Shown here: one piece after another, positions 1 to 64,000 of the stretch
Position numbering within the stretch: the stretch's first letter is position 1
How the letters are laid out: every line of letters starts with the position of its first letter
Source of the DNA: Paramoeba atlantica
Lineage: Eukaryota > Protista > Discosea
NCBI GenBank assembly: GCA_977017575.1
Contig: CDRNVI010000020.1
Span: 62,001 to 126,000 of the forward strand
Length of the DNA: 64,000 nt
Direction of reading: 5' to 3'
Program-made: the position numbers and the translations under genes
Notes under the pieces: model-generated
What the model was told of the DNA's origin: nothing
What the model saw: the letters and a program-made list of their open reading frames with translations, nothing else
Database searches by the model: none

Positions 1-2
1 AA

Positions 3-371
3 TGGAAAGGAAAAGTAGGTAGTCTAAAGGGCAAAGGACTAAACGAGATTATGGACAAAAGCAGCGACATTCACGACAACTCCACAAATTCAGACGAAAT
101 GAACATCGAACTGCGAGAATGCATCACACGACAAGAATCACGACAAAGCAAACCACGGAAAATCAAAGTTATCATCGGAGACTCACGACCTTCGGATCAA
201 ACAAGCTCAGATATGCCATCGAAGTCTCCCCAAATAACTGAAAATGCGCCGCAAAATGAAGACGACATGTCAGCGGACACCGATGGCCTAAGTACCTCAT
301 CTGAAACAATGTCATCCGACGATCTGTGTATGAAATCCACGCCGAGGGGGCTCCATGAAACTTATAAGTAA
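3..371 (+). CDS. Partial ORF, Ser/Asp/Thr-rich low-complexity C-terminus, function unknown
   Basis: The frame is open from the window edge (WKGKVGSLKG... upstream of Met 51) to the stop at 371. No recognisable motif. Confidence 0.3.
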   Translation, partial: WKGKVGSLKGKGLNEIMDKSSDIHDNSTNSDEMNIELRECITRQESRQSKPRKIKVIIGDSRPSDQTSSDMPSKSPQITENAPQNEDDMSADTDGLSTSSETMSSDDLCMKSTPRGLHETYK

Positions 372-689
372 CAAACAAATATAAGTAAATACCTATGACT
401 AATATAATCACACTTCCAAATCGTCCCAAAATCAAAGAACACATAATACGATATATAGATAGAATTCACATGCACAAACATAGTTCAAAAGAAAGCCTGC
501 ATAAAACCAATAATCATGTGTCACGTTGTTAACGGGATTCCCCCCCACCGGAACCCTCGGCCAAATGGCTGGGGGCTTGGTGGGTGGGCACAAAAACTTA
601 AAGCGAAGTAAAATAACAACCTAACAAGGATATATAAGATAATAGTAAATACCCATCCCATGTAAAATTCTGAATACAAAACATAATTC

Positions 690-3600
690 GAGAAACTATG
701 TGCCCCGAAGGGCCAGCAGGCAAATACATAACAGCCCCTCGGCTAAATTTCAAAACGTGGACTATTAGAGTGAGCTGGCACGCACACGAATTTTGAAAGC
801 GCCAGACCAAGTTCAAGACATTGTATCAGAATGGGGCCGCGGTACTCAATGCGAGATCCTTTGGAACTTCCGCTACGGAGAAGAAATTTTTCATTCTGTC
901 GGCGAAGTAGTGTCCCGCGTCTCAAGGAAAGGTCAGGTTCGTATAAAGATTGCGTACTCCCCTGCTGAAGGACAAACCGGACCCCAAGGAAACCTCTTTC
1001 TTCCACAGTCTGACAAAGTGCGAGTCTTTCAAAACTGGCTACGAAGATAAATCGAATACCAAGCAAAGGAGTAAACACGCTAAATTTTCCGGAGAGCATG
1101 TCAGAGACGACGAAGGAATCCGACACGCACAGAGACATGGAACCACTTCCACCGCTAGCTCAAATAGAACCGTCCTTTGCTGTACATGTGGTTTCAATTT
1201 TCAGAGAGACAATTCGCGAATATCCTCATTTACAACTTCTGTCCGAAAAAGAAACCCTATGGCACAGGTTCCTAAATGCTCCGAGAGATGCTTTGACCAC
1301 TGTGAGGAAAATGCTAATGCGAACACGAGCCACGACTCACGCGCCGAAAAGTAAAAGTAAATATGAATACAACGTCGACAAGCTCAGCCAAGAAGAACAA
1401 GAAGAGTTAGAAACTGACCGCCGAGCGATCCGCAATGCTTTACGAACGGCCAAAGCAGGAAACCTAGGCAAAGCAACGCGTATTCTCGATAACGTCTACA
1501 AACAATCACCCCTGACTATCGAAGAAAAAGTTTCTCTTCTAATAAGTCTCCATCCTTCCGGGAAAACGCCTCAAATGCCGATAAGTGTTGACTTTCCGCG
1601 CATTGGAATTGTTGAACGAGACGAACTCCTCTTAGCAGCCAGCAAATTGGCAAAGGGTGCTTCCCCCGGACCTACAGGTTTCAGCGAATCGATGTTGCGA
1701 CTTCTCGCCGACGATGAAGAATCCAGCATTTGCTTATGCCACATGTTTCGCGACGTGATCAATGGCGACATTCCAAACTCGGTGCGTGATCGACTCACAA
1801 GATGCAGATTAGTAGCTTTGCCCAAACAAATAAATAAACTGCGCCCGATCGCTATAGGAGAGACCATCCTTAAAGTGTGTGGCATCATTCTTTTTCAACG
1901 ACATGAAGACGCGCTTAAAAAGCACTCTCAACCCTTCCAACGAGGCATACTACAAAAGAATGCGTGTGAGCAAATTGTGCATGAACTGATAGAAGAATAC
2001 GAGGCAGACCACAAGATCGTCACAGTCGATTACACCAACGCGTTCAACACACCAAACAGAATCGCCATTGCAGAAACTCTTCAAAAGCATGATGTTTTCA
2101 GACCATTTATGCGCCTCTTTTTCCTAGAGTACTCCGAGCCATCTGATCTTCTTTTCTTTGCTGACAACACACTCTATTCAACAATCAAAAGCACATCTGG
2201 GGTACGACAAGGTTCAGCGCTCTCATCTCTCTACTTTTGTAGCTTAATACATCCCATCCTAGCTGAAGTAGCCGATCTTTTTCCTGAAGTCACGATCCGA
2301 GCATATATGGACGACATCACGCTTTCATCTCGAAACACTTTATCCCTAGAAGCCGCTTTCCTCCATCTTCAAGAACTTTCTAAAGACTTATCACTTGATG
2401 TCAACTGCAATAAAACAGAGTGGTTTCAGAAAGGAGCAAAAAACTGTCCATTGGCATTGCAGAAAGCTGGTCTATCGTCACCGGAGAAATCTGTCAAGAT
2501 CCTAGGCGCCTACATAGGGGAGAATGAGGACGTTAGTGAAAAGCTCGTACGACAGTCAGTAAAGCATGTATGCCTTTTTCGACGTTTGCAAATCATGGGC
2601 CCAAGCAATCTTTCGTTAGCAATGTTGCAACGATGCACGATTCCACGACAGGATTACTTTTTGCGCGTCCACAAACCAGCAGCTACACTGAAAATTGCGG
2701 AATGCTTCGATGTTGAAATATCAAGAATTATCTCACACTGGTTTCTCGCCACAGGTGACTCACTCCGCCTCGCAACTCTACCGCAAAAAATGGGAGGTCT
2801 TGGTCCCACTCAGTCCACCTTAAAGCAACGGTACTTTTTTGAAGCAGCCAGACGATCTATTGATGAGCATAAAATATCCACTAAAGCTCCGGTAGGTCAA
2901 CAAGCTGTTGAGAAAGTTAGTGGCGTTACTTTGAATCCGATGAAAATAAAGAGTAAGGCCTCTAAAGCAATTCGCGAAGAGCAAACAAAAGTGCTGTCAG
3001 AAATCAAAGCAAACAAGCGATTAAGTGAAGTTATTAGCAGAACAAAGGACTCGAATTCACACTTGGTCTCCACTAATGATTACATCAATCCCTATCTTTT
3101 CCGATATTCCATAATGATGCGATTGGGGATGTCACTCCCGAAAGCCTCAGGGATTTGCCATTGTCCGGGATGCGGGTCACAGCAAGAAGGAAACGGCCTT
3201 CTTCATCATGTTGCGGGCTGCGCACAATGTTCAGGTATGAACACCACGAAGAAACACACACACCTGATCCGTTTGCTTTCAGATTTATGCACCAAGGCTG
3301 GGCTCCCTCACGTGGTCGAACCTCGAGTACATGCTTCATTCTATTGCGCAAAGTGCAAGGCAAGTATTTCTGCAGATGCAGCTGAACGACATGCGTGTAG
3401 AGCGCGTCGGATACGTTCTGGTCCTGACTTGGGAATAATGTGGCCTCACCAGGGAGAGATATTGTATGACGTAACTGTTGTACATACTTGTACGGTGTCA
3501 AATGCAAAGTTCACCCCTGAACAACTAATGGAAAACGCACTGGCCAGGAAAAATAAAAAGTATGTAGAACAGAATGGTTTGGAACCAGAGGCGTTCAAAT

Positions 3601-3803
3601 GCTTAGCGGTGACTGATTGTGGGCTTCTCCATGAAGACACTAAAAGACTCATCTCTGTTTTAGCAGCACGGGCACACCTCAATCCTAAAGACACACGTGA
3701 TGCCTTCCGACTAGCAGTTGAAAAATTCAATGCATACACAGTTGTATGCCAACTAAGAGACGTGATCCCACACTGCAACTGGATAGGCGGACTAAGTAAC
3801 TAA
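690..3803 (+). mobile_element. CRE/SLACS/CZAR-clade non-LTR retrotransposon (copy 1), near full length; ends not defined
   Basis: Long RT plus restriction-like endonuclease ORF. An upstream N-terminal segment (793-1050) is separated by a frameshift, with an in-frame stop just upstream of it. No poly(A) tail or TSD recognised. Confidence 0.85.
1098..3803 (+). CDS. Reverse transcriptase with C-terminal CCHC zinc knuckle and restriction-like (PD-D/ExK) endonuclease, CRE clade
   Basis: RT motifs GASPGPTG, LVALPK, LRPIAIGE, DYTNAFN, GVRQGSALS, AYMDDI, KILGAYIG and LPQKMGGLG. C-terminal CPGCG...H..GC, EPR, GPDL, YDVTVVH and KNKKY. Confidence 0.93.
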   Translation: MSETTKESDTHRDMEPLPPLAQIEPSFAVHVVSIFRETIREYPHLQLLSEKETLWHRFLNAPRDALTTVRKMLMRTRATTHAPKSKSKYEYNVDKLSQEEQEELETDRRAIRNALRTAKAGNLGKATRILDNVYKQSPLTIEEKVSLLISLHPSGKTPQMPISVDFPRIGIVERDELLLAASKLAKGASPGPTGFSESMLRLLADDEESSICLCHMFRDVINGDIPNSVRDRLTRCRLVALPKQINKLRPIAIGETILKVCGIILFQRHEDALKKHSQPFQRGILQKNACEQIVHELIEEYEADHKIVTVDYTNAFNTPNRIAIAETLQKHDVFRPFMRLFFLEYSEPSDLLFFADNTLYSTIKSTSGVRQGSALSSLYFCSLIHPILAEVADLFPEVTIRAYMDDITLSSRNTLSLEAAFLHLQELSKDLSLDVNCNKTEWFQKGAKNCPLALQKAGLSSPEKSVKILGAYIGENEDVSEKLVRQSVKHVCLFRRLQIMGPSNLSLAMLQRCTIPRQDYFLRVHKPAATLKIAECFDVEISRIISHWFLATGDSLRLATLPQKMGGLGPTQSTLKQRYFFEAARRSIDEHKISTKAPVGQQAVEKVSGVTLNPMKIKSKASKAIREEQTKVLSEIKANKRLSEVISRTKDSNSHLVSTNDYINPYLFRYSIMMRLGMSLPKASGICHCPGCGSQQEGNGLLHHVAGCAQCSGMNTTKKHTHLIRLLSDLCTKAGLPHVVEPRVHASFYCAKCKASISADAAERHACRARRIRSGPDLGIMWPHQGEILYDVTVVHTCTVSNAKFTPEQLMENALARKNKKYVEQNGLEPEAFKCLAVTDCGLLHEDTKRLISVLAARAHLNPKDTRDAFRLAVEKFNAYTVVCQLRDVIPHCNWIGGLSN

Positions 3804-4383
3804 TCTTTCCTTAAACGGTTTTATTAACACAACTAATCTTTCCCAGTAAACGCAAACTGAGCACTTTTCTTTATGGTTATTTTCCTGAAGGACAAATATC
3901 ACAATGACAAAAATGTAAACTTGTGTTAGTAATTATACTCGGAAAGTCAGGTAATCGTTCAGACGAAATATATGATTTTATTTTATTGAACATTAGAAAC
4001 AATTTCCATAAGTTAAAACTTTATGCAAAAGTTAATAAAGCTTTTGCTTTACTTTGCAACTCGAAAATTTTGGACCACCACCCTTCCCTTTACATAATTA
4101 GAAAAAAAAATTAGCAAAATCAAAATTTTCGAATAATCGCCCCTTTGCACAAATGATGGAGAATATATCTAAATATAGTTACCTTCGTCAAAAAAAAACC
4201 ATAATAATAAGATCATACCCCACAATGGGTTCGTGTACTTGGAAATATAGAGGCAATGCCGCGTTTCATACTCCTCCCCCCCTATTTACTGCAAAAATAA
4301 AAATAAAAAAAATTGCTTCTTTTTATTATTATTGTTATCAAAATCATAAATTTCTATAAAAAAAAGCAATAACACAACATAAT

Positions 4384-6250
4384 ATAAGCATGCAATTCAA
4401 CGTTAGGATATTCTTGAGCAATCGTTTCCAGAATAGGCTGCATAAAGACATGTTTTGCTACTTCTTCTCTGCACGGTGAATTAAAAGCATTCTTAAAATC
4501 TACGGAAAGCATTGAATGTCCCTTATTATATCGCTCGCGTAGCTTATGGACTATTCGCTCGCAGCCCGCCCAGGAAAATACACCCTGTTGCATTGGGGCA
4601 AATAAAGGCGCAAGTGTATTTTCATAACGCTGCATAAGATCGGCTAATTTGTTAATCACTTCGCCCATTGCAACCGGTCGGACTCCACCGTCTCCCTTTG
4701 GTATTGCGACCAACCTGGAACGACTGAGCCGACAAGTTACATCCTGCGCAAGAAACCCGTTTAACAAATCACATATCATGTGACACAGATTTATACATGA
4801 CACTTCATCGTCAATCATAAGACGAACGATGCCGTCAGTCATTCCCGTTGGACCCGGGCTTGCACCTTTCGCCAGCCTCTTTCCCGCGCTGCGCAGTTCC
4901 TCCGGCGTTATACCAGCAATTATTGGCGCATCTGCGGGTGCCTCAAAGTCACACGGCTTCTGCGGATGTAGCTCAGCCAGCTTGTCTAAAATTTCTTCAT
5001 CCGAGAGATTGACCTTCTTGAAATTCTGACTGAGTGTCTTTGCTCCTTTTGTCGCACATCCTTCTAAAACCAACCGTTTGGCTTTCTTGATCGCGCGAAT
5101 GTCCTGCGCTATTTCGCTGTCCACAATTGTCGTGTTGCTCTTCGTGTTGATGGGATCGCGTCTTGTACTTCGTTTGTCCATCGTTCGTATAGTAGCCAAA
5201 GACAGCTTCATCGCCGACAACAATCGATGCCATATCTGGTTTCGCTGTACGTAGTCGGAGTGCATGTACTCTCTTACGATATCACGAAGTGTCGCCACGA
5301 CGCACGGAATAAATTCAGGACTGATCGTTCGCATTGTCGGAATCGGGAGGTAGTCGATCCCTTCGTTTCCAGTTCCTTTCCTCTCTGGCAACTGATAATT
5401 TTCCAAGAGAGAGTCTCGTAGCACGATGTCATCGATCGCCGGCGGTGCCTGATGCCACAATAAACGATACACCTTGACGCTTTCCTGCGGCGGGAGTGTT
5501 CCTTTAAATTCCTCCGCGACGCGGTATCCATAAACACCTTGGTAAGTTATCGATAACTTTCCTAATCCTCCTCGTTTGCTATGCGTACGTGTCCGATTGA
5601 TACGTTCACCTCGCTCTTCCGGTCGAAAACCCACGCAATCGTGCCCTTGGCTCCCGCTTTGATCTGTTTGGACTGTTTCCATATTTCATCTGCCGGTATG
5701 GGGAAATGATGTTTGACATCGACAGAATTTATTAGCTCATCAGTCCAATCTCCATCTCCGCTATTCTCTCCTATGAACCGTATGCTTTCAGTTGTGTTCA
5801 CTTCTGTTCCATCCGCCCTTTGGTCTCGTCGATCTTGTGGCGAGTAACAACCCTGAAACTCGTGTGCTGTGTGATCCTCCGTTTCTCCAGATGCAGCGGC
5901 TATTCCATTGTCAAATGACGGAGACCCGAGAGATCGACCAGACCCCGCCTGTTTCTGGGATTTGCACTTCTACAGAATTGAATGCTGCACCGGACATGGC
6001 GCTTGATGCCGTTCTTATAGCATCAGCTGCGACAGCGCACGTTCTTTTAATGCGAATACACCACTTTCCTGCTTCCTTCGATTCTCCTAGCGGGACTTCG
6101 GCTGCGCATGTACCCGCGTTCGCCGGTAATGACACTGATTCGTTTGACGTAATTCCTGATTCGTTTGACACTGATTCGACTGGACACGGCGTCGTTACCT
6201 GGAGGGGCAAGGGAAGGGGTAATGCCGCTCGGTTTTTGTTTTATCGCTTC
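4384..6250 (-). mobile_element. Decayed, 3'-truncated CRE-clade retrotransposon (copy 2, divergent from copy 1)
   Basis: ORF 4354-5682 carries LAELHP, GASPGPTG, LVAIPK, VRPVAMGE and DFKNAFN. It has an internal RT deletion and stops at ELHAY, just before the expected DD. Fragmented N-terminal ORFs lie at 5562-6210. Confidence 0.85.
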
Positions 6251-6337
6251 CTGTAAACTTTCATAAAACTCATCTTTATCTATTTCCTGTGATTTGATCC
6301 GAAAAATATTTTTTTATAAAAACTTTGCTCGACCATG

Positions 6338-6565
6338 ACCCCCCACTGGACCCCCCACTGGACCCCCCCTGGACCCCCCCTGGACCCCCCCTAGACCCCC
6401 CCTAGACCCCCCATTTTTATCATTTTTTTCTCAGTTTTGGACCACCGGAGCCCCCTTTTATTTTTTCTTCTATTACATTACTGTGTTCTTTATATTTTCA
6501 CTGTTTTTGTTCACTTTTTTTTCAATAATCGAGGGTATAGCGGTAGTTATACAACCACCGCAATA
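6338..6565. repeat. Unclassified dispersed repeat, copy 1: (CCCCCCTGGA)-type minisatellite, GGACCACCGGAGCCCCC box, T-rich spacer and terminal stem-loop
   Basis: The same ordered modules recur at 24590-24825, at 25850-26216 plus 27184-27278, and at 39931-39992. Confidence 0.8.
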
Positions 6566-7090
6566 ATAAACAAACAAACAAAAAAACTTTTTCCCAAAAA
6601 GCGGTGATTAAGTAGGGGGGAGGGGGTACAGTACATAAAGGGCTGTGGATGCTGTTTCAGCACGGTTTCGTTCGGTTCTAGTCCGTGATAACGGGGCTAG
6701 GGTAATAATTCGGAGAGGTACGAGATCGTTGAAGCTGAGGTTTTAGCCCATTGAAGCTGAAGAGGCAAGTCCGCTCGGGGGGTATAGCACCCTCAAGGGT
6801 ATAACACCCTCGACGACTTGGTCCATTGAAGCTGAGGAGTCTAAACCGTTGAAGCTGATAATCGACACCCCCGAACAAAAGCAGCAAGCAGGGGGGAGGC
6901 CACTCTCGGTCCTGCGGAAAATACGCATGTAGTCTTCGGATTTGCATGTATGTCTCAACCTGAAAGGGTTAAGATAGTTCAGCGGACAAGTTGGATGAAA
7001 ATCCACCTTTGAGTGATAGCCTCCCCCAAAGCTACCTCGGCTTACTCCGGGGAGGCAACATCCCCAATGGGATAGAAAGCCTCGCAACTT

Positions 7091-7453
7091 TCAGCTTTTA
7101 ACTTTCGGTACCATGAAAAAAACGAAACCTGTCAAAATGAGCAAAACATCGCTCAATTCGAGATCTAAGATTTCTTCGATTTTAGCACTGAGCTCCTCCT
7201 CAGTGATTGTAAGCGTAGGTGTGAACACAGGCACTCCTTTCGTAAAAGTTCTCTTTGTTGAAACCAGCACAGCCTTGTAGATAGCTCCTTCTGTTTCACT
7301 CGCCGAGGGACTCGCGATTCTTTCCATGAGCGCTTCGTTGCTCCCTATTTGGGACATAATGTGTTCGAAAAAATTGTGATAATTTAAGAAAATCAGAGAA
7401 ACAAATAAGTTGAATCCAGTAGTTCGAAAAAAAATTCGCAACTCATTACACAT
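7091..7453 (-). pseudogene. Truncated homolog of the element-borne orphan ORF-A (38008-38646)
   Basis: TFTKGVPVFTPTLTITEEELSAKIEE aligns with TFTKRKTPFAPPALVVTEEELGAKVEE. Confidence 0.7.
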
Positions 7454-7744
7454 GCATTATTACACTTCCACTCATACCCTAAGCGCCTTGAAAGAATAAA
7501 AAAACCAAGTATTTATTCTGTAAGCTACTATCATACCCTGGAGGTGACCTGTAGTGATCTCACTACATATGTAGTGAGTCACCACATTCACTACATTTGG
7601 TTCACTACACTCAGTACACTTTCACCACCATACGTTTTGGCTTTCACGTACCTCCTTGAATGTTCGATAAAAATTATAGTACTATAAAAACAAGAAAAGA
7701 AAGGCCCACAAAGCCCCCTTTACCCACGCCGACCACCGTCCTGC

Positions 7745-8800
7745 TCCCCTGAGGCCGCTCTCAGCATCTGAGCGCTGCCGCGTTGGATGGCGGCGCCAGT
7801 GGCCATATCATGTGCTCTGTAACCTTTTGGGTTGCCTTTTGGGTTGGAAGTTTACCGGCCCAACTTCCGCAAAAGGGAGTGTCCCGTTCCCCGGGATTCC
7901 GAAGACCGTGAAGGCTAGCTGGTAGAGGACCACCCCTCTATCGTTTGACATCTCTCCATTTTTTTAAGCTTCTCGGCTTCCGCTTTGGCGAGTGTGCAGC
8001 CTGGATTTTTGCTTTCGGCCTCCACATACGATGCGGCCAGGGGATTCACCACGGTAACGTCGATAAGAACGAGCTGACGTAGGAGGTAACAGATTTGGTA
8101 GGTAGGAGGTAGCGGAGTCGGTGGGCAATCTGCCATTCCGGTTCGGACATCATGTGTTCCGATCGATTGGGAAGTGCTTGCAGCCAGTACCGGGAGTAGA
8201 TGTTGTTGACTTGCAACAGATGAACGCACTCCGTTGCGTTTGTTGTTTCCTCTAACGCAGCATCCAGCGTCGACGTGGCGTTGCTTTTGGGCTCTGTGCT
8301 TCGGGGGTGGGTTGGGAACACGACGTTCTCTGTACATTTCGGAGTGTTGTATTCGGGTGACGCGCTTGAACTATGTAATTCCATGCAGCTCCACAGTTAC
8401 GAAAAAGAGTCAAAGCGACAGGCCTGGGTAGAGATGCTAACTTGTCAACGAATCGCTGTATTTTGGGAACTTGGTCTTCCACACATTTTTGCTCGAGGTC
8501 TGGATCCTGAGCTACGTAAGCCCCCAATAATTTCTGGCCATCGTAGCTACGTATGTGTGATCTCCGTGTCTTTGAAGGATGAGAATTGTTCCGCTTGATG
8601 TGTACTGGCATTTGACCGACTTTGGACAGCGAATTCGAAACGAAGAACCTTCATTAGTAACAACGAAGGAGAATGCATCCCGAACGTGTTCTGGGGCACC
8701 TAGGAGGGTGATATCGTCAAGGTAGGCCTTCAGTTCGATAAACGTTGACTCCTGCAAAACTTTGCCTGTTAATGAAAACCTCAACTTTCTTGATGTCATT
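7745..8800 (-). pseudogene. Frameshifted CRE-clade RT/endonuclease fragment (copy 3)
   Basis: Motifs LKAYLDDITLLG, KLLGAYV, HRLRYLLP, LIDVTVVNP and AAIQRGSAQML, spread over several frames. Confidence 0.8.
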
Positions 8801-9859
8801 TACGGGTGACATTTCCGCCTGCCTACTTTCCACTTTGGGATGCAGCACCTTGCATGTCACATTCTTATGGCTGTAGTACGGTTACATACATCGACCATGA
8901 AAAACTGTGCCACAATGCTTGCAAATGATATGGCGTCTTTGATTGCCGTCGTCCTGAAGGAATGATTGCGGATCTTTGCGTTTCGCGAACTCCCGTGAAC
9001 ATACCGTTACCCCCACCCCCTTACTTCGCCTCCCCCCTTACTTCATCACATTTAGTCGCTGGACGTGTGGTGAAGTAAGGGGGGTGTTGGATTTTTCTCA
9101 GACAACTTACCACCTCTTTACACAGCCGGAGGGGTGCACTGCAACCGACCGTTGCATCGGGCTAAGGCGAGGCAGAGCCACGCCCAGTGGTCTTCAAGGA
9201 GGGACACAGATGGCGCACAAACATCGATGAACAAAGGTTCTTGGTGCACACGTCGGTGAAGACGACGCCGTCATACCAGGATTTTAAACCACAGTCCGGT
9301 TTAACATTCCGGGGGGAAATAACAACGGTTACAGGAATGCTACGTAGCTGCAGGAATGATAACTTTTTAAGGATTGTCCTGGGTTTACCGTACGATTCGT
9401 CGACGCAACGGGTTGGTAGCAGCACGTTGTTGCCGCCTTGTACTAACAAAAACAGGTAGAGGACTTCGGCCTCGAAACTTCCAAATCTATCTGTGAAGGA
9501 TCTGACTTGCCAGTGACCGATCGGAGCTATCCGGAATGATTTAGTATGTTGAACCATTTCTAATTCAGAACGATTTTCTTCCATGTCAGTTTCTTCATCA
9601 TGTCAGTTTGATCATAAAGTTGCGCCACAGTGTTTTGTAGTTCTAACATTTAAATTGGTGTTCAATGGGTTATGTTCTGCGACATCATTTAAATTTCGCG
9701 ATGTAACCTGGGGAACGGTATATTATTTAAATCGCTATTTAAATAATAAAGTGCTATTTAAATAATATAGTGTTAAAGTTTCTATTTAAATAATATAGCG
9801 TTAACGCTATAATATTTAAATAGAGGAAAAAGCGCAAGTAAAAATGTGGTCTTTAGAAG

Positions 9860-10812
9860 CAGGGTTCGCAGAAACTATAAAACTATCGATATAGTACTAT
9901 ATAGTTACTATAAACTTTTTTTAAAAACTATAAAAAACTTTATTTTTTTGTTTCACATTTTAAGCACTTCTAAGCTCACCAACACGCCATAATTACACAG
10001 AGAAATCATTTGTGTACGATTTTTCTTATGTTTAAACCAGAAAATTGATGCCCGAAATTAAAGTTACGAGGGGTAGTTTCTGCAAAGATTATTTTATTGA
10101 AGTGTTGCGCACAGAGGGAAGTAAACAAGCGGTTGAATGTAACTTGTGTCAGGAGGGGACGTACCACAGTCCCATCGTGTGGCCTTGACAGATTGGGAAG
10201 AATCTTGCATCCCGAACATCTCACTGCATCGCTGTCGCCGTGCATGGGCTGGAGCCACCGACGTTATGTCTTGGGACTGAACAACTGCTGCTCACAATTC
10301 TATGAGTTTGAATAAATTTTACATCATGTTTTTCGGCGGTCATGGAACCGCGGGGAAGAGCGAGGATGTTTCGATAGCTATGTAACCCAGGCTAAAGTGG
10401 ACGAGGAAGGCTTCAAAGGCACCTTTAGTCCACCACAAAATGAAATGACATCTCCCGGTTTGTAAAGGATTCCGATGTGACAAAAGAATCTTTAAAGGAC
10501 ATACCCTTCCATTTTTGGGGTGGTTTGCCAAAGGTGCTTTTAGTATCTCCCTCGTCCACTTTAGCCTGGGTTACATTTTTTTCAGACTTCCTTGTCATAT
10601 CATACGTATGAAAGCGTGTAAGAACGCGTGTAGAGGCGTGTGTATGTCCTTCACAAGCGAAGAGGACTCAAAAAATATCACTTGTAACGTGAAAAAAACT
10701 TTATAGTTTTCTTATAGTTTTATAGTAAAATATAGTAAATATAGTACTATATAGTAACTATATTCGATAAAAAAAACTATATTTTGCTATATTATAGTTT
10801 CTGCGAACCCTG
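9860..10812. mobile_element. Non-autonomous hAT-type element (CAGGG termini, 8-bp TSD TTTAGAAG)
   Basis: Perfect 21-bp TIR CAGGGTTCGCAGAAACTATAA. TTTAGAAG occurs at 9852-9859 and 10813-10820. TATAG-rich subterminal repeats. Confidence 0.9.
10381..10575. mobile_element. 195-bp MITE (TGTAACCCAGGCTAAAGTGGACGAGG TIRs); same family as 40002-40181
   Basis: Perfect 26-bp TIR. TA on the left and TT on the right (TSD probably mutated). Confidence 0.85.
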
Positions 10813-10988
10813 TTTAGAAGTACGTACGGTAGTTTAAGGGGCTTCTAAGTTGGTATAGAACACTTAAAAAGCTGTAAAAAATGATTTTAGACTAGAATTC
10901 TAGTTATTACCAAAGAATTCTAGGTATTGCCAAAGGAATTTCTCAACAAGAAGGCCCGCCATAGTGGGAAAATGAGCTGAATTTTGCC

Positions 10989-11125
10989 ATTTAAATAATA
11001 TAGTGTTATTTAAATAATATAGTGTTATTTAAATAATATAGTGTTATTTAAATAATATAGTGTTATTTAAATAATATAGTGTTATTTAAATAATATAGTG
11101 TTATTTAAATATTATAGCGTTATTA
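10989..11125. repeat. Tandem 19-bp repeat (TATTTAAATAATATAGTGT) x about 6-7
   Basis: Read directly from the sequence. Subterminal array of the 9706-11147 MITE. Confidence 0.95.
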
Positions 11126-11968
11126 AATAACATACCGTTCCCCGGGTTAAAAAAATTTCATGGGGGAAAAGTTAAAAGCCCATGGGACATTGTAGACAAG
11201 CTAAGAGAAACATAAAATATAGAATGTGCATCACGAGGTATTACAACACTCAAGAAAAAGAAATTACGCTCAATGTCGATAGCATAGTGTACTTCAATAA
11301 TTTGAGGATTTTCGAGAGAACTATAAATTGATCGAACTTTGAATCATTTATTCACCCCCCTTACTTCACCACAAAGTACGGGTCTTGGGCCAAAAAGTGG
11401 GGGCTAAGAGGGGTGAAACCTGCTCGATTCTAGCGTGTTCGCCCGTGTTCGCCCAACTGACGTTTCTGCAGGTTTTACCCCTCTAAGTAAGGGGGGGGGG
11501 GTAACGGTATCCTAGATGGATAGCCCTGACTATTATCAAAGGTACACAAACGATATTCAAAATGTTTCGCCAATTCTGTGTACTTCAGCGGATCTTGGAC
11601 ATTCGGAGATCGCTTCGCACCAGGGCGCACGTGATGAATAAGAGTTCCCCCTGATGCATTACCAAAGGCAGTCTGCAAAGGAGCAGCAGGAATTTTGTCT
11701 TCCAAATTTCGGATGGTCTGCGATCTACGTTGACGAGCCTGAGATGGTGATTCCTGTGAAATATTTCCGTTATCGGTGGGGGTTTCTATACCTCTTCTAG
11801 AAGACTTACGCGTCGTCCTCTTTTCCTCCTTGCTTTGGGTCATGGGGTAAGATTTGAAAGACAAAGAGGGTCTATAGAATATTGGTCAATGATCATGAAT
11901 TTTTAGAAAGACATGCATGTCAGTAATATGAACGCGATATTGATTGCTGTCATATAAATTTGATACTA

Positions 11969-12275
11969 CCGTATACCCCCCCCCCCCAGTAAGATATCCC
12001 CCAGTGAGAGAGATTTGGCCCTTTTTGGGCTGACCCCCAGTAAGAGAGATTTGGCTCGGGATCCCCACAGGAGACGTATAGGGTAGGGGGTGGGTGTCTG
12101 CATGTTGGGTGACTCGGGGGTAACCCAAAGAAGCGTTTTAACACGTTTTCAAGAAGAAAAAATAGTCAAAAAAATTGGGAGAAAAGAGGAACTTGGCCAA
12201 AAAAGCATACCCCCCCAGTAAGAGAGATTTGGCCATTTCGACCCAAAACCCATTCTCTTACCGGGGGGTATACGG
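11969..12275. mobile_element. MITE with CCGTATACCCCCC..GTAAGA TIRs and internal CCCCAGTAAGAGAGATTTGGC repeats
   Basis: Inverted ends, TA on the left and GA on the right, with three copies of the internal motif. Confidence 0.7.
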
Positions 12276-12904
12276 GAGTAGGTTACATGGGTGACAGTAC
12301 TCTCAAATACCGCATCATTACATATAATTTTCCGAAACAGATGTCTTAACCCCTCAGCTGCGGGGGGTTTGCGTCCTCAAGTTTGCGTCATCCTCTCTCA
12401 TTAGTAAAAAATGTAGTGACCTGTAGTGAGGTCACTACAGGTCACCTGCAGGGTATGTACTATCTACCGAGGCCTCGGAGGGTCAAATGTAAACCGCGGT
12501 TTCGCGCCGCTTCGGCACGGTTTCGCACGGCACCACCCGCAGCCCCTCATACGTTTTCGAGAAGTGTTGTTCAATATTTTGCATCTTTTATGTTGCTGAT
12601 CTGCCCCCAATACGCAGCATGGTTCTCTCATTCCCAATTACATCTTTAGTCATCTTCCATGCCTCCTTCGGACGCCGCTTGAAAAATTTCGGTCACTAAG
12701 CTCCACTGGACCGTCAATGAACATGGAATACGTTGAGAGTCCGAGAGGCTCGAAAGTTTTCACAGATGCAGACTGCGAGCGTTCCAGGGCTACAGTGAAG
12801 GGATCGACGTCACTTTTGTACGCGGAATGGCGAGGGCCCGCGTGAGGTTCTTTTGTACCTTGTTGTCACCTTTACATGAAAAGTAGTGACAGATAACTAG
12901 CCTA

Positions 12905-12947
12905 GTAAATACTATACCCCCCTAGTCTAGGGGGTTACAGTATTTAC
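12905..12947. repeat. 43-bp near-perfect palindrome (collapsed MITE, CTGTAACCCCCTAG ends between TA)
   Basis: 21-bp arms with 2 mismatches around a 1-nt loop. Confidence 0.8.
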
Positions 12948-13052
12948 CAATTGTGGGTAAGTTTGCCGAATGTCGGTGTATCCCCTTCATGTGTGTACAT
13001 AGTACGTGTTGTATAGGACCTTTTGCTTCAAGAATATTTCATTACGCAATCT

Positions 13053-14129
13053 ATGTCAATCACCTCGAGATATGCTTGTTTAGGTGCTGCTTGTGTGTTC
13101 AGTGTTGTATATTACAAATCACGGAAAAAGCAAAATGACACTTTTACCGAGAACGGTTTGCAAGTTGAACGGGAAAGTCGTAGCTTGGTACCGAGTGAGC
13201 AAACACAAACAACATCTATTATGGGAACCCCGTGCATGACTTCCCAAGCCGACTCTATTATATGTGTTTTAGATTCCCTAGAACCGGAAATACCGAATTG
13301 GGATCGGGCAATCTTAAAATGTCGCAGGAAAGAACCAATGGTAAAACGTAATGATGTCGTCTATTCCGGAAGAGAGCTTTCAGACGCTTCGGAAATTTCC
13401 TTTATTGATGAGAAAGGACGTTCGAGCCGATTTATACCAGTTAATTACCGGCCTACGTTCAAAGATAAGAGTGCACTTCCGATTAGCACTCCAGAAGAGA
13501 AATTCCGAGGACAAGATATTGGCGAGACACTGCTATGGGAATGGGCTGGCTTGATATCTAGCGAAGTTCCGCACGCTAGTCTAGGTGAACCTTCCAATTC
13601 TAAGTTTTCAATAGCACGTATCAAGCATTTTCCACGTGAATTGATCTTTTCAAAGACGTCAACTCTATCCTTTTTTGAATCCCCCATTAAAGGTGCCTTC
13701 AATTCTTCAAAGCATGTGTGCTTCGCAACGAAGTCAGGCATTGGTACATTTCTCGGGGCACTAAATAATTTTCGAAGTGGAGGAATCCCATTGCGGACGC
13801 AAACGCAGTTAGTCGTGCTAGCGCAGTCGTTAAATGAGATACCATTTTTTCAAGACCTCCTCGACATATCCCAATCTGACAAATCGGTGGATGTGTACTT
13901 TTCTGTCACTAAAGCCCCATGGAAGTGGCCAGCAGGCTTCAGTCCTTTACGTCATTCCGATCTTCGCTTGTTACTGCCACACGATTTCGATAGCTCAGTT
14001 TTCATGTCCGTATTTGGTGACAGTAATTTTGCGGAAAGCCTACTGGAATCTGAAGGACTGATACATCAAGCCTTAGGGGAAGCAGCGTTTAATACACTTA
14101 AGGACAGAATCTGTGTCGTTAGGTCATAA
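13053..14129 (+). CDS. Membrane-anchored FNR/cytochrome-b5-reductase-like protein (divergent)
   Basis: N-terminal hydrophobic anchor followed by a basic patch. C-terminal CFATKSGIGTFLGAL...LVVLAQSLNEIPF...VYFSVT resembles the NAD(P)-binding domain (xIAGGTGITP consensus). Confidence 0.5.
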   Translation: MSITSRYACLGAACVFSVVYYKSRKKQNDTFTENGLQVERESRSLVPSEQTQTTSIMGTPCMTSQADSIICVLDSLEPEIPNWDRAILKCRRKEPMVKRNDVVYSGRELSDASEISFIDEKGRSSRFIPVNYRPTFKDKSALPISTPEEKFRGQDIGETLLWEWAGLISSEVPHASLGEPSNSKFSIARIKHFPRELIFSKTSTLSFFESPIKGAFNSSKHVCFATKSGIGTFLGALNNFRSGGIPLRTQTQLVVLAQSLNEIPFFQDLLDISQSDKSVDVYFSVTKAPWKWPAGFSPLRHSDLRLLLPHDFDSSVFMSVFGDSNFAESLLESEGLIHQALGEAAFNTLKDRICVVRS

Positions 14130-14676
14130 TATGCCCTGTGACATATCAACTTGTTTAGCATTCTGTTTTTTGACGATAAGAAAAGTTGTTTTCTTGCACG
14201 AGTGTTTTCTATGGCGCACGAGTGGCCGCAGGCCACGATCCAGATATTCTTCCACCTTTACTCCTAGCTCCTCTGTGATAACGAGCGCTGGTGGGGCGAA
14301 AGGAATTTTGCGATGCAACAATGACTTCATATACGTCTTCATCGATCGCAGATGTGACCTTCATACGTGAAATAAACTATTCGTTGATCTCAACATGGCT
14401 CATTATAAATAGAATGATAATTTAAAAATGTTTATGACTGCATTATGGGGTGTATAGTAATTGTACATTTTATTTGTGCAATGCGTACGCCGTTCGTGCA
14501 TTCGCAGTAAGGGGTCTAGGTATGGCGTAAAAGAACATTCACAAGGCGCAAAAAGTTCAAAAGACCTACACTTTAAGCCACATAGCACGTGTTCATTCCA
14601 TTTTTTGGTCTAAAATAGACCTCGTTCGACCTCAAATACAAGCACGGGTTTGGTGATGCACAACTGCAGGCCCTCA
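14125..14676 (-). mobile_element. Right-end remnant of the PIF/Harbinger-ISL2EU-like element, with a decayed ORF-A
   Basis: Colinear with about 38460-38935 (shared TAAAATAGACCTCGTTCGACCTCAAAT; FAPPALVITEELGVKVEE). Degenerate TIR ending CCCTCA at 14676. Confidence 0.85.
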
Positions 14677-14811
14677 GCTGTAGACAAAATAAGAAACTTC
14701 GAAAAATTAACTTGGATAATAGTGGCCATAAATGTATCAAAAAATCGGAAAAAAATATTTTTTTTCAAGTACTTTCTTAAAATAAATGCCGAAATAAATG
14801 CCCAAAATAAG

Positions 14812-14870
14812 TGAGGGGCTGCGGGTTAGATTTGTGAAACAGCGCGAAACAGCGGTTTGTTTTTTGGTCT
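14812..14870. mobile_element. Solo left TIR of the same element family
   Basis: Exact TGAGGGGCTGCGGGT at 14812-14826. Confidence 0.75.
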
Positions 14871-15035
14871 TTTAAAGCCGGTTGAAGGTCTAAAATTCAA
14901 TATTCAGGTTCATTTTTTGAAATTTGATAATGCAGTTCGTACCCCTATATGCTGAGGAACCGCATGTATGAGATTGATGACCTCTATTAAAGATTTTCTT
15001 GACACTTCCCTGTTCATTTCTATTTTAATCCCGCT

Positions 15036-15299
15036 TTACTCCCATGCTGTTCGACACGGTGGAACCGAACACGGAGGCTTCTTGTAAGACAGGCGGGTCG
15101 TCACTGCTAGCTTGGTGGACTCGAGAAACTGAATCGCGTTGAATGCCGTCGGGGTAGTGCTGTTTCTTTCGCAGAACGTACAAATGCGTTCCCACAGTCG
15201 TTCATGCGTAGTCCACTTCCCTTGTGCCCACATCGGGTATATCGCCTGATGGACATCGGCTATCCCTGCGCTGTCGGGTTTATTCCCAGCGTTCTGCAT
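15036..15299 (-). pseudogene. Possible fragment of a tyrosine-recombinase N-terminal (SAM-like) domain, VIPER/TATE/DIRS-like
   Basis: WAQGKWTTHERLWERICTFC...NAIQFLESTKLAVTTRLSY resembles YR N-terminal helices. No catalytic RHR motifs present. Confidence 0.4.
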
Positions 15300-15876
15300 G
15301 TCAATTCTGTTACCCGAACCTTCTCCCGAGAAGTCGAATCGTCCGGTATGTTTCCAGTGTCTAGATCGCCTTTTCAGAGACAGGTTCAGTGGGGTCTTGA
15401 GGGTTAGGGCTATCCTGTCGCCCCATCGACAATGTCCGGCGCACAGTATTCAGAATACTGATCATTTACACTTTAACGTTTTTGTAGTTACAGGTGTGTT
15501 GTCTTAAAGAAGGAAGAAGGAAGAAGGTTTTAAAGAAGGTCTTCTTTAAAGAAAATACTTAGTAACTGACCTGTTCCGGTTCTCGGATTTTTGCTTGTTT
15601 GCTCGTTGTGACCTCGATTATTGACATTGCGGAGAAAAATGTAGTAAATCGGCTACGCAACCTCCGGTTCGGAGCTGGGATACCACCTAACTGAACATTA
15701 GATACTGATTTTAATCGACTTAAGAAAAAAAACATCAGAGGAACGAAGCTAGGGCGCTCTACGAAGTTATTTTCAGGCGTAGACTGATTTCTAAAAAAAT
15801 TATTCTTTGATACATTTACATCTTTGACCCAAAAACTTTTTTTCTTTTTTTATTTCGTCCTTACCAGCACATATTA

Positions 15877-16075
15877 CGACGACCCCCTTTATACTTCAAT
15901 GGTCAGACCCCCCCCCGTTATGCTTCGTTTTTCTCGTGTGCCCCCCTCCCCGAGGGGGGCGATTTTTTTCCGTAAATCTTCCAATCAGCTTTCGAACACA
16001 TTTTTGGCGATATTTTACCCCCTTTTATACTTTGTTTATGCTCAAAATGGGCGAAGTATAAAGGGGGCGTCACAG
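15877..16075. mobile_element. MITE of the CTGTGAC-CCCCCTTTATACTTCGC family (TA TSD)
   Basis: Inverted ends flanked by TA. The interior matches 46173-46488 (CTCAAAATGGGCGAAGTATAAAGGGGG..TCACAG). Confidence 0.85.
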
Positions 16076-16257
16076 TAAGTAGGTTCTTTTTGCTAACTAC
16101 ATATATAGGATTTCAATTGATTTAGACAGAAGCTCGGAACCGTACTGCAAATATTCGTCAACTATGATTGTGCAGAATGTCACAAATTTCTTCTTCAAAT
16201 TTTTCAGCACCTGTAATTCTGAATATTATCTAATTAATCTTTTACCCACGACACGCA

Positions 16258-19014
16258 ATGGGCGATGAGATCAGTGAAGACGTCACATCTGTGAAGAAGC
16301 ACAAAACCTGTAAAGAAATATTTAAAAAGAAAGCTCCGGACGGTTCGGAGCATGTACGCGCGTCTTATACAGAAAATTGTAACCGACTTATTGAGACAAT
16401 CTTGATGAAGCGTGAAATATCCGAAAAATTGAGCACTGGATTTGATTTTACACTTCGAAAGATTCGTGAGAAATTAGTCCACTTACAAGCACTTATGCGA
16501 AACGACAACCATTCCATTGATAAACAAGCCTTCTCAAGTGAGTCTCAACCTTCTGAGCACGCATCATCCTCTTTGGCTGTCACGAATGAAATTCAAACAA
16601 AATATCTTACTTTGCAAATAGAATCTTACAAGGATACAATAGATAATTTAGAGCAATCGCATGCTTTACAAATAAAAGCAGCGGAAAAAGCTTTGCTGAA
16701 GTCATTTCACGAAAGAAGGAACATGCGGATGGCACTTCTTTCAAGTGAAATTGAGAAACACAAGCTTGTTTTGCTAGCGCGGAAGCTAGAAGGTCTGAAT
16801 AAAACATTCTCCTCAGAGATTGCTGTACTTCGTTCAAAAAAGCACCCAACATTGCAGAACACGGGTACCGGATTACCGCTTGAGTTCGAAATTAAACATC
16901 TTCGCAGAGAACTAGCTCTTGCCGTAAACCTCCTTGAGCATCAAACAAAATTTTCACTATCTCTACGAGCAATTGTAGGGAAAAATTCATGCAATCAATG
17001 TGCAACCGCACACGCAGAATCGAACGTAAAAACCTTGGGGAGTGACAGCGAAAACCCAAGGCTCCTTACTCTCGAGCATGAACTAGCGGTTACCAAAGAG
17101 CGCTTAGCTACTCTTGCGAATCAAAATTCAGATCTTAAAAGTATGCACGGGGAAGGCTTCTTGTTGCACCTAGATCACCTTCGTGAGAGTCACTCAAATC
17201 ATGATGCAGAACTCGACAAAGTATTGCGCCAAACATACGCAGTTAAGGAGGCGTATATTGTGGCCCTGGAAACGCTTAAAAACCGTTCTAAATCCTTTAT
17301 TGCATCTCAAACCGTATCAAACACGACCACAACTACGAGCGTCTCATCTAACACCTTGGAATCGAATACTCTTGATTCAATGTCGCGTGATTTCGTGGGC
17401 TATATCGACAGATTTCGCAGAATTTTCCGAGAACAAGAGCAGTTAAGCAGCGGAAGCCTACAGATTAATATGGATATGGCAAGAAGTGTAGAGAATTTTT
17501 CGGAATCTTTTTCACGTAAAATTGATGATTATATCCATAACAATTCAATTTGCTGTCTTGACTCCATAGAAAAGTTACTGAAAGGCTTTTGCGAATGGAA
17601 TTCAGAGGCCCGTAAGCAAGAGTTAACGAAAACAATGATGTCTCGCCTTGAGGCAATCGAAAAATCGTGGACCGAGTCGATGCCTTTGTTCGGGCTTCTT
17701 GTAGAAGAAATGCTCAGGGATCGCACTGACATTCTCGAAAAACACAGGTTTCTCACCTCAGAAAACGAATCTCTTCGAGTGCAACTGCACGATCTTCATC
17801 AAAAGCTCGAGAACACGCAACTTTCTCTCGAACAGTGCTGCGTTGCCGTTCCCGAATCTCACCTCGCGCTTGAACCTCATGGTTCAAGGTCTGAATCCCA
17901 CTCATCCCTAATTTCCACAATTCCTGATCAAGTTCCGTCTCCTCTGGGTACTCCGAAAGATATCCCGGAACTCGAAAGCCTCATTCAAGACATGTCCAGA
18001 GTACTCCGTGCACGGGCCACGCAGCACAACGATCTCACCTCCTCCTTGCTTGAAGCCCTGCAACTCTCCACCTCTTTTATCCGCCATGTCTGTCATGCGT
18101 CACTGTTCCCCCCTTTACCCCATCCCACCCATCACATGGAGAAAACACAAACCGGTGACGAAGAAGAAGAAGGACAAGAATACAAGAAAAAGAAACCATA
18201 TTCTCCTGTGAGTGACACGGAAGAGCAAAACACAACAGAGGCCGTTCACCGTTTGCAGGACAGCCTCGAACGCTTTCTTCATCTTATTCAACACATGACA
18301 CTACAAAGTAAAGCCCTCATGGCTAAGATGGAATCCCAACGTGACACCGATGGGGGGGAAGAACTTTACAAGTCGCTGTGTTCCATGGCGTGTGCCACAA
18401 CGCGGCAGATGAGACAGCTGGAGGAACGCGCGGGGGGGTACGGGAGGGGGGAGAGGGCTCGCTCACAGAGGGGAGGACCCGGGGCCTGTCCTCATGAGAA
18501 CCAAATCGATGGGGAAGAAAACATGGACAGGGGGAAGGGCGTAGAGCTGGAAACACAAAGATGGGGTTTATTCACGGTGGATCAGAAGCCTAAGGAGTTG
18601 AGGAATACGGAGGTGTCCGTGTTGGTGGGGATGAAACCCAGAGATGAAGGTGAAAACAAAAAGAGAAGGAAAAGAAGTGGGGAGATGGAGGCAAAGGGGA
18701 GCGAAGAAGAAGAGGAGGAGGAGGAGGAGGAGGGGTCGTTTAAGCCTGCAAGCCCCTTACCGAAATCAGATTCTCCTTCTTGCGATTGGAAAACGCTGTA
18801 TGAAGGGTCGGTGGAGAAAGTAAAACAGCTTTTGCAGTATGTAAGGGAGAAGGAGGAGAGACAGGAGGAGAGGAGGGAACACAGAGAGAAGGAGAACCAG
18901 GGGTTGCGTAGTGAACTCGACGCGTGTGAGGCGCGGTGTTTAAAGGTACGGCTGGAGAATCTGGAGCTGATGAAATTGGTGGAGGGGATAAAGGCTCAAG
19001 GAAAGGAGAGTTAG
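16258..19014 (+). CDS. 918-aa predicted coiled-coil protein, function unknown
   Basis: Long ORF rich in L/E/K/Q heptad-like runs, with an acidic poly-E tract near the C-terminus. Confidence 0.75.
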   Translation: MGDEISEDVTSVKKHKTCKEIFKKKAPDGSEHVRASYTENCNRLIETILMKREISEKLSTGFDFTLRKIREKLVHLQALMRNDNHSIDKQAFSSESQPSEHASSSLAVTNEIQTKYLTLQIESYKDTIDNLEQSHALQIKAAEKALLKSFHERRNMRMALLSSEIEKHKLVLLARKLEGLNKTFSSEIAVLRSKKHPTLQNTGTGLPLEFEIKHLRRELALAVNLLEHQTKFSLSLRAIVGKNSCNQCATAHAESNVKTLGSDSENPRLLTLEHELAVTKERLATLANQNSDLKSMHGEGFLLHLDHLRESHSNHDAELDKVLRQTYAVKEAYIVALETLKNRSKSFIASQTVSNTTTTTSVSSNTLESNTLDSMSRDFVGYIDRFRRIFREQEQLSSGSLQINMDMARSVENFSESFSRKIDDYIHNNSICCLDSIEKLLKGFCEWNSEARKQELTKTMMSRLEAIEKSWTESMPLFGLLVEEMLRDRTDILEKHRFLTSENESLRVQLHDLHQKLENTQLSLEQCCVAVPESHLALEPHGSRSESHSSLISTIPDQVPSPLGTPKDIPELESLIQDMSRVLRARATQHNDLTSSLLEALQLSTSFIRHVCHASLFPPLPHPTHHMEKTQTGDEEEEGQEYKKKKPYSPVSDTEEQNTTEAVHRLQDSLERFLHLIQHMTLQSKALMAKMESQRDTDGGEELYKSLCSMACATTRQMRQLEERAGGYGRGERARSQRGGPGACPHENQIDGEENMDRGKGVELETQRWGLFTVDQKPKELRNTEVSVLVGMKPRDEGENKKRRKRSGEMEAKGSEEEEEEEEEEGSFKPASPLPKSDSPSCDWKTLYEGSVEKVKQLLQYVREKEERQEERREHREKENQGLRSELDACEARCLKVRLENLELMKLVEGIKAQGKES

Positions 19015-19523
19015 CAAAACCGGGGTAGGGGTTGTAAATATCGCGTTGTGGGTTTCGTAGTGTGGGTTTCGTTACTCGTTTTTATGAGTTTCGTGCCAAG
19101 GGGGAAGTGATCCCGGGATGCGGGGAAGGTTTTGACAAGGGCTTGGGAGAGCAAGCGACGGGGGAGAAGGAAGGATTGGTAACGGTCGAGATCAGAGTCT
19201 TCCTCCGGGGGTCTTATTGTGGTAGTGGGAGTGCAGTAGCGTGGGGGAGGGGTTGGAGGGAGGACAAAAGGGCAGGATGGGTTTGTTTTCGGGGAAGTGG
19301 GGGTAGTGGGTTAGTTGCGACAGGGTACGCAGTTACAATGTCATTACAAAGGTCAAGAATGGAATCCCCGTTGTCGTTACTCTCCTTTGAATTCGCAATT
19401 CATATTGACAAACCACGTGAAAAAAGCCATTCCAAATATTTTTTTTGAATGTAAAAACAAAAAAAGTTCACACAAACTCTATCCTTTTCTTCTCTCCCCT
19501 TTCTACGCGTCCCTGACCTCCCC

Positions 19524-20189
19524 ATGCTCCGCCCCACCCCTCCCCGCGCCCTCTACTCCCGCTACCCCACCTCCTCCTCCACCTACCCCTACCCCGAGCC
19601 CTTCACCCACACCCCCTACGCCACCCCCTACACCCCCACCACCCCCCCCACCTGGCCCCCCTGGATGGACAAAGGGGTGGACGGCACCGGCCACGGCATC
19701 GGGCTCTACCGCAGCCACCCCCTAAGCAAGACCCTCCGCGGGAACCTCTCCCGGTCCCGGGACCACATCCCGGGGTACATCCGCAAGATGGTCCAGGGCG
19801 TCGCCCACCCCTCCGGGAACAAGTACATCCGGGCCGGGAAGCGCGTCCCCGACCCGCGGCGGTTCCCCTTCGTCACCGGGCGCCCCAGCGCGCTGACCCG
19901 GTGGGTGGGGGTGGAGCCCGAGGTGGTGCGCCGGTTCGAGCGGATGGCCCCAGCAGCCCGCAGCGGGGGGCGACCCCCCGAGGGGTGGTACAAACCCTAT
20001 GTGGCGTTGCAGGAGATGGGGATGGTGGGGGAGAGGGGGGGAGGGGGGAAGGAGGGGGAGGAAAAGGAGGAGGTAAAGGGGAAGGAAAAATCCTCCGTGC
20101 TTTCGTTTGCGAGTGGGTTGTTTCAACGGACCTCGGTGGAGACGGGGGGGAGTAAACCGTTAAGGAAACGGTTGTTTTTTAGTAGGTAG
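19524..20189 (+). CDS. 221-aa hypothetical protein, possibly mitochondrial
   Basis: A basic, Pro/Thr-rich N-terminus is followed by a globular-looking segment (GTGHGIGLYRSHPLSK...GNKYIRAGK). A pyrimidine tract lies upstream. Family not identified. Confidence 0.65.
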   Translation: MLRPTPPRALYSRYPTSSSTYPYPEPFTHTPYATPYTPTTPPTWPPWMDKGVDGTGHGIGLYRSHPLSKTLRGNLSRSRDHIPGYIRKMVQGVAHPSGNKYIRAGKRVPDPRRFPFVTGRPSALTRWVGVEPEVVRRFERMAPAARSGGRPPEGWYKPYVALQEMGMVGERGGGGKEGEEKEEVKGKEKSSVLSFASGLFQRTSVETGGSKPLRKRLFFSR

Positions 20190-20416
20190 TGCAGGGGGTG
20201 TACTGGATATAGGGTGGGACGAGGTTTCGTTTCGGTACCATGGGAAAGTTTGTAGGGTACCATGGGAAAGTGTCTGGGAAATGCTATCAGAACAGGACAC
20301 CGTAGTGTCCTGTTCATCGACTGTATTCTACCTGTTTATCCCTTAGCATGTTATCTACATCTTTCCCATAAGCATCACTCTCGCCCTTTTACACTCCTAC
20401 TCACTTCTATTTTTCC

Positions 20417-21343
20417 ATGTGGACTGCGGGGGCGAAACTTTTCTCCACAATTTGGGTCGCCGAGCAGCTTACTTTCTGTGCCTACCACCACAACTCGTAC
20501 GCCGCCCTCCCCGCCGCGCTGCGCTCCGATAAGCCCAACCTCATGCGAGACTGTTTTCTCACCTCACCCCAGCAGCTCTATCCCACCCCGCTGACTCTTC
20601 TCCAGTGTGTCAGCGTGTATGACTTGTTTTCACACTGTCTGGTTGGGGTGACCACAGCTCCTGTACTTGTCGCGCGGCTAGGCGTGGCTCATGTCACGGG
20701 GTTGTTTCTCTGTGCGGGATGGGTAGCCTCCGGGGCCTATCTCTGGGAGAGCGCCCGTGACAGCGCAAAAAATGCCACAAAGTTCGATGCCTCCTCGAGT
20801 TCCGGAGCCGCTCTGTGTGCGTTGTGTGTTGCGTGGTTGGGATCGGGGGGTAATGTGCAGAGAAAAGGAGAAAGTTCTTCGTTTTCGTTTTTTGTAAAAG
20901 AGTTAGCAGGGTGTAAAAGGATAGGAGAGGGGTTGAGTAGAATACGAGCCCGGGGAGCTCCATGGGTGCGCTCTCTTTTTATCACAAGAGGGGGGAGGGC
21001 GTCTGTGGTGGCGGCGACGTATCTCACCTATAAAGTGTTTGAGGAGTATTTCTGGACCCCTCGGGTGTATCGACAGCGCACTCACACAGCAACGGAGGAC
21101 AAAAGTCGTAAGGAGGGCAGATCGTTTTTTGATATACCCTCTGATTTCATGATGAATTATACCCCACAGGAGCGTGTGATAGATATGGATCCGTTTGAAA
21201 CCAAGTATCGCCAAGTGACACCCCAGCTACATGATTGGGGCGTTTCCGGGGGGATATTGGTAGGGATACTCTACAACACATTGATCATGGGACTGCGAAG
21301 AGACCGCGAGAAAATTAACCTCTTGTTTCGCAGTTTGACTTAG
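20417..21343 (+). CDS. 308-aa multi-pass membrane protein, possibly rhomboid-like (pseudoprotease)
   Basis: Several hydrophobic segments. LFSH...LG..V.GLFLCAG and SSSSGAALCAL loosely resemble rhomboid H and GxSG motifs. Confidence 0.5.
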   Translation: MWTAGAKLFSTIWVAEQLTFCAYHHNSYAALPAALRSDKPNLMRDCFLTSPQQLYPTPLTLLQCVSVYDLFSHCLVGVTTAPVLVARLGVAHVTGLFLCAGWVASGAYLWESARDSAKNATKFDASSSSGAALCALCVAWLGSGGNVQRKGESSSFSFFVKELAGCKRIGEGLSRIRARGAPWVRSLFITRGGRASVVAATYLTYKVFEEYFWTPRVYRQRTHTATEDKSRKEGRSFFDIPSDFMMNYTPQERVIDMDPFETKYRQVTPQLHDWGVSGGILVGILYNTLIMGLRRDREKINLLFRSLT

Positions 21344-21578
21344 TCTGTGTGCGGTAACGATTAGTAGTCCGTGGTCTACTATTACTACTCGTAGGAAAGG
21401 CAGGAGGATTGCTGAATAGGGCGTATGCCATTTTGAGTCATGCAATTATTACCACCTGAACTATTCTATTTGCACTGTACAATTCTTTTCAAGCTTTATT
21501 GGCTTGGTATTTGTTGTATTTCCGAGGAGTCCAATTTGGTACCCGTGTTTCTTTTTATTGTTGTTTCGTAAAAAAAAT

Positions 21579-22352
21579 ATGTCCGACGTGACATCTGTGA
21601 ATCTCAGAAGTTATCGTGTACGAGGATCGAAATTGCCGCTGGAATATGAACTTTCTTCCCTATTGAGGTATGTAGATCACACACAAGAGTCATGGAACAC
21701 TACACAGCAAGGCTGTCAGTGGAAAGGGGTGCTTTGCTGCGAAGAAGGCGTTCCATTTGAAATCTCGTGGAATAACTTTGGATTAAGCGGACGGCTTTTG
21801 TGGGAATATCTCCCTCTTACTTTGTTCGAATTAGATCTAAGTTTTAATGAGCTCAAGCAGGCGCTTCCCCTTGAGCTAATGCCGCGCTCTCTTCAGGATT
21901 TGTATGTAACTTCAAACAACTTTGCGGATAGTCTATCTTTACAGCATTTACCAGAAGACATTCACAATTTTAATGCGTCTTGGAATAACTTTTCTAGGAT
22001 AGTGGGGTTAAGCGAAACTCCTGTTGGTCTAATATGGCTCTCGGTGCGTAAAAATGACTTACGAGGAAATCTTGATTTGACATTATTAACTTCGCTACAA
22101 TCTCTTCTTCTGGACAGTAACCAGCTGGAGGGAACTCTTGATTTTGGTTCGCTGCCTTCTGAGATGAGGTGCTTACACCTTCACAAAAATAGATTTAATG
22201 AGATACGAAACATTGAATGTTTAGAAGGGATAAAAGGCACCGTGAACATAAGCAAAAACTACATTCCATTGCCCAAATTTCTGCCTGATTTACTTTCTCG
22301 TCTTACCACGTGCTCCCTTGAAATTTTACCACAGAATGCTGAAGTCATGTAA
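21579..22352 (+). CDS. Leucine-rich repeat protein with a plant-type N-cap (SW...C.W.GV.C)
   Basis: Repeated LxxLxLxxNxLxG units. Paralog of 29023-29748 (NLRSYRVRGSKLPLEY vs GMRSHKVRGAQFPQEY). Confidence 0.9.
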   Translation: MSDVTSVNLRSYRVRGSKLPLEYELSSLLRYVDHTQESWNTTQQGCQWKGVLCCEEGVPFEISWNNFGLSGRLLWEYLPLTLFELDLSFNELKQALPLELMPRSLQDLYVTSNNFADSLSLQHLPEDIHNFNASWNNFSRIVGLSETPVGLIWLSVRKNDLRGNLDLTLLTSLQSLLLDSNQLEGTLDFGSLPSEMRCLHLHKNRFNEIRNIECLEGIKGTVNISKNYIPLPKFLPDLLSRLTTCSLEILPQNAEVM

Positions 22353-24589
22353 GCTGCGCTGTTCGTTTGCAATGTTCAAAAAAGAACTAAATACCTCTGC
22401 AGAAGTTAGCACATCCACAGCGCAACCAGTATTGTATGTGAGGTACTGGAGGAAATCTTAAGGAGCAATAGGAGAACAATCCTCAATAATAGGAGAACAA
22501 TCCTCGTAGCTATCAAAAATTGTCAACAGATACTTCGGGAGTTCCACGAAGAAAAAATGATTGTTAAAAAACAGCACCGCAATAGTGAATCGGGAAAATC
22601 TGACTAAACCTCGCTAAAAATAATCCCTAAAAAAAGCTAAAAATAATCGAATCTTTCTGTGCTCCGAAGGGAGTAGACGGTATGCGCGCAATACATTTTC
22701 GCACAATGTATCAACAGCATTAGTCGTAAGAAAGCGCTTTCGACCGCGTAATCGTTTCCACTGTTTATCGTGTAGTCGGACGTGTTTTCCAGGCTATTTT
22801 CTACCACAATGACTTCTTGTGTTACAGATGGGTTTTCTCCTTTCGAAATTGGGGACGGTGAGACCGCATGTGCAGGAAAAAAGTCTTAATCCTTAAGACT
22901 TGACTTAATCCAAGGGTACTCAGTCGAAGATCGCAAAATATAGGGTTGTGCGACTTTAATAAGTGCTTTGGTTCTTTGCCCATACACGTGCGTGTGCGTC
23001 CTTAACCCACTGCAACACCTTCTGAACACTATTTCGAAGTCGCCACGCGCTTAGCAGTTCTTTGTCTTGAAGCTTGAGTAATCAAGTAAAAATCTTGGAA
23101 TTGCATTGCCTTCGTACACGCCCCCCCGGGGGTATCGTCTGTTGATCACTATTCGTCCCGGAGAACAATGCGTCTCGGAAAAATATCTTTGATTAATAGC
23201 GAGACGAAAGACCCAAAAATGCTTGTATTTTTTTGGGCCGCGCCATTCCCAGCAATCTTCTACAACGTGACGTTGTTGATCGCTAGCCATGCGTCAGAAC
23301 TCGTCAGAGAGAATATCCTTTGTCACTTTAGAAATAACGCGCAGCCGTGCTCTTTTTGCCAAAATAGATTGCGTCTACGACAATGCGCTTCACTTCGTTT
23401 ACGATACGAGGAGTTTAAAAATCAGAGTACTTCACGAGAGATAAGAGTGCAAAGAGCAATAAATATAGGAGAACGAAGCTTTATGTAGTATCGCATGCGT
23501 AAATACGGTGCCAAAGCAAATGAGGTTATCGCATATGTCTGCCAGTTCTCTAAAAGTGTGAAGGAACCATTCACACTTTGCAGAGCAATGTGAACAATCG
23601 TTTCTGGTTTGTCGCACAGTTTCGCACAAAGATCCGAAGGGGAAAAAGAGAGCTTATTATCATGAAGGAGCCGTGTTCTTTTACAGTGAAGTGGCTTGTA
23701 GGTTCTGAGTTCATTAACGCCTTCAGTGAAGCCTTCCAGTGTTTAGTGTGATGACTTCATGCCTCGGGATTATGGACCGATTATGTATACCATTGTTAAA
23801 AACTCTTGGAAAGAATGTTAGGAATACTGTAGTTTTTCCAAGTCAGTGCATCCGCTAGCGTTTGTGGACGATATATGGGTCAACTTTCTGGCTTGCTTCT
23901 CCTGCAGCATAAGAAATTTTGAGGGGGGGGGGGAAATCGCGCGTAGAACGCGCATCTCTTCTGCTCTCATAGAGAAAGGGGAATTGGCCATTTTTTCAGG
24001 TATGTTGAGTCATCCAAATGGCTAGATGAACTTTGCCCTCTTGCGTAATCAGACTCGTGTCCTCTACTCGTTGTTTCAGCAGATCGCCAGGTCGCTGACC
24101 GGAAATCCAGTACACTGCTATGAAGGCCCTTTAGTGATCTGTTAGATGGGACAATCTCTTGAACGCTCTGACTTCGTCTAGAGTAATGGGGTTTGCTCTG
24201 AGTGCTGGAGTTGCTCGCTTCGTCATTGCCTTTTTTAGCGCCTCCATCTTTGCTCCATTTTGCGTCACACCTGGCAGCTCGCACTCGTTCTGCTAATGGC
24301 AGAGGTACTAGACGACGGTTTGCCCTTTCACGTTCTCTCGACCATCGCAAAAACATGGGGTTGAGCCACTGGACAAATTCAAAAAAACTCCTCATGCAGA
24401 GACCGGAGTACATCGGAAAGGGAAGACTGACCTTCGACTGTCATGATAGGAGACTTAATTGTTGTAGACTAAAATATATTTGCAGTCTACACCAACACGG
24501 TATAGTTGATTTTTTACACTACAAAAAATTTACGAGTAAAATAACTTTTTCTTTTCTTTGTCAGAATTTTTGTTTTTTTTGTCTTCCCA

Positions 24590-24825
24590 AAATTTTCGGA
24601 AATTTCGAACTTATCGGGTCCCTCCTGCGCGTACCAGGGGGGGGAACCCATCGCCGCGGCACACTCTAACACTTCGCTGCGTTGCTTTTCCAAAAGAAAA
24701 TTTCAAGAAAGTGCGTATGCCCCCCCTGGACCTGCCTCCCCATGGATCCCCATGGATCCCCATTTTTTTATTTTGTTTTTCAATTTTGGACCACCGGAAT
24801 TCCCCTTTTTTTTTCTTCTATTAAT
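24590..24825. repeat. Unclassified minisatellite-hairpin repeat family, copy 2 (3' part missing)
   Basis: Shares CCCTCCTGCGC.TACC.GGGGGGG, CATCGCCGCGGC, CCCCCCTGGA, GGACCACCGG and TTTTCTTCTATTA with the 25850 copy. Confidence 0.8.
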
Positions 24826-26216
24826 TATTTAAAGGCTTATTTTAATTATTTCGCGATCGTCTCCATCTTTGGCCTCCGCGTTCTCAACATTATCGTCTAC
24901 AAACGAAGTGGCTGATATAGAGCTCACTTCAACATCGCTAACTACATAAAAATTTGCATCTTTTACTTTTTCTTTGTGCACATCTATCTGGAGTGCAAAC
25001 AAGTTGTCCACGAGAGAAACGAGCTCGATACTCAAAGGCATGGAATAAGGACTTTTTATGAAACTTTACAAAGCCAAAACTAATGTGAATAATAAAAATG
25101 TGGGTATAAAAAAATAGGTCGAAGTTTTTTCGAGTTGAGCGATTTTACAATCCTTCTAGATTGGTATTGACAAAAGAGAAGACATTGACTTATTTAAACA
25201 AAGCCATTCGGAGACATTTATAGAAAAGAAGAGTTTACGGCTCAAATTGTGGTACACCAGGTTGACAAAAGGTGTGATACACTTATAGAGTTCTGTAGGG
25301 TATAGATACTGTATGGACACCACATGAACGAGAGAAATGGGAAATTGAAAGCACGAATTGCCCTTATTTCAGCCTCAGAAGATGAGCTGATGAAATACAA
25401 GATGAAATACAAAGATTTGAGTATTTGGAGTTCCCTTCAAAACTTTTAAAAATTAGGGGAAAAAAGGGAACTTTGACCAAAAATGTGAATAATAACTGTC
25501 TTAATTATTTTAGTAGCTTCGTTAAACGTTAAAACTCACTCATGATGCACGCTTCGAGCTGAAAACTATCTCCGCGTTTAACAAAGCCACTAAAAAAGAA
25601 AAATCGTCAAAAGATCATGAATAATCTATTTTTTGGGGTAAAAAAGCCCGATTTTTAGGCGAAAATCGCGAAATTTTAACCCGAATTTGGGTAGTTTTTG
25701 AGACCTTACCAGTAGGATTAGGAGGCGAATCTGACGAAAAAAAAGGCCGTAGAATGGTAGCTGAGGTCCTAAACTCTCGAAATACGTTTTAGGAGTCGAT
25801 TTTGAAAAAATAATATTTTTTTTGGGGGGGTCATTTTTTTCTTTTGGTCATCCAAAAATTTCGGAAATTTCAACCTTGTCGAACCCCTCCTGCGCATACC
25901 GGGGGGGTCACCCCCAGGTGGGGGTGGGGGTGGAAAATCATCGCCGCGGCATACTCTAAAACTTTCCTGCGCTCGATTTTGAAAAACAATAAATTCGCGA
26001 CCTATACCCCCCTCCCTGGACACCCCCTGGACGCCCCCCCTGGACCCCCCCTGGACCCCCCCCTGGACCCCCCCCCTGGACCCCCCCCTGGACCCCCCCC
26101 TGGACCCTCCCCTGGACCCCCCCCCCTGGACCCCCCCCTGGACCCCCTGGACCCCCCATTTTTTTCAATTTTTTTCTGGACCACCGGAGCCCCCTTTATA
26201 TTTTTTTCTTCTATTA

Positions 26217-27181
26217 CAGTGAAGTATTCAAATACGAGTGGATTATAAACCCCGCGTCATGAAAAGTGACCCCCCACTTTTTTTTCGTACAAGTGTCCGT
26301 TTGAGCTGATTTTTGTTGCATTTTGCAGATCTCAACACAAGGACTTTGCGCGTGAAGAAACGAAACAAAAAGAAGCGAATACGTATATTTTATTGAAGAA
26401 TTACCATTTTTTCACTTTTTCGCCTTTCAATCTTATACACTCCTTAAGGCGTGAGTCAAAGCTTAAGACCGTTTTGTCGATCACATTTTGAGACAAGCGA
26501 GACCACGCTTTGCGTACACATCGGATGAGTGAAGGCTTATCCGATGGGGTCTGTTCGTCCACCGCCCCTTGGACCATAGATCAGACGTTTTCTATTGGGG
26601 AAAGATCTGGTGAGTTGGGGGGCCAATTTTTCAGAAGTTCACTCATTGCGCTTTCAATGTACTCCTTTGAGGCACGAGCAGTGTGTGCCGTTGCCCCATC
26701 TTGCTGAAAAATACGATTAGGGGGGAAATCTACCTCTTTTAATGTTTCTATGTACGTCTCACTTGTAATAGATGTGTCATTTTGTAGAATTACCAAGTAC
26801 CTCCACCCCACCCCTACAGCACCCCAAACTTGGCATCTTGGTGCCCAACGTACTTTTTGACGCGGGGCTGCTTTTTGACCGCGCCTTACGGTTATTTTTA
26901 ATTACGGTTATTTTTAATTAAGATTATTTTTAGCCCCGAAACAAAATACTTTTTTTCATGTCTATCACCATCGACCTCACTTTCATACGAAGCACAAACC
27001 TTTATAATATGATAACAGACGAATCCAATGGCTTAGGTGCTTAAAAGTTACTCAAAAAGTGTGTTCAAAAATTATTAATTTACGAGTGGATTATATTACG
27101 GTTAATTTAATTAAGATTAATTTTAGCCAAAAATAACCTTAAAAGCGTAATTAAATAATACCGTAATTAAATATAACACTG
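26217..27181. mobile_element. CAGTG...CACTG element with TA TSD (Tc1/pogo-type MITE) containing a partial Tc1
   Basis: TA|CAGTG and CACTG|TA termini with degenerate TIRs and an internally duplicated AT-rich interior. Confidence 0.6.
26248..26890 (-). mobile_element. 3' half of a Tc1-like element (same family as 32652-33990)
   Basis: Left TIR AACCCCGCGTCATGAAAAGTGACCCCCC after TA. Encodes QQDGATAH...WPPNSPDLSPIEN (35 residues between D and E). Confidence 0.92.
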
Positions 27182-28428
27182 TATATTACTGGGTTCCTCT
27201 TTACAGTTTCGCTGTTTTTGTTCACTTTTTTTTTTCAATAATCGAGGGTAGAGCGGTAGTTATACAACCGCCACAATTGGTACCATAATAAAGGTTTGGA
27301 CCTACGACGACTGTATGCGAGGTGACGCTTCGCGAGGATGGGATTGCAAAGTTAATCCTCGACCTCATCATTTATCGTGGTGGATGGCTTGGTGCAGATA
27401 AAACGAAATTATGTGATGAAGTAAGCTCTCGAACTGCAATCAAAACAAGGCACATAGTAAAAGTTTATGACTTTTGAACACACAGCCAACATTTTTTTTC
27501 GTACAAATTTAACAAATAACAGTTTTTTTAGCGCAAAGTACATGCTGAATGTCACGCACAACTAACTGAGGATTTCCACATGGGACATTTTTCTCCGCCG
27601 CAGTCCTCATTAACAGCAGATTATTGCCCATTTCTGCCATATTCTGCCGATCACCACAGACGCATTCCCCCCTCTAAGTTACAGGGCGGGATCAGCTTCA
27701 TCTGGGGATCTAAAGTTCGTATAACTTGGCCAATTTTAGAAAATAATAGCGCATTCAAGAGCTCTAGCATAGCTCTCTGGTGGAATATCGTTTCCCGCAT
27801 TCCTACTTAAAACGCATTTCGTCAAAAAAAATGATTTTTTGGTGTTACCAATTTTGCATTTTTTATTTTCGTTTATGGATTTTTCCTGTTTTTTCCCCTT
27901 TTATTGATCACTCATGCCCCAACGAAGGGTGCATTCGCGTTCTTCTCGAGAGAAAATCTCTGAAACCCATTTCTCACCCCCAGTAAACACAAAACTGAAA
28001 CAAAACAGAATGCTGTTAGTTGAAGATTTCGAGAAAACAGGGTAATTTTCTGAAACAGCTTTTTTTCATGTGCACGAAAGCAATGTGAAGTTGTGGGTGG
28101 AGCTGGCGAAGGTGGTTTCGTTGAACGCACATTAAAAAGTGTGCCAAACAGAATGAGGTTTGTTATAAAGAAGGAGGGGGGGGGCAACTATGGGTACTAG
28201 GTTTGTCTGCTCAATATTATGCCGAAAAGGAGAAATTTCATAAAAAACTTGCAATTGACGTTTTTCGCCCTCTTATCATTTTACGATACTGCTAATTATA
28301 CGGGAAACGATATATCTATATTCCACCAGAGGGCTATGTGAGAGCTCTCGAATGCGCTATTATTTTCCAAAATTGGCCAAGTATTAAAATTTTTAGACCC
28401 CCGCAGATCGAGCTCATCCCCCCTGTAT

Positions 28429-28491
28429 GTAGTAGCTTCACACAAGAACAACTCCCCACAAACTTCCAAATCCTTTTTTCTCTCTCACATT
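28429..28491. repeat. 63-bp copy of the iPGM 5' flank (42629-42691)
   Basis: 61/63 identical by eye. Confidence 0.9.
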
Positions 28492-28817
28492 ACGTTACAC
28501 TTTTCCGATCGGAGGTCGAGGCAGCTCAGACAATAACGCATGTCGCCCCGTAGGGGGTTAAACGAAGAACCGCAAAAGTCGCAGTCGCGTGCCTGGCTCT
28601 TCTGCTTGAGTTTGACGTCGAGGTCTGGCCTCACCTTCCTCAGCTCATCAGTGAAAAGCTGGCGTAGCTCCACCACGCCACTGCCGTCGTGGGGGCTGGG
28701 TTCACGACTTCGAGGGGTGGTAGAGGGTCCTCGGAGGGTCGTGTGTGTGGGGGAGTGGTTCCCGCCGGGTGAATCCTTGGAGCCCCGGTTTCGGTGTGCG
28801 CGACGAGTCATGGGCAC
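28485..28817 (-). CDS. 110-aa protein with a C-terminal C4 zinc-finger-like motif (CDFC-x13-CLSC)
   Basis: The ATG is preceded by a polypyrimidine tract and AG (CTCTTTCCTTTTCTAATCTCTTTTCTTCCCCCAG), a plausible trans-splice acceptor. Confidence 0.5.
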   Translation of the reverse strand: MPMTRRAHRNRGSKDSPGGNHSPTHTTLRGPSTTPRSREPSPHDGSGVVELRQLFTDELRKVRPDLDVKLKQKSQARDCDFCGSSFNPLRGDMRYCLSCLDLRSEKCNVM

Positions 28818-28904
28818 AAATCTGGGGGAAGAAAAGAGATTAGAAAAGGAAAGAGGATTCTACAATTTTTCTCATATTTTTCTCATCTTTAGTACCCCCT
28901 CTTA

Positions 28905-28953
28905 ATACGGACAAAGTCCAAAAATCTGCCTGTATTAAAGGGAGGGTCACAAT
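28905..28953. mobile_element. Collapsed remnant of the CTGTGAC-family MITE
   Basis: CCCCCTCTTAATACGGAC...GTATTAAAGGGAGGGTCACAA|TA. A related end lies at about 31114. Confidence 0.5.
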
Positions 28954-29022
28954 ATTCCGGAAAAGCAGTCCTAATTTAAACAAAAAAAATTATTTGGCTT
29001 CTACTTTAGATTTCGGCCCAGG

Positions 29023-29748
29023 ATGACTGAGCAAAACTCAACAGGTATGCGGTCTCACAAAGTCCGAGGTGCTCAATTTCCGCAAGAATATCAGATGGTA
29101 CAATTCCTTAAAAATGTGCAAGGTACACCTTCGTCTTGGAATACGCACACGCCTGTTTGCGAATGGGACCGGGTGACCTGTGATGATCAGGACAAGGTAG
29201 AAAAAATATACTGGGATGAAGCCTCACTTTCTGGCCCTCTCGAATGGGCGTTCCTACTCGAATCAATCAAGTCAATTAACTTCCATCTCAATGAACTTTG
29301 CGGTGAAACGGATTTTTCACTCCTTCCGCCCAGATTAACTTATCTTTCAATATGGACTAACAAATTTATAGGAACGCCAGATCTTACCAATTTACCTGAC
29401 ACGATAGATCTTCTTAACTTAAGTTACAACTGCTTCCTCGGTTCTGTGGCATTTCATTCCTTACCTGCTGCGTTAGTTTATTTGTATATTTCTGACAACC
29501 AACTTAGTGGAACTCCTTGTTTTATAAATATTCCCGCGAAGTTGCGCACGATTGCCTTACAAAACAATTGCTTTAATGGTATTTTTGTTTTTGAGCCTCT
29601 ATTCCGTTCGCAAAGCCTATTTGAGATGTATTTGTTTGGGAACAAGGATCTTTGTGGTTCACTTGACGACACAAAGTTGCCCTCTTCTCTAGGAATCCTG
29701 GAAATACATGGAACAGGAATAAAGAGAATCTCAGCGTCGCTTAGCTAA
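29023..29748 (+). CDS. Leucine-rich repeat protein, paralog of 21579-22352
   Basis: SSWNTHTPVCEWDRVTC N-cap and LxxLxLxxNxFxG repeats. Confidence 0.9.
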   Translation: MTEQNSTGMRSHKVRGAQFPQEYQMVQFLKNVQGTPSSWNTHTPVCEWDRVTCDDQDKVEKIYWDEASLSGPLEWAFLLESIKSINFHLNELCGETDFSLLPPRLTYLSIWTNKFIGTPDLTNLPDTIDLLNLSYNCFLGSVAFHSLPAALVYLYISDNQLSGTPCFINIPAKLRTIALQNNCFNGIFVFEPLFRSQSLFEMYLFGNKDLCGSLDDTKLPSSLGILEIHGTGIKRISASLS

Positions 29749-30665
29749 TCATTTTTTGAAGCAGGCGAAGCCAATATTTTTAGCTTTTTGAATGCTTTTT
29801 TTTACATAAACTGCTCTTTGACACGGCCAATACTTAAATGAATTCATGGATTAAATGGGATTTTTGCAATGATATCATTTCAAAATGACGAAGGTTTTAA
29901 ACTTTTCTTACTGCGATATTTCGCACGTGCGGGGACCGATAAGAGTAAAAAAAACTAATACACACGCGTTTCATGAACCTTCTTTTTGTACTGATATTTG
30001 TACCTCTTGTATTCACCTTTTTTATACAAAAAGGTGCATGTGCGTTTTTTAAATTTATGGGATTTGTTTCTTCGTACTACCGTCAAAGTACTTAACGGAA
30101 TAAAAATCATTGGGATAAAAATTAACGGAATAATATTTAGCGGAATAATTATTTTTTATTTAGATTTTCACCAAAATCTTCCCAAACATTTTAGTCAGTG
30201 GTCGGTCTGTTCATCAACAAAATTCAAAACATTTTTCTCCTGAAGAAAACAAACGACGTCACCGTGAAAGGATGAATCGATTAAGACGTACCCGCAGAAG
30301 TCACAAGATAGATCTCTTGACGCTTAAATTTTGTTAGGAATTTAGTAAAAATCATTGAAATACTGTCCCCCCTATTTACTATTGAGTGCTCAACCCCCCC
30401 TAGTAGTGTTGAATTTTGGGTTAGGTGCATATAGGCGCCGCGAAGCGGCGCTTAATTGTTTTTCCTGATATTCTTCCGCTTTTCGACGCTTTTATCAGAA
30501 AATTTTCTTCACGCTCAGGTTACTTTTCCCTCCGCCTACACTTTTGTTTTCCACTTTTTCCTCCGCCCACACTTTTGTTTTCTATTTTTCCCTCCGCCCA
30601 CACTTTTGTTTTCCAGAAATTTGTTTTCATCGGGCAAAAAGCGGATGTTTTAGTGCGCGTACATC

Positions 30666-30856
30666 GGGCTTCGCAGATTGTTTCCCACTAACAACGCCGC
30701 GTATGGCTCAGGCCCGCTCACGCGGGCCCTCGCCATACCACCCCCTACGGCTTCGCAAATTGCTTCCCACTAACAACGCCGCGTGTGGCTCAGTCCCGCG
30801 CACGCGGGTCCTCGCCATACCACCCCCTATGGCTTCGCAAATTGCTTCCCACTAAC
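30666..30856. repeat. 82-bp tandem array (3 cores of GGCTTCGCAAATTGCTTCCCACTAAC); three 31-bp repeats lie upstream at about 30527-30615
   Basis: Cores at 30667, 30749 and 30831. Confidence 0.9.
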
Positions 30857-31289
30857 AACTTCGGCCGCTCGTGCGCAGTTTGAAAACACTCGTGCAAGAA
30901 AACGACTGTTCTTATCGTCAAAAAATAGCTATTTTTCTTATCTTTGCTTGTTTTTTTCTTTTCTTTGCTTGTTATTCGTGAATGTTTCCCGATTTCTACT
31001 GTTTTATTTTAATCATACAGGTGGATACTTGCAGTCAACAAAAGCAAGAGTAATAATTAACGGAATAATTTCCGTCCAAAAAAACATTCCGTTAATTCTT
31101 ATTATTGTTAATACTGTGACCCCCCTTTAATATGGACGGGGGGTATCCCCCCCCCTTTATTATGGACAAATCCGACCGGGCGCCGCGGAGGGGGGCCATA
31201 TTTTTTTGCCACTTTTTTTCGTCTTTTTCTGTTTTTTAGGGCATCTGTAGCGAGGTAATTTCGTCAGCTTACACATCACACAAAGGAGA

Positions 31290-31860
31290 AAATAGCGTCC
31301 TATCAATCCAAACACCGTCCTATCAATCCAAACACCGTCCTATCAATCACTTTTTGTGGCAATCTACACCGCGCGTTTTTTACACAGCGTATGAAAGAAG
31401 GCTTATCCGACGGAGCAAGTTCGTCCACGGCCACTTGGACCATGTACGATACATTTTCTATGGGGGAAAGATCTGGTGAATTGAGAGGGCAATTTTGTAA
31501 AATTTCTTTCATTCGGCTTTTAAGAAAGAAAAACGTACCTTTTGGACGACTCGAGACCCCCTTCTTCGGAAGCGATTTGCAAACCCCATTTTGCCACATA
31601 TGCTTTTTTCAACAGGAAGTGTGGGATACGCAAGACCGTAGAGGAAGGAGGAGGCGCAAGGCCAAAAGCAGAAGGTGGAATTGTACCCTTTCCTTTTTAA
31701 TTGATCATGAACCAAGTTGTACGTCAAGCAACCCTCTTCCTTTGTATTTTCCTTATCAACTATTGATTTCACCTTTGATACAAATCTTTTTGAAGGGTTT
31801 GGCCTACCTGATTTCAGTGGAGATGACAATTCATTACCTTGTTTTGAGAGATTAATAAAT
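31290..31860 (-). pseudogene. Internally deleted Tc1-like transposase of a second subfamily
   Basis: An N-terminal GRP/HTH-like segment ending KVRFS is joined directly to NSPDLSPIENV...DKPSFIRCVK. A 170-bp piece recurs inverted at about 40255-40420. Confidence 0.75.
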
Positions 31861-32008
31861 TTTCTAATTGTACGGCGGTCACGACCAAAGTTTTTATGAA
31901 GTTGGGTGATGCGCGACCCCCGCTAAATAGGGGGGGAAGGTGGTAGTTGTTTTGGGGAATATGAGAGGCCGAACGCACGGAGGGGCCGGCCGGGCCACTG
32001 AGTCTGAC

Positions 32009-32345
32009 GTTAGTGGGAAGCAATTTGCGAAGCCCAAATTTTCCATCATACCCGACCCCTAGAAAAGCCAAGACTTTGTTTACCCGTCTGCAAGACAAAA
32101 ATGTGTGTCGTTAGTGGGAAGCAATTTGCGAAGCCCAACCTTTCCATCATACCCAACCCCTAGAAAAGCCAAGACCTTGTTTACGCGTCTGCAAGACAAA
32201 AATGTGTGTCGTTAGTGGGAAGCAATTTGCGTAGCCCAATTTTTCCATCATACCCAATCCCTTACAAAGCCAAGACGACTGAAGCCCAACTTTTCTGACT
32301 GAGCCCAACTTTTCCACCATACCCAACCCGTAATAAAGCCAAGAC
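32009..32345. repeat. 101-bp tandem array whose 26-bp core is the reverse complement of the 30666-30856 core
   Basis: GTTAGTGGGAAGCAATTTGCG(A/T)AGCC at 32009, 32110 and 32211. Confidence 0.9.
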
Positions 32346-32651
32346 CTTTTGAAGCCCATACACGTAAAGAAAACGACATTCAATGCAAGAACGCACACGA
32401 AATGCAAATATCCAATACAAACAAGGCCCGCGCAGTTTCATAGGAAATTAGTGTTTTATGACACAATATTTGAAGGAAGAAGCCCACGCACACGAAAAGA
32501 GATTTAAGATTCCTTCGAGCTGTCCAAGAGAATTTGCGGTCGAATTTTCCGTAATTTTTGCACAAACTCAGATGGGGACTGGTCTTGGAGCACCACTTTC
32601 GGTCGAGCATTGATATTGCTGGATACGGAATCAAGGTCTGCTTGGGATATA

Positions 32652-33990
32652 AACCCCCGCTCACGAAAAGTGACCCCCCTCTTTTTTTTGGTACAAATGT
32701 CTGTTTGAGCTGATTTTTGTTGCATTTTGCAGATCTCAACACAAGGACTTTGCGCGTGAAGAAATGGGACAAAAAGAAACGAATACGCACAATTTAGAGA
32801 AGAATTACCATTTTGTCACTTTTTCGCCCTCCAATCTTATACACTCCTTAAGTCGAGAATCAAAACTTAATACTGTTTTGTCGATCACTTTTTGCGTTAA
32901 AGAAGACCATGCTTTACGTACACGTCGGATAAGTGAAGGTTTGTCCGATGGCGTTTGTTCGTCTACCGCCTCTTGGACCATAGACCAGACGTTTTCTATG
33001 GGGGAAAGGTCGGGCGAGTTGGGGGACCAGTTTCTAAAAAAATCACTCATTCGATTCTCAATATACTCTTTGGAGGCACGGGCAGTCCGTTGCCCCATCC
33101 TGTTGAAATACACTATTAGGGGGGAAATCTACCTGTTTTAGTGTTTCTATGTACGTCTTACTTGTAATAGATGTGTCATTTCGTAGAGTAACCAAATACC
33201 TCCACCCCACTCCTACAGCACCCCAAACTTGGCATCTTGGTGCCCAACGTACTTTTTGACGCGGGGCTGCTTTTTGACCGCGCTTTACCCACATGTGTCT
33301 TCTGCTATCGTTGGTATCAAATATCTTTTCGTCCGTAAAAATAACACGGGCAGTATCCAATTTGTAATTCAAAGCAAATTGAACTATTTTTTGCTTTTTG
33401 TCGTTCGGTAAGCCCTTGGCATACTGGCCGAGCGGCATAATTGTAATCCAGCGATGGTAGATCTCGCTTTACAGTGCTTTGCGAAACTTGTATACCTTTT
33501 TTACACATTTGGCCGTTTATACGCCTTGAAGAATTGAATTTTGGTACCCCAGCGGGGTCGAGAGGAGCCAATATCTTTTCAATTTTCTTTTTGCGAGATT
33601 CGATTTTTTTAATGGTCACAGGACTCAAAGTGTATTCCCCGCTACATTTTTTTTCGTTCAGATATTTTTTGATTATCCTTCTAGAGACGTTAAAATCACG
33701 GGATAATTGTTTTGTCGGAACACCATCTCCCTGTCTCATCTTCAGAAGAACCTTGCCACTATCCGTAAGCCCTCCTTTTGGGAGCCGGTATGGTGATTTG
33801 GTCATTTTTGGAAAAAAAAGTTGAAAAACCAATTATTTTTTTTGACTAATTTTTAAAATTTTAAAATGAGCTAAAAACAGCGAGAACGTACAGATCTCGA
33901 AATTTTGAACGAAAAAGTGGTATGATAACCCACCCACGCCCCCCTGTGCTAAAAATAAGGGGGGGGGTCACTTATTCGTGAGCGGGGGTT
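32652..33990 (-). mobile_element. Full-length Tc1-like DNA transposon (1339 bp, DD35E), frameshifted
   Basis: TIRs AACCCCCGCTCACGAA(T)AAGTGACCCCCC with TA TSD. Transposase in three frames: HTH region, FTDEKIF, VWGAVG, QQDGAT and NSPDLSPIENVW. Confidence 0.95.
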
Positions 33991-34672
33991 TATTACTGAA
34001 AGGATGAGACTTTGGGTAGAAATCTCTGACGACGCCGTTGAAATTTTCGACACCACCCTTTTCCCAGCTCGCGTACGGTTTACAAAAGTACGACGAGCAA
34101 TTAAGGGAACGATTTACGCTCTCGTGCTTCGCGAATTCCGTTCCATTATCATATGTGAGTGTCCGTACCAAAAAGCCTTGAAGGGCGCTGGTGATAGTCT
34201 CTGCTACAAGAGTCGATTTCTTGCATGATATCTTTTTCAGGATCCCGAAACGACTTTTGCGCTCAACAAGGGTAAGAAAGTATCCACTGTGGCGTGTACC
34301 TTCTATTAGATCACACTCCCAATCACCGTATCGTTCCCGATCGTTAACAATGCTGGGCCGCATATCAATATCTGAGGGGCTGCGGGTCGCGGGTTCGGTG
34401 CGGGTTCGGCGCGGGTTGAAAAAAATCCTCTGAAAGCATACGAAATTAGTCGGAGCTGCAGACATTGGACCCAATGCAGTCCCCGGGTGGCCCGTAGTGG
34501 ACTAAGTGGCACAAGACGACCCACAGTGGCCCATAGTGTCCCACAGTGGCCCCAAAAATCGAGCGTCGCCGGAGAATCGTGACGACATAGAGGCAAGTGA
34601 TTCTCTGATAAGTAGCGTACCTAGCTAAGTATAGTGAGGAGGCGCAACTGTATATGAGCGTAGAGTGTATGA

Positions 34673-35842
34673 TCATAGGGGGTTATTGGTTGAGTGCTGG
34701 TGGGGGGATTGTTCACGAAAAAAAACATACGCATCAAGATTTTTAGGATACGTGTATTTGTCCATCGGACCTGTGACAGTAGAACTGTCAGATACTCCAT
34801 ATCTGGAAGATTGTCCTTTGTGCTCTATTATCTTCTTTTTAACTGCTTCCACTTTCTCAGGGGTAAGAGGTGGATATCTTCCTTGAGGTCCATGTTTATG
34901 AAACACTTCCATGTTATGAACCATGAGAGCGCACGAAAAAGCATAGTAAAGAAAATCTGGACTACGAGTCCACTGCTTAAAAGCCAGCCATTTGCCACAG
35001 CACGAACGAGAAAAAATGTGTTCGACCCGCGATCTAAAGTGAGCCAACTTTTCATTGAAGCACATTTTACCATCTGCTTCTGAATCATGATGTTTCTGCA
35101 TAGACTTAGATTTTGGGCGCTTCGAACACCAAATTTTGGCTTTAGAATGGGGTACTATTAATCTATCAGTAAGACCATCGTAAAATCCCCCGTCAGCAAG
35201 AGCGCGAACACGATTGTGTGCCAGAAAATCCAGAATACCACTACAGTCCTGAATAACGGCGTCGGATGAGGCTCCACAGTGCAATGTGTCTGCTGTGAAG
35301 CAAACATACCCAGACATTGTAGATGCTACGAGCGCTTTCACGACGTGTGTAGCATATTTGGGTTGATAGCAGTGAGGCAAGCTATCAACGTACAGTGGCA
35401 CTGTGTCCATCACCACCTTTATGTCCTTATCCCAAAAAGGAAGAACTGCGTTTGATTCATGGTGCAAAATATCAGAATCCAAACAAAGCCATGTATCCTT
35501 CATATCGGAATGCAGTTTTTTAAAAAACGCGGGTATCTTGTCAGAACAAGAACGTTCAGACCAACCGGTTCCGAATTTCAAGGATATGAGTTCTGATACA
35601 ATGTCGTAGCTACCCCCACACCGCAAAAAAAGAAAGCTCGCAAAAATTTCTTCAAAGGGATAAAATTGTTTTAGAAAGGTGAGAGCGCGATGCGTTAAAC
35701 CGCATAAAGACAACTCTGAATATTTATTTTCGTAGGGAGCATCAGGTTCAGGTGCATCGCCGGATGTATCAGGTGGTGCGTCACGGGTTTCAGATATATT
35801 AACGGGTGTGTCATATTCCGGGGTGTCAATACGGCCAAGCAT
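34673..35842 (-). CDS. Apparently intact DDE transposase, IS5/PIF-Harbinger/ISL2EU superfamily (389 aa)
   Basis: VMDTVP, YQPKYATHVVK, GASSD, LADGGF, FNEKLAHFRSRVEHIF and C-terminal CALMVHN. Confidence 0.85.
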   Translation of the reverse strand: MLGRIDTPEYDTPVNISETRDAPPDTSGDAPEPDAPYENKYSELSLCGLTHRALTFLKQFYPFEEIFASFLFLRCGGSYDIVSELISLKFGTGWSERSCSDKIPAFFKKLHSDMKDTWLCLDSDILHHESNAVLPFWDKDIKVVMDTVPLYVDSLPHCYQPKYATHVVKALVASTMSGYVCFTADTLHCGASSDAVIQDCSGILDFLAHNRVRALADGGFYDGLTDRLIVPHSKAKIWCSKRPKSKSMQKHHDSEADGKMCFNEKLAHFRSRVEHIFSRSCCGKWLAFKQWTRSPDFLYYAFSCALMVHNMEVFHKHGPQGRYPPLTPEKVEAVKKKIIEHKGQSSRYGVSDSSTVTGPMDKYTYPKNLDAYVFFREQSPHQHSTNNPL

Positions 35843-36023
35843 CAGTATCAAGTAGAGGAAAGATTATTATGATTTTATTAGAGGAAAGAAAGATTCTATA
35901 TTAAATAAAATTCTTTGATTTACGATTTTTTTTCGAATTCCTTACTTCCAAATTCCTTACTTGCAACTTTTTCACTTACAACATAACCGCTTAAAACTTA
36001 CTTGCGATTTACAGGCCTACAAC

Positions 36024-36853
36024 TTACTTACGACTTTTAAAATGCAAAGTGTTCGAACTTGAAGTTGAAGCAATGCGGGAAACGCGTTGCCGCTTCGGAT
36101 TGCTGACCAGGTTTTCATCGTTCCGAACTTCAACTATCTCAACTTCCTGATCTGCGGCAGTCAAAGTTTGACGAGGAGGTCGGGCAACGTGAATAAGATG
36201 AGCATTCGAAGTCTTTCCCTTCTTGAGAATCCGCAGTTGAACAAGGTCGTCCCGGATAGAAAGAAGTTCAGTAGGAACATTCTCCTCCATTGAATTGCCA
36301 AGTTTGTCCATAATCTCACCCTGAACTTGGTGAACAAACTTTCGATCAATTTCAAATGTTGAGTCACCTAGAACTAAAACTTTAAAAAACTTGCTACCAA
36401 CGCAGTCTTTGTGTCTCTCAGAACCTTCTTTTCATTGGCGCGCTTGCCCTCATACAAGTTCCAGAGGTTTCGCAAAAACTCCTGCAGAGAGCCCCGCTCC
36501 TCTGGATGCAACGCATGGTTAAAATACGAGCAAACTGCTTCGGCCGAACGCGAGATATATCTTTTTATAGAAACATCTTTTGCCCTTTTGATAAGAATAA
36601 GGATGTGGGCCACATGTCCGAACGCAAGCTTCGTACCGCAGAGCATGCGACCCACGTACTCAGCACATGCGTTAAGAACATTTTCTTCCTTCAGACCACG
36701 AGCATAAATGTGGTCTAAGGTGTTGGCGGGAAGTCGTTCTCCATCTTGAGGGGAATTGCACAACGGACAGTAGTTTGAACCTATGAGAACTGAAACCCTG
36801 TGACACTGAATACAGGGGTCCTTTACATCGCATTCGATGGGACAGGCACACAT
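36024..36853 (-). pseudogene. Element-borne ORF-B: Cys-rich N-terminus (CxC..CxxC..CxxC), apparently interrupted; function unknown
   Basis: ORFs 36374-36853 and 36024-36311 are co-oriented with the transposase. Whether they form one gene is inferred. Confidence 0.45.
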
Positions 36854-37348
36854 TACACACGTTCAGGGGTCTCCAAGACTTACGTTACGGTCTGCTTTGC
36901 AGCGTGGACAAAACATTTTTTCCATTTTAGTAGCTTCATTACTGTGAAACGGACGTTTAATTCTAGATGTACATAGTTACTTCATTTCGTTCTATTTTAC
37001 AACTGCTGTACGTGGTCGACCAAAAATACATGAGAACGAAATCCTTACGAACTCAATATACACAACATAAAAGCAATCAAAAGGCACAACTTAAACTTTG
37101 AAGTGTCCAATCGTGGCACCGATTGTCCCATAGTGGCCCACAGTGTCCCATAGTGGCCCCAGAAATGTACCGAAGTTGCTGGGGGTCCATTGAAGGAGAA
37201 AAATAGTTAGATCGAAGGAGAAATCATAATGTGCGACATACATAGTGTACATAATATACGATAATAACAAAAATTTATAAGCCATGTATACGATATGACT
37301 ACGTAGTTTACATTTCGCAATTCATCGAAAACGACTAGATACTTAATT

Positions 37349-37720
37349 TTATTTAGTTTTTGATCCATGCTGTGGTTTCTTGGGAACATATCCCACATCG
37401 TATATGTGTTCTTTGAGCCAATCCCTCCGTTCATCAATCGGTTTGACTAAACCACACCCTTTGCTACACCAACAAAAAGATGAGTCATCGATATTTTGTA
37501 AGTGTACATTTATTTCACTATCAAAGTCGTATTGGGGTTCTGATGCAAGCAAACCATACACTGCAACAGATACAATCTGAACGGCATCCTTTACCCACGT
37601 AATATCGTGGTCCGTTCCATGAAAAAAACGAAATTTATCGAAATGAGCGAAACAACGCTCGATTCTTGAACGAATCCAAGAATGCATGCGGTTGAACCGA
37701 TCCTCTCTGGTAATGCCGTA
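37349..37720 (-). pseudogene. C-terminal fragment of a second, divergent DDE_Tnp_4-type transposase
   Basis: FNRMHSWIRSRIERCFAHF parallels FNEKLAHFRSRVEHIF. It is followed by the same CCCATAGTGG/CCCACAGTGT repeats as the intact gene. Confidence 0.7.
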
Positions 37721-38007
37721 CATGATAGAATTGCAGGATAAAATAACGCCTAGAGAGAAAACAAAAAGTAAGATGACATTCATGGGTAAGATACCTAACT
37801 TATTCATGATACATATAAGATGACATTCATGGGTAAGACACCTAACTTATTCATGATACAAGATGCATGATATCTAAAAAAAGAATGATATATAAAGGTT
37901 AGCACTTCAAACTTCAAAAAAAACGAGCTTATCACTTCTCTTGAATTACAACTCTTTTTCTCTTACGTACGCTTTGTGCGGGAAACGTTCGCTTCTGCGA
38001 GGGAAAA

Positions 38008-38646
38008 CTAAAGGGAAGGAAAGCGCATCACGCGAGAGGAACGTGGCTTCAAAGAGGCTTCCCCAAGCGAAGGTTGAGGGAGCGAGGAAGGTTGAGTGCG
38101 CAAGTTGGGTGAAGAGATCACCGTAGAAGAAAGGGATTCCTCTGCTACGTTTTCTTTACCCTGGCCACTCTTCCGTTTGCGCCACAGAGTGCATGATCTG
38201 GAACGCTTTCCTGAAACAGAACGCCACACGTTCTCCACGAACTCCCCCACAGCTCCTTCATGAGGAGGGGCGTAGAGAGGGTTCTGTTCCAAGAAAGCTT
38301 CCAGATCACGCGTCGCCTCTGCAAGGAAGTAGACCCCTCGTGGCAGACAATCCAAGAGAAGGTGTCCTCGGCGCTCCACAAGGTGGAAGATGACACGCTG
38401 CAGCACTTGGAAGCTAACCTCCACGCCACACACAGAGCGTGCGGCATCGTGCCTCATGCATTCTTCCACCTTGGCTCCCAACTCCTCCTCAGTGACAACG
38501 AGCGCTGGGGGGGCGAAAGGAGTTTTGCGCTTCGTGAAGGTGTGCATAAGCGATGCGACAATGACGTCGTATACGTCATCATCCCTCGCAGATGTTACCT
38601 TCATACGTGAAGTGAAATCTTCGTTGCTCTCAACAGGGCTCATCAT
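38008..38646 (-). CDS. Element-borne orphan ORF-A (212 aa)
   Basis: First gene inside the right TIR. Homologous remnants at 7091-7453 and 14124-14342. Confidence 0.65.
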   Translation of the reverse strand: MMSPVESNEDFTSRMKVTSARDDDVYDVIVASLMHTFTKRKTPFAPPALVVTEEELGAKVEECMRHDAARSVCGVEVSFQVLQRVIFHLVERRGHLLLDCLPRGVYFLAEATRDLEAFLEQNPLYAPPHEGAVGEFVENVWRSVSGKRSRSCTLWRKRKSGQGKENVAEESLSSTVISSPNLRTQPSSLPQPSLGEASLKPRSSRVMRFPSL

Positions 38647-39423
38647 ATAAAAAGGAGGATAATGTAAAAGAATTATGCATGTATTGTGGAGGGTATATTA
38701 ATTGTACATTTGATTTGTGTAATGCATACACCGTTCGTATACAGCACCGTATACAGCGTACACCGTATTTTCACAGTAAGGCGGCTATGTACGGTAACAA
38801 ACTAAAAAAACTACACTTTAAGCTACTTTGTACGTGTACAATCCATTTTTTTGGGGCTAAAATAGACCTCGTTCGACCTCAAATGCAAAGCGCGGGTTCG
38901 GTGCGGGTTCGGTGATGCACACCCGCAGCCCCTCATCTGTACGATTAGGGATGCTGGTACGATTAGTTCCACGACGACGGCGTTGTCCACTAATTCCCCC
39001 CCGACGGAGGCAACTCTCCAAGTTTTGACTCTTATTCCGACTAATAGAACCATAAATTGCCTTCCGGGAAATGCTCACACCTTCTTTACGCAAAGTAACA
39101 GATATCTGTTGAGGGCTAAAGCGCCGACGTAACAGAGATATGACACTCTCTTTGATGTCTCCTTCAATTTTGCTTGCACGGGACTTCCGTTTACTCATTG
39201 CTTGGTTGAGTGTTCGTTCAGCCCGCTTCGCGTTGTATACACCATCCCGATCTCCACCTGCCAGTTCTCGACTAAAAGACGACTGATTTACTTTCAGTTT
39301 TGAGGCAATTTGTGCTTGCGAAAAGTTTTCTTGATTGTGGAGAACCTCAATAAGTTTACGATCTTCTGAATTAATACGTTTTCTAGATGTTTGACACATG
39401 GTGCAAGAAAGACAAAAAAAATA

Positions 39424-39709
39424 TTATCCGGTTACATTATGCATTATCAGGTTACATTATGCGTTATCAGGTTACATTATGCGTTATGAGGTTACATTAC
39501 GCGTTATCGGGTTACATTATGCATTATAAGGGTGCGAGTTACTATGCATTATAAGGGTGCGAGTTTTATGCGTTATCAAGGGTACAATATGCATTATTAG
39601 TGGCCCTATATGCATTATCAAGGGTACAATATGCGTTATCAAGGGTACAATATGCGTTATCAAGGGTACAATATGCGTCATCAGGTTACATTATGCATTA
39701 TAAGGGTGC
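39424..39709. repeat. Tandem 20-25-bp array (GGTTACATTATGCGTTATCA and variants) immediately upstream of the IS30 start codon
   Basis: About 13 units in three variant classes. Confidence 0.95.
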
Positions 39710-39930
39710 GTGTGCCGGGCACACTTCTGTCCATGGGTGTATAATGTATTTCTCTAATCATTGCTTTGCTGTGGGCTCTTTTTGTTATATTTGTCTTGTC
39801 CTTTGTCTTGTTACTCTCATTGATCTCTTAAGAAAAGATTGTATAAGACTCGTAAAAATTAGTGAAGTAATTTGCTTTCAAAAACTTCCTGCACTAATTA
39901 ATATTATGCCTCAATTTTTACGCGCACGGT

Positions 39931-39992
39931 AACTGTTTTTGTTCACTCTTTCAATAATCGAGAGTAGAGATGTAGTTATACAACCACCGCAA
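39931..39992. repeat. 3' end only of the minisatellite-hairpin repeat family
   Basis: CTGTTTTTGTTCACT..TCAATAATCGAG.GTAGA..GTAGTTATACAACCACCGCAATA. Confidence 0.85.
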
Positions 39993-40001
39993 TAAAATTT
40001 T

Positions 40002-40181
40002 AGGGTAAAGGGGACGAGGGAGATACCAACAGTGTAGGGGCGGCAGTTTCCACAGGAAAAACGGCATCTCTACCTTTTTAGTCGCTTGTCTTTATGCCAT
40101 AGGGGAGATACCGTTTTTCCTGTGGAAACTGCCGCACCTACACTGTTGGTATCTCCCTCGTCCACTTTACCCTGGGTTACA
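40002..40181. mobile_element. Fold-back MITE (about 69-bp arms, 3 mismatches), TGTAACC family, left tip lost
   Basis: Arms at 40002-40070 and about 40105-40173. The right end GGGTTACA|TA matches 10381-10575. Confidence 0.85.
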
Positions 40182-40254
40182 TAGTAAAAACATGTTCCCT
40201 AGTACACCTTACAGCTTTCCACGCGAGGAAGTCGTCTTCGCTGCGGCAAAAAGG

Positions 40255-40420
40255 CAGAAGGCTCCGCCTTCTGCTTTTTGCCTTGCGCCTCCTCCTTCCT
40301 CTACGGTCTTGCGTATCCTAAATTTCAAGTTGAAAAAAGCATACGTGGCAAATCGGGCTTTGCAAATCGCTTCCGAAGAAGGGGGTCTCGAGTCGTCCAA
40401 AAGGTGCGTTTTTCTTTTCT
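40255..40420 (+). pseudogene. Fragment of the second Tc1 subfamily
   Basis: Near-identical to 31510-31680 in the opposite orientation (PCASSFLYGLAYP...RVVQKVRFS). Confidence 0.75.
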
Positions 40421-40552
40421 AAAACTATCTATTTATAGAGCTGCCTTTCGTTCTTTGCGAAAAAACATTTTCCGGAAAATCTTTTTTCGGGCTAAATTTC
40501 GGGCGAAATTTCGAGCCAATTTTTATTAATACTGGGTAGCGAGGGAGTAGTA

Positions 40553-42567
40553 CACACATGTGCATAGTACGGTACGATGTACTAAATCTAGTACGGACCC
40601 CTATTTTCGTACTAGTACGTACTAACTACCGTACTATCCGTACTAGGATAGTAAACGTATTCAAAAACTTGGTGTAGGTATCTCTCGCTCGCTTGTTAGC
40701 TTGCTATTCTGAAAGCAAATATTTTGAGCGAGAGGGATGTTAGTTACATGGAGAACGAGTCGGGAAGGGATGAAGAGTTCTGTCCGGGAATCTAATTTGT
40801 ACAGCGGGGGGGATTTTACTTACATGGAGAACGAGTCCAGAAGGGGTAAGAAGTTAAAATTTAATGGAAGTGTTCTTCACTGTGTGGTAAGTCTTCACTG
40901 CCTTGGTAGTACAACTCCCGGGACCTTGTGCACTGATCAATTTCATACATGAATATACAGTGTATGTGTTTAGAAAGATTGACCATCCGCATATTTATAT
41001 AACTTTATTGTCTCTAAGGCTTTCAACAACACCCTTTTCTAGGCCTGGGCGATAGCGTTTGAGGCAGCGCTCCCCGAACCTACTGTAGTACGTCCGAAAA
41101 TTGGACGACGCTCTTACGAAGGACTCGTCACATTTAGCTAATTTCATCCCGAGCGCTACACCTTTGTACTTCCCTTTTGAAGCACTAGGTTTCCCGGCAG
41201 AATAAAAGGCTTGAGAGAAATTAGCTTTCTTAAATTTAAAAGAAGCAGACTCTTCGTACGACTTGAAAGCTGCCTTACAAACGCAATTGATCATGTGACC
41301 TATACATGACAAAAACGTAATGGTGGGAAACGCAAAACGTAAGCCTTGCTCAAAGTTCAACAGATCATCTTGGCCAACACCATCAGTCCGATCATAAATT
41401 TCGCGCAGATGACCCTCGCAATGCAACCGGGCAACATGGTTAACTGTACTGCCGTCGACCATGAGAAATTTTAGTTTTTTTTGTCGATCAGCTCCGATGT
41501 TAATCATTAAGCTGCTAATGAAAGTCTCGGCCATGAGTTTTCCATCGAACGCCTTGTGTTGAGATGAATAAAGTGGTGGAAGAACATATTCTTCAGCCCC
41601 CACATATAAGATGCACAAGAGCAAATGTTCACTCTTTACCCGATCAATACCTGCATCTACCGCTGCACCAAAAAAACGTGATTATCGATGTGGTCTCGAA
41701 GAACCCCCCATAATTCATTTGCCTGAACGGACTCGCATTCATGAAGTTTTCGAGTTGTCTTAGGAAAAAATGCAAGAAATTGTGCGGCAGTCACGTTAGG
41801 AGGCCACTGCTCCAAAAAAGAGTGAACAAAAGTGATAAATTGCTGTGATGGTGTGCTCATAAGAGCGTGCATACATGGAACTACCCGCGTTGCGTACACC
41901 TCCGCATTTTGCCGCACTGTTATCGTGCTGTTTCGTTCCTCCTCTTCCATTCGAACAGTCCCAAGATCACATTCCTTTCTGTGTCGTTGGTAGTGATTTC
42001 GAGTCTTACTGTAAGACTAAAAATCTAAGTCTCTACATAGAATTTCTACGTAGAACGCGTAGAATTCTACGTAGACTACCAACTATGCTTACAGTGAGTC
42101 TCAAACTCACACCCAGGGGAAACACATTTGTAGTGACACTGATGCCCCATCCCATCCAAGGGCATTTCGCTGTGATCGTGGTGGCAATTAGGGGGACACC
42201 GAACGACCTCGAATTTCGGTACGGCGCCCTCACGCATCAAAAGGCTGGGCGGCGCACGTTGTTGACTGCGAGGCGTCGAAGGCGTGGAATTTCCTTGCGA
42301 GTTTTGACTCATGTAAGGACACAAAAAAAGTAGGGCGAATATCACTAGTATCTATTATCTATCTATTTTCATGTTACAGTAAGAAAAAACCCGATATTAC
42401 AAGTAAAAGAGAAAGTGAACTTACATACATGTATGGTACTCTTTGTCTATGTATAATATTCTTTGAAAAAAAGGAAATATGTACATGTGACTAAAAGTAC
42501 AGACTTTCGTACTAAGTACGGATAGTACGGTACTAGGTACGGTACTATCGTACTAGGCAAATGTGTG
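40553..42567 (-). mobile_element. Decayed hAT-like (CxxH-group) DNA transposon with CACACAT termini and an apparent 6-bp TSD GTAGTA
   Basis: TIR CACACAT(G/T)TGC(A/C)TAGTACG and GTAC-rich subterminal arrays. The frameshifted transposase has FFGAAVDAGID, FLMVDGS, SCIGHMIN and YSRFG. Confidence 0.75.
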
Positions 42568-42726
42568 GTAGTATCTCCCTCAATAAAATTTCATAGTTAT
42601 TCGGACCCCTGGCTTGTAAGTAGCTTACGTAGTAGCTTCACACAAAAACAACTCTCCACAAACTTCCAAATCCTTTTTTCTCTCTCACATTCACTCCACC
42701 CTCCCTTCTTTCCCTCCTCCTCCTCT

Positions 42727-44406
42727 ATGCCTTCCCCCACCCCCTCTCTTCGCCTACGCCCCCATCCCACCCTCCCCTCCCCCTCCGGCCCCCTCCTCCT
42801 CGTCATCCTAGACGGTGTCGGGGTCGGTCCCGGGGACGCCTACGATGCCATCCACCTCGCCTCCACCCCCACCCTCGACCGTCTCCTCGCCCACCCCACC
42901 CGTAGCACTACCGTAAAAGCCCACGGGGTCGCTGTCGGTCTCCCCTCCGACAACGACATGGGGAACAGCGAGGTCGGGCACAACACCATGGGTTGTGGCC
43001 GCGTGATCCCACAGGGGGCGACCCTGGTGAACCACGCCCTCACCCACGGCACCCTGTGGCACAGTCACGGGTACGACCACTTAAGAGTCGCCTTCCAAGC
43101 CCCCGGGGCCACACTCCACCTGATCGGTCTCCTCAGCGATGGCGGTGTGCACAGTCACACGAGACATCTGTACGCTCTACTCCGACAGGCCCACGCGGAT
43201 GGGGCCACGAAGCTGCGGCTCCATGTGTTGTTTGACGGACGGGACGTGCCCGACCACACCGCGGAGAGCTACACGGAGGAACTCGAGGAGGTGCTGCGGG
43301 AGTTCCCGGATGCCAAGATCGCCTCCGGTGGGGGGCGGATGTATGTCACCATGGACCGGTATGAGGCGGATTGGGGGATTGTGCAGCGTGGGTGGGATGC
43401 CCACGTGCATGGGAACGCGCGGGCGTTTGGGAGTGTCCCGGAGGCTCTGGAGACATTTCGAAGGGAGAATGCGGCGAGTTCGGATCAGTACCTGCCTCCG
43501 TTTTGTGTGACGAATGAGGAAGGACCGGTGGGGCGGATTCAGGATGGGGATGCGGTGCTGTGTTTTAACTTTCGAGGAGATCGGGTACTGGAATTGTGTC
43601 GGACGTTCTCCAGCGATGCCTCCTTTGATAAGTTTGACCGTGGTGTAGTCCCGAAGGTCCACTTCGCGGGTATGATGCAGTATGATGGGGATATGCGTAT
43701 CCCGGAGTACTACTGTGTTCCCCCTCCGTTGATCGAGCGCTCCAGTGGGGCGTACCTCGCGGCCAGCGGGGTGCGTCTGCTTGCGTGCAGCGAGACTCAA
43801 AAGTTTGGTCACGTGACATATTTTTGGAACGGCAACCGGAGTGGGAAATTCTCGGCTGATTTGGAGACGTACGTAGAAATCCCAAGTGACTGTTGTGTGT
43901 TTAACGAAAAGCCCACAATGAAGGCGGCGGAAATTTGTGGTGTTGCCGTCAACGCGCTACGAAGCGGGAAATACGATCTTGTGCGAATTAATTTTGCGAA
44001 TGGTGACATGGTGGGGCATACGGGAGACATGGCTGCCACCGTGGCAGCGATGGAGACCGTTGACAAGGTATTGCATGAGCTTCTTGACTGTGTCGAGGAG
44101 GTAAAAGGCTCCTTTCTTATCACTGCTGACCATGGCAATGCAGACGACATGGTTCAGAGGAACTCGGATGGTACTCCAAAGATGTATCCGAATACCGACA
44201 AGGTTATTCCGCTTACGTCACACACTCTTGCGCCCGTGCCTGTCCTGATTGGGGGACCGGCACTACCTGATTTTGTCTCATTGAGAGGCAACCTCGAGAA
44301 AGCGGGACTTGCAAACATCACAGCTACCTTCATAGAGATGCTCGGATTTGAAGCCCCTGAAGATTATGAATCTTCATTGCTAAACCTTAAAAAGCCTTCT
44401 GAGTAG
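42727..44406 (+). CDS. iPGM: 2,3-bisphosphoglycerate-independent phosphoglycerate mutase (trypanosomatid/plant type)
   Basis: LDGVG, DMGNSEVGH, LLSDGGVHSH, DGRDVP, GGGRM..TMDRYEADW, ETQKFGHVTYFWNGNRSG, NGDMVGHTG, TADHGN and TSHT. Confidence 0.98.
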   Translation: MPSPTPSLRLRPHPTLPSPSGPLLLVILDGVGVGPGDAYDAIHLASTPTLDRLLAHPTRSTTVKAHGVAVGLPSDNDMGNSEVGHNTMGCGRVIPQGATLVNHALTHGTLWHSHGYDHLRVAFQAPGATLHLIGLLSDGGVHSHTRHLYALLRQAHADGATKLRLHVLFDGRDVPDHTAESYTEELEEVLREFPDAKIASGGGRMYVTMDRYEADWGIVQRGWDAHVHGNARAFGSVPEALETFRRENAASSDQYLPPFCVTNEEGPVGRIQDGDAVLCFNFRGDRVLELCRTFSSDASFDKFDRGVVPKVHFAGMMQYDGDMRIPEYYCVPPPLIERSSGAYLAASGVRLLACSETQKFGHVTYFWNGNRSGKFSADLETYVEIPSDCCVFNEKPTMKAAEICGVAVNALRSGKYDLVRINFANGDMVGHTGDMAATVAAMETVDKVLHELLDCVEEVKGSFLITADHGNADDMVQRNSDGTPKMYPNTDKVIPLTSHTLAPVPVLIGGPALPDFVSLRGNLEKAGLANITATFIEMLGFEAPEDYESSLLNLKKPSE

Positions 44407-44761
44407 GGAGATGGTTATGAAACGGGAGAATATCATGGGCGTACGATTCTGGATTTCAAATCCAGAATCATTTGGGAATCTCAAATCATTTGGGCATGTG
44501 CTCTGGGCTAGTTTGGGCCTGCGAAAACAGTTTTGCTATTCCTAATGGAACGAAGCTGTAGTGCTGTTGTAAAAGTAGATTATTGTAGTATTGAAGATAA
44601 TTAAATTGTAAAAGTCTTTACGACACGTTTTGTGGGAAAAAATACGACATGCTATTTGTAAAGAATGAGGTAGCGTGTAAAAAAAGAGAATAAAACAATA
44701 AAAAGGATTTAACAGTTTGTTAATCGTTTTTGGACACTAGTAACTGCTGTCATATGAATCA

Positions 44762-45370
44762 ATGCCTCAAGATATTCCACCCTTAGCGCACCCGTTAGGA
44801 GACCGATCACGCCGAGTCCTACCTGTATTTCGCTCTAGCTTGTGGGAAAATGATGGACGCTTTGGCACAAAAGTGACCCGAGAAGCACAAAAAGTGTTAC
44901 GAGGCGGAAAGCCCAGCAGAGCGCATGTTTCACCCACCTCGAGCGAAAAGTTACGGACAGCGAATGTTCTACCTAAGAGCCAGATGCATTCCATTGCTCG
45001 TAATAGCGATAGTCGACGATTAGCACACGAAGCGGACGAAGAACTAAAAGAGCTTCCAGTTCTTGCACAAACGGTTATAGATGCAAAAAATAATACTGTT
45101 CACGCAGCGAACATTAATATCACAAGTCATAAAGAATCTTTGGCTTACCAATGTCCACCAGACTCTCAATCCGCTTGCTCCAGCGCCGGGGAGAAAATTC
45201 GATTGCGACGTACTCAGATGAAAGTAGTTTGGCGCAAAGGAACAGCGAATTCTGAAGAGGAACTAGAAAGAATGGAGGCTGCTCGCACTCGGATAAGATC
45301 CCGTGACCGTAGAGAGGAAGACGAAATACGAAATATAATAGAAGATGCATTGAAGCGGAAAGCAACGTAG
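44762..45370 (+). CDS. 202-aa basic hypothetical protein
   Basis: ORF co-oriented within the gene cluster. Charged C-terminal helix; no motif recognised. Confidence 0.6.
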   Translation: MPQDIPPLAHPLGDRSRRVLPVFRSSLWENDGRFGTKVTREAQKVLRGGKPSRAHVSPTSSEKLRTANVLPKSQMHSIARNSDSRRLAHEADEELKELPVLAQTVIDAKNNTVHAANINITSHKESLAYQCPPDSQSACSSAGEKIRLRRTQMKVVWRKGTANSEEELERMEAARTRIRSRDRREEDEIRNIIEDALKRKAT

Positions 45371-46172
45371 TTGCTACTGCATTTTTGGAGGTACAAGGCA
45401 GTTACCCCGTTTCCTTTTCAGAAGATGCAGTGTATACAATTTCAGAAAGTGCAGTGTATTAGGGGGAACGAAGATGCAACATTTGCTTTCTAGAAGATTC
45501 GGTGCGGTTTCGGTGCGGTCTCGGGTGGTGTACCCGCAAGCTTTCTTTTGTGGTAGATCTTGTAGCTCACCGGTTCCTTGCACTTGAGTTGCGCGTGCAG
45601 CCGGAACACGACGGTTCCGATGCCTGGCTCCTGTATTTCGCTCATGGTCGTGCCTTGTGCATCGGGTGGTATAACCGAATCTAAAAGATTCGTTTGTTGA
45701 TATTTTTATGTGCACGCTGTTTAATTTGTTATCATCGTGTAAGATACACGTGTATTCTCTTAAGCGTCCATCTTTGGAGAAGAAAAAAGTTAAAGAGAAA
45801 TGGAAATTCGATTTTTTAATACAGATTAGGTTCAAGGAAAGAATTAGTAATTTTACGCGGTTAACACGGTTTAAATTCACACAGTCTGAATTCAAACGAA
45901 TTTGATTCACACAGTTGGGAGGATAAGGAGATCCTCCTTAGATTTGCGAGTAGTATACTCACTAGCCTCAAATGTTTTATTAATTGTCTCAGAAACTACG
46001 CTTTACCGCTTACTTTTATTTCTAAAATTTAAACATTTTTGCTGACATTCTTTTTTTTTTTGGAAATTCGAGTACCCCCCACTTATAGTGCCGTATGGCC
46101 AAAACTCGCGGCACACAAGTTGGGGCACAGTAAATTACTGTAAGCCTGCGGCAGTGATTCAACATTAACATA

Positions 46173-46488
46173 CTGTGACTCCCCCTTTATACTTCGCTGG
46201 TCAGACCTCCCCTTTATACTTTGTTTTTTGTGTGCCCCCCCCCCGAAGGGGGGACGATTTTTTTTAATTTTCGTAGTTTTTCATCTTTTTTTACAAATAA
46301 ATACAAGAACGTTCTAAGTCTTCCCTTCTAGAAATGGAAGGTGATATGAAAGGAAAGACAGGAAAACTGGATGAGCCGCGCCGCGAAGCAGCGCGGCTTT
46401 CTTTATACAGCGGGGAAAAAATTCAGACCCCCCCCTTTATACTTTGTTACTGCTCAAAATGGGCGAAGTATAAAGGGGGGGGTCACAG
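46173..46488. mobile_element. MITE of the CTGTGAC family
   Basis: TIR CTGTGAC.CCCCCTTTATACTTCGC, TA on the left and AA on the right. Matches 15877-16075. Confidence 0.85.
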
Positions 46489-46739
46489 AATATAGAAAAT
46501 CCTTTTCAAAAAACTTGGATATTACCGTATATCTTTTCAGAAGAAATATTTGATTACCCACTGGAATTTTGTAATTAGACTAGAATTGTACGTTCTAACC
46601 TTTGGATTTTTTTGTTACACATTACTTTTTCCATGACCCTATACACATTTGTACTGCTTCGCACTAGCAGGTCTGTCTTGACGGCGCCCTCTCCAGAAGT
46701 ATACCACTAACATTTCAGCGGAACCTTTTTTATTGAGAA

Positions 46740-48827
46740 ATGAGACCACCTTGCGTACCGTTTAAGTTGAGAGGACCCAATTTACGATCTTTGCGACCCC
46801 TAGGCGAGAAGTCCGTACGAAAAGGATCTTATTCCCAAATCCGAAATTCGGTTCTCAAAGACCGCACATTAGCGTCTATGCTTTTTTCCCAATCGCGTTG
46901 TTCAGGAGCTCGGCTGTATTTTCTGCATCACGCATGTTGTGCTTTCGACTCTGCGCTCCACGTGCTACAGTGGTTCCGTGCTTATGATTCCCCTTCAGAT
47001 CTTACACAGAACTCCACAAACAAAACGGTCCATGCCTTTTCTCGTTCTTTCCCCCCCTCTACCCCCACCGCCCCCCAGCGCGTCCGCCACACCCGTTGTG
47101 TCGGTGGTTTTACCCCCGACGAACTCACCTACGTATGGTGTCACCACGCCCCCTATGCCTTAGCCCACAGCATTGCCCGCAACATACGGCACCACCCCTG
47201 GATGGCCCTCCCCTGGACCACGTTCAACACCCCATCCATCCTACGCCTCTCCCTGGTGAGTGCGCTGCGGTGGCAGCCGCGGCTCGCACCGCACACCCCC
47301 GCGCGTGACACCCGAAGCCTTCGGGGTCTCACCGCCGCGCTGTGTCTGCTCAGTGGGTGTGACGCGCCCTGGGTGCGGCACCAGCTCGGGTGGGTGGGGG
47401 CGCAGCCGTACAAAACAACGCTGGAAGCCCACGAGATGCGGCCCTATTTCACCCGCTGCGGGGTTCAGTTTCTACGCACCATGGGGTACGGTCGGGGGGA
47501 GGAGACGTTGGATGCGGTGGCAACGGCCAATGTGCTCGTACTCGGGGAGCCTACGAATTTTGTGACCTCACTGCGGGCGTTACAACACCATTCGGGTTTG
47601 CGCATGCATAGTTCGTTTATCTTGTCCTACATGACGTGTTGGGGCCTGAAGGAGAGTGACTTTACTTGTTTAGTGGACGGAAAGGTCGATAAAAGTACTG
47701 CTGAACAAATAGTAATGCACGCCTATGAGATACATGAGATGCATTGCGATGCCACCGATGCGTATGATGCCTTTGAAGCCTGGAATACTGAAATGTATGG
47801 CATTGTTTTGCAAGCGTACTACGTCCTTGGAAAAATAGGCGACGCTTGGAAATTTATCCTGCGCGCCATTTTTGACCGAGAATTGTTACTTCCGGCCCAC
47901 TGTCTATGGATCGCGTTAGATATGAGAAACCATCTCTCACCACCGGAGCCGTACATTGCTGAAGCCGACTACGTAAGAGTATTGGCACACGTGTACGGAA
48001 GGTATATTTTGAAAGAGCCTTCGGTGGCGTATACGGAAAGAGAAGTCCGCGTTCTAGCCAAGCTTGCTGAATGTTTAACGAATCTTTCAGTCGTCTTTAG
48101 TAGTCACATGGGGTTAAGCGCAACACGCATTTTGCAACTTTGGTTCCAGGCCTTGCGGAACCGTTGGCCTACACAAGAAGTGAGAGACAGCTCGGATGAT
48201 AACTCAACGTCTAACGTTGGCAAAGCGGAGGATACGATGCAGTACTCATCACATAATTGTGCTCTCTTCGTCGCTCGCCTTCTGGCCTTGTGCATGGCTT
48301 CCGGAAGTGAGACGGACTGTGAGCGTGCCGTGAATGTGCTTGCCGAGATTGGCATTTGTCGTCAAATACACTCGTCCGCCAAAATTTTGATCTTTCTTCT
48401 AAAGTCCGGCTGGATTCGTCTCACTGTGGCAGTGTATGATTGTGTCCCAAAGAGAGAGCGAGACACTCTTCTTCATTTATTCCATTTAGAAACGCTTGAA
48501 AGACTTTATCATGCACTCTCTCAGTCGCTTCGACGTGAGGAAGCCGTGCGCGTCCGAGATAACATACTGCAGAGGCGAAAACGAGAAAATCGTCCTTCAG
48601 CGGTGGCCAGTACGTATTCGCGCAACTCCTCTCAATCTTCTGCACCTCATTGGCTCTCAGTAAAATTTCAAGACGTATTACCCACCCCAGATGACTTAAA
48701 GGCAAGTAAAATGACAGAAAATGTGAATCCTGATCGACCCCTAGGACACAAAGTGTCTTCCACGACGCACTATACACCGCAGGATGAACGAGCTTCGACA
48801 CGTGTTGCTCGAGAAAATAACGTTTAA
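46740..48827 (+). CDS. About 650-695-aa hypothetical helical protein (true start uncertain)
   Basis: Long ORF in the co-oriented cluster showing the host C-to-G skew signature. Confidence 0.7.
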   Translation: MRPPCVPFKLRGPNLRSLRPLGEKSVRKGSYSQIRNSVLKDRTLASMLFSQSRCSGARLYFLHHACCAFDSALHVLQWFRAYDSPSDLTQNSTNKTVHAFSRSFPPSTPTAPQRVRHTRCVGGFTPDELTYVWCHHAPYALAHSIARNIRHHPWMALPWTTFNTPSILRLSLVSALRWQPRLAPHTPARDTRSLRGLTAALCLLSGCDAPWVRHQLGWVGAQPYKTTLEAHEMRPYFTRCGVQFLRTMGYGRGEETLDAVATANVLVLGEPTNFVTSLRALQHHSGLRMHSSFILSYMTCWGLKESDFTCLVDGKVDKSTAEQIVMHAYEIHEMHCDATDAYDAFEAWNTEMYGIVLQAYYVLGKIGDAWKFILRAIFDRELLLPAHCLWIALDMRNHLSPPEPYIAEADYVRVLAHVYGRYILKEPSVAYTEREVRVLAKLAECLTNLSVVFSSHMGLSATRILQLWFQALRNRWPTQEVRDSSDDNSTSNVGKAEDTMQYSSHNCALFVARLLALCMASGSETDCERAVNVLAEIGICRQIHSSAKILIFLLKSGWIRLTVAVYDCVPKRERDTLLHLFHLETLERLYHALSQSLRREEAVRVRDNILQRRKRENRPSAVASTYSRNSSQSSAPHWLSVKFQDVLPTPDDLKASKMTENVNPDRPLGHKVSSTTHYTPQDERASTRVARENNV

Positions 48828-49097
48828 GATACCACACGTGTTTTTATTTCTTCCTTAAAAAAACTTTTTCTTAGAACTCCTAAGTTAGAAAAATGTTTAA
48901 AGAGCACACAAAGGATACACGTTATGTTCATTTTTGTTGTGTTTTTTCAATTTGTTATGTTTTTTTCAATATTTTTGTTATGTTCATTCTTATGCCATTC
49001 TACCCAACACTACTACCCGCTTACTTTCATAAATCCGTTTACACATTAGCCAATTTTACATCCGATAATTTTATCTTCACCTCACCCCCTTTTTTCC

Positions 49098-50699
49098 ATG
49101 CAACCCGGCTTTGTCCAATCCCCCAACGACGTCCTCCGTCTCGGGGCCACCGAAGAAAAAGGCGAGCACGCGAAACTCTCCAACATCATGGGTGCCATCA
49201 GCGTAGCGGAGGTCGTGAAATCCACACTCGGGCCTAAGGGGATGGATAAGATTCTCCAAAGCACCGACCGGGGCGCAGGCGTGCGTGTCACCAACGACGG
49301 GGCCACCATTCTTCGCTCGCTTCATATCGACAACCCCGCAGCGAAGCTTTTAATCGACACCTCAAAAGCGCAGGACGAGGAGGTCGGGGATGGCACCACG
49401 AGCGTCACGGTACTTGCCGGGGAGCTGCTACGACGCGCCGAGCGTCTCCTCCTTGAACAGTCCATCCACCCCCAGACCGTAATCGAGGGGTTTCGCATCG
49501 CCGCCTCCGTGGCAGGGGACGCGCTGAAGAGTGCCGCAAAGGATAACGCAGACAATGAGGAAAAGTTTCGTGAGGATTTACTCCGCATTGCCCGCACGAC
49601 ACTCAGCTCCAAAGTGGTGTCACTCGCCAAGGAGCATTTCGCCCAGCTCTGTGTGGACGCGGTGCTGCGACTGAAAGGGTCGAACAACTTAGAGATGATT
49701 AATGTGATCAAATCCCTCGGGGGCACGCTGACGGATTCCTATCTCGAGCCTGGGTTCCTGCTGGAGAAGAAAGTGGGGATGGGACAACCCCGGGTGCTGG
49801 AGGAGGCAAAAATTATGGTCGCCAACACCTCAATGGATGCGGACAAGATTAAGGTTTTCGGGGCTAAGGTACAGGTGGAGAGCGTCAGTGCCTTGGCGGA
49901 AATCGAAAAAGCAGAGAAGCAGAAAATGAAGAACAAGGTAGATAAGATTCTAGCGCACGGCATTCATTGCTTTATTAACCGTCAGCTGATTTACAACTAC
50001 CCCGAGGAGCTTTTCGCCCAGGCAGGGGTGATGGCGATCGAGCACGCGGACTTTGAGGGCGTGGAGCGACTCGCCAAGGCTCTGGGCGCGGACGTGTGCT
50101 CCACCTTTGATAACACCGAGGGGGTAACGTACGGCTTTGCCAAGCGGATTGATGAGGTTATGATTGGGGAGGACACGGTAATCCGATTCAGTGGGCTACG
50201 TGCGGGGGAGGCGTGCACGGTGGTCTTGCGGGGCACCTCACAGCATATTTTGGATGAAGCTGAGCGCTCTATTCATGATGCGCTGTGTGTGCTGTGTCAA
50301 ACCGTACAAAGCACGAAAACTGTCTTGGGCGCCGGGGCCAGTGAGATGCTCATGTCAACAGCGGTGGAGAGCGAGGCACGGCGAACTCCAGGGAAGAAAG
50401 CACTCGCAATGGATGCTTTTGCGGAGGCGCTGCGAATGCTACCGATGATTATTGCGGAGAATGCGGGTCTGGATAGTACGGAACTCATAACGAAACTTCG
50501 CGCCGCCCACACAGAGGGTCGACACAACATGGGACTGGACATCCAAACAGGCGACATTGCGGACGTGATGGAATCAGGTATCTTGGAGTGCTACAAAGTG
50601 AAGGACAGTGTGTTGCGTCTCGCGGCCGAGGCGGCCGAAGTGTTGCTGCGGGTAGACACTGTCATGCGTGCCACTCCCCGTCAACGATCAGATTATTAA
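49098..50699 (+). CDS. CCT2: T-complex protein 1 subunit beta
   Basis: [57 protein letters not shown] and [13 protein letters not shown]. Confidence 0.97.
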
Positions 50700-51004
50700 A
50701 AGGTGACACACAGTGGGGGGCGTTTGGTGGTGGGATTCCATAATATGGACTAATCGATATCAAAGGTCAAGATAAAATCCAATTTATATGGTTCAACAAA
50801 GTGCGCTTGATATTTTTACTTGTCGAGTTTTGATGATTTTATTGCCCTAAAAACAATTTCTAAGTGGTCGAAATCGGCTTTACCGGCCAATATTTCAACA
50901 TTAAACATTATTCTACCCCATTCTTACAAAATCTACAATTTCTCATAAAAGCAAGAAACCATGTTTCTTATCAATTTACTTCACTCCACCATGTAGACGA
51001 CCCC

Positions 51005-52258
51005 ATGCCTACCCGCATCCCCTACCAACCCCATTTCTCCCCTCTCCTTAAAAACGCCGAAATATGGCGTCTCAGCCCCCTACGTAACCGTGCCGGCCAT
51101 CTCTGCTGTGGTCCCCGGCCTCTCATCCTGCTCTCTACCCTCACACCCCCCAATTCCCCCCCTCTCTTCGGGACCTCTCTCTCCTCTACGCTAATCCAAC
51201 CCCCCTACGCCCACCGGGATGGTGTCGTTTCCCTTTTTCTTAATTCAAATTTCGCGTTATCTGAAAACGCAGATTGCGTGTTGGCTCTTCTCGACGCCCT
51301 CCGTGTGGACTGGGCCCATCTCCTGGGCTACGGCCCCGGGGCACTGCTCGGGGGTTATCTCACATGGCGTGCCCCGGCCCGGGTAGGGAGTGTTACCCTG
51401 GTGGACAGTGGCCTCACAACAGCGGCGTTGCAACACAATCATCGCATTCGTAAGAACATCGTCGAGTGGAGTCAAAACCCGAATGTGTCCATGGGGGAGT
51501 GGAGAGCGCTGTGGGGCGCCCAGGATGCAGCCGAGTGGGAAGGGGTGGGTGGGGATGGGGAGAAAGGGGGGTACTTCCCGAGACAACGAGAGCAGAGGAG
51601 CCGGGAGTGGGTCGCGAGGCTGTTTAGAGAGCACGCAGCGGAGGCAGAGGAGGCGGCAGCGCAGGGGAGGGTGTTGGAAAAGGAGGATAGGATTCCGGAG
51701 TTGTGTAGAAGGACGGGAGAGGTGCAGCAGAGGTTGGAAGAAACCTACTTGAGTGCGGAAAAAATTGGACTGATTCGGCATCCTGTACAGCTTATTGTAC
51801 CTGGCCTGGAGCCTACGCTGGACAAGCCTGCCGTGGCACTGCATAAAAAGTTGCTGAATGTAAGAAAAGTAGTCACAGTAAAAAACGTAACGCATGAGAG
51901 GATGATTCAGTGTTTGACTCAATCCGAAAACGAGACAACAGAGGAGGGGAAGAAGAGCGCTGAAGAAGGTTCCTCGTCTGGTGTTAATGTAGAAGAGAGG
52001 ACTACTGAAGATAGGGCTACTGCACCGCCCACCTCTACGACTACTGCGGATGCTGTTTTACACCAAGTAGCTCTGGCAATCTCTCAATGGGTCGCCCAGT
52101 ATGACCCCATGACACACATACGCAAACGGTGGGAAGAGATTCGCTCAGAATATGCAGCCGCAGAAGCCCCCGTTGTCACGGAGGAATTATCCGAAGCGGA
52201 AATTCGACAAAAGCGAAAAGAAGAGAAGCGTGCAAAAAAAGAACGCAAAGGAAAATAA
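51005..52258 (+). CDS. Alpha/beta-hydrolase-fold protein, probably non-catalytic
   Basis: LLDALRVDWAHLLGYGPGALLG...PARVGSVTLVD follows the hydrolase nucleophile-elbow pattern, with G in place of S. Confidence 0.7.
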   Translation: MPTRIPYQPHFSPLLKNAEIWRLSPLRNRAGHLCCGPRPLILLSTLTPPNSPPLFGTSLSSTLIQPPYAHRDGVVSLFLNSNFALSENADCVLALLDALRVDWAHLLGYGPGALLGGYLTWRAPARVGSVTLVDSGLTTAALQHNHRIRKNIVEWSQNPNVSMGEWRALWGAQDAAEWEGVGGDGEKGGYFPRQREQRSREWVARLFREHAAEAEEAAAQGRVLEKEDRIPELCRRTGEVQQRLEETYLSAEKIGLIRHPVQLIVPGLEPTLDKPAVALHKKLLNVRKVVTVKNVTHERMIQCLTQSENETTEEGKKSAEEGSSSGVNVEERTTEDRATAPPTSTTTADAVLHQVALAISQWVAQYDPMTHIRKRWEEIRSEYAAAEAPVVTEELSEAEIRQKRKEEKRAKKERKGK

Positions 52259-52490
52259 CTCTTCTCTGAAATATTACCCGCATGGTAACTACACCCAGTT
52301 ACCCAGTTGTGTATACAGTTTTATGTCATTATGAAGAGCACTTTTTGTGTGATTGTAATGAGACAATAAACTGCTTATGATGAGACATGCTGCTATGTAT
52401 AATGAGACATAAACTCAGTAATTTACGTACGAGACTGTCATACTTGTATTTGTGTATTACTTCATCGTTTTTATACTCGCATTTCTTCTC

Positions 52491-52943
52491 ATGCTCTCAA
52501 CGCGTATACTGAAAGAAACTCTAGAGCTCCAGTCGGATCCCCCACCCGGCGTACTTGCCTCTCCCTCGGCACTGAACGCACGCCACTTTTCCGTTATTAT
52601 GACAGGACCCCCTGACTCCCCGTATGAGGACGGCAACTTTCTTATGGAACTGTTTCTCCCTGCGGAGTATCCGATGTCTCCACCCCAGGTACGTTTCCTC
52701 ACTCCTATTTACCACCCCAACATTGACCGTCTCGGCCGAATTTGCTTAGATATCGTGAAAGACAAATGGAGTCCGGCTTTACAGGTACGCACGGTACTCC
52801 TGAGCATTCGTGCTCTCTTGAGCGCTCCCAACCCCGACGACCCCCTCGATCAAGAGGTTGCGGCGTATTGGAGAAATTATCCAGCGGAAGCGTTACAGAA
52901 GGCAAAGCAGTGGACATTGCGACATGCGCAAAAGTCACTCTAG
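52491..52943 (+). CDS. UBC13: Ubiquitin-conjugating enzyme E2, UBC13/UBE2N type
   Basis: [60 protein letters not shown]. Confidence 0.93.
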
Positions 52944-53706
52944 ATATGCGAACCGGAAGCCTAATCCGGTGCATTAGGGAGTTATGTCCATTGGTAGTAC
53001 AATATATGTGAACACATGGAATAGCGTTCCGAGTAGCAGGTCATGCATGTATTCTCGATCTCGATATAGGACTCAAAGACGTTTTATTGATCACGTTTCA
53101 ATGAAAACTCCAATGAAAGTAATCTGCAAATTTACATTAAGGGGGTCTAAAGTGTATAAAGAATATTTAAGTTTGGAAAATAATAGCGCATTTCAGATAT
53201 CTAAGTTCATGTTGAGGGCTTTATATTCATATTGTCGAAGGCTTTATATTGAAGGCTACTTGTATACTTGAGCTTTGGAGTTGTTTACTGTTCAACTAAC
53301 TATTCCTTTCCTAAAGCACTGACTCACAAAAATGACAAATCTTGGTTGTTGTGTTCGTATTATACATATTATAAAACGTCGGCACGTCAATTCTGTTTTA
53401 GAGGCTTGCATGAGAGTATAAGTGTATAATTTTTATTTAATTTTATACTAACCTGTTCATATTAGCTACTGCATGATGAATTTTCTCTCATCCGTACGTA
53501 TCGACCATGAGTTCTCATTAGATTTGCTACTGAAATTTATTTTACGGAATGCAATAAGTTTAAAGTTAGTTTTAGTAAGTTTAAAGTACTGTGCATTTCT
53601 TTCCTTTTGACATGAGGACATTCTATATCATTCTGCTGAGTTACTATCACAATGATAACTTTCACATTGACATCTGAAAATAGGTTATGTATGCTAAATC
53701 TTTCTG

Positions 53707-53731
53707 AATACTCCAGTAATACTGGAGTATT
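53707..53731. repeat. Perfect 12-bp inverted repeat with a 1-nt loop
   Basis: AATACTCCAGTA-A-TACTGGAGTATT. Confidence 0.85.
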
Positions 53732-54185
53732 ATTGGAAATGAATGAGTTTCAACGTATCTGTTTTCTGCTTTGAGTGCTCTCGACAAAAACACATTTTCT
53801 ATATTTATAGTTTTTTAGTATGTTCTTGAGGAAGCAAAGGAGTTCTTTGTGAAAGCACGTCGAATTTGTTGTTAAATTTTTTAGTTCGTATTCGAAATAT
53901 GAACTTTGTAAATTTGATGCCCTTCTATTCTATTCCAGTTGACATCTGCAGCTCTTCTTTCTTCATACCAAGTTCAGTGAAATTACATGATAAATCATCG
54001 TTTATTAAATCATACGTTTCTTATGGGAAGGAAGATGTCTTTGAAACAAATAAACTCGTATCATGATTCGATATACTTACTGTAAACCCTGCATTACGAG
54101 CTTATAACTTATAACAAAACTTATAACATGCCAGGTAATTTATTGCGCTCTTGATTCTGCTGCGAACAAACACTTTTTATGAGCA

Positions 54186-57100
54186 ATGCGATTTCTTTAT
54201 TTCGCACCTGTATTGCGTCCAGGCCCTGTTTACTTTCGCTCATCTAAGCGAATATCTATTGAGTTTCCTGGTCCTGTTCCGTTATATAGCTTTACTCGAG
54301 CGTACTGGGAAGGTCAGATACATGTTTTGGAACTTCATGCCGACAGGAATAATTCATGCGTGGCGAAAGTGTGGAAGAAGGTTTCGTGCGATGAGTATAG
54401 GCAAGAACCTCCTCATCGGAAAGCTTCAATTTGTTTGACGGCGGCAAATTCTGTTGTAAAGCTAACGACTTGGATTTTCAAAGTCTATAATGCGGCTTCG
54501 AAAGATGATATAATTCCAGATCCTGAAGGACAAGAAAATGATCTTTTCATTGATCAAAAGGCCAATTCTCCACTTATTTTTCACCTTTTACAAAAAGACA
54601 CACACTTCCCCAAGATTTGGATTCGATCTCTCATACATGAGCTTCGCAAGAAGACACAAATAATTATGCGAATGTTCAATAGAATGGACTCGCTCAACAA
54701 AAGCTTATCAGGAGAGAAAATTCACAGCAAGAATACATGCATTGTTCGCCTAGCGGAAGGTGACTCTAACTGTCGAGTCTTATCCGAACATCATACTTGT
54801 ATATCGGAGTCACACATGGCTCAATTACCATCACACTGGATGCATGATCCGGAAACGATTAACTTCAGAATTCACTTGTTTACTGAGCAAGGCGCGCTCG
54901 AAACGATTGCTGCAATAGGAGTAAGTGAAGCTTGTAAAATTTTAACTCATCAGTTTTTTCGATGGAATTCTGAGGTTTCTACTCTCGCGATTTGTTGTAT
55001 GGCAATCGTACTGCCTGTCGATATCACGACTTTATTATTTAGTTCTTTGATTGCTGAAATTCCAAAAGGGGAAGATGGCGATCAACATGATGCCGCGCAT
55101 CATCGCATTGTTCCACTACAATTCTCGTCGGCTAGCAAGTCTCCTTTAGATCTCTCCTCGGTGACGACAAAGATACAGAGAATTCATGAGCGGACAAAAA
55201 ATTACCTTCTAGGAGCTTCTGTCTCGTTCAGAGAACTGGAATTAATGCAGTATGGCGGTATTGGCCGTGTTCCACATATTTATGCATCAAACAAAGTTGA
55301 TCACCTAGTATATCGTAAGGGATGCTTGCGTTTGCCGACGAATATGATCGACACTTTACTTTTACCTCACCTATTCTTAAGTTTGACCACCAACGGAGAA
55401 ATAGAATTTATAGGTCGCTCTGGAAAACATTTGCTACGTATCAATAAATTGAAATCCGGAGAAGAAGATTCGAAAGATTGTAGTGACGAAGTGCAGATAA
55501 ATGAGATAATATCTGCTACTCGTGTAATTGTGGTACGCGATTTAAGGAAAATGTTGAGTTCATGTTCTGCGCTTTTACACAGTACACCGTTCATTGCTTT
55601 TCTCTCGCGTGGTGGCTATTTTTGGTGCTCAACAATGGCCGATAAATTAAGTCAAATAAACATGAGATGTTTCACGGACATGCAACTGCAGTATCGCCAG
55701 GAAGAAAAAAACGATGATATAGTGTCGCATTTAACACCATGGAATTGCGATATGCAACATCAGTACCTGCAGGACTTCGCTGTTTTCTTGTCTACTAAAT
55801 CACAGAATGAGTTGAACGCGTTTTCTTTACTGCGGTTCCACTCAGAATATTCTTTAGCGCTTCAGGATAGGCGTTCGTTTTCTCAGAAAATTCGGAATTT
55901 CGGACAGACCTTATCAGAAATAGGATCGGAGTTGCAACTTTTTCGGAATTTGCTAAGAACTTACATTCCCAGTTCGGTACCTTTAGAAATGCACCAACAA
56001 TGGAGATGGGACGATATGAAACATTTAGAAGCGCTATATTTCGGAGGCACGATTCAGTTTGGAGAGGCAGGACAAGAATCCGCAGACCCATTTGATGCTG
56101 GGCACTCGCCGTACGTATATGCCGTGACGGAGCTTGCGTACACAGCGCAAGTGGTACCTTCCTTGCCGCTCTCCATCTTAGCAAGTTATAGTGAACTTCG
56201 AGGTGTGTCCCGCGATACTAAGACAGCACAGAGTTCGAGAATATCCTCTTTTATTGCTAAAAGAGGTTGGCTGAATCGGTATCGCATCATTACCTACGAC
56301 ATTGAATCTACGGGACTGAATATACAAAGAGACCGCATTGTGGAGTTTGCCATGTACGACGCATTGAATCGTCGTTCGTTTAGTACTTTGATCAACCCGG
56401 AGACCCGAATACCTCCAAAAGTGATTGCAATCCATGGGCTCTCCAATGAAGACGTGGCGCACGCACCAACGTGGCGAGATGCGGCCCCACGCATACTGGA
56501 ATTTTTAACCCCCGACCGAAGCACCAAGGAGGAAGTTCTATTCATTGCCCACAATAGCCGAAAGCTTGACGAGCGAATTCTTCTTCGTCAATTGCAAGAG
56601 GAAAAACTTACACTGCCTTCCGGGGTGCATTTTGTAGACTCCATACCGCTGTTACGTTTTTCTCGTGATAAATCTCCGGAGACCGGTTTGAGTTCGTTTC
56701 GTTTGAGTAATATGCTACAAGAATTAGCCATTTCGATTGAAGGAGATTTACACCGTGCCCTTAGTGATGCCACGGCTTTATGGGAAATTTTTATTCGGCT
56801 ATCCATGTCTTCCACTGTAACACCGACTAATCGTCTGAGATCTGATCCATTAGTCAGCGGTGGTTCAGGCGAGAGAAATGCAGTAGACAAAACGGTAGAT
56901 AGCAAGACAGCGAGCGATACAACCGTAGAGGGAAGCCAGGAAAAGCAATTGGACGTAACCATGCTACACACCTCGGAAGGACTTCCAACCGCGCTGGGCG
57001 AAACAATGCCCAAAGAATCTTGTAAGACTTCTGAGGCGGATGAACATGAGCGAGTCCTGCAATGGATAGGACGCAGTCTTGAATATCCAGCTTACTTTTG

Positions 57101-58025
57101 TTTTTCTCGTACGGCTATCCTTCAAAACGAGGTTGAGACGGGGGTGAAGGCCATTGTAAATCTCCCAGGTGAAATTTCACCGGAACATCGAATAGTTTTA
57201 TCTGGGCGCACAAATAGCGAGATAACGGAGAAGTTTGGTACTATAGCCATCAGTGAATTTTATAACCGCTGGATAGCTTGCAAACACAATCAACTGTTTA
57301 CCATGGAGCCGGATTTGTTGAAAGAACTTTGCACAACGTATAATTGTAGTTCTGCGGAACTCGTTGAGCAAGTTCAACGACTTTCTCCTGCTTTGAAGAC
57401 ATTGCGCCTAATTCAAAGTGCTCATGATGCGGTAGGCGAGAAAAATACAAAAGGAGTACATACTGATGGAAATGCAGAGGTGTCTTTGGACTTTGAAATC
57501 ACAAACTATGTGCCATACGATCTGCAAACTTACGCAGCGGAGTATATTCCAGAACAGTGGACTGTCCAGTGGCGAAAATTGTTTACATCACTGCCTGGGC
57601 ATCAGTTAGTAACGTTAACGACATCGGTGTCAGCTTCTGAAATATTCAAAAGCCTGAATTACGATTGGCGAGAACTTGATAAGGTGTTTAACAATGCCAT
57701 CGATGACACCATGATCTACTCAGAAACACGAAAACAGGGTCGTTGTCTGCTCAATTTATGTGTCTGCCTAGTTTGGAGAAACTTGTACACCAATCTTAAG
57801 AAAGATGAGAGTACGAGTCACCAGAGTGATTTACCCCATGCGTCTGCGACAATGGAGTCACAATCCTGTGGTACGGATAAGATGCCATGTTTGCATCATG
57901 TAACCTCAAAGGAAATGGCATGGAATGTTCCCTTCTCGAGTGTGAAAGAATTTACTGATGGTGTGCTTCCTCGGAGCGTTGGTGGAATTCTACCACACGA
58001 CAGCTACGAGGTACACTTGGACTGA
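54186..58025 (+). CDS. 1279-aa protein with a central DEDDh (DnaQ-like) 3'-5' exonuclease domain
   Basis: YDIESTGL (ExoI), FIAHNSRKLDERIL (ExoII) and HRALSDA (ExoIII). Flanking regions not recognised. Confidence 0.85.
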   Translation: MRFLYFAPVLRPGPVYFRSSKRISIEFPGPVPLYSFTRAYWEGQIHVLELHADRNNSCVAKVWKKVSCDEYRQEPPHRKASICLTAANSVVKLTTWIFKVYNAASKDDIIPDPEGQENDLFIDQKANSPLIFHLLQKDTHFPKIWIRSLIHELRKKTQIIMRMFNRMDSLNKSLSGEKIHSKNTCIVRLAEGDSNCRVLSEHHTCISESHMAQLPSHWMHDPETINFRIHLFTEQGALETIAAIGVSEACKILTHQFFRWNSEVSTLAICCMAIVLPVDITTLLFSSLIAEIPKGEDGDQHDAAHHRIVPLQFSSASKSPLDLSSVTTKIQRIHERTKNYLLGASVSFRELELMQYGGIGRVPHIYASNKVDHLVYRKGCLRLPTNMIDTLLLPHLFLSLTTNGEIEFIGRSGKHLLRINKLKSGEEDSKDCSDEVQINEIISATRVIVVRDLRKMLSSCSALLHSTPFIAFLSRGGYFWCSTMADKLSQINMRCFTDMQLQYRQEEKNDDIVSHLTPWNCDMQHQYLQDFAVFLSTKSQNELNAFSLLRFHSEYSLALQDRRSFSQKIRNFGQTLSEIGSELQLFRNLLRTYIPSSVPLEMHQQWRWDDMKHLEALYFGGTIQFGEAGQESADPFDAGHSPYVYAVTELAYTAQVVPSLPLSILASYSELRGVSRDTKTAQSSRISSFIAKRGWLNRYRIITYDIESTGLNIQRDRIVEFAMYDALNRRSFSTLINPETRIPPKVIAIHGLSNEDVAHAPTWRDAAPRILEFLTPDRSTKEEVLFIAHNSRKLDERILLRQLQEEKLTLPSGVHFVDSIPLLRFSRDKSPETGLSSFRLSNMLQELAISIEGDLHRALSDATALWEIFIRLSMSSTVTPTNRLRSDPLVSGGSGERNAVDKTVDSKTASDTTVEGSQEKQLDVTMLHTSEGLPTALGETMPKESCKTSEADEHERVLQWIGRSLEYPAYFCFSRTAILQNEVETGVKAIVNLPGEISPEHRIVLSGRTNSEITEKFGTIAISEFYNRWIACKHNQLFTMEPDLLKELCTTYNCSSAELVEQVQRLSPALKTLRLIQSAHDAVGEKNTKGVHTDGNAEVSLDFEITNYVPYDLQTYAAEYIPEQWTVQWRKLFTSLPGHQLVTLTTSVSASEIFKSLNYDWRELDKVFNNAIDDTMIYSETRKQGRCLLNLCVCLVWRNLYTNLKKDESTSHQSDLPHASATMESQSCGTDKMPCLHHVTSKEMAWNVPFSSVKEFTDGVLPRSVGGILPHDSYEVHLD

Positions 58026-58347
58026 TGTTTAGAAGTCCTATACTGCAAACGTTTCGGTATGTCCTCTATGAGAAACAGATCTTTTGTACAGTGATTGCAG
58101 GATTTTTTTGTAGTCTTGCCTTGCAAAATATTTCCTATCTTACTTCTAACAATGATCTGTAAGAAAATATTGTGAGTTATCTTTAAGTAATGTTTAGGGC
58201 AACTCTCTATTTAGGACGAGCTTGATGTTACTGATAGATATGCTCCGCAATGCAAATAAGCGAAACTGTTTTTCTTTGGTAAATATACTGTTTGCATGAA
58301 TCTCAATGTATGGTTGCGTTCGCTGAATCACTAATGTTGCTTAACCT

Positions 58348-59547
58348 ATGGCCGTGTCAGAATGTCTAGAGTTGATATTGAAAGAGTTAGATCAATGGAA
58401 TCAATGTGATAGTTCATCATCCGGTCTTTTACACACTTATGCAGAGTTTTTAAGAAAAATTATCGCAACGAAACCCCTTTCCAAGGACGTAGAAAGAGAA
58501 TCGATAAATTTGTTGCAGAAGGCAGAAGAAATAGAAAACAGGATGCGTAGAAGGTGTAGTTGGCGTACTATTTTGGAAAAAGGGTTGTACATTGTATGCG
58601 GCTTTCTATGCGCAACGTTTTTCAATTACTTTATTGGGCTGCCATTCGTTCTTGTGATACAAGCTATAGCAATCTATCAGAGCAGTATTTTTCGCTGTCT
58701 TTGGTTCGGATACGTACTTGCTGTTCTATTAGAAGGTATCTTTAACCGCACCACATGGGGAAGCGATCTCTTTCACCACTTTATTCACAAATGGGCCATA
58801 AAAGGATTGCGAGATTACTATCAAACAGCACTCATTTTTACCCCAGATTCAGAACTTGATCCATCCAAGCACTATTTGTTTGGTTACCACCCCCACGGGG
58901 CTCTTGCCATTGGCGCATTGCCTTGCTTTGGTACAGACTTGTGTGCACTACAAGTTGCATATCCTGGACTTTCCTGCAACGTACAAACACTTTCATTGCA
59001 ATTTTTGTTGCCTCTGTGGAGAGAGGTACCAATCAGTTGTGGGGCAGGGAATGCGAGCAAGGAACAAATCATTCGTCAACTGAGTGCGTCTGAGGGCTCT
59101 TCGACTTGCATTGCTCTTGGTGGCGCAGCGGAGTCCTTGTATTCCTCGGAACACGAAATCCGTTTAATTCTACGCAATCGCAAAGGTTTCGTTAAGCTTG
59201 CGATGCAAACCGGTGCATCGCTGGTACCGACTTTCGCATTTAATGAAAATATGGTGTACATCAACCTTGGGAGCAAGTGGTCGTTGATCTTAAAACTCCA
59301 GCAAAAATTACAAAAGGTGCTTCGTTTTGCCCCATTTCTTCCTTTGGGTGCTTGGGTCATTTTTCCACGGCGTGTGCCCATCAGGGTTGTCGTCGGGGCA
59401 CCCATTGCTGTACGAAAGGAAACAAATCCGGAGGCTGCTACCCATCTTGTTAACATGTATCACCAGGAGTATATGGATGCAATCTTGCGGTTGCACCGTA
59501 CGTATTCTCCAATTTTTGCCCCGAATACAATGCTTGTGATACAGTGA
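58348..59547 (+). CDS. DGAT2: Diacylglycerol/monoacylglycerol O-acyltransferase, DGAT2 family
   Basis: YLFGYHPHG, LGGAAESL, RKGFVKLA...GASLVP.F.F.EN and VVVGAPI. Confidence 0.9.
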   Translation: MAVSECLELILKELDQWNQCDSSSSGLLHTYAEFLRKIIATKPLSKDVERESINLLQKAEEIENRMRRRCSWRTILEKGLYIVCGFLCATFFNYFIGLPFVLVIQAIAIYQSSIFRCLWFGYVLAVLLEGIFNRTTWGSDLFHHFIHKWAIKGLRDYYQTALIFTPDSELDPSKHYLFGYHPHGALAIGALPCFGTDLCALQVAYPGLSCNVQTLSLQFLLPLWREVPISCGAGNASKEQIIRQLSASEGSSTCIALGGAAESLYSSEHEIRLILRNRKGFVKLAMQTGASLVPTFAFNENMVYINLGSKWSLILKLQQKLQKVLRFAPFLPLGAWVIFPRRVPIRVVVGAPIAVRKETNPEAATHLVNMYHQEYMDAILRLHRTYSPIFAPNTMLVIQ

Positions 59548-59745
59548 TAAAAATTTGATCACGCGATATTCAGATTTGGCTGCCATCCCTTTGGCAGCTT
59601 GAATTGGCCTTCTCAAATTGTAAAATTGCTGAATGAGATATTCTGCACCGGGAGGATATAAAATAATAATGTATTTTATCTTGACATTCCACGGTACTTA
59701 ATAAAAATTGAGTTGGACCGAACTGTCCGATATAACGCGTGCAGA

Positions 59746-59978
59746 GGTCCCTTGTTTGTTTTATTGCTTCATGGCACTCAGGGATTACCCATGTATGCTA
59801 GATCTTTTTTGAAATATCTGATCTTTTCTGGCGCTTCTACAGTACACAGTATACAGTACAAATATAATCTATACTAGTGTACAAATACTAATTTATACTA
59901 CTGTATGTGGTGCATTCACGGTCCCCTGTTCTCCGGGAAAGCCTTATGGAACTCAGGGATTACCCATGGATGCTAGAT
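59746..59978. repeat. Two intergenic copies of a hairpin-forming motif (33-nt core, 31/33 identical)
   Basis: ATGG(C/A)ACTCAGGGATTACCCATG(T/G)ATGCTAGAT at 59771 and 59946, each preceded by GGTCCC.TGTT. Confidence 0.8.
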
Positions 59979-60449
59979 TTTCTTTAGAATTTTAAGAATA
60001 ATTATTATTCTTAAAATGGAGAGCATATTCTTAAAATATTACGAATATTTAGCGCAAAACAGTGGTATGCAAGTGGTCTGGCAAATGTACAGAAAGTACC
60101 GCCGCAGGGTTTGATAGCTGAGCGTAGGGCTTAGGGGTGAACAAAAAAAGATGAGCTTGCGTGGCGAGCATTTATTTGAAGAATTTCTCAAGGCGCTGCA
60201 AAGATTTTCCAAGGCAAAGGGTTCTTGTGACGAGGCGTTGGATGCTTTGTAAAGCTTTTTATCCAGCCAAGAGTATAAATATTAAGAAAAAAGGTTTCGA
60301 AGTTTGAAAGTTCTGTAATCATTTTTACAAAAAAATAGAAAAATATATCGGGGGAAAAAGTCCTTTTTGACGAAAACATAAAATCTCTTTTCTCAAATTC
60401 AAAAAGGAGATAGAACTTTTAGCGCAAACCGTAATTTTATCTTTGGTCA

Positions 60450-61538
60450 ATGCTTTCAGCTTCCGAGTCATCTAGAGGAACAGAAACAGTGCCAAACAGT
60501 ACACTTCCATGGGTTGAAAAGTACAGACCCCAGAGCATGGAAGAGGTAGTTGGAAATGAAGACATTGTTCTGCGCTTAAAAGTAATTGCTCGCGAGGGCA
60601 ACATGCCCAATCTTCTACTTTCTGGCCCACCAGGGACAGGAAAAACAACCAGTATTCTCTGTCTCGCCAGAGAGTTACTCGGGGATGCATTTTCTGAGGC
60701 TGTGCTGGAGCTCAACGCCAGTGATGAGCGTGGCCTCGATGTCGTTCGCAATAAGATCAAAATGTTTGCTCAAAAGAAGGTTACTTTGCCGCTTGGTCGT
60801 CACAAGATTGTGATTCTGGACGAAGCAGATAGTATGACACCCGCGGCACAACAAGCGCTCCGGCGTACAATGGAAGTCCATTCCACAACAACGCGATTTG
60901 CTCTCGCATGTAACACGAGCACGAAAATTATTGAACCTATTCAAAGTCGGTGCGCAATCGTCCGATTTAGCCGGCTGGAAAATTCAGAGATACTCACACG
61001 GTTGTTATTCGTCACAGAACGGGAGAACGTAGTCTACACAGAAGATGGCATTGAGGCCTTACTTTTCATTGCCGAAGGAGATATGAGAAATGCGTTAAAT
61101 GCTTTACAGGCAACACATACAGGTTTCGAGCTGGTGAACGCGGAGAATGTTTTTCGAGTGTGTGACCAACCGCACCCGCAGATTGTAGAGAACATTGTCG
61201 CGTCTGCATTGGAAGGGCACTTGAGCACTGCATTAAAAGAGATGTCCGGTTTATTAAATCGTGGGTTTGTGCCAGTGGACGTTGTTCAGACGGTTGCAAA
61301 AGTAATTCAGACTATGGATTTGGTAACACCTGCAAATAACAGACTCAAAATAAGTAACTCACCTGGAGAAAGTAAACTCTACGAAGTTAACAATCCCGGG
61401 GTTCACGAGTTACAACTCCATTTACTGCGTATTGTCGCTGATACTCAGTATCGTATGGCAGAAGGTGTTACCACCTCTCTACAGCTTGCTGGAATGTTGG
61501 CAGGAATATACAATATTCCAGGAACCCCGCTAAAATAG
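60450..61538 (+). CDS. RFC2: Replication factor C small subunit (human RFC2 / yeast Rfc4 type)
   Basis: PWVEKYRP, GPPGTGKTT, ELNASDERG, ILDEADSMT..AQQALRRTME, IIEPIQSRC and GDMRNALNALQ. Confidence 0.95.
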   Translation: MLSASESSRGTETVPNSTLPWVEKYRPQSMEEVVGNEDIVLRLKVIAREGNMPNLLLSGPPGTGKTTSILCLARELLGDAFSEAVLELNASDERGLDVVRNKIKMFAQKKVTLPLGRHKIVILDEADSMTPAAQQALRRTMEVHSTTTRFALACNTSTKIIEPIQSRCAIVRFSRLENSEILTRLLFVTERENVVYTEDGIEALLFIAEGDMRNALNALQATHTGFELVNAENVFRVCDQPHPQIVENIVASALEGHLSTALKEMSGLLNRGFVPVDVVQTVAKVIQTMDLVTPANNRLKISNSPGESKLYEVNNPGVHELQLHLLRIVADTQYRMAEGVTTSLQLAGMLAGIYNIPGTPLK

Positions 61539-61900
61539 GTCTTAGAACTTGTGAACAGAACTCATAAAGTCCTGAATACGAACATTAAAATTATGAATCT
61601 TATTTTGCGGACGTGTAGCACGCGTCTTGGGGTTCATGCTTTGCCTATTCAAAGCAGTGTAGTTGAAGACGATGTCCGAATAAGTCCAGTATAGATAGAA
61701 ATAAAACGAAAGAACAGTAATTCACAAATTTGGAATGAACTTGCAAGGTTTAACATCGTTCTACACGAATTGCTATTGATACGTAATACCAAGTAATGAT
61801 TAGAATATTTATGAAATTAATGCGCACATGAGCGTCTCAACGCTAGGACGATGAGTAGTTGGAAAGTGGGTATCATTCAAGGTCATAGTGCATGCAATAA

Positions 61901-63457
61901 ATGAGTGCAGGACACGATTTTCTCACATGTGGCAGTCTTCCGCACGAGCAAGAGTCCATTCGGTTTGGCCTAGGTGGCAGTGACCCACTGCCAGATGTGG
62001 TAGATTCTGAAAAAGCGCTGCAAATAAAGGAACTCGAGGAGGTTTGCTTACCTCCTTCAGAAACATTATGGCACACAATACGAAAAATATTATACATCGG
62101 TATCCCAATTTGTCTTAGTTTATTTAGTCAGTTCGCAATCTTTCTCATCGCCTCTCGCTCTATTGGTAAATTGCTCGGTGTAAAGTACTTGGCCGGAGCC
62201 TGTATGGGTATCATGTTTTGTAACTGTTTTGGATTTTCCTTCATATTCGGCATGGCCAATGCGTTAGATACACTACTGTTTCAAGCCCATGGGGCAGACC
62301 CAAAGAGTCCCCTCATCATGTTGTATGTGCAGCGTGCAATCCTGATTCTACACGTATGCGCTCTACCTGTCTTATTGGTCTGGATGTTCGCTGTTCCCAT
62401 ATTGCAGCGAATGGGGCAAACACCAGAAGTTGCCGCTATGGCTGGTACGTACATCCTGTACAACCTGGCAAATATCCCACTTTGCATCTTCTATGAAGTG
62501 CTGAGAAAGTTTCTGATGTGTGTGCACAATTTGACCGCCGTAGTTCTTGTGTCCATTTTGCTCACGGGCTTGAGTCCTTTTATGTTTTATGGTCTGATAC
62601 AAGAACAAGGAATCGCAGGATGTCCGTTAACAATCACAATGTTTTTCCTAGGCATGGTGATTTTTACGGTGGGCTACATTGCTTTACGAGGTAGTCTGCA
62701 TCGAGGATTATGGCACGGATTCAGTTTCGCGGCATTTAAGGATTGGAAACAATTCTTGTTACTGGGCATTCCAAGTGCCCTAATGCTATTTTGTAAGTGG
62801 GGCATGTATGAACTTAATGGATTAGCCTCCGGACGTCTCGGTGTGGAAACACTTGATACCATGTCTATTTGTATGCAGGTGTTATCCCTTCTGTATATGG
62901 TCCCACTGGGGCTTAGCATTGCCGCTGGTATTTTGGTCGGCAATGCTCTTGGTGCTCGTGAGATTTCGAAAGCGCGACGAGCTGCATTAGCAACTTCAAT
63001 TCTTATGGCTGGCGTAGCAACTGTCGATATTGTTGTATTGTGGTTTACTCAGGACGTTGTACCGGGTTTGTACAACAGTGATCCTGAACTCTTACGTTTG
63101 TATCGTGAAGTAATGCCTCTCCTCATAGTATATCACGTTTTCGATGCCGCAGTTTGTGTGTGCAACGGAATCGTGAAAGGAATGGGTTATCCAAAGTATG
63201 GTTTTTTCTTTGTATTGCTGTATGCTATTGGTGTGCCTCTCGGGTGGGTGTTTGCCTTCAAGCTAGGGATGAGGTTTCGTGGCTTATGGCTTGGCCCAGT
63301 GTTAGGTCTCATTGGCGGTGCATTAGGATATGTTGTGTTCTTCCGACGTGTACGGTGGGAACACGCGGAGGCAAAGGCCATGGAAAGAATTCGGTATAGC
63401 CAACGAATGTTGGGAGGGAATGGCGAACAAAAGAAAGTATTTGTAAGCGCTTCGTAG
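61901..63457 (+). CDS. MATE-family multidrug/toxin efflux transporter
   Basis: About 12 hydrophobic segments. GMANALDTLLFQAHGA, GIPSALM...W.MYE, VPLGLSIAA..LVGNALGA and GL..GLWLG. Confidence 0.95.
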   Translation: MSAGHDFLTCGSLPHEQESIRFGLGGSDPLPDVVDSEKALQIKELEEVCLPPSETLWHTIRKILYIGIPICLSLFSQFAIFLIASRSIGKLLGVKYLAGACMGIMFCNCFGFSFIFGMANALDTLLFQAHGADPKSPLIMLYVQRAILILHVCALPVLLVWMFAVPILQRMGQTPEVAAMAGTYILYNLANIPLCIFYEVLRKFLMCVHNLTAVVLVSILLTGLSPFMFYGLIQEQGIAGCPLTITMFFLGMVIFTVGYIALRGSLHRGLWHGFSFAAFKDWKQFLLLGIPSALMLFCKWGMYELNGLASGRLGVETLDTMSICMQVLSLLYMVPLGLSIAAGILVGNALGAREISKARRAALATSILMAGVATVDIVVLWFTQDVVPGLYNSDPELLRLYREVMPLLIVYHVFDAAVCVCNGIVKGMGYPKYGFFFVLLYAIGVPLGWVFAFKLGMRFRGLWLGPVLGLIGGALGYVVFFRRVRWEHAEAKAMERIRYSQRMLGGNGEQKKVFVSAS

Positions 63458-63573
63458 TTGTTACATTCTGTCAACAGAAGTACATTCTGTCGAAAAAAGT
63501 TGCCAAAAGTTGTATTAACGTACCTTTTGGTTCAATGAACCACGACCGAACCAACTGAACCAATTGAACCAAC

Positions 63574-63963
63574 CTACAAGGCGTATTTCTTGGGTGGCAC
63601 AAAATTATCCTGGTTCAGGATTTGACTGCATTGTTCGGTTAGAAGTTCCATTGCACTCAAAAAATCATTCATCGTTACATCCCTGACGTTAGCGACGTCT
63701 AGGATATGTTTTAAGGAGTCCCAGTCTCTTGTACGCTCGTGGAAAGTCGCTGGCTTCACCGCTGCATTTGACAGGGCCTCACTGTTCTGTGATCTGCTTT
63801 CGGGTGTTGCCATGAGCTCTTTTAACTCGTTCAATGATACCTTCATAATGAAGGAAGGCTTAATTCCTTGCTTTCTTTTGGATGGCTTTGCGTACCAGAC
63901 TGGCACTCTTCCCTGCCATGATGCCCTGTAAGAGCGACTTTCCGGTGAAATCAACCTCGGCAC
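63574..63963 (-). CDS. Possible short minus-strand ORF, unknown
   Basis: A 129-codon frame bounded upstream by an in-frame TGA (63985-63987). The first ATG gives only about 90 aa. Confidence 0.25.
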   Translation of the reverse strand: MPRLISPESRSYRASWQGRVPVWYAKPSKRKQGIKPSFIMKVSLNELKELMATPESRSQNSEALSNAAVKPATFHERTRDWDSLKHILDVANVRDVTMNDFLSAMELLTEQCSQILNQDNFVPPKKYAL

Positions 63964-64000
63964 CCAAATCGGCAGCCAGTTCAGTCACCACTTTTCCCGC

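Follow-up and report, generated by a model that had tools for sequence, protein, structure and literature searches.

A family of transposons with an enzyme of the bacterial IS30 type has become established in the chromosomes of a kinetoplastid-like protist, where it has increased in number and diversified. The window analysed here, a stretch of DNA of 64,000 nucleotides, contains an IS30 element that is a dead copy damaged three times, by two insertions and a 3′ truncation. We consider it very likely that this copy belongs to a DNA transposon family that resides in the nucleus of a protist of the kinetoplastid lineage, and that its transposase is truly of the IS30 type. Furthermore, we believe that IS30 probably founded a eukaryotic DNA-transposon lineage here, in which an element from one Verrucomicrobiota-like donor became a self-propagating nuclear transposon of this protist, formed several subfamilies and replaced its single inverted repeats by long inverted arrays of binding sites, with some copies maybe still mobile. 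If true, IS30 would be the first bacterial IS family with a DDE enzyme whose transition to eukaryotes has been observed and is recent enough to be traced. The original prediction knew of no described eukaryotic IS30 superfamily, and in the searchable literature we found no report of an IS30 lineage for any eukaryote.

The transposase gene lies in three pieces (Table 1). When joined by script, the pieces yield a 990-nt reading frame that encodes 329 aa and has no stop except the terminal one, as had been predicted for three minus-strand segments. Judged by its sequence, the encoded protein truly belongs to the IS30 family of bacteria. In the NCBIfam IS30 model (NF033563), for which the cutoff is 80, the core piece of 126 aa reaches 155.5 bits by itself, and the N-terminal piece contributes another 44 bits; the profile positions run on across the gene break, from 1-117 in piece 1 to 120-247 in piece 2. 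Piece 1 also matches HTH_38 (E 8.7e-6) and HTH_32 (E 8.9e-7), with scores slightly below the Pfam gathering scores, as are the HTH matches of the bacterial relatives. The predicted hallmarks of the family are present in the rejoined protein, namely the HTH, GDWECD, TYDNGTEF, PYASWEKGGVENFNG and NINARPK, and the catalytic spacing is D-53-D-33-E (GDWECD, 53 residues, YDNGTEF, 33 residues, E of VENFNG). D175 and D229 do not vary among 12 aligned proteins, and E263 hardly varies. According to the alignment, the C-terminal tail of piece 3 (RKIRPQILLDSS.ES) is common to the protist copies, in which it is conserved over 10-12 aa, and is missing in the bacterial relatives.

Table 1. Features of the IS30-derived element and of its insertions in the window.
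Feature	Position	Strand	Remarks
5′ end of element	39400..39716	-	Aligns to L001 5560-5975
Transposase piece 1, aa 1-155	38935..39399	-	N-terminal HTH domains and basic RRRR patch; 95% nt identity to L001
Harbinger-like (DDE_Tnp_4) insert, 4.56 kb	34374/34375-38934	-	Inserted in transposase gene behind codon 155
Transposase piece 2, aa 156-281 (126 aa)	33992..34369	-	DDE catalytic core: GDWECD, YDNGTEF, SWEKGGVENFNG; 99% nt identity to L001
Tc1-like insert, 1339 bp	32652-33990	-	Decayed frameshifted ORFs; inverted ends; TA duplication; empty site L001
Transposase piece 3, aa 282-329 and stop at 32504	32504..32650	-	48 aa coded by 32650..32507
Internal 3′ region of element	32008..32503	-	Aligns to L001 6969-7382 at 95%
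Last retained part of element	31911..32007	-	Unique segment and left arm of internal palindrome; three-way alignment with L001 and L002

Two resident transposons have entered the gene, which was demonstrably still intact at the time; the Tc1-like one inserted at TA and the Harbinger-like one at (C)AGAT. The first insert fulfils the criteria for Tc1/mariner, which call for a duplicated TA, inverted repeats at the termini and a transposase of the DDE_3 type: TA stands at both flanks (33991-33992 and 32650-32651), the inverted ends measure ~41 nt, and a weak DDE_3 match (E 1.8e-4, under the cutoff) lies within a decayed ORF. The second insert has terminal inverted repeats of 13-14 bp (GAGGGGCTGCGGGT), a duplication of (C)AGAT (38935-38939 and 34370-34374) and a 392-aa ORF that matches PF13359 DDE_Tnp_4 with 38.7 bits against a cutoff of 24.8. 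Its duplication is 4-5 bp, compared with the 2-3 bp TSD of the PIF/Harbinger-ISL2EU group. The original prediction, which had described the gene as interrupted by a Tc1 and a second element with terminal inverted repeats, had proposed a search of the assembly for uninterrupted copies. Such a copy (P0151) occurs at locus L001, elsewhere in the same assembly; it encodes an intact protein of 330 aa and is 98% (aa) and 98.4% (nt) identical to the window copy. L001 aligns uninterrupted over both breakpoints, where neighbouring alignments share precisely TA in one case and CAGAT in the other, and only a single TA is found at the site of the Tc1-like insert. Because L001 lacks both inserts and the joins overlap by these nucleotides, we consider it to be the empty site for both insertions. 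Each insert also has relatives in the window, as had been claimed: at 26240-26889 (87.6%) and, as a fragment, at 31315-31527 for the Tc1-like insert, and at 14310-14655 (76.5%) for the Harbinger-like insert.

Two statements of the original prediction, that the copy has no other lesions and that the upstream tandem array suggests adaptation to the eukaryote, could not be maintained; the array is not a promoter-like modification of the leader. Because the intact L001 copy presents the full element with inverted terminal arrays, the upstream array can be recognized as the 5′ end of the element, and its units as the element's own terminal repeats, which recur in mirror orientation at the other end of intact copies, the 3′ end. 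On the minus strand, the terminus CACACGCACCCTTAT starts at 39714. The array comprises ~13 units of ~20 bp and occupies 39424-39707 (11 pattern matches against 0.01 expected by chance), and a T-rich leader lies at 39400-39423. On the 3′ side of the gene, a unique stretch (32277-32503) gives way to a tandem block (32008-32276) in which a 101-bp repeat is present 2.7 times. Homology to the intact copies stops at 31911, the palindrome centre, and this third lesion has removed ~410 bp of the 3′ end, with both the terminus and the inverted array. The whole window lacks a match to L001 7512-7884, and it has no array units in minus orientation either. With the two insertions and the loss of the 3′ end at the internal palindrome, the window copy is therefore unable to make transposase or to be mobilised as a whole.

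At first glance, these observations could stem from contamination or an assembly chimera, in which IS30 pieces from a co-cultured bacterium were joined to protist DNA by the assembler. The transposase is unmistakably bacterial in type, all of the eukaryotic IS30 copies were drawn from one study and one assembly of a culture or holobiont, and the short-read contigs are too fragmented for bridging to host genes. However, iPGM, CCT-beta, DAGAT and further genes on the same contig are of kinetoplastid type, and kinetoplastid-type genes occur within 3 kb. The iPGM is best matched by PDB 3nvl and 3igy (726 and 696 bits, compared with 306 bits for bacterial iPGM), and CCT-beta is 70-73% identical to those of Prokinetoplastina PhM-4, Perkinsela and trypanosomatids. 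Moreover, the gene is split by transposons that have relatives elsewhere in the window, one other copy is located among kinesin, PIG-P and HSP90 genes, and the sequence is also present in three further runs of the same study. The GC3 of the protist copies (0.41-0.50) is inside the host range and differs from that of the bacterial relative (0.61). Near-identity to a bacterial IS30 without other nuclear copies, which would have refuted the original prediction, was not seen: full-length identity to the closest bacterial proteins is just 45%, rising to 57-58% for the core, and the assembly holds at least nine diverged copies. Because the flanking genes are kinetoplastid-type, we regard contamination as excluded and give a chimera almost no credence; the predicted residence of the IS30 gene in a eukaryotic genome is upheld.

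The full element could be delimited in copies at L001 (5560-7884, ~2.3 kb), L002 (~2.1 kb) and L005 (~2.5 kb), in each of which noncoding repeats take up ~1.1-1.5 kb. It codes for a single HTH-HTH-DD(33)E transposase of 318-340 aa. Both ends are arrays of ~20-25-bp repeats, each unit of which repeats the terminal motif (CACNCGCACCCTTAT...), and the arrays are inverted between the two ends (5560-5941 and 7701-7884 in L001, 7722-7972 and 9586-9799 in L002, 4811-4975 and 7285-7334 in L005). The motif is reiterated ~8-19 times, over arrays of 180-400 bp, and is shared by six element ends. An internal block of ~100-bp repeats and an ~85-bp palindrome are also present. In two more subfamilies (L003 and L013), repeat arrays stand immediately upstream of the ATG, and a pyrimidine-rich leader ahead of the ATG, conceivably a eukaryotic expression signal, is common to five subfamilies. 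For the short target duplication of IS30 elements (2-3 bp), two complete copies were available. L005 may have GG/GG, which falls within a G run, and L001 has GG/GC, or alternatively ATT/ATT (3 bp) if the ends are 2 nt further out.

The nearest sampled bacterial elements, from Akkermansiaceae and Verrucomicrobiota MAGs (e.g., the P0005/P0153 cluster), likewise have a single transposase gene, and NF033563, HTH_38/HTH_32, DD(33)E, SWEKGxxENxNG and NxRP(R/K) are the same in the protist transposase. However, the bacterial relative is ~1.2 kb long, with plain ~25-bp inverted repeats and no arrays, whereas the protist element of 2.1-2.5 kb adds the arrays, the internal repeats, the palindrome, the leader and the C-terminal tail, and it has a eukaryotic host. 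It therefore fails the IS30 element criteria of compact size (~1.0-1.25 kb), a single inverted repeat pair of ~20-30 bp and a prokaryotic host.

A phylogeny with bacterial IS30 members, suggested in the original prediction, was obtained by a quick search with a midpoint root. The nine protist rows form a single clade (SH-aLRT 100, stem length 0.69) without any bacterial row inside, and their sister (SH-aLRT 96) is a clade with IS30 named Akkermansiaceae or Verrucomicrobia. Because the tree is midpoint-rooted, describing the protist copies as nested within bacteria depends on the root. At least five subfamilies can be distinguished, which are 55-77% identical in amino acids; they have diverged to saturation at silent sites (dS > 2), and the protein has been conserved under purifying selection (dN/dS ~0.07). 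Such deep divergence might be attributed to several independent bacterial transfers, given that the protist probably meets many bacteria and that the donor clade is abundant in metagenomes. Nevertheless, several transfers are very improbable in light of the single clade and its stem, and the terminal arrays, the pyrimidine leader and the C-terminal tail are derived traits that all subfamilies have in common and that the bacterial relative lacks.

The data are better accommodated by one transfer from a bacterium to the protist and long-term transposase-dependent propagation in the eukaryote, which we infer. A one-off transfer without transposition in the eukaryote, after which copies arose by segmental duplication only, comparable to the single-copy IS5-like element of a bdelloid, would agree with the fragmentary state of several copies (P0002, P0004 and P0237) and with the lack of RNA evidence. 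It would also agree with the absence of insertion polymorphism, for the IS30 element itself is at no site seen to be polymorphic or missing. Because of this absence, and because the closest pair of IS30 copies differs by 1.6%, present mobility is unproven. Even so, we judge a transfer without transposition highly unlikely, since the subfamilies have unrelated flanks and differ in their terminal repeat unit, which co-varies with the subfamily and forms inverted arrays at both ends, and selection has maintained the protein across them. Moreover, the boundaries are sharp at the common terminal motif, and the flanks differ in the window, L001, L005 and L006.

Strong purifying selection would also be expected if the intact relatives were domesticated host genes and the window contained a pseudogene copy of one, and the intact ORF at L002 is indeed co-oriented with a host gene cluster. 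However, each gene is enclosed in a unit that has clear boundaries and inverted terminal arrays; such units are numerous and occupy non-syntenic positions, and broken copies are common. The P0182 subfamily has lost the catalytic E and also lacks the arrays, which fits decay and not a domesticated family. We therefore consider domestication extremely unlikely and retain the interpretation of a transposon family.

A mechanism for this family can only be inferred. The N-terminal HTH domains may bind the repeated terminal motif, although binding has not been shown, and if so, the arrays would be multiplied binding sites. The DDE core would then move the element by an IS30-type route, through joined ends or a circle and subsequent integration. 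Transcription may rely on polycistronic read-through in the host, without RNA data that show expression. Foldback-like, CACTA and Ac/Ds-type eukaryotic transposons have ends of many short repeats in inverted orientation, presumably multiple transposase-binding sites. The ends of the protist IS30 are likewise built of repeats, but the transposases are unrelated, and binding to the protist repeats remains an inference.

When 430 eukaryote genomes were screened for all 24 IS families, IS607 was the only one recovered (Gilbert and Cordaux 2013, PMC3673617). Those IS607-like sequences are likewise prokaryotic IS that entered nuclear genomes by horizontal transfer and are flanked by eukaryotic genes; however, IS607 encodes a serine recombinase rather than a DDE enzyme, and its copies are mostly fragments in low numbers (PMC3673617). 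A DDE-type bacterial IS in a eukaryotic chromosome, as here, is the IS5-like element of the bdelloid rotifer Adineta vaga, which, as far as the account of Gladyshev and Arkhipova (2009) is cited in PMC3673617, is single-copy and transcriptionally silent. In contrast to the element so described, the protist IS30 exists in multiple copies that fall into several subfamilies, and its ends have been remodelled. Ginger and other integrase-like eukaryotic DNA transposons are cut-and-paste elements with a DDE enzyme in the integrase/IS3/IS481/IS30 grouping, but the Ginger transposases are Gypsy-integrase-like and ancient in eukaryotes (PMC2836005), whereas the protist enzyme passes the bacterial IS30 equivalog model and branches beside living bacterial IS30. 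Kinetoplastids were long thought to carry retrotransposons only, and a Merlin DNA transposon has been reported in Bodo saltans and Perkinsela (PMC8101967). Merlin is ancient-looking there and lacks terminal inverted repeats and TSDs, whereas the IS30-derived, Tc1-like and Harbinger-like elements of the window exhibit clear ends and nested insertions.

The three open pieces of the transposase gene, when re-read and joined by script, form 990 nt, or 329 codons, with a stop only at the terminus, and both the coordinates and the junction peptides of the original prediction are correct. With the 126-aa middle piece alone, the NCBIfam profile NF033563, 'IS30 family transposase', already gives 155.5 bits (cutoff 80). 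Because positions 1-117 of this profile are matched by the N-terminal piece and positions 120-247 by the middle piece, the join across the break is the natural one. Pfam places HTH_38 and HTH_32 in the first piece and rve in the second. Moreover, an alignment with bacterial IS30 proteins shows conservation of the residues of the catalytic triad (GDWECD, 53 residues, YDNGTEF, 33 residues, the E of VENFNG). As far as sequence alone can decide, the assignment of the transposase to the IS30 family is unambiguous. No solved IS30-type structure was found by a PDB sequence search, no second IS30 copy was found in the window by tblastn, and Rfam and tRNA scans of the window produced no matches.

Uninterrupted copies of the gene do exist. 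A search with the core piece against 1.8 billion representative proteins recovered the window's own ORF and close relatives graded at 95, 73, 70 and 58% identity and below, and the 90% cluster of the window ORF also contains an intact 330-aa protein, P0151, from the assembly ERZ24900291, where the fetched locus L001 holds a complete element. The coding sequences of the window and L001 are 98.4% identical. The window aligns with L001 in three blocks, and because the adjoining blocks overlap by CAGAT and by TA, L001 represents the exact empty site for the Harbinger-like and the Tc1-like insertions. The nesting also gives the order of events, with the IS30 element arriving first and the two inserts afterwards. 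The ORFs of the Tc1-like insert are decayed and its DDE_3 match is weak; the Harbinger-like insert carries a 392-aa ORF with a DDE_Tnp_4 match (38.7 bits, cutoff 24.8). Relatives of the two inserts occur in the window at 26240-26889 (87.6%), 31315-31527 and 14310-14655 (76.5%).

Coordinates of the features in the window and at the intact locus L001
Feature	Location	Strand	Details
Transposase open pieces	39399..38935, 34369..33992, 32650..32504	minus	
Tc1-like insert	32652-33990		1339 bp; ~41-nt inverted ends; TA on both sides
Harbinger-like insert	34374/5-38934		4.56 kb; ends GAGGGGCTGCGGGT; (C)AGAT duplicated
iPGM	42565-44406	plus	no introns
CCT-beta	49098-50699	plus	no introns
RNase T-type exonuclease, DAGAT, MatE transporter	same contig	plus	no introns
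P0151 gene	L001 5976-6968		64.7-kb contig, ENA assembly ERZ24900291
Alignment block 1	39707-38935 vs L001 5652-6440		
Alignment block 2	34374-33991 vs L001 6436-6819		
Alignment block 3	32651-32109 vs L001 6818-7376		
L001 element, 5′ terminus	L001 5560		starts CACACGCACCCTTAT...
L001 element, 5′ array			~20-25-bp repeats, to ~25 nt from the ATG; gene next
L001 element, 3′ of gene			in order: unique stretch, ~100-bp repeats, palindrome, spacer, inverted array
L001 palindrome	L001 7441-7510		~85 bp
L001 element, 3′ array	L001 7701-7884		5′ repeat array inverted; ends in inverted terminal motif

An IS30 transposase in a eukaryotic assembly could be explained by bacterial contamination or by a chimeric join, and the original prediction argued against contamination from the two inserts. 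That argument holds, since nested insertions with exact empty sites rule out contamination for the window copy, and it is reinforced by the neighboring genes. Against the PDB entries 3nvl and 3igy, the enzymes of Trypanosoma brucei and Leishmania mexicana, the iPGM reaches 726 and 696 bits; against bacterial enzymes it reaches 306 bits. For CCT-beta, identity is 95% with a Paramoeba atlantica MMETSP0151 transcript, 73% with Prokinetoplastina PhM-4, 72% with Perkinsela sp. CCAP 1560/4 and approximately 70% with trypanosomatids. These matches identify the host as a protist of the kinetoplastid lineage, possibly associated with the Paramoeba amoeba; judged from 95% for the transcript against 72% for Perkinsela, the genome may be that of a kinetoplastid living with or in Paramoeba atlantica. 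The IS30 copy at another fetched locus, L002, is located between kinesin, PIG-P and HSP90 genes. Parts of the stretch are present in four DNA-type runs of one study, the only study recovered by the run search, which yielded no RNA run. The run contigs are too short to reach host genes, but at five diagnostic sites they have the variant of the intact L001 type. Furthermore, the GC3 of the IS30 genes (0.41-0.50) is within the range of ordinary host genes, and that of the nearest bacterial element is 0.61. Given the host genes on the contig, the flanks of L002, the run contigs and the GC3, neither contamination nor a chimeric join is tenable, and the core of the original prediction, an IS30 transposase resident in a eukaryote, was right.

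A full-length search with P0151 lists eight more 90% clusters from the same assembly, at 56-96% identity, and below these protist clusters follow bacterial IS30 proteins at 45-47% identity, of which the named ones belong to MAGs of Verrucomicrobiota or Akkermansiaceae. Maximum-likelihood analysis of 84 proteins places the nine protist sequences in one clade (SH-aLRT 100, stem length 0.69), which is sister (support 96) to a clade containing Verrucomicrobiota IS30 elements. Between subfamilies, dS is saturated (>2), dN is 0.14-0.15 and dN/dS is approximately 0.07; therefore, the protein was under selection during diversification. The nearest sampled bacterial relative, which was found in three different bacterial contexts, is a compact IS: it measures ~1.2 kb, its IRs are plain and ~25 bp long, and it has no arrays. 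Arrays are present in the protist copies, as are a pyrimidine-rich leader and a C-terminal tail that is conserved (RKxRPQxLxDSSQES). A single clade with shared traits that are absent from the bacterial relative fits one transfer followed by propagation within the eukaryote, a reading that rests on sequence comparison. In one protist member, the 340-aa P0182 (L004 3102-4124), the catalytic E-N of VENFNG is replaced by K-R and no terminal arrays are seen; this copy either is in decay or serves another purpose.

The layout of the L001 element also occurs in the subfamilies of L002 (7722-9799) and L005 (4811-7334), and in those of L003 and L013 a version of the array specific to each immediately precedes the ATG. 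By this layout, the window array at 39424-39707 is the 5′ terminal array of the element, which starts at 39716/39714. The tandem array that the original prediction had placed upstream is thus real but forms the element's own 5′ end. Inverted arms of 162 nt (31518-31679 and 40263-40424, 91% identity) bracket the IS30 region from outside the element; they were considered as its TIRs and rejected, because the intact copies place the element end at 39716 and the arms are flanking repeats. Their GGAAGCxATTTGCxAA motif is common to the 101-bp repeats at 32008-32276 and an oppositely oriented 82-bp array at 30667-30859. A gene call at L005 8222-9214 was considered as a possible second IS30 and proved not to be one.

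The window copy had been believed to carry no lesions other than the two inserts, and this proved wrong. Its homology to both L001 and L002 ends at 31911, the center of the internal palindrome, where the copy now adjoins a Tc1-like remnant, and the window contains neither a match to L001 7512-7884 nor any inverted array units. Approximately 410 bp of the 3′ end is therefore missing, and the window copy is a dead relic that is not mobilisable as a unit. Its closeness to the intact copy (1.6% nucleotide divergence, dN/dS of 0.22 on 16 substitutions) indicates that its subfamily is fairly young.

The palindrome center has been a breakpoint twice: at 31911 in the window, where unrelated DNA follows the left arm, and at L006 4232-4320, where the right half runs directly into a transposase gene that is truncated. 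In form, the palindrome resembles two inverted ends that abut each other, and the site may be fragile or recombinogenic. A segment of ~180-200 bp containing it is 98% identical in three subfamilies (L001 7380-7555, L002 9325-9530, L005 6953-7127; part in the window, 31911-32034), whose transposases share only 55-67% identity and are saturated at silent sites. The segment may reflect recent exchange or gene conversion, or may be a separate small mobile module lodging in the elements; extreme constraint on it seems unlikely.

The element architecture, the conserved catalytic residues, the selection on the protein and the presence of bounded copies at unrelated sites are established. The mechanism is inferred: the HTH domains would bind the reiterated terminal motif, the DDE core would perform IS30-type transposition, and transcription would depend on host polycistronic read-through. 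A pyrimidine-rich leader precedes the ATG in five subfamilies, and an AG acceptor lies between leader and ATG in L003 only, which leaves trans-splicing at the leader no more than a possibility. The element is flanked by GG/GG at L005 and GG/GC at L001, and GG also lies beside single ends in the window and L006. These flanks suggest a target duplication of 2 bp at GG, although a 3-bp ATT is possible for L001; no empty target site of the IS30 insertion itself was present among the fetched loci.

The transfer of bacterial ISs to eukaryotes is very rare. Gilbert and Cordaux compared representatives of all 24 IS families with 430 eukaryotic genomes, kept only IS607-like sequences, and ascribed the rarity to transcriptional or transposase incompatibility; the only other case cited there is an IS5-like element of a rotifer, which is single-copy and silent (PMC3673617). 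IS30 goes unmentioned in a broad survey of eukaryotic DDE transposons, and the Ginger paper names it only as a distant bacterial relative of integrases (PMC2836005). DNA transposons of kinetoplastids were first reported in 2021, as Merlin elements without TIRs (PMC8101967), and transposases do not come up in a 2026 preprint on the genomes of free-living kinetoplastids. In agreement with the original prediction, no eukaryotic IS30 lineage is described in the literature searched, which excluded subscription-only papers and Repbase itself. The family is an unusual and apparently undescribed IS30 variant living as a eukaryotic transposon. Unlike the rare IS transfers, it would represent a DDE-type IS family that, once inside a eukaryote, multiplied, diversified under selection and remodelled its ends. 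It would thus offer a traceable example of the step from a prokaryotic IS to a eukaryotic transposon superfamily, which is otherwise merely inferred for Tc1/mariner, Merlin, Mutator and PIF/Harbinger, and more evidence for a rich class II transposon fauna in early-branching kinetoplastids. The window copy itself contributes the two nested insertions with exact empty sites and the palindrome center as a breakpoint.

Several further repeats were observed. The duplication flanking the Harbinger-like element (34370-34374 and 38935-38939) is 4-5 bp, (C)AGAT, and that of PIF/Harbinger or ISL2EU is usually 2-3 bp; the element has at least three extra ORFs (212, 159 and 152 aa), none with a Pfam match. 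Tc1-like elements are found repeatedly in or beside IS30 elements (window 32652-33990, L012 3700-4000, L013 1430-2587), and at L012 the place of the 5′ array, just ahead of the transposase gene, is taken by a Tc1-like end. In the 5′ flank, 40002-40173 forms a hairpin that is close to perfect, with a 34-nt loop and 69-nt arms of 96% complementarity. Its summed contig depth is very high in every run, and partial copies of it occur at 6500-6566, 10378-10576 and 27212-27277; it probably represents a foldback or MITE-like repeat of high copy number. Near the start of the window, a 901-aa ORF (1098-3803) with a reverse transcriptase domain (RVT_1, 72.9 bits) marks a retroelement.
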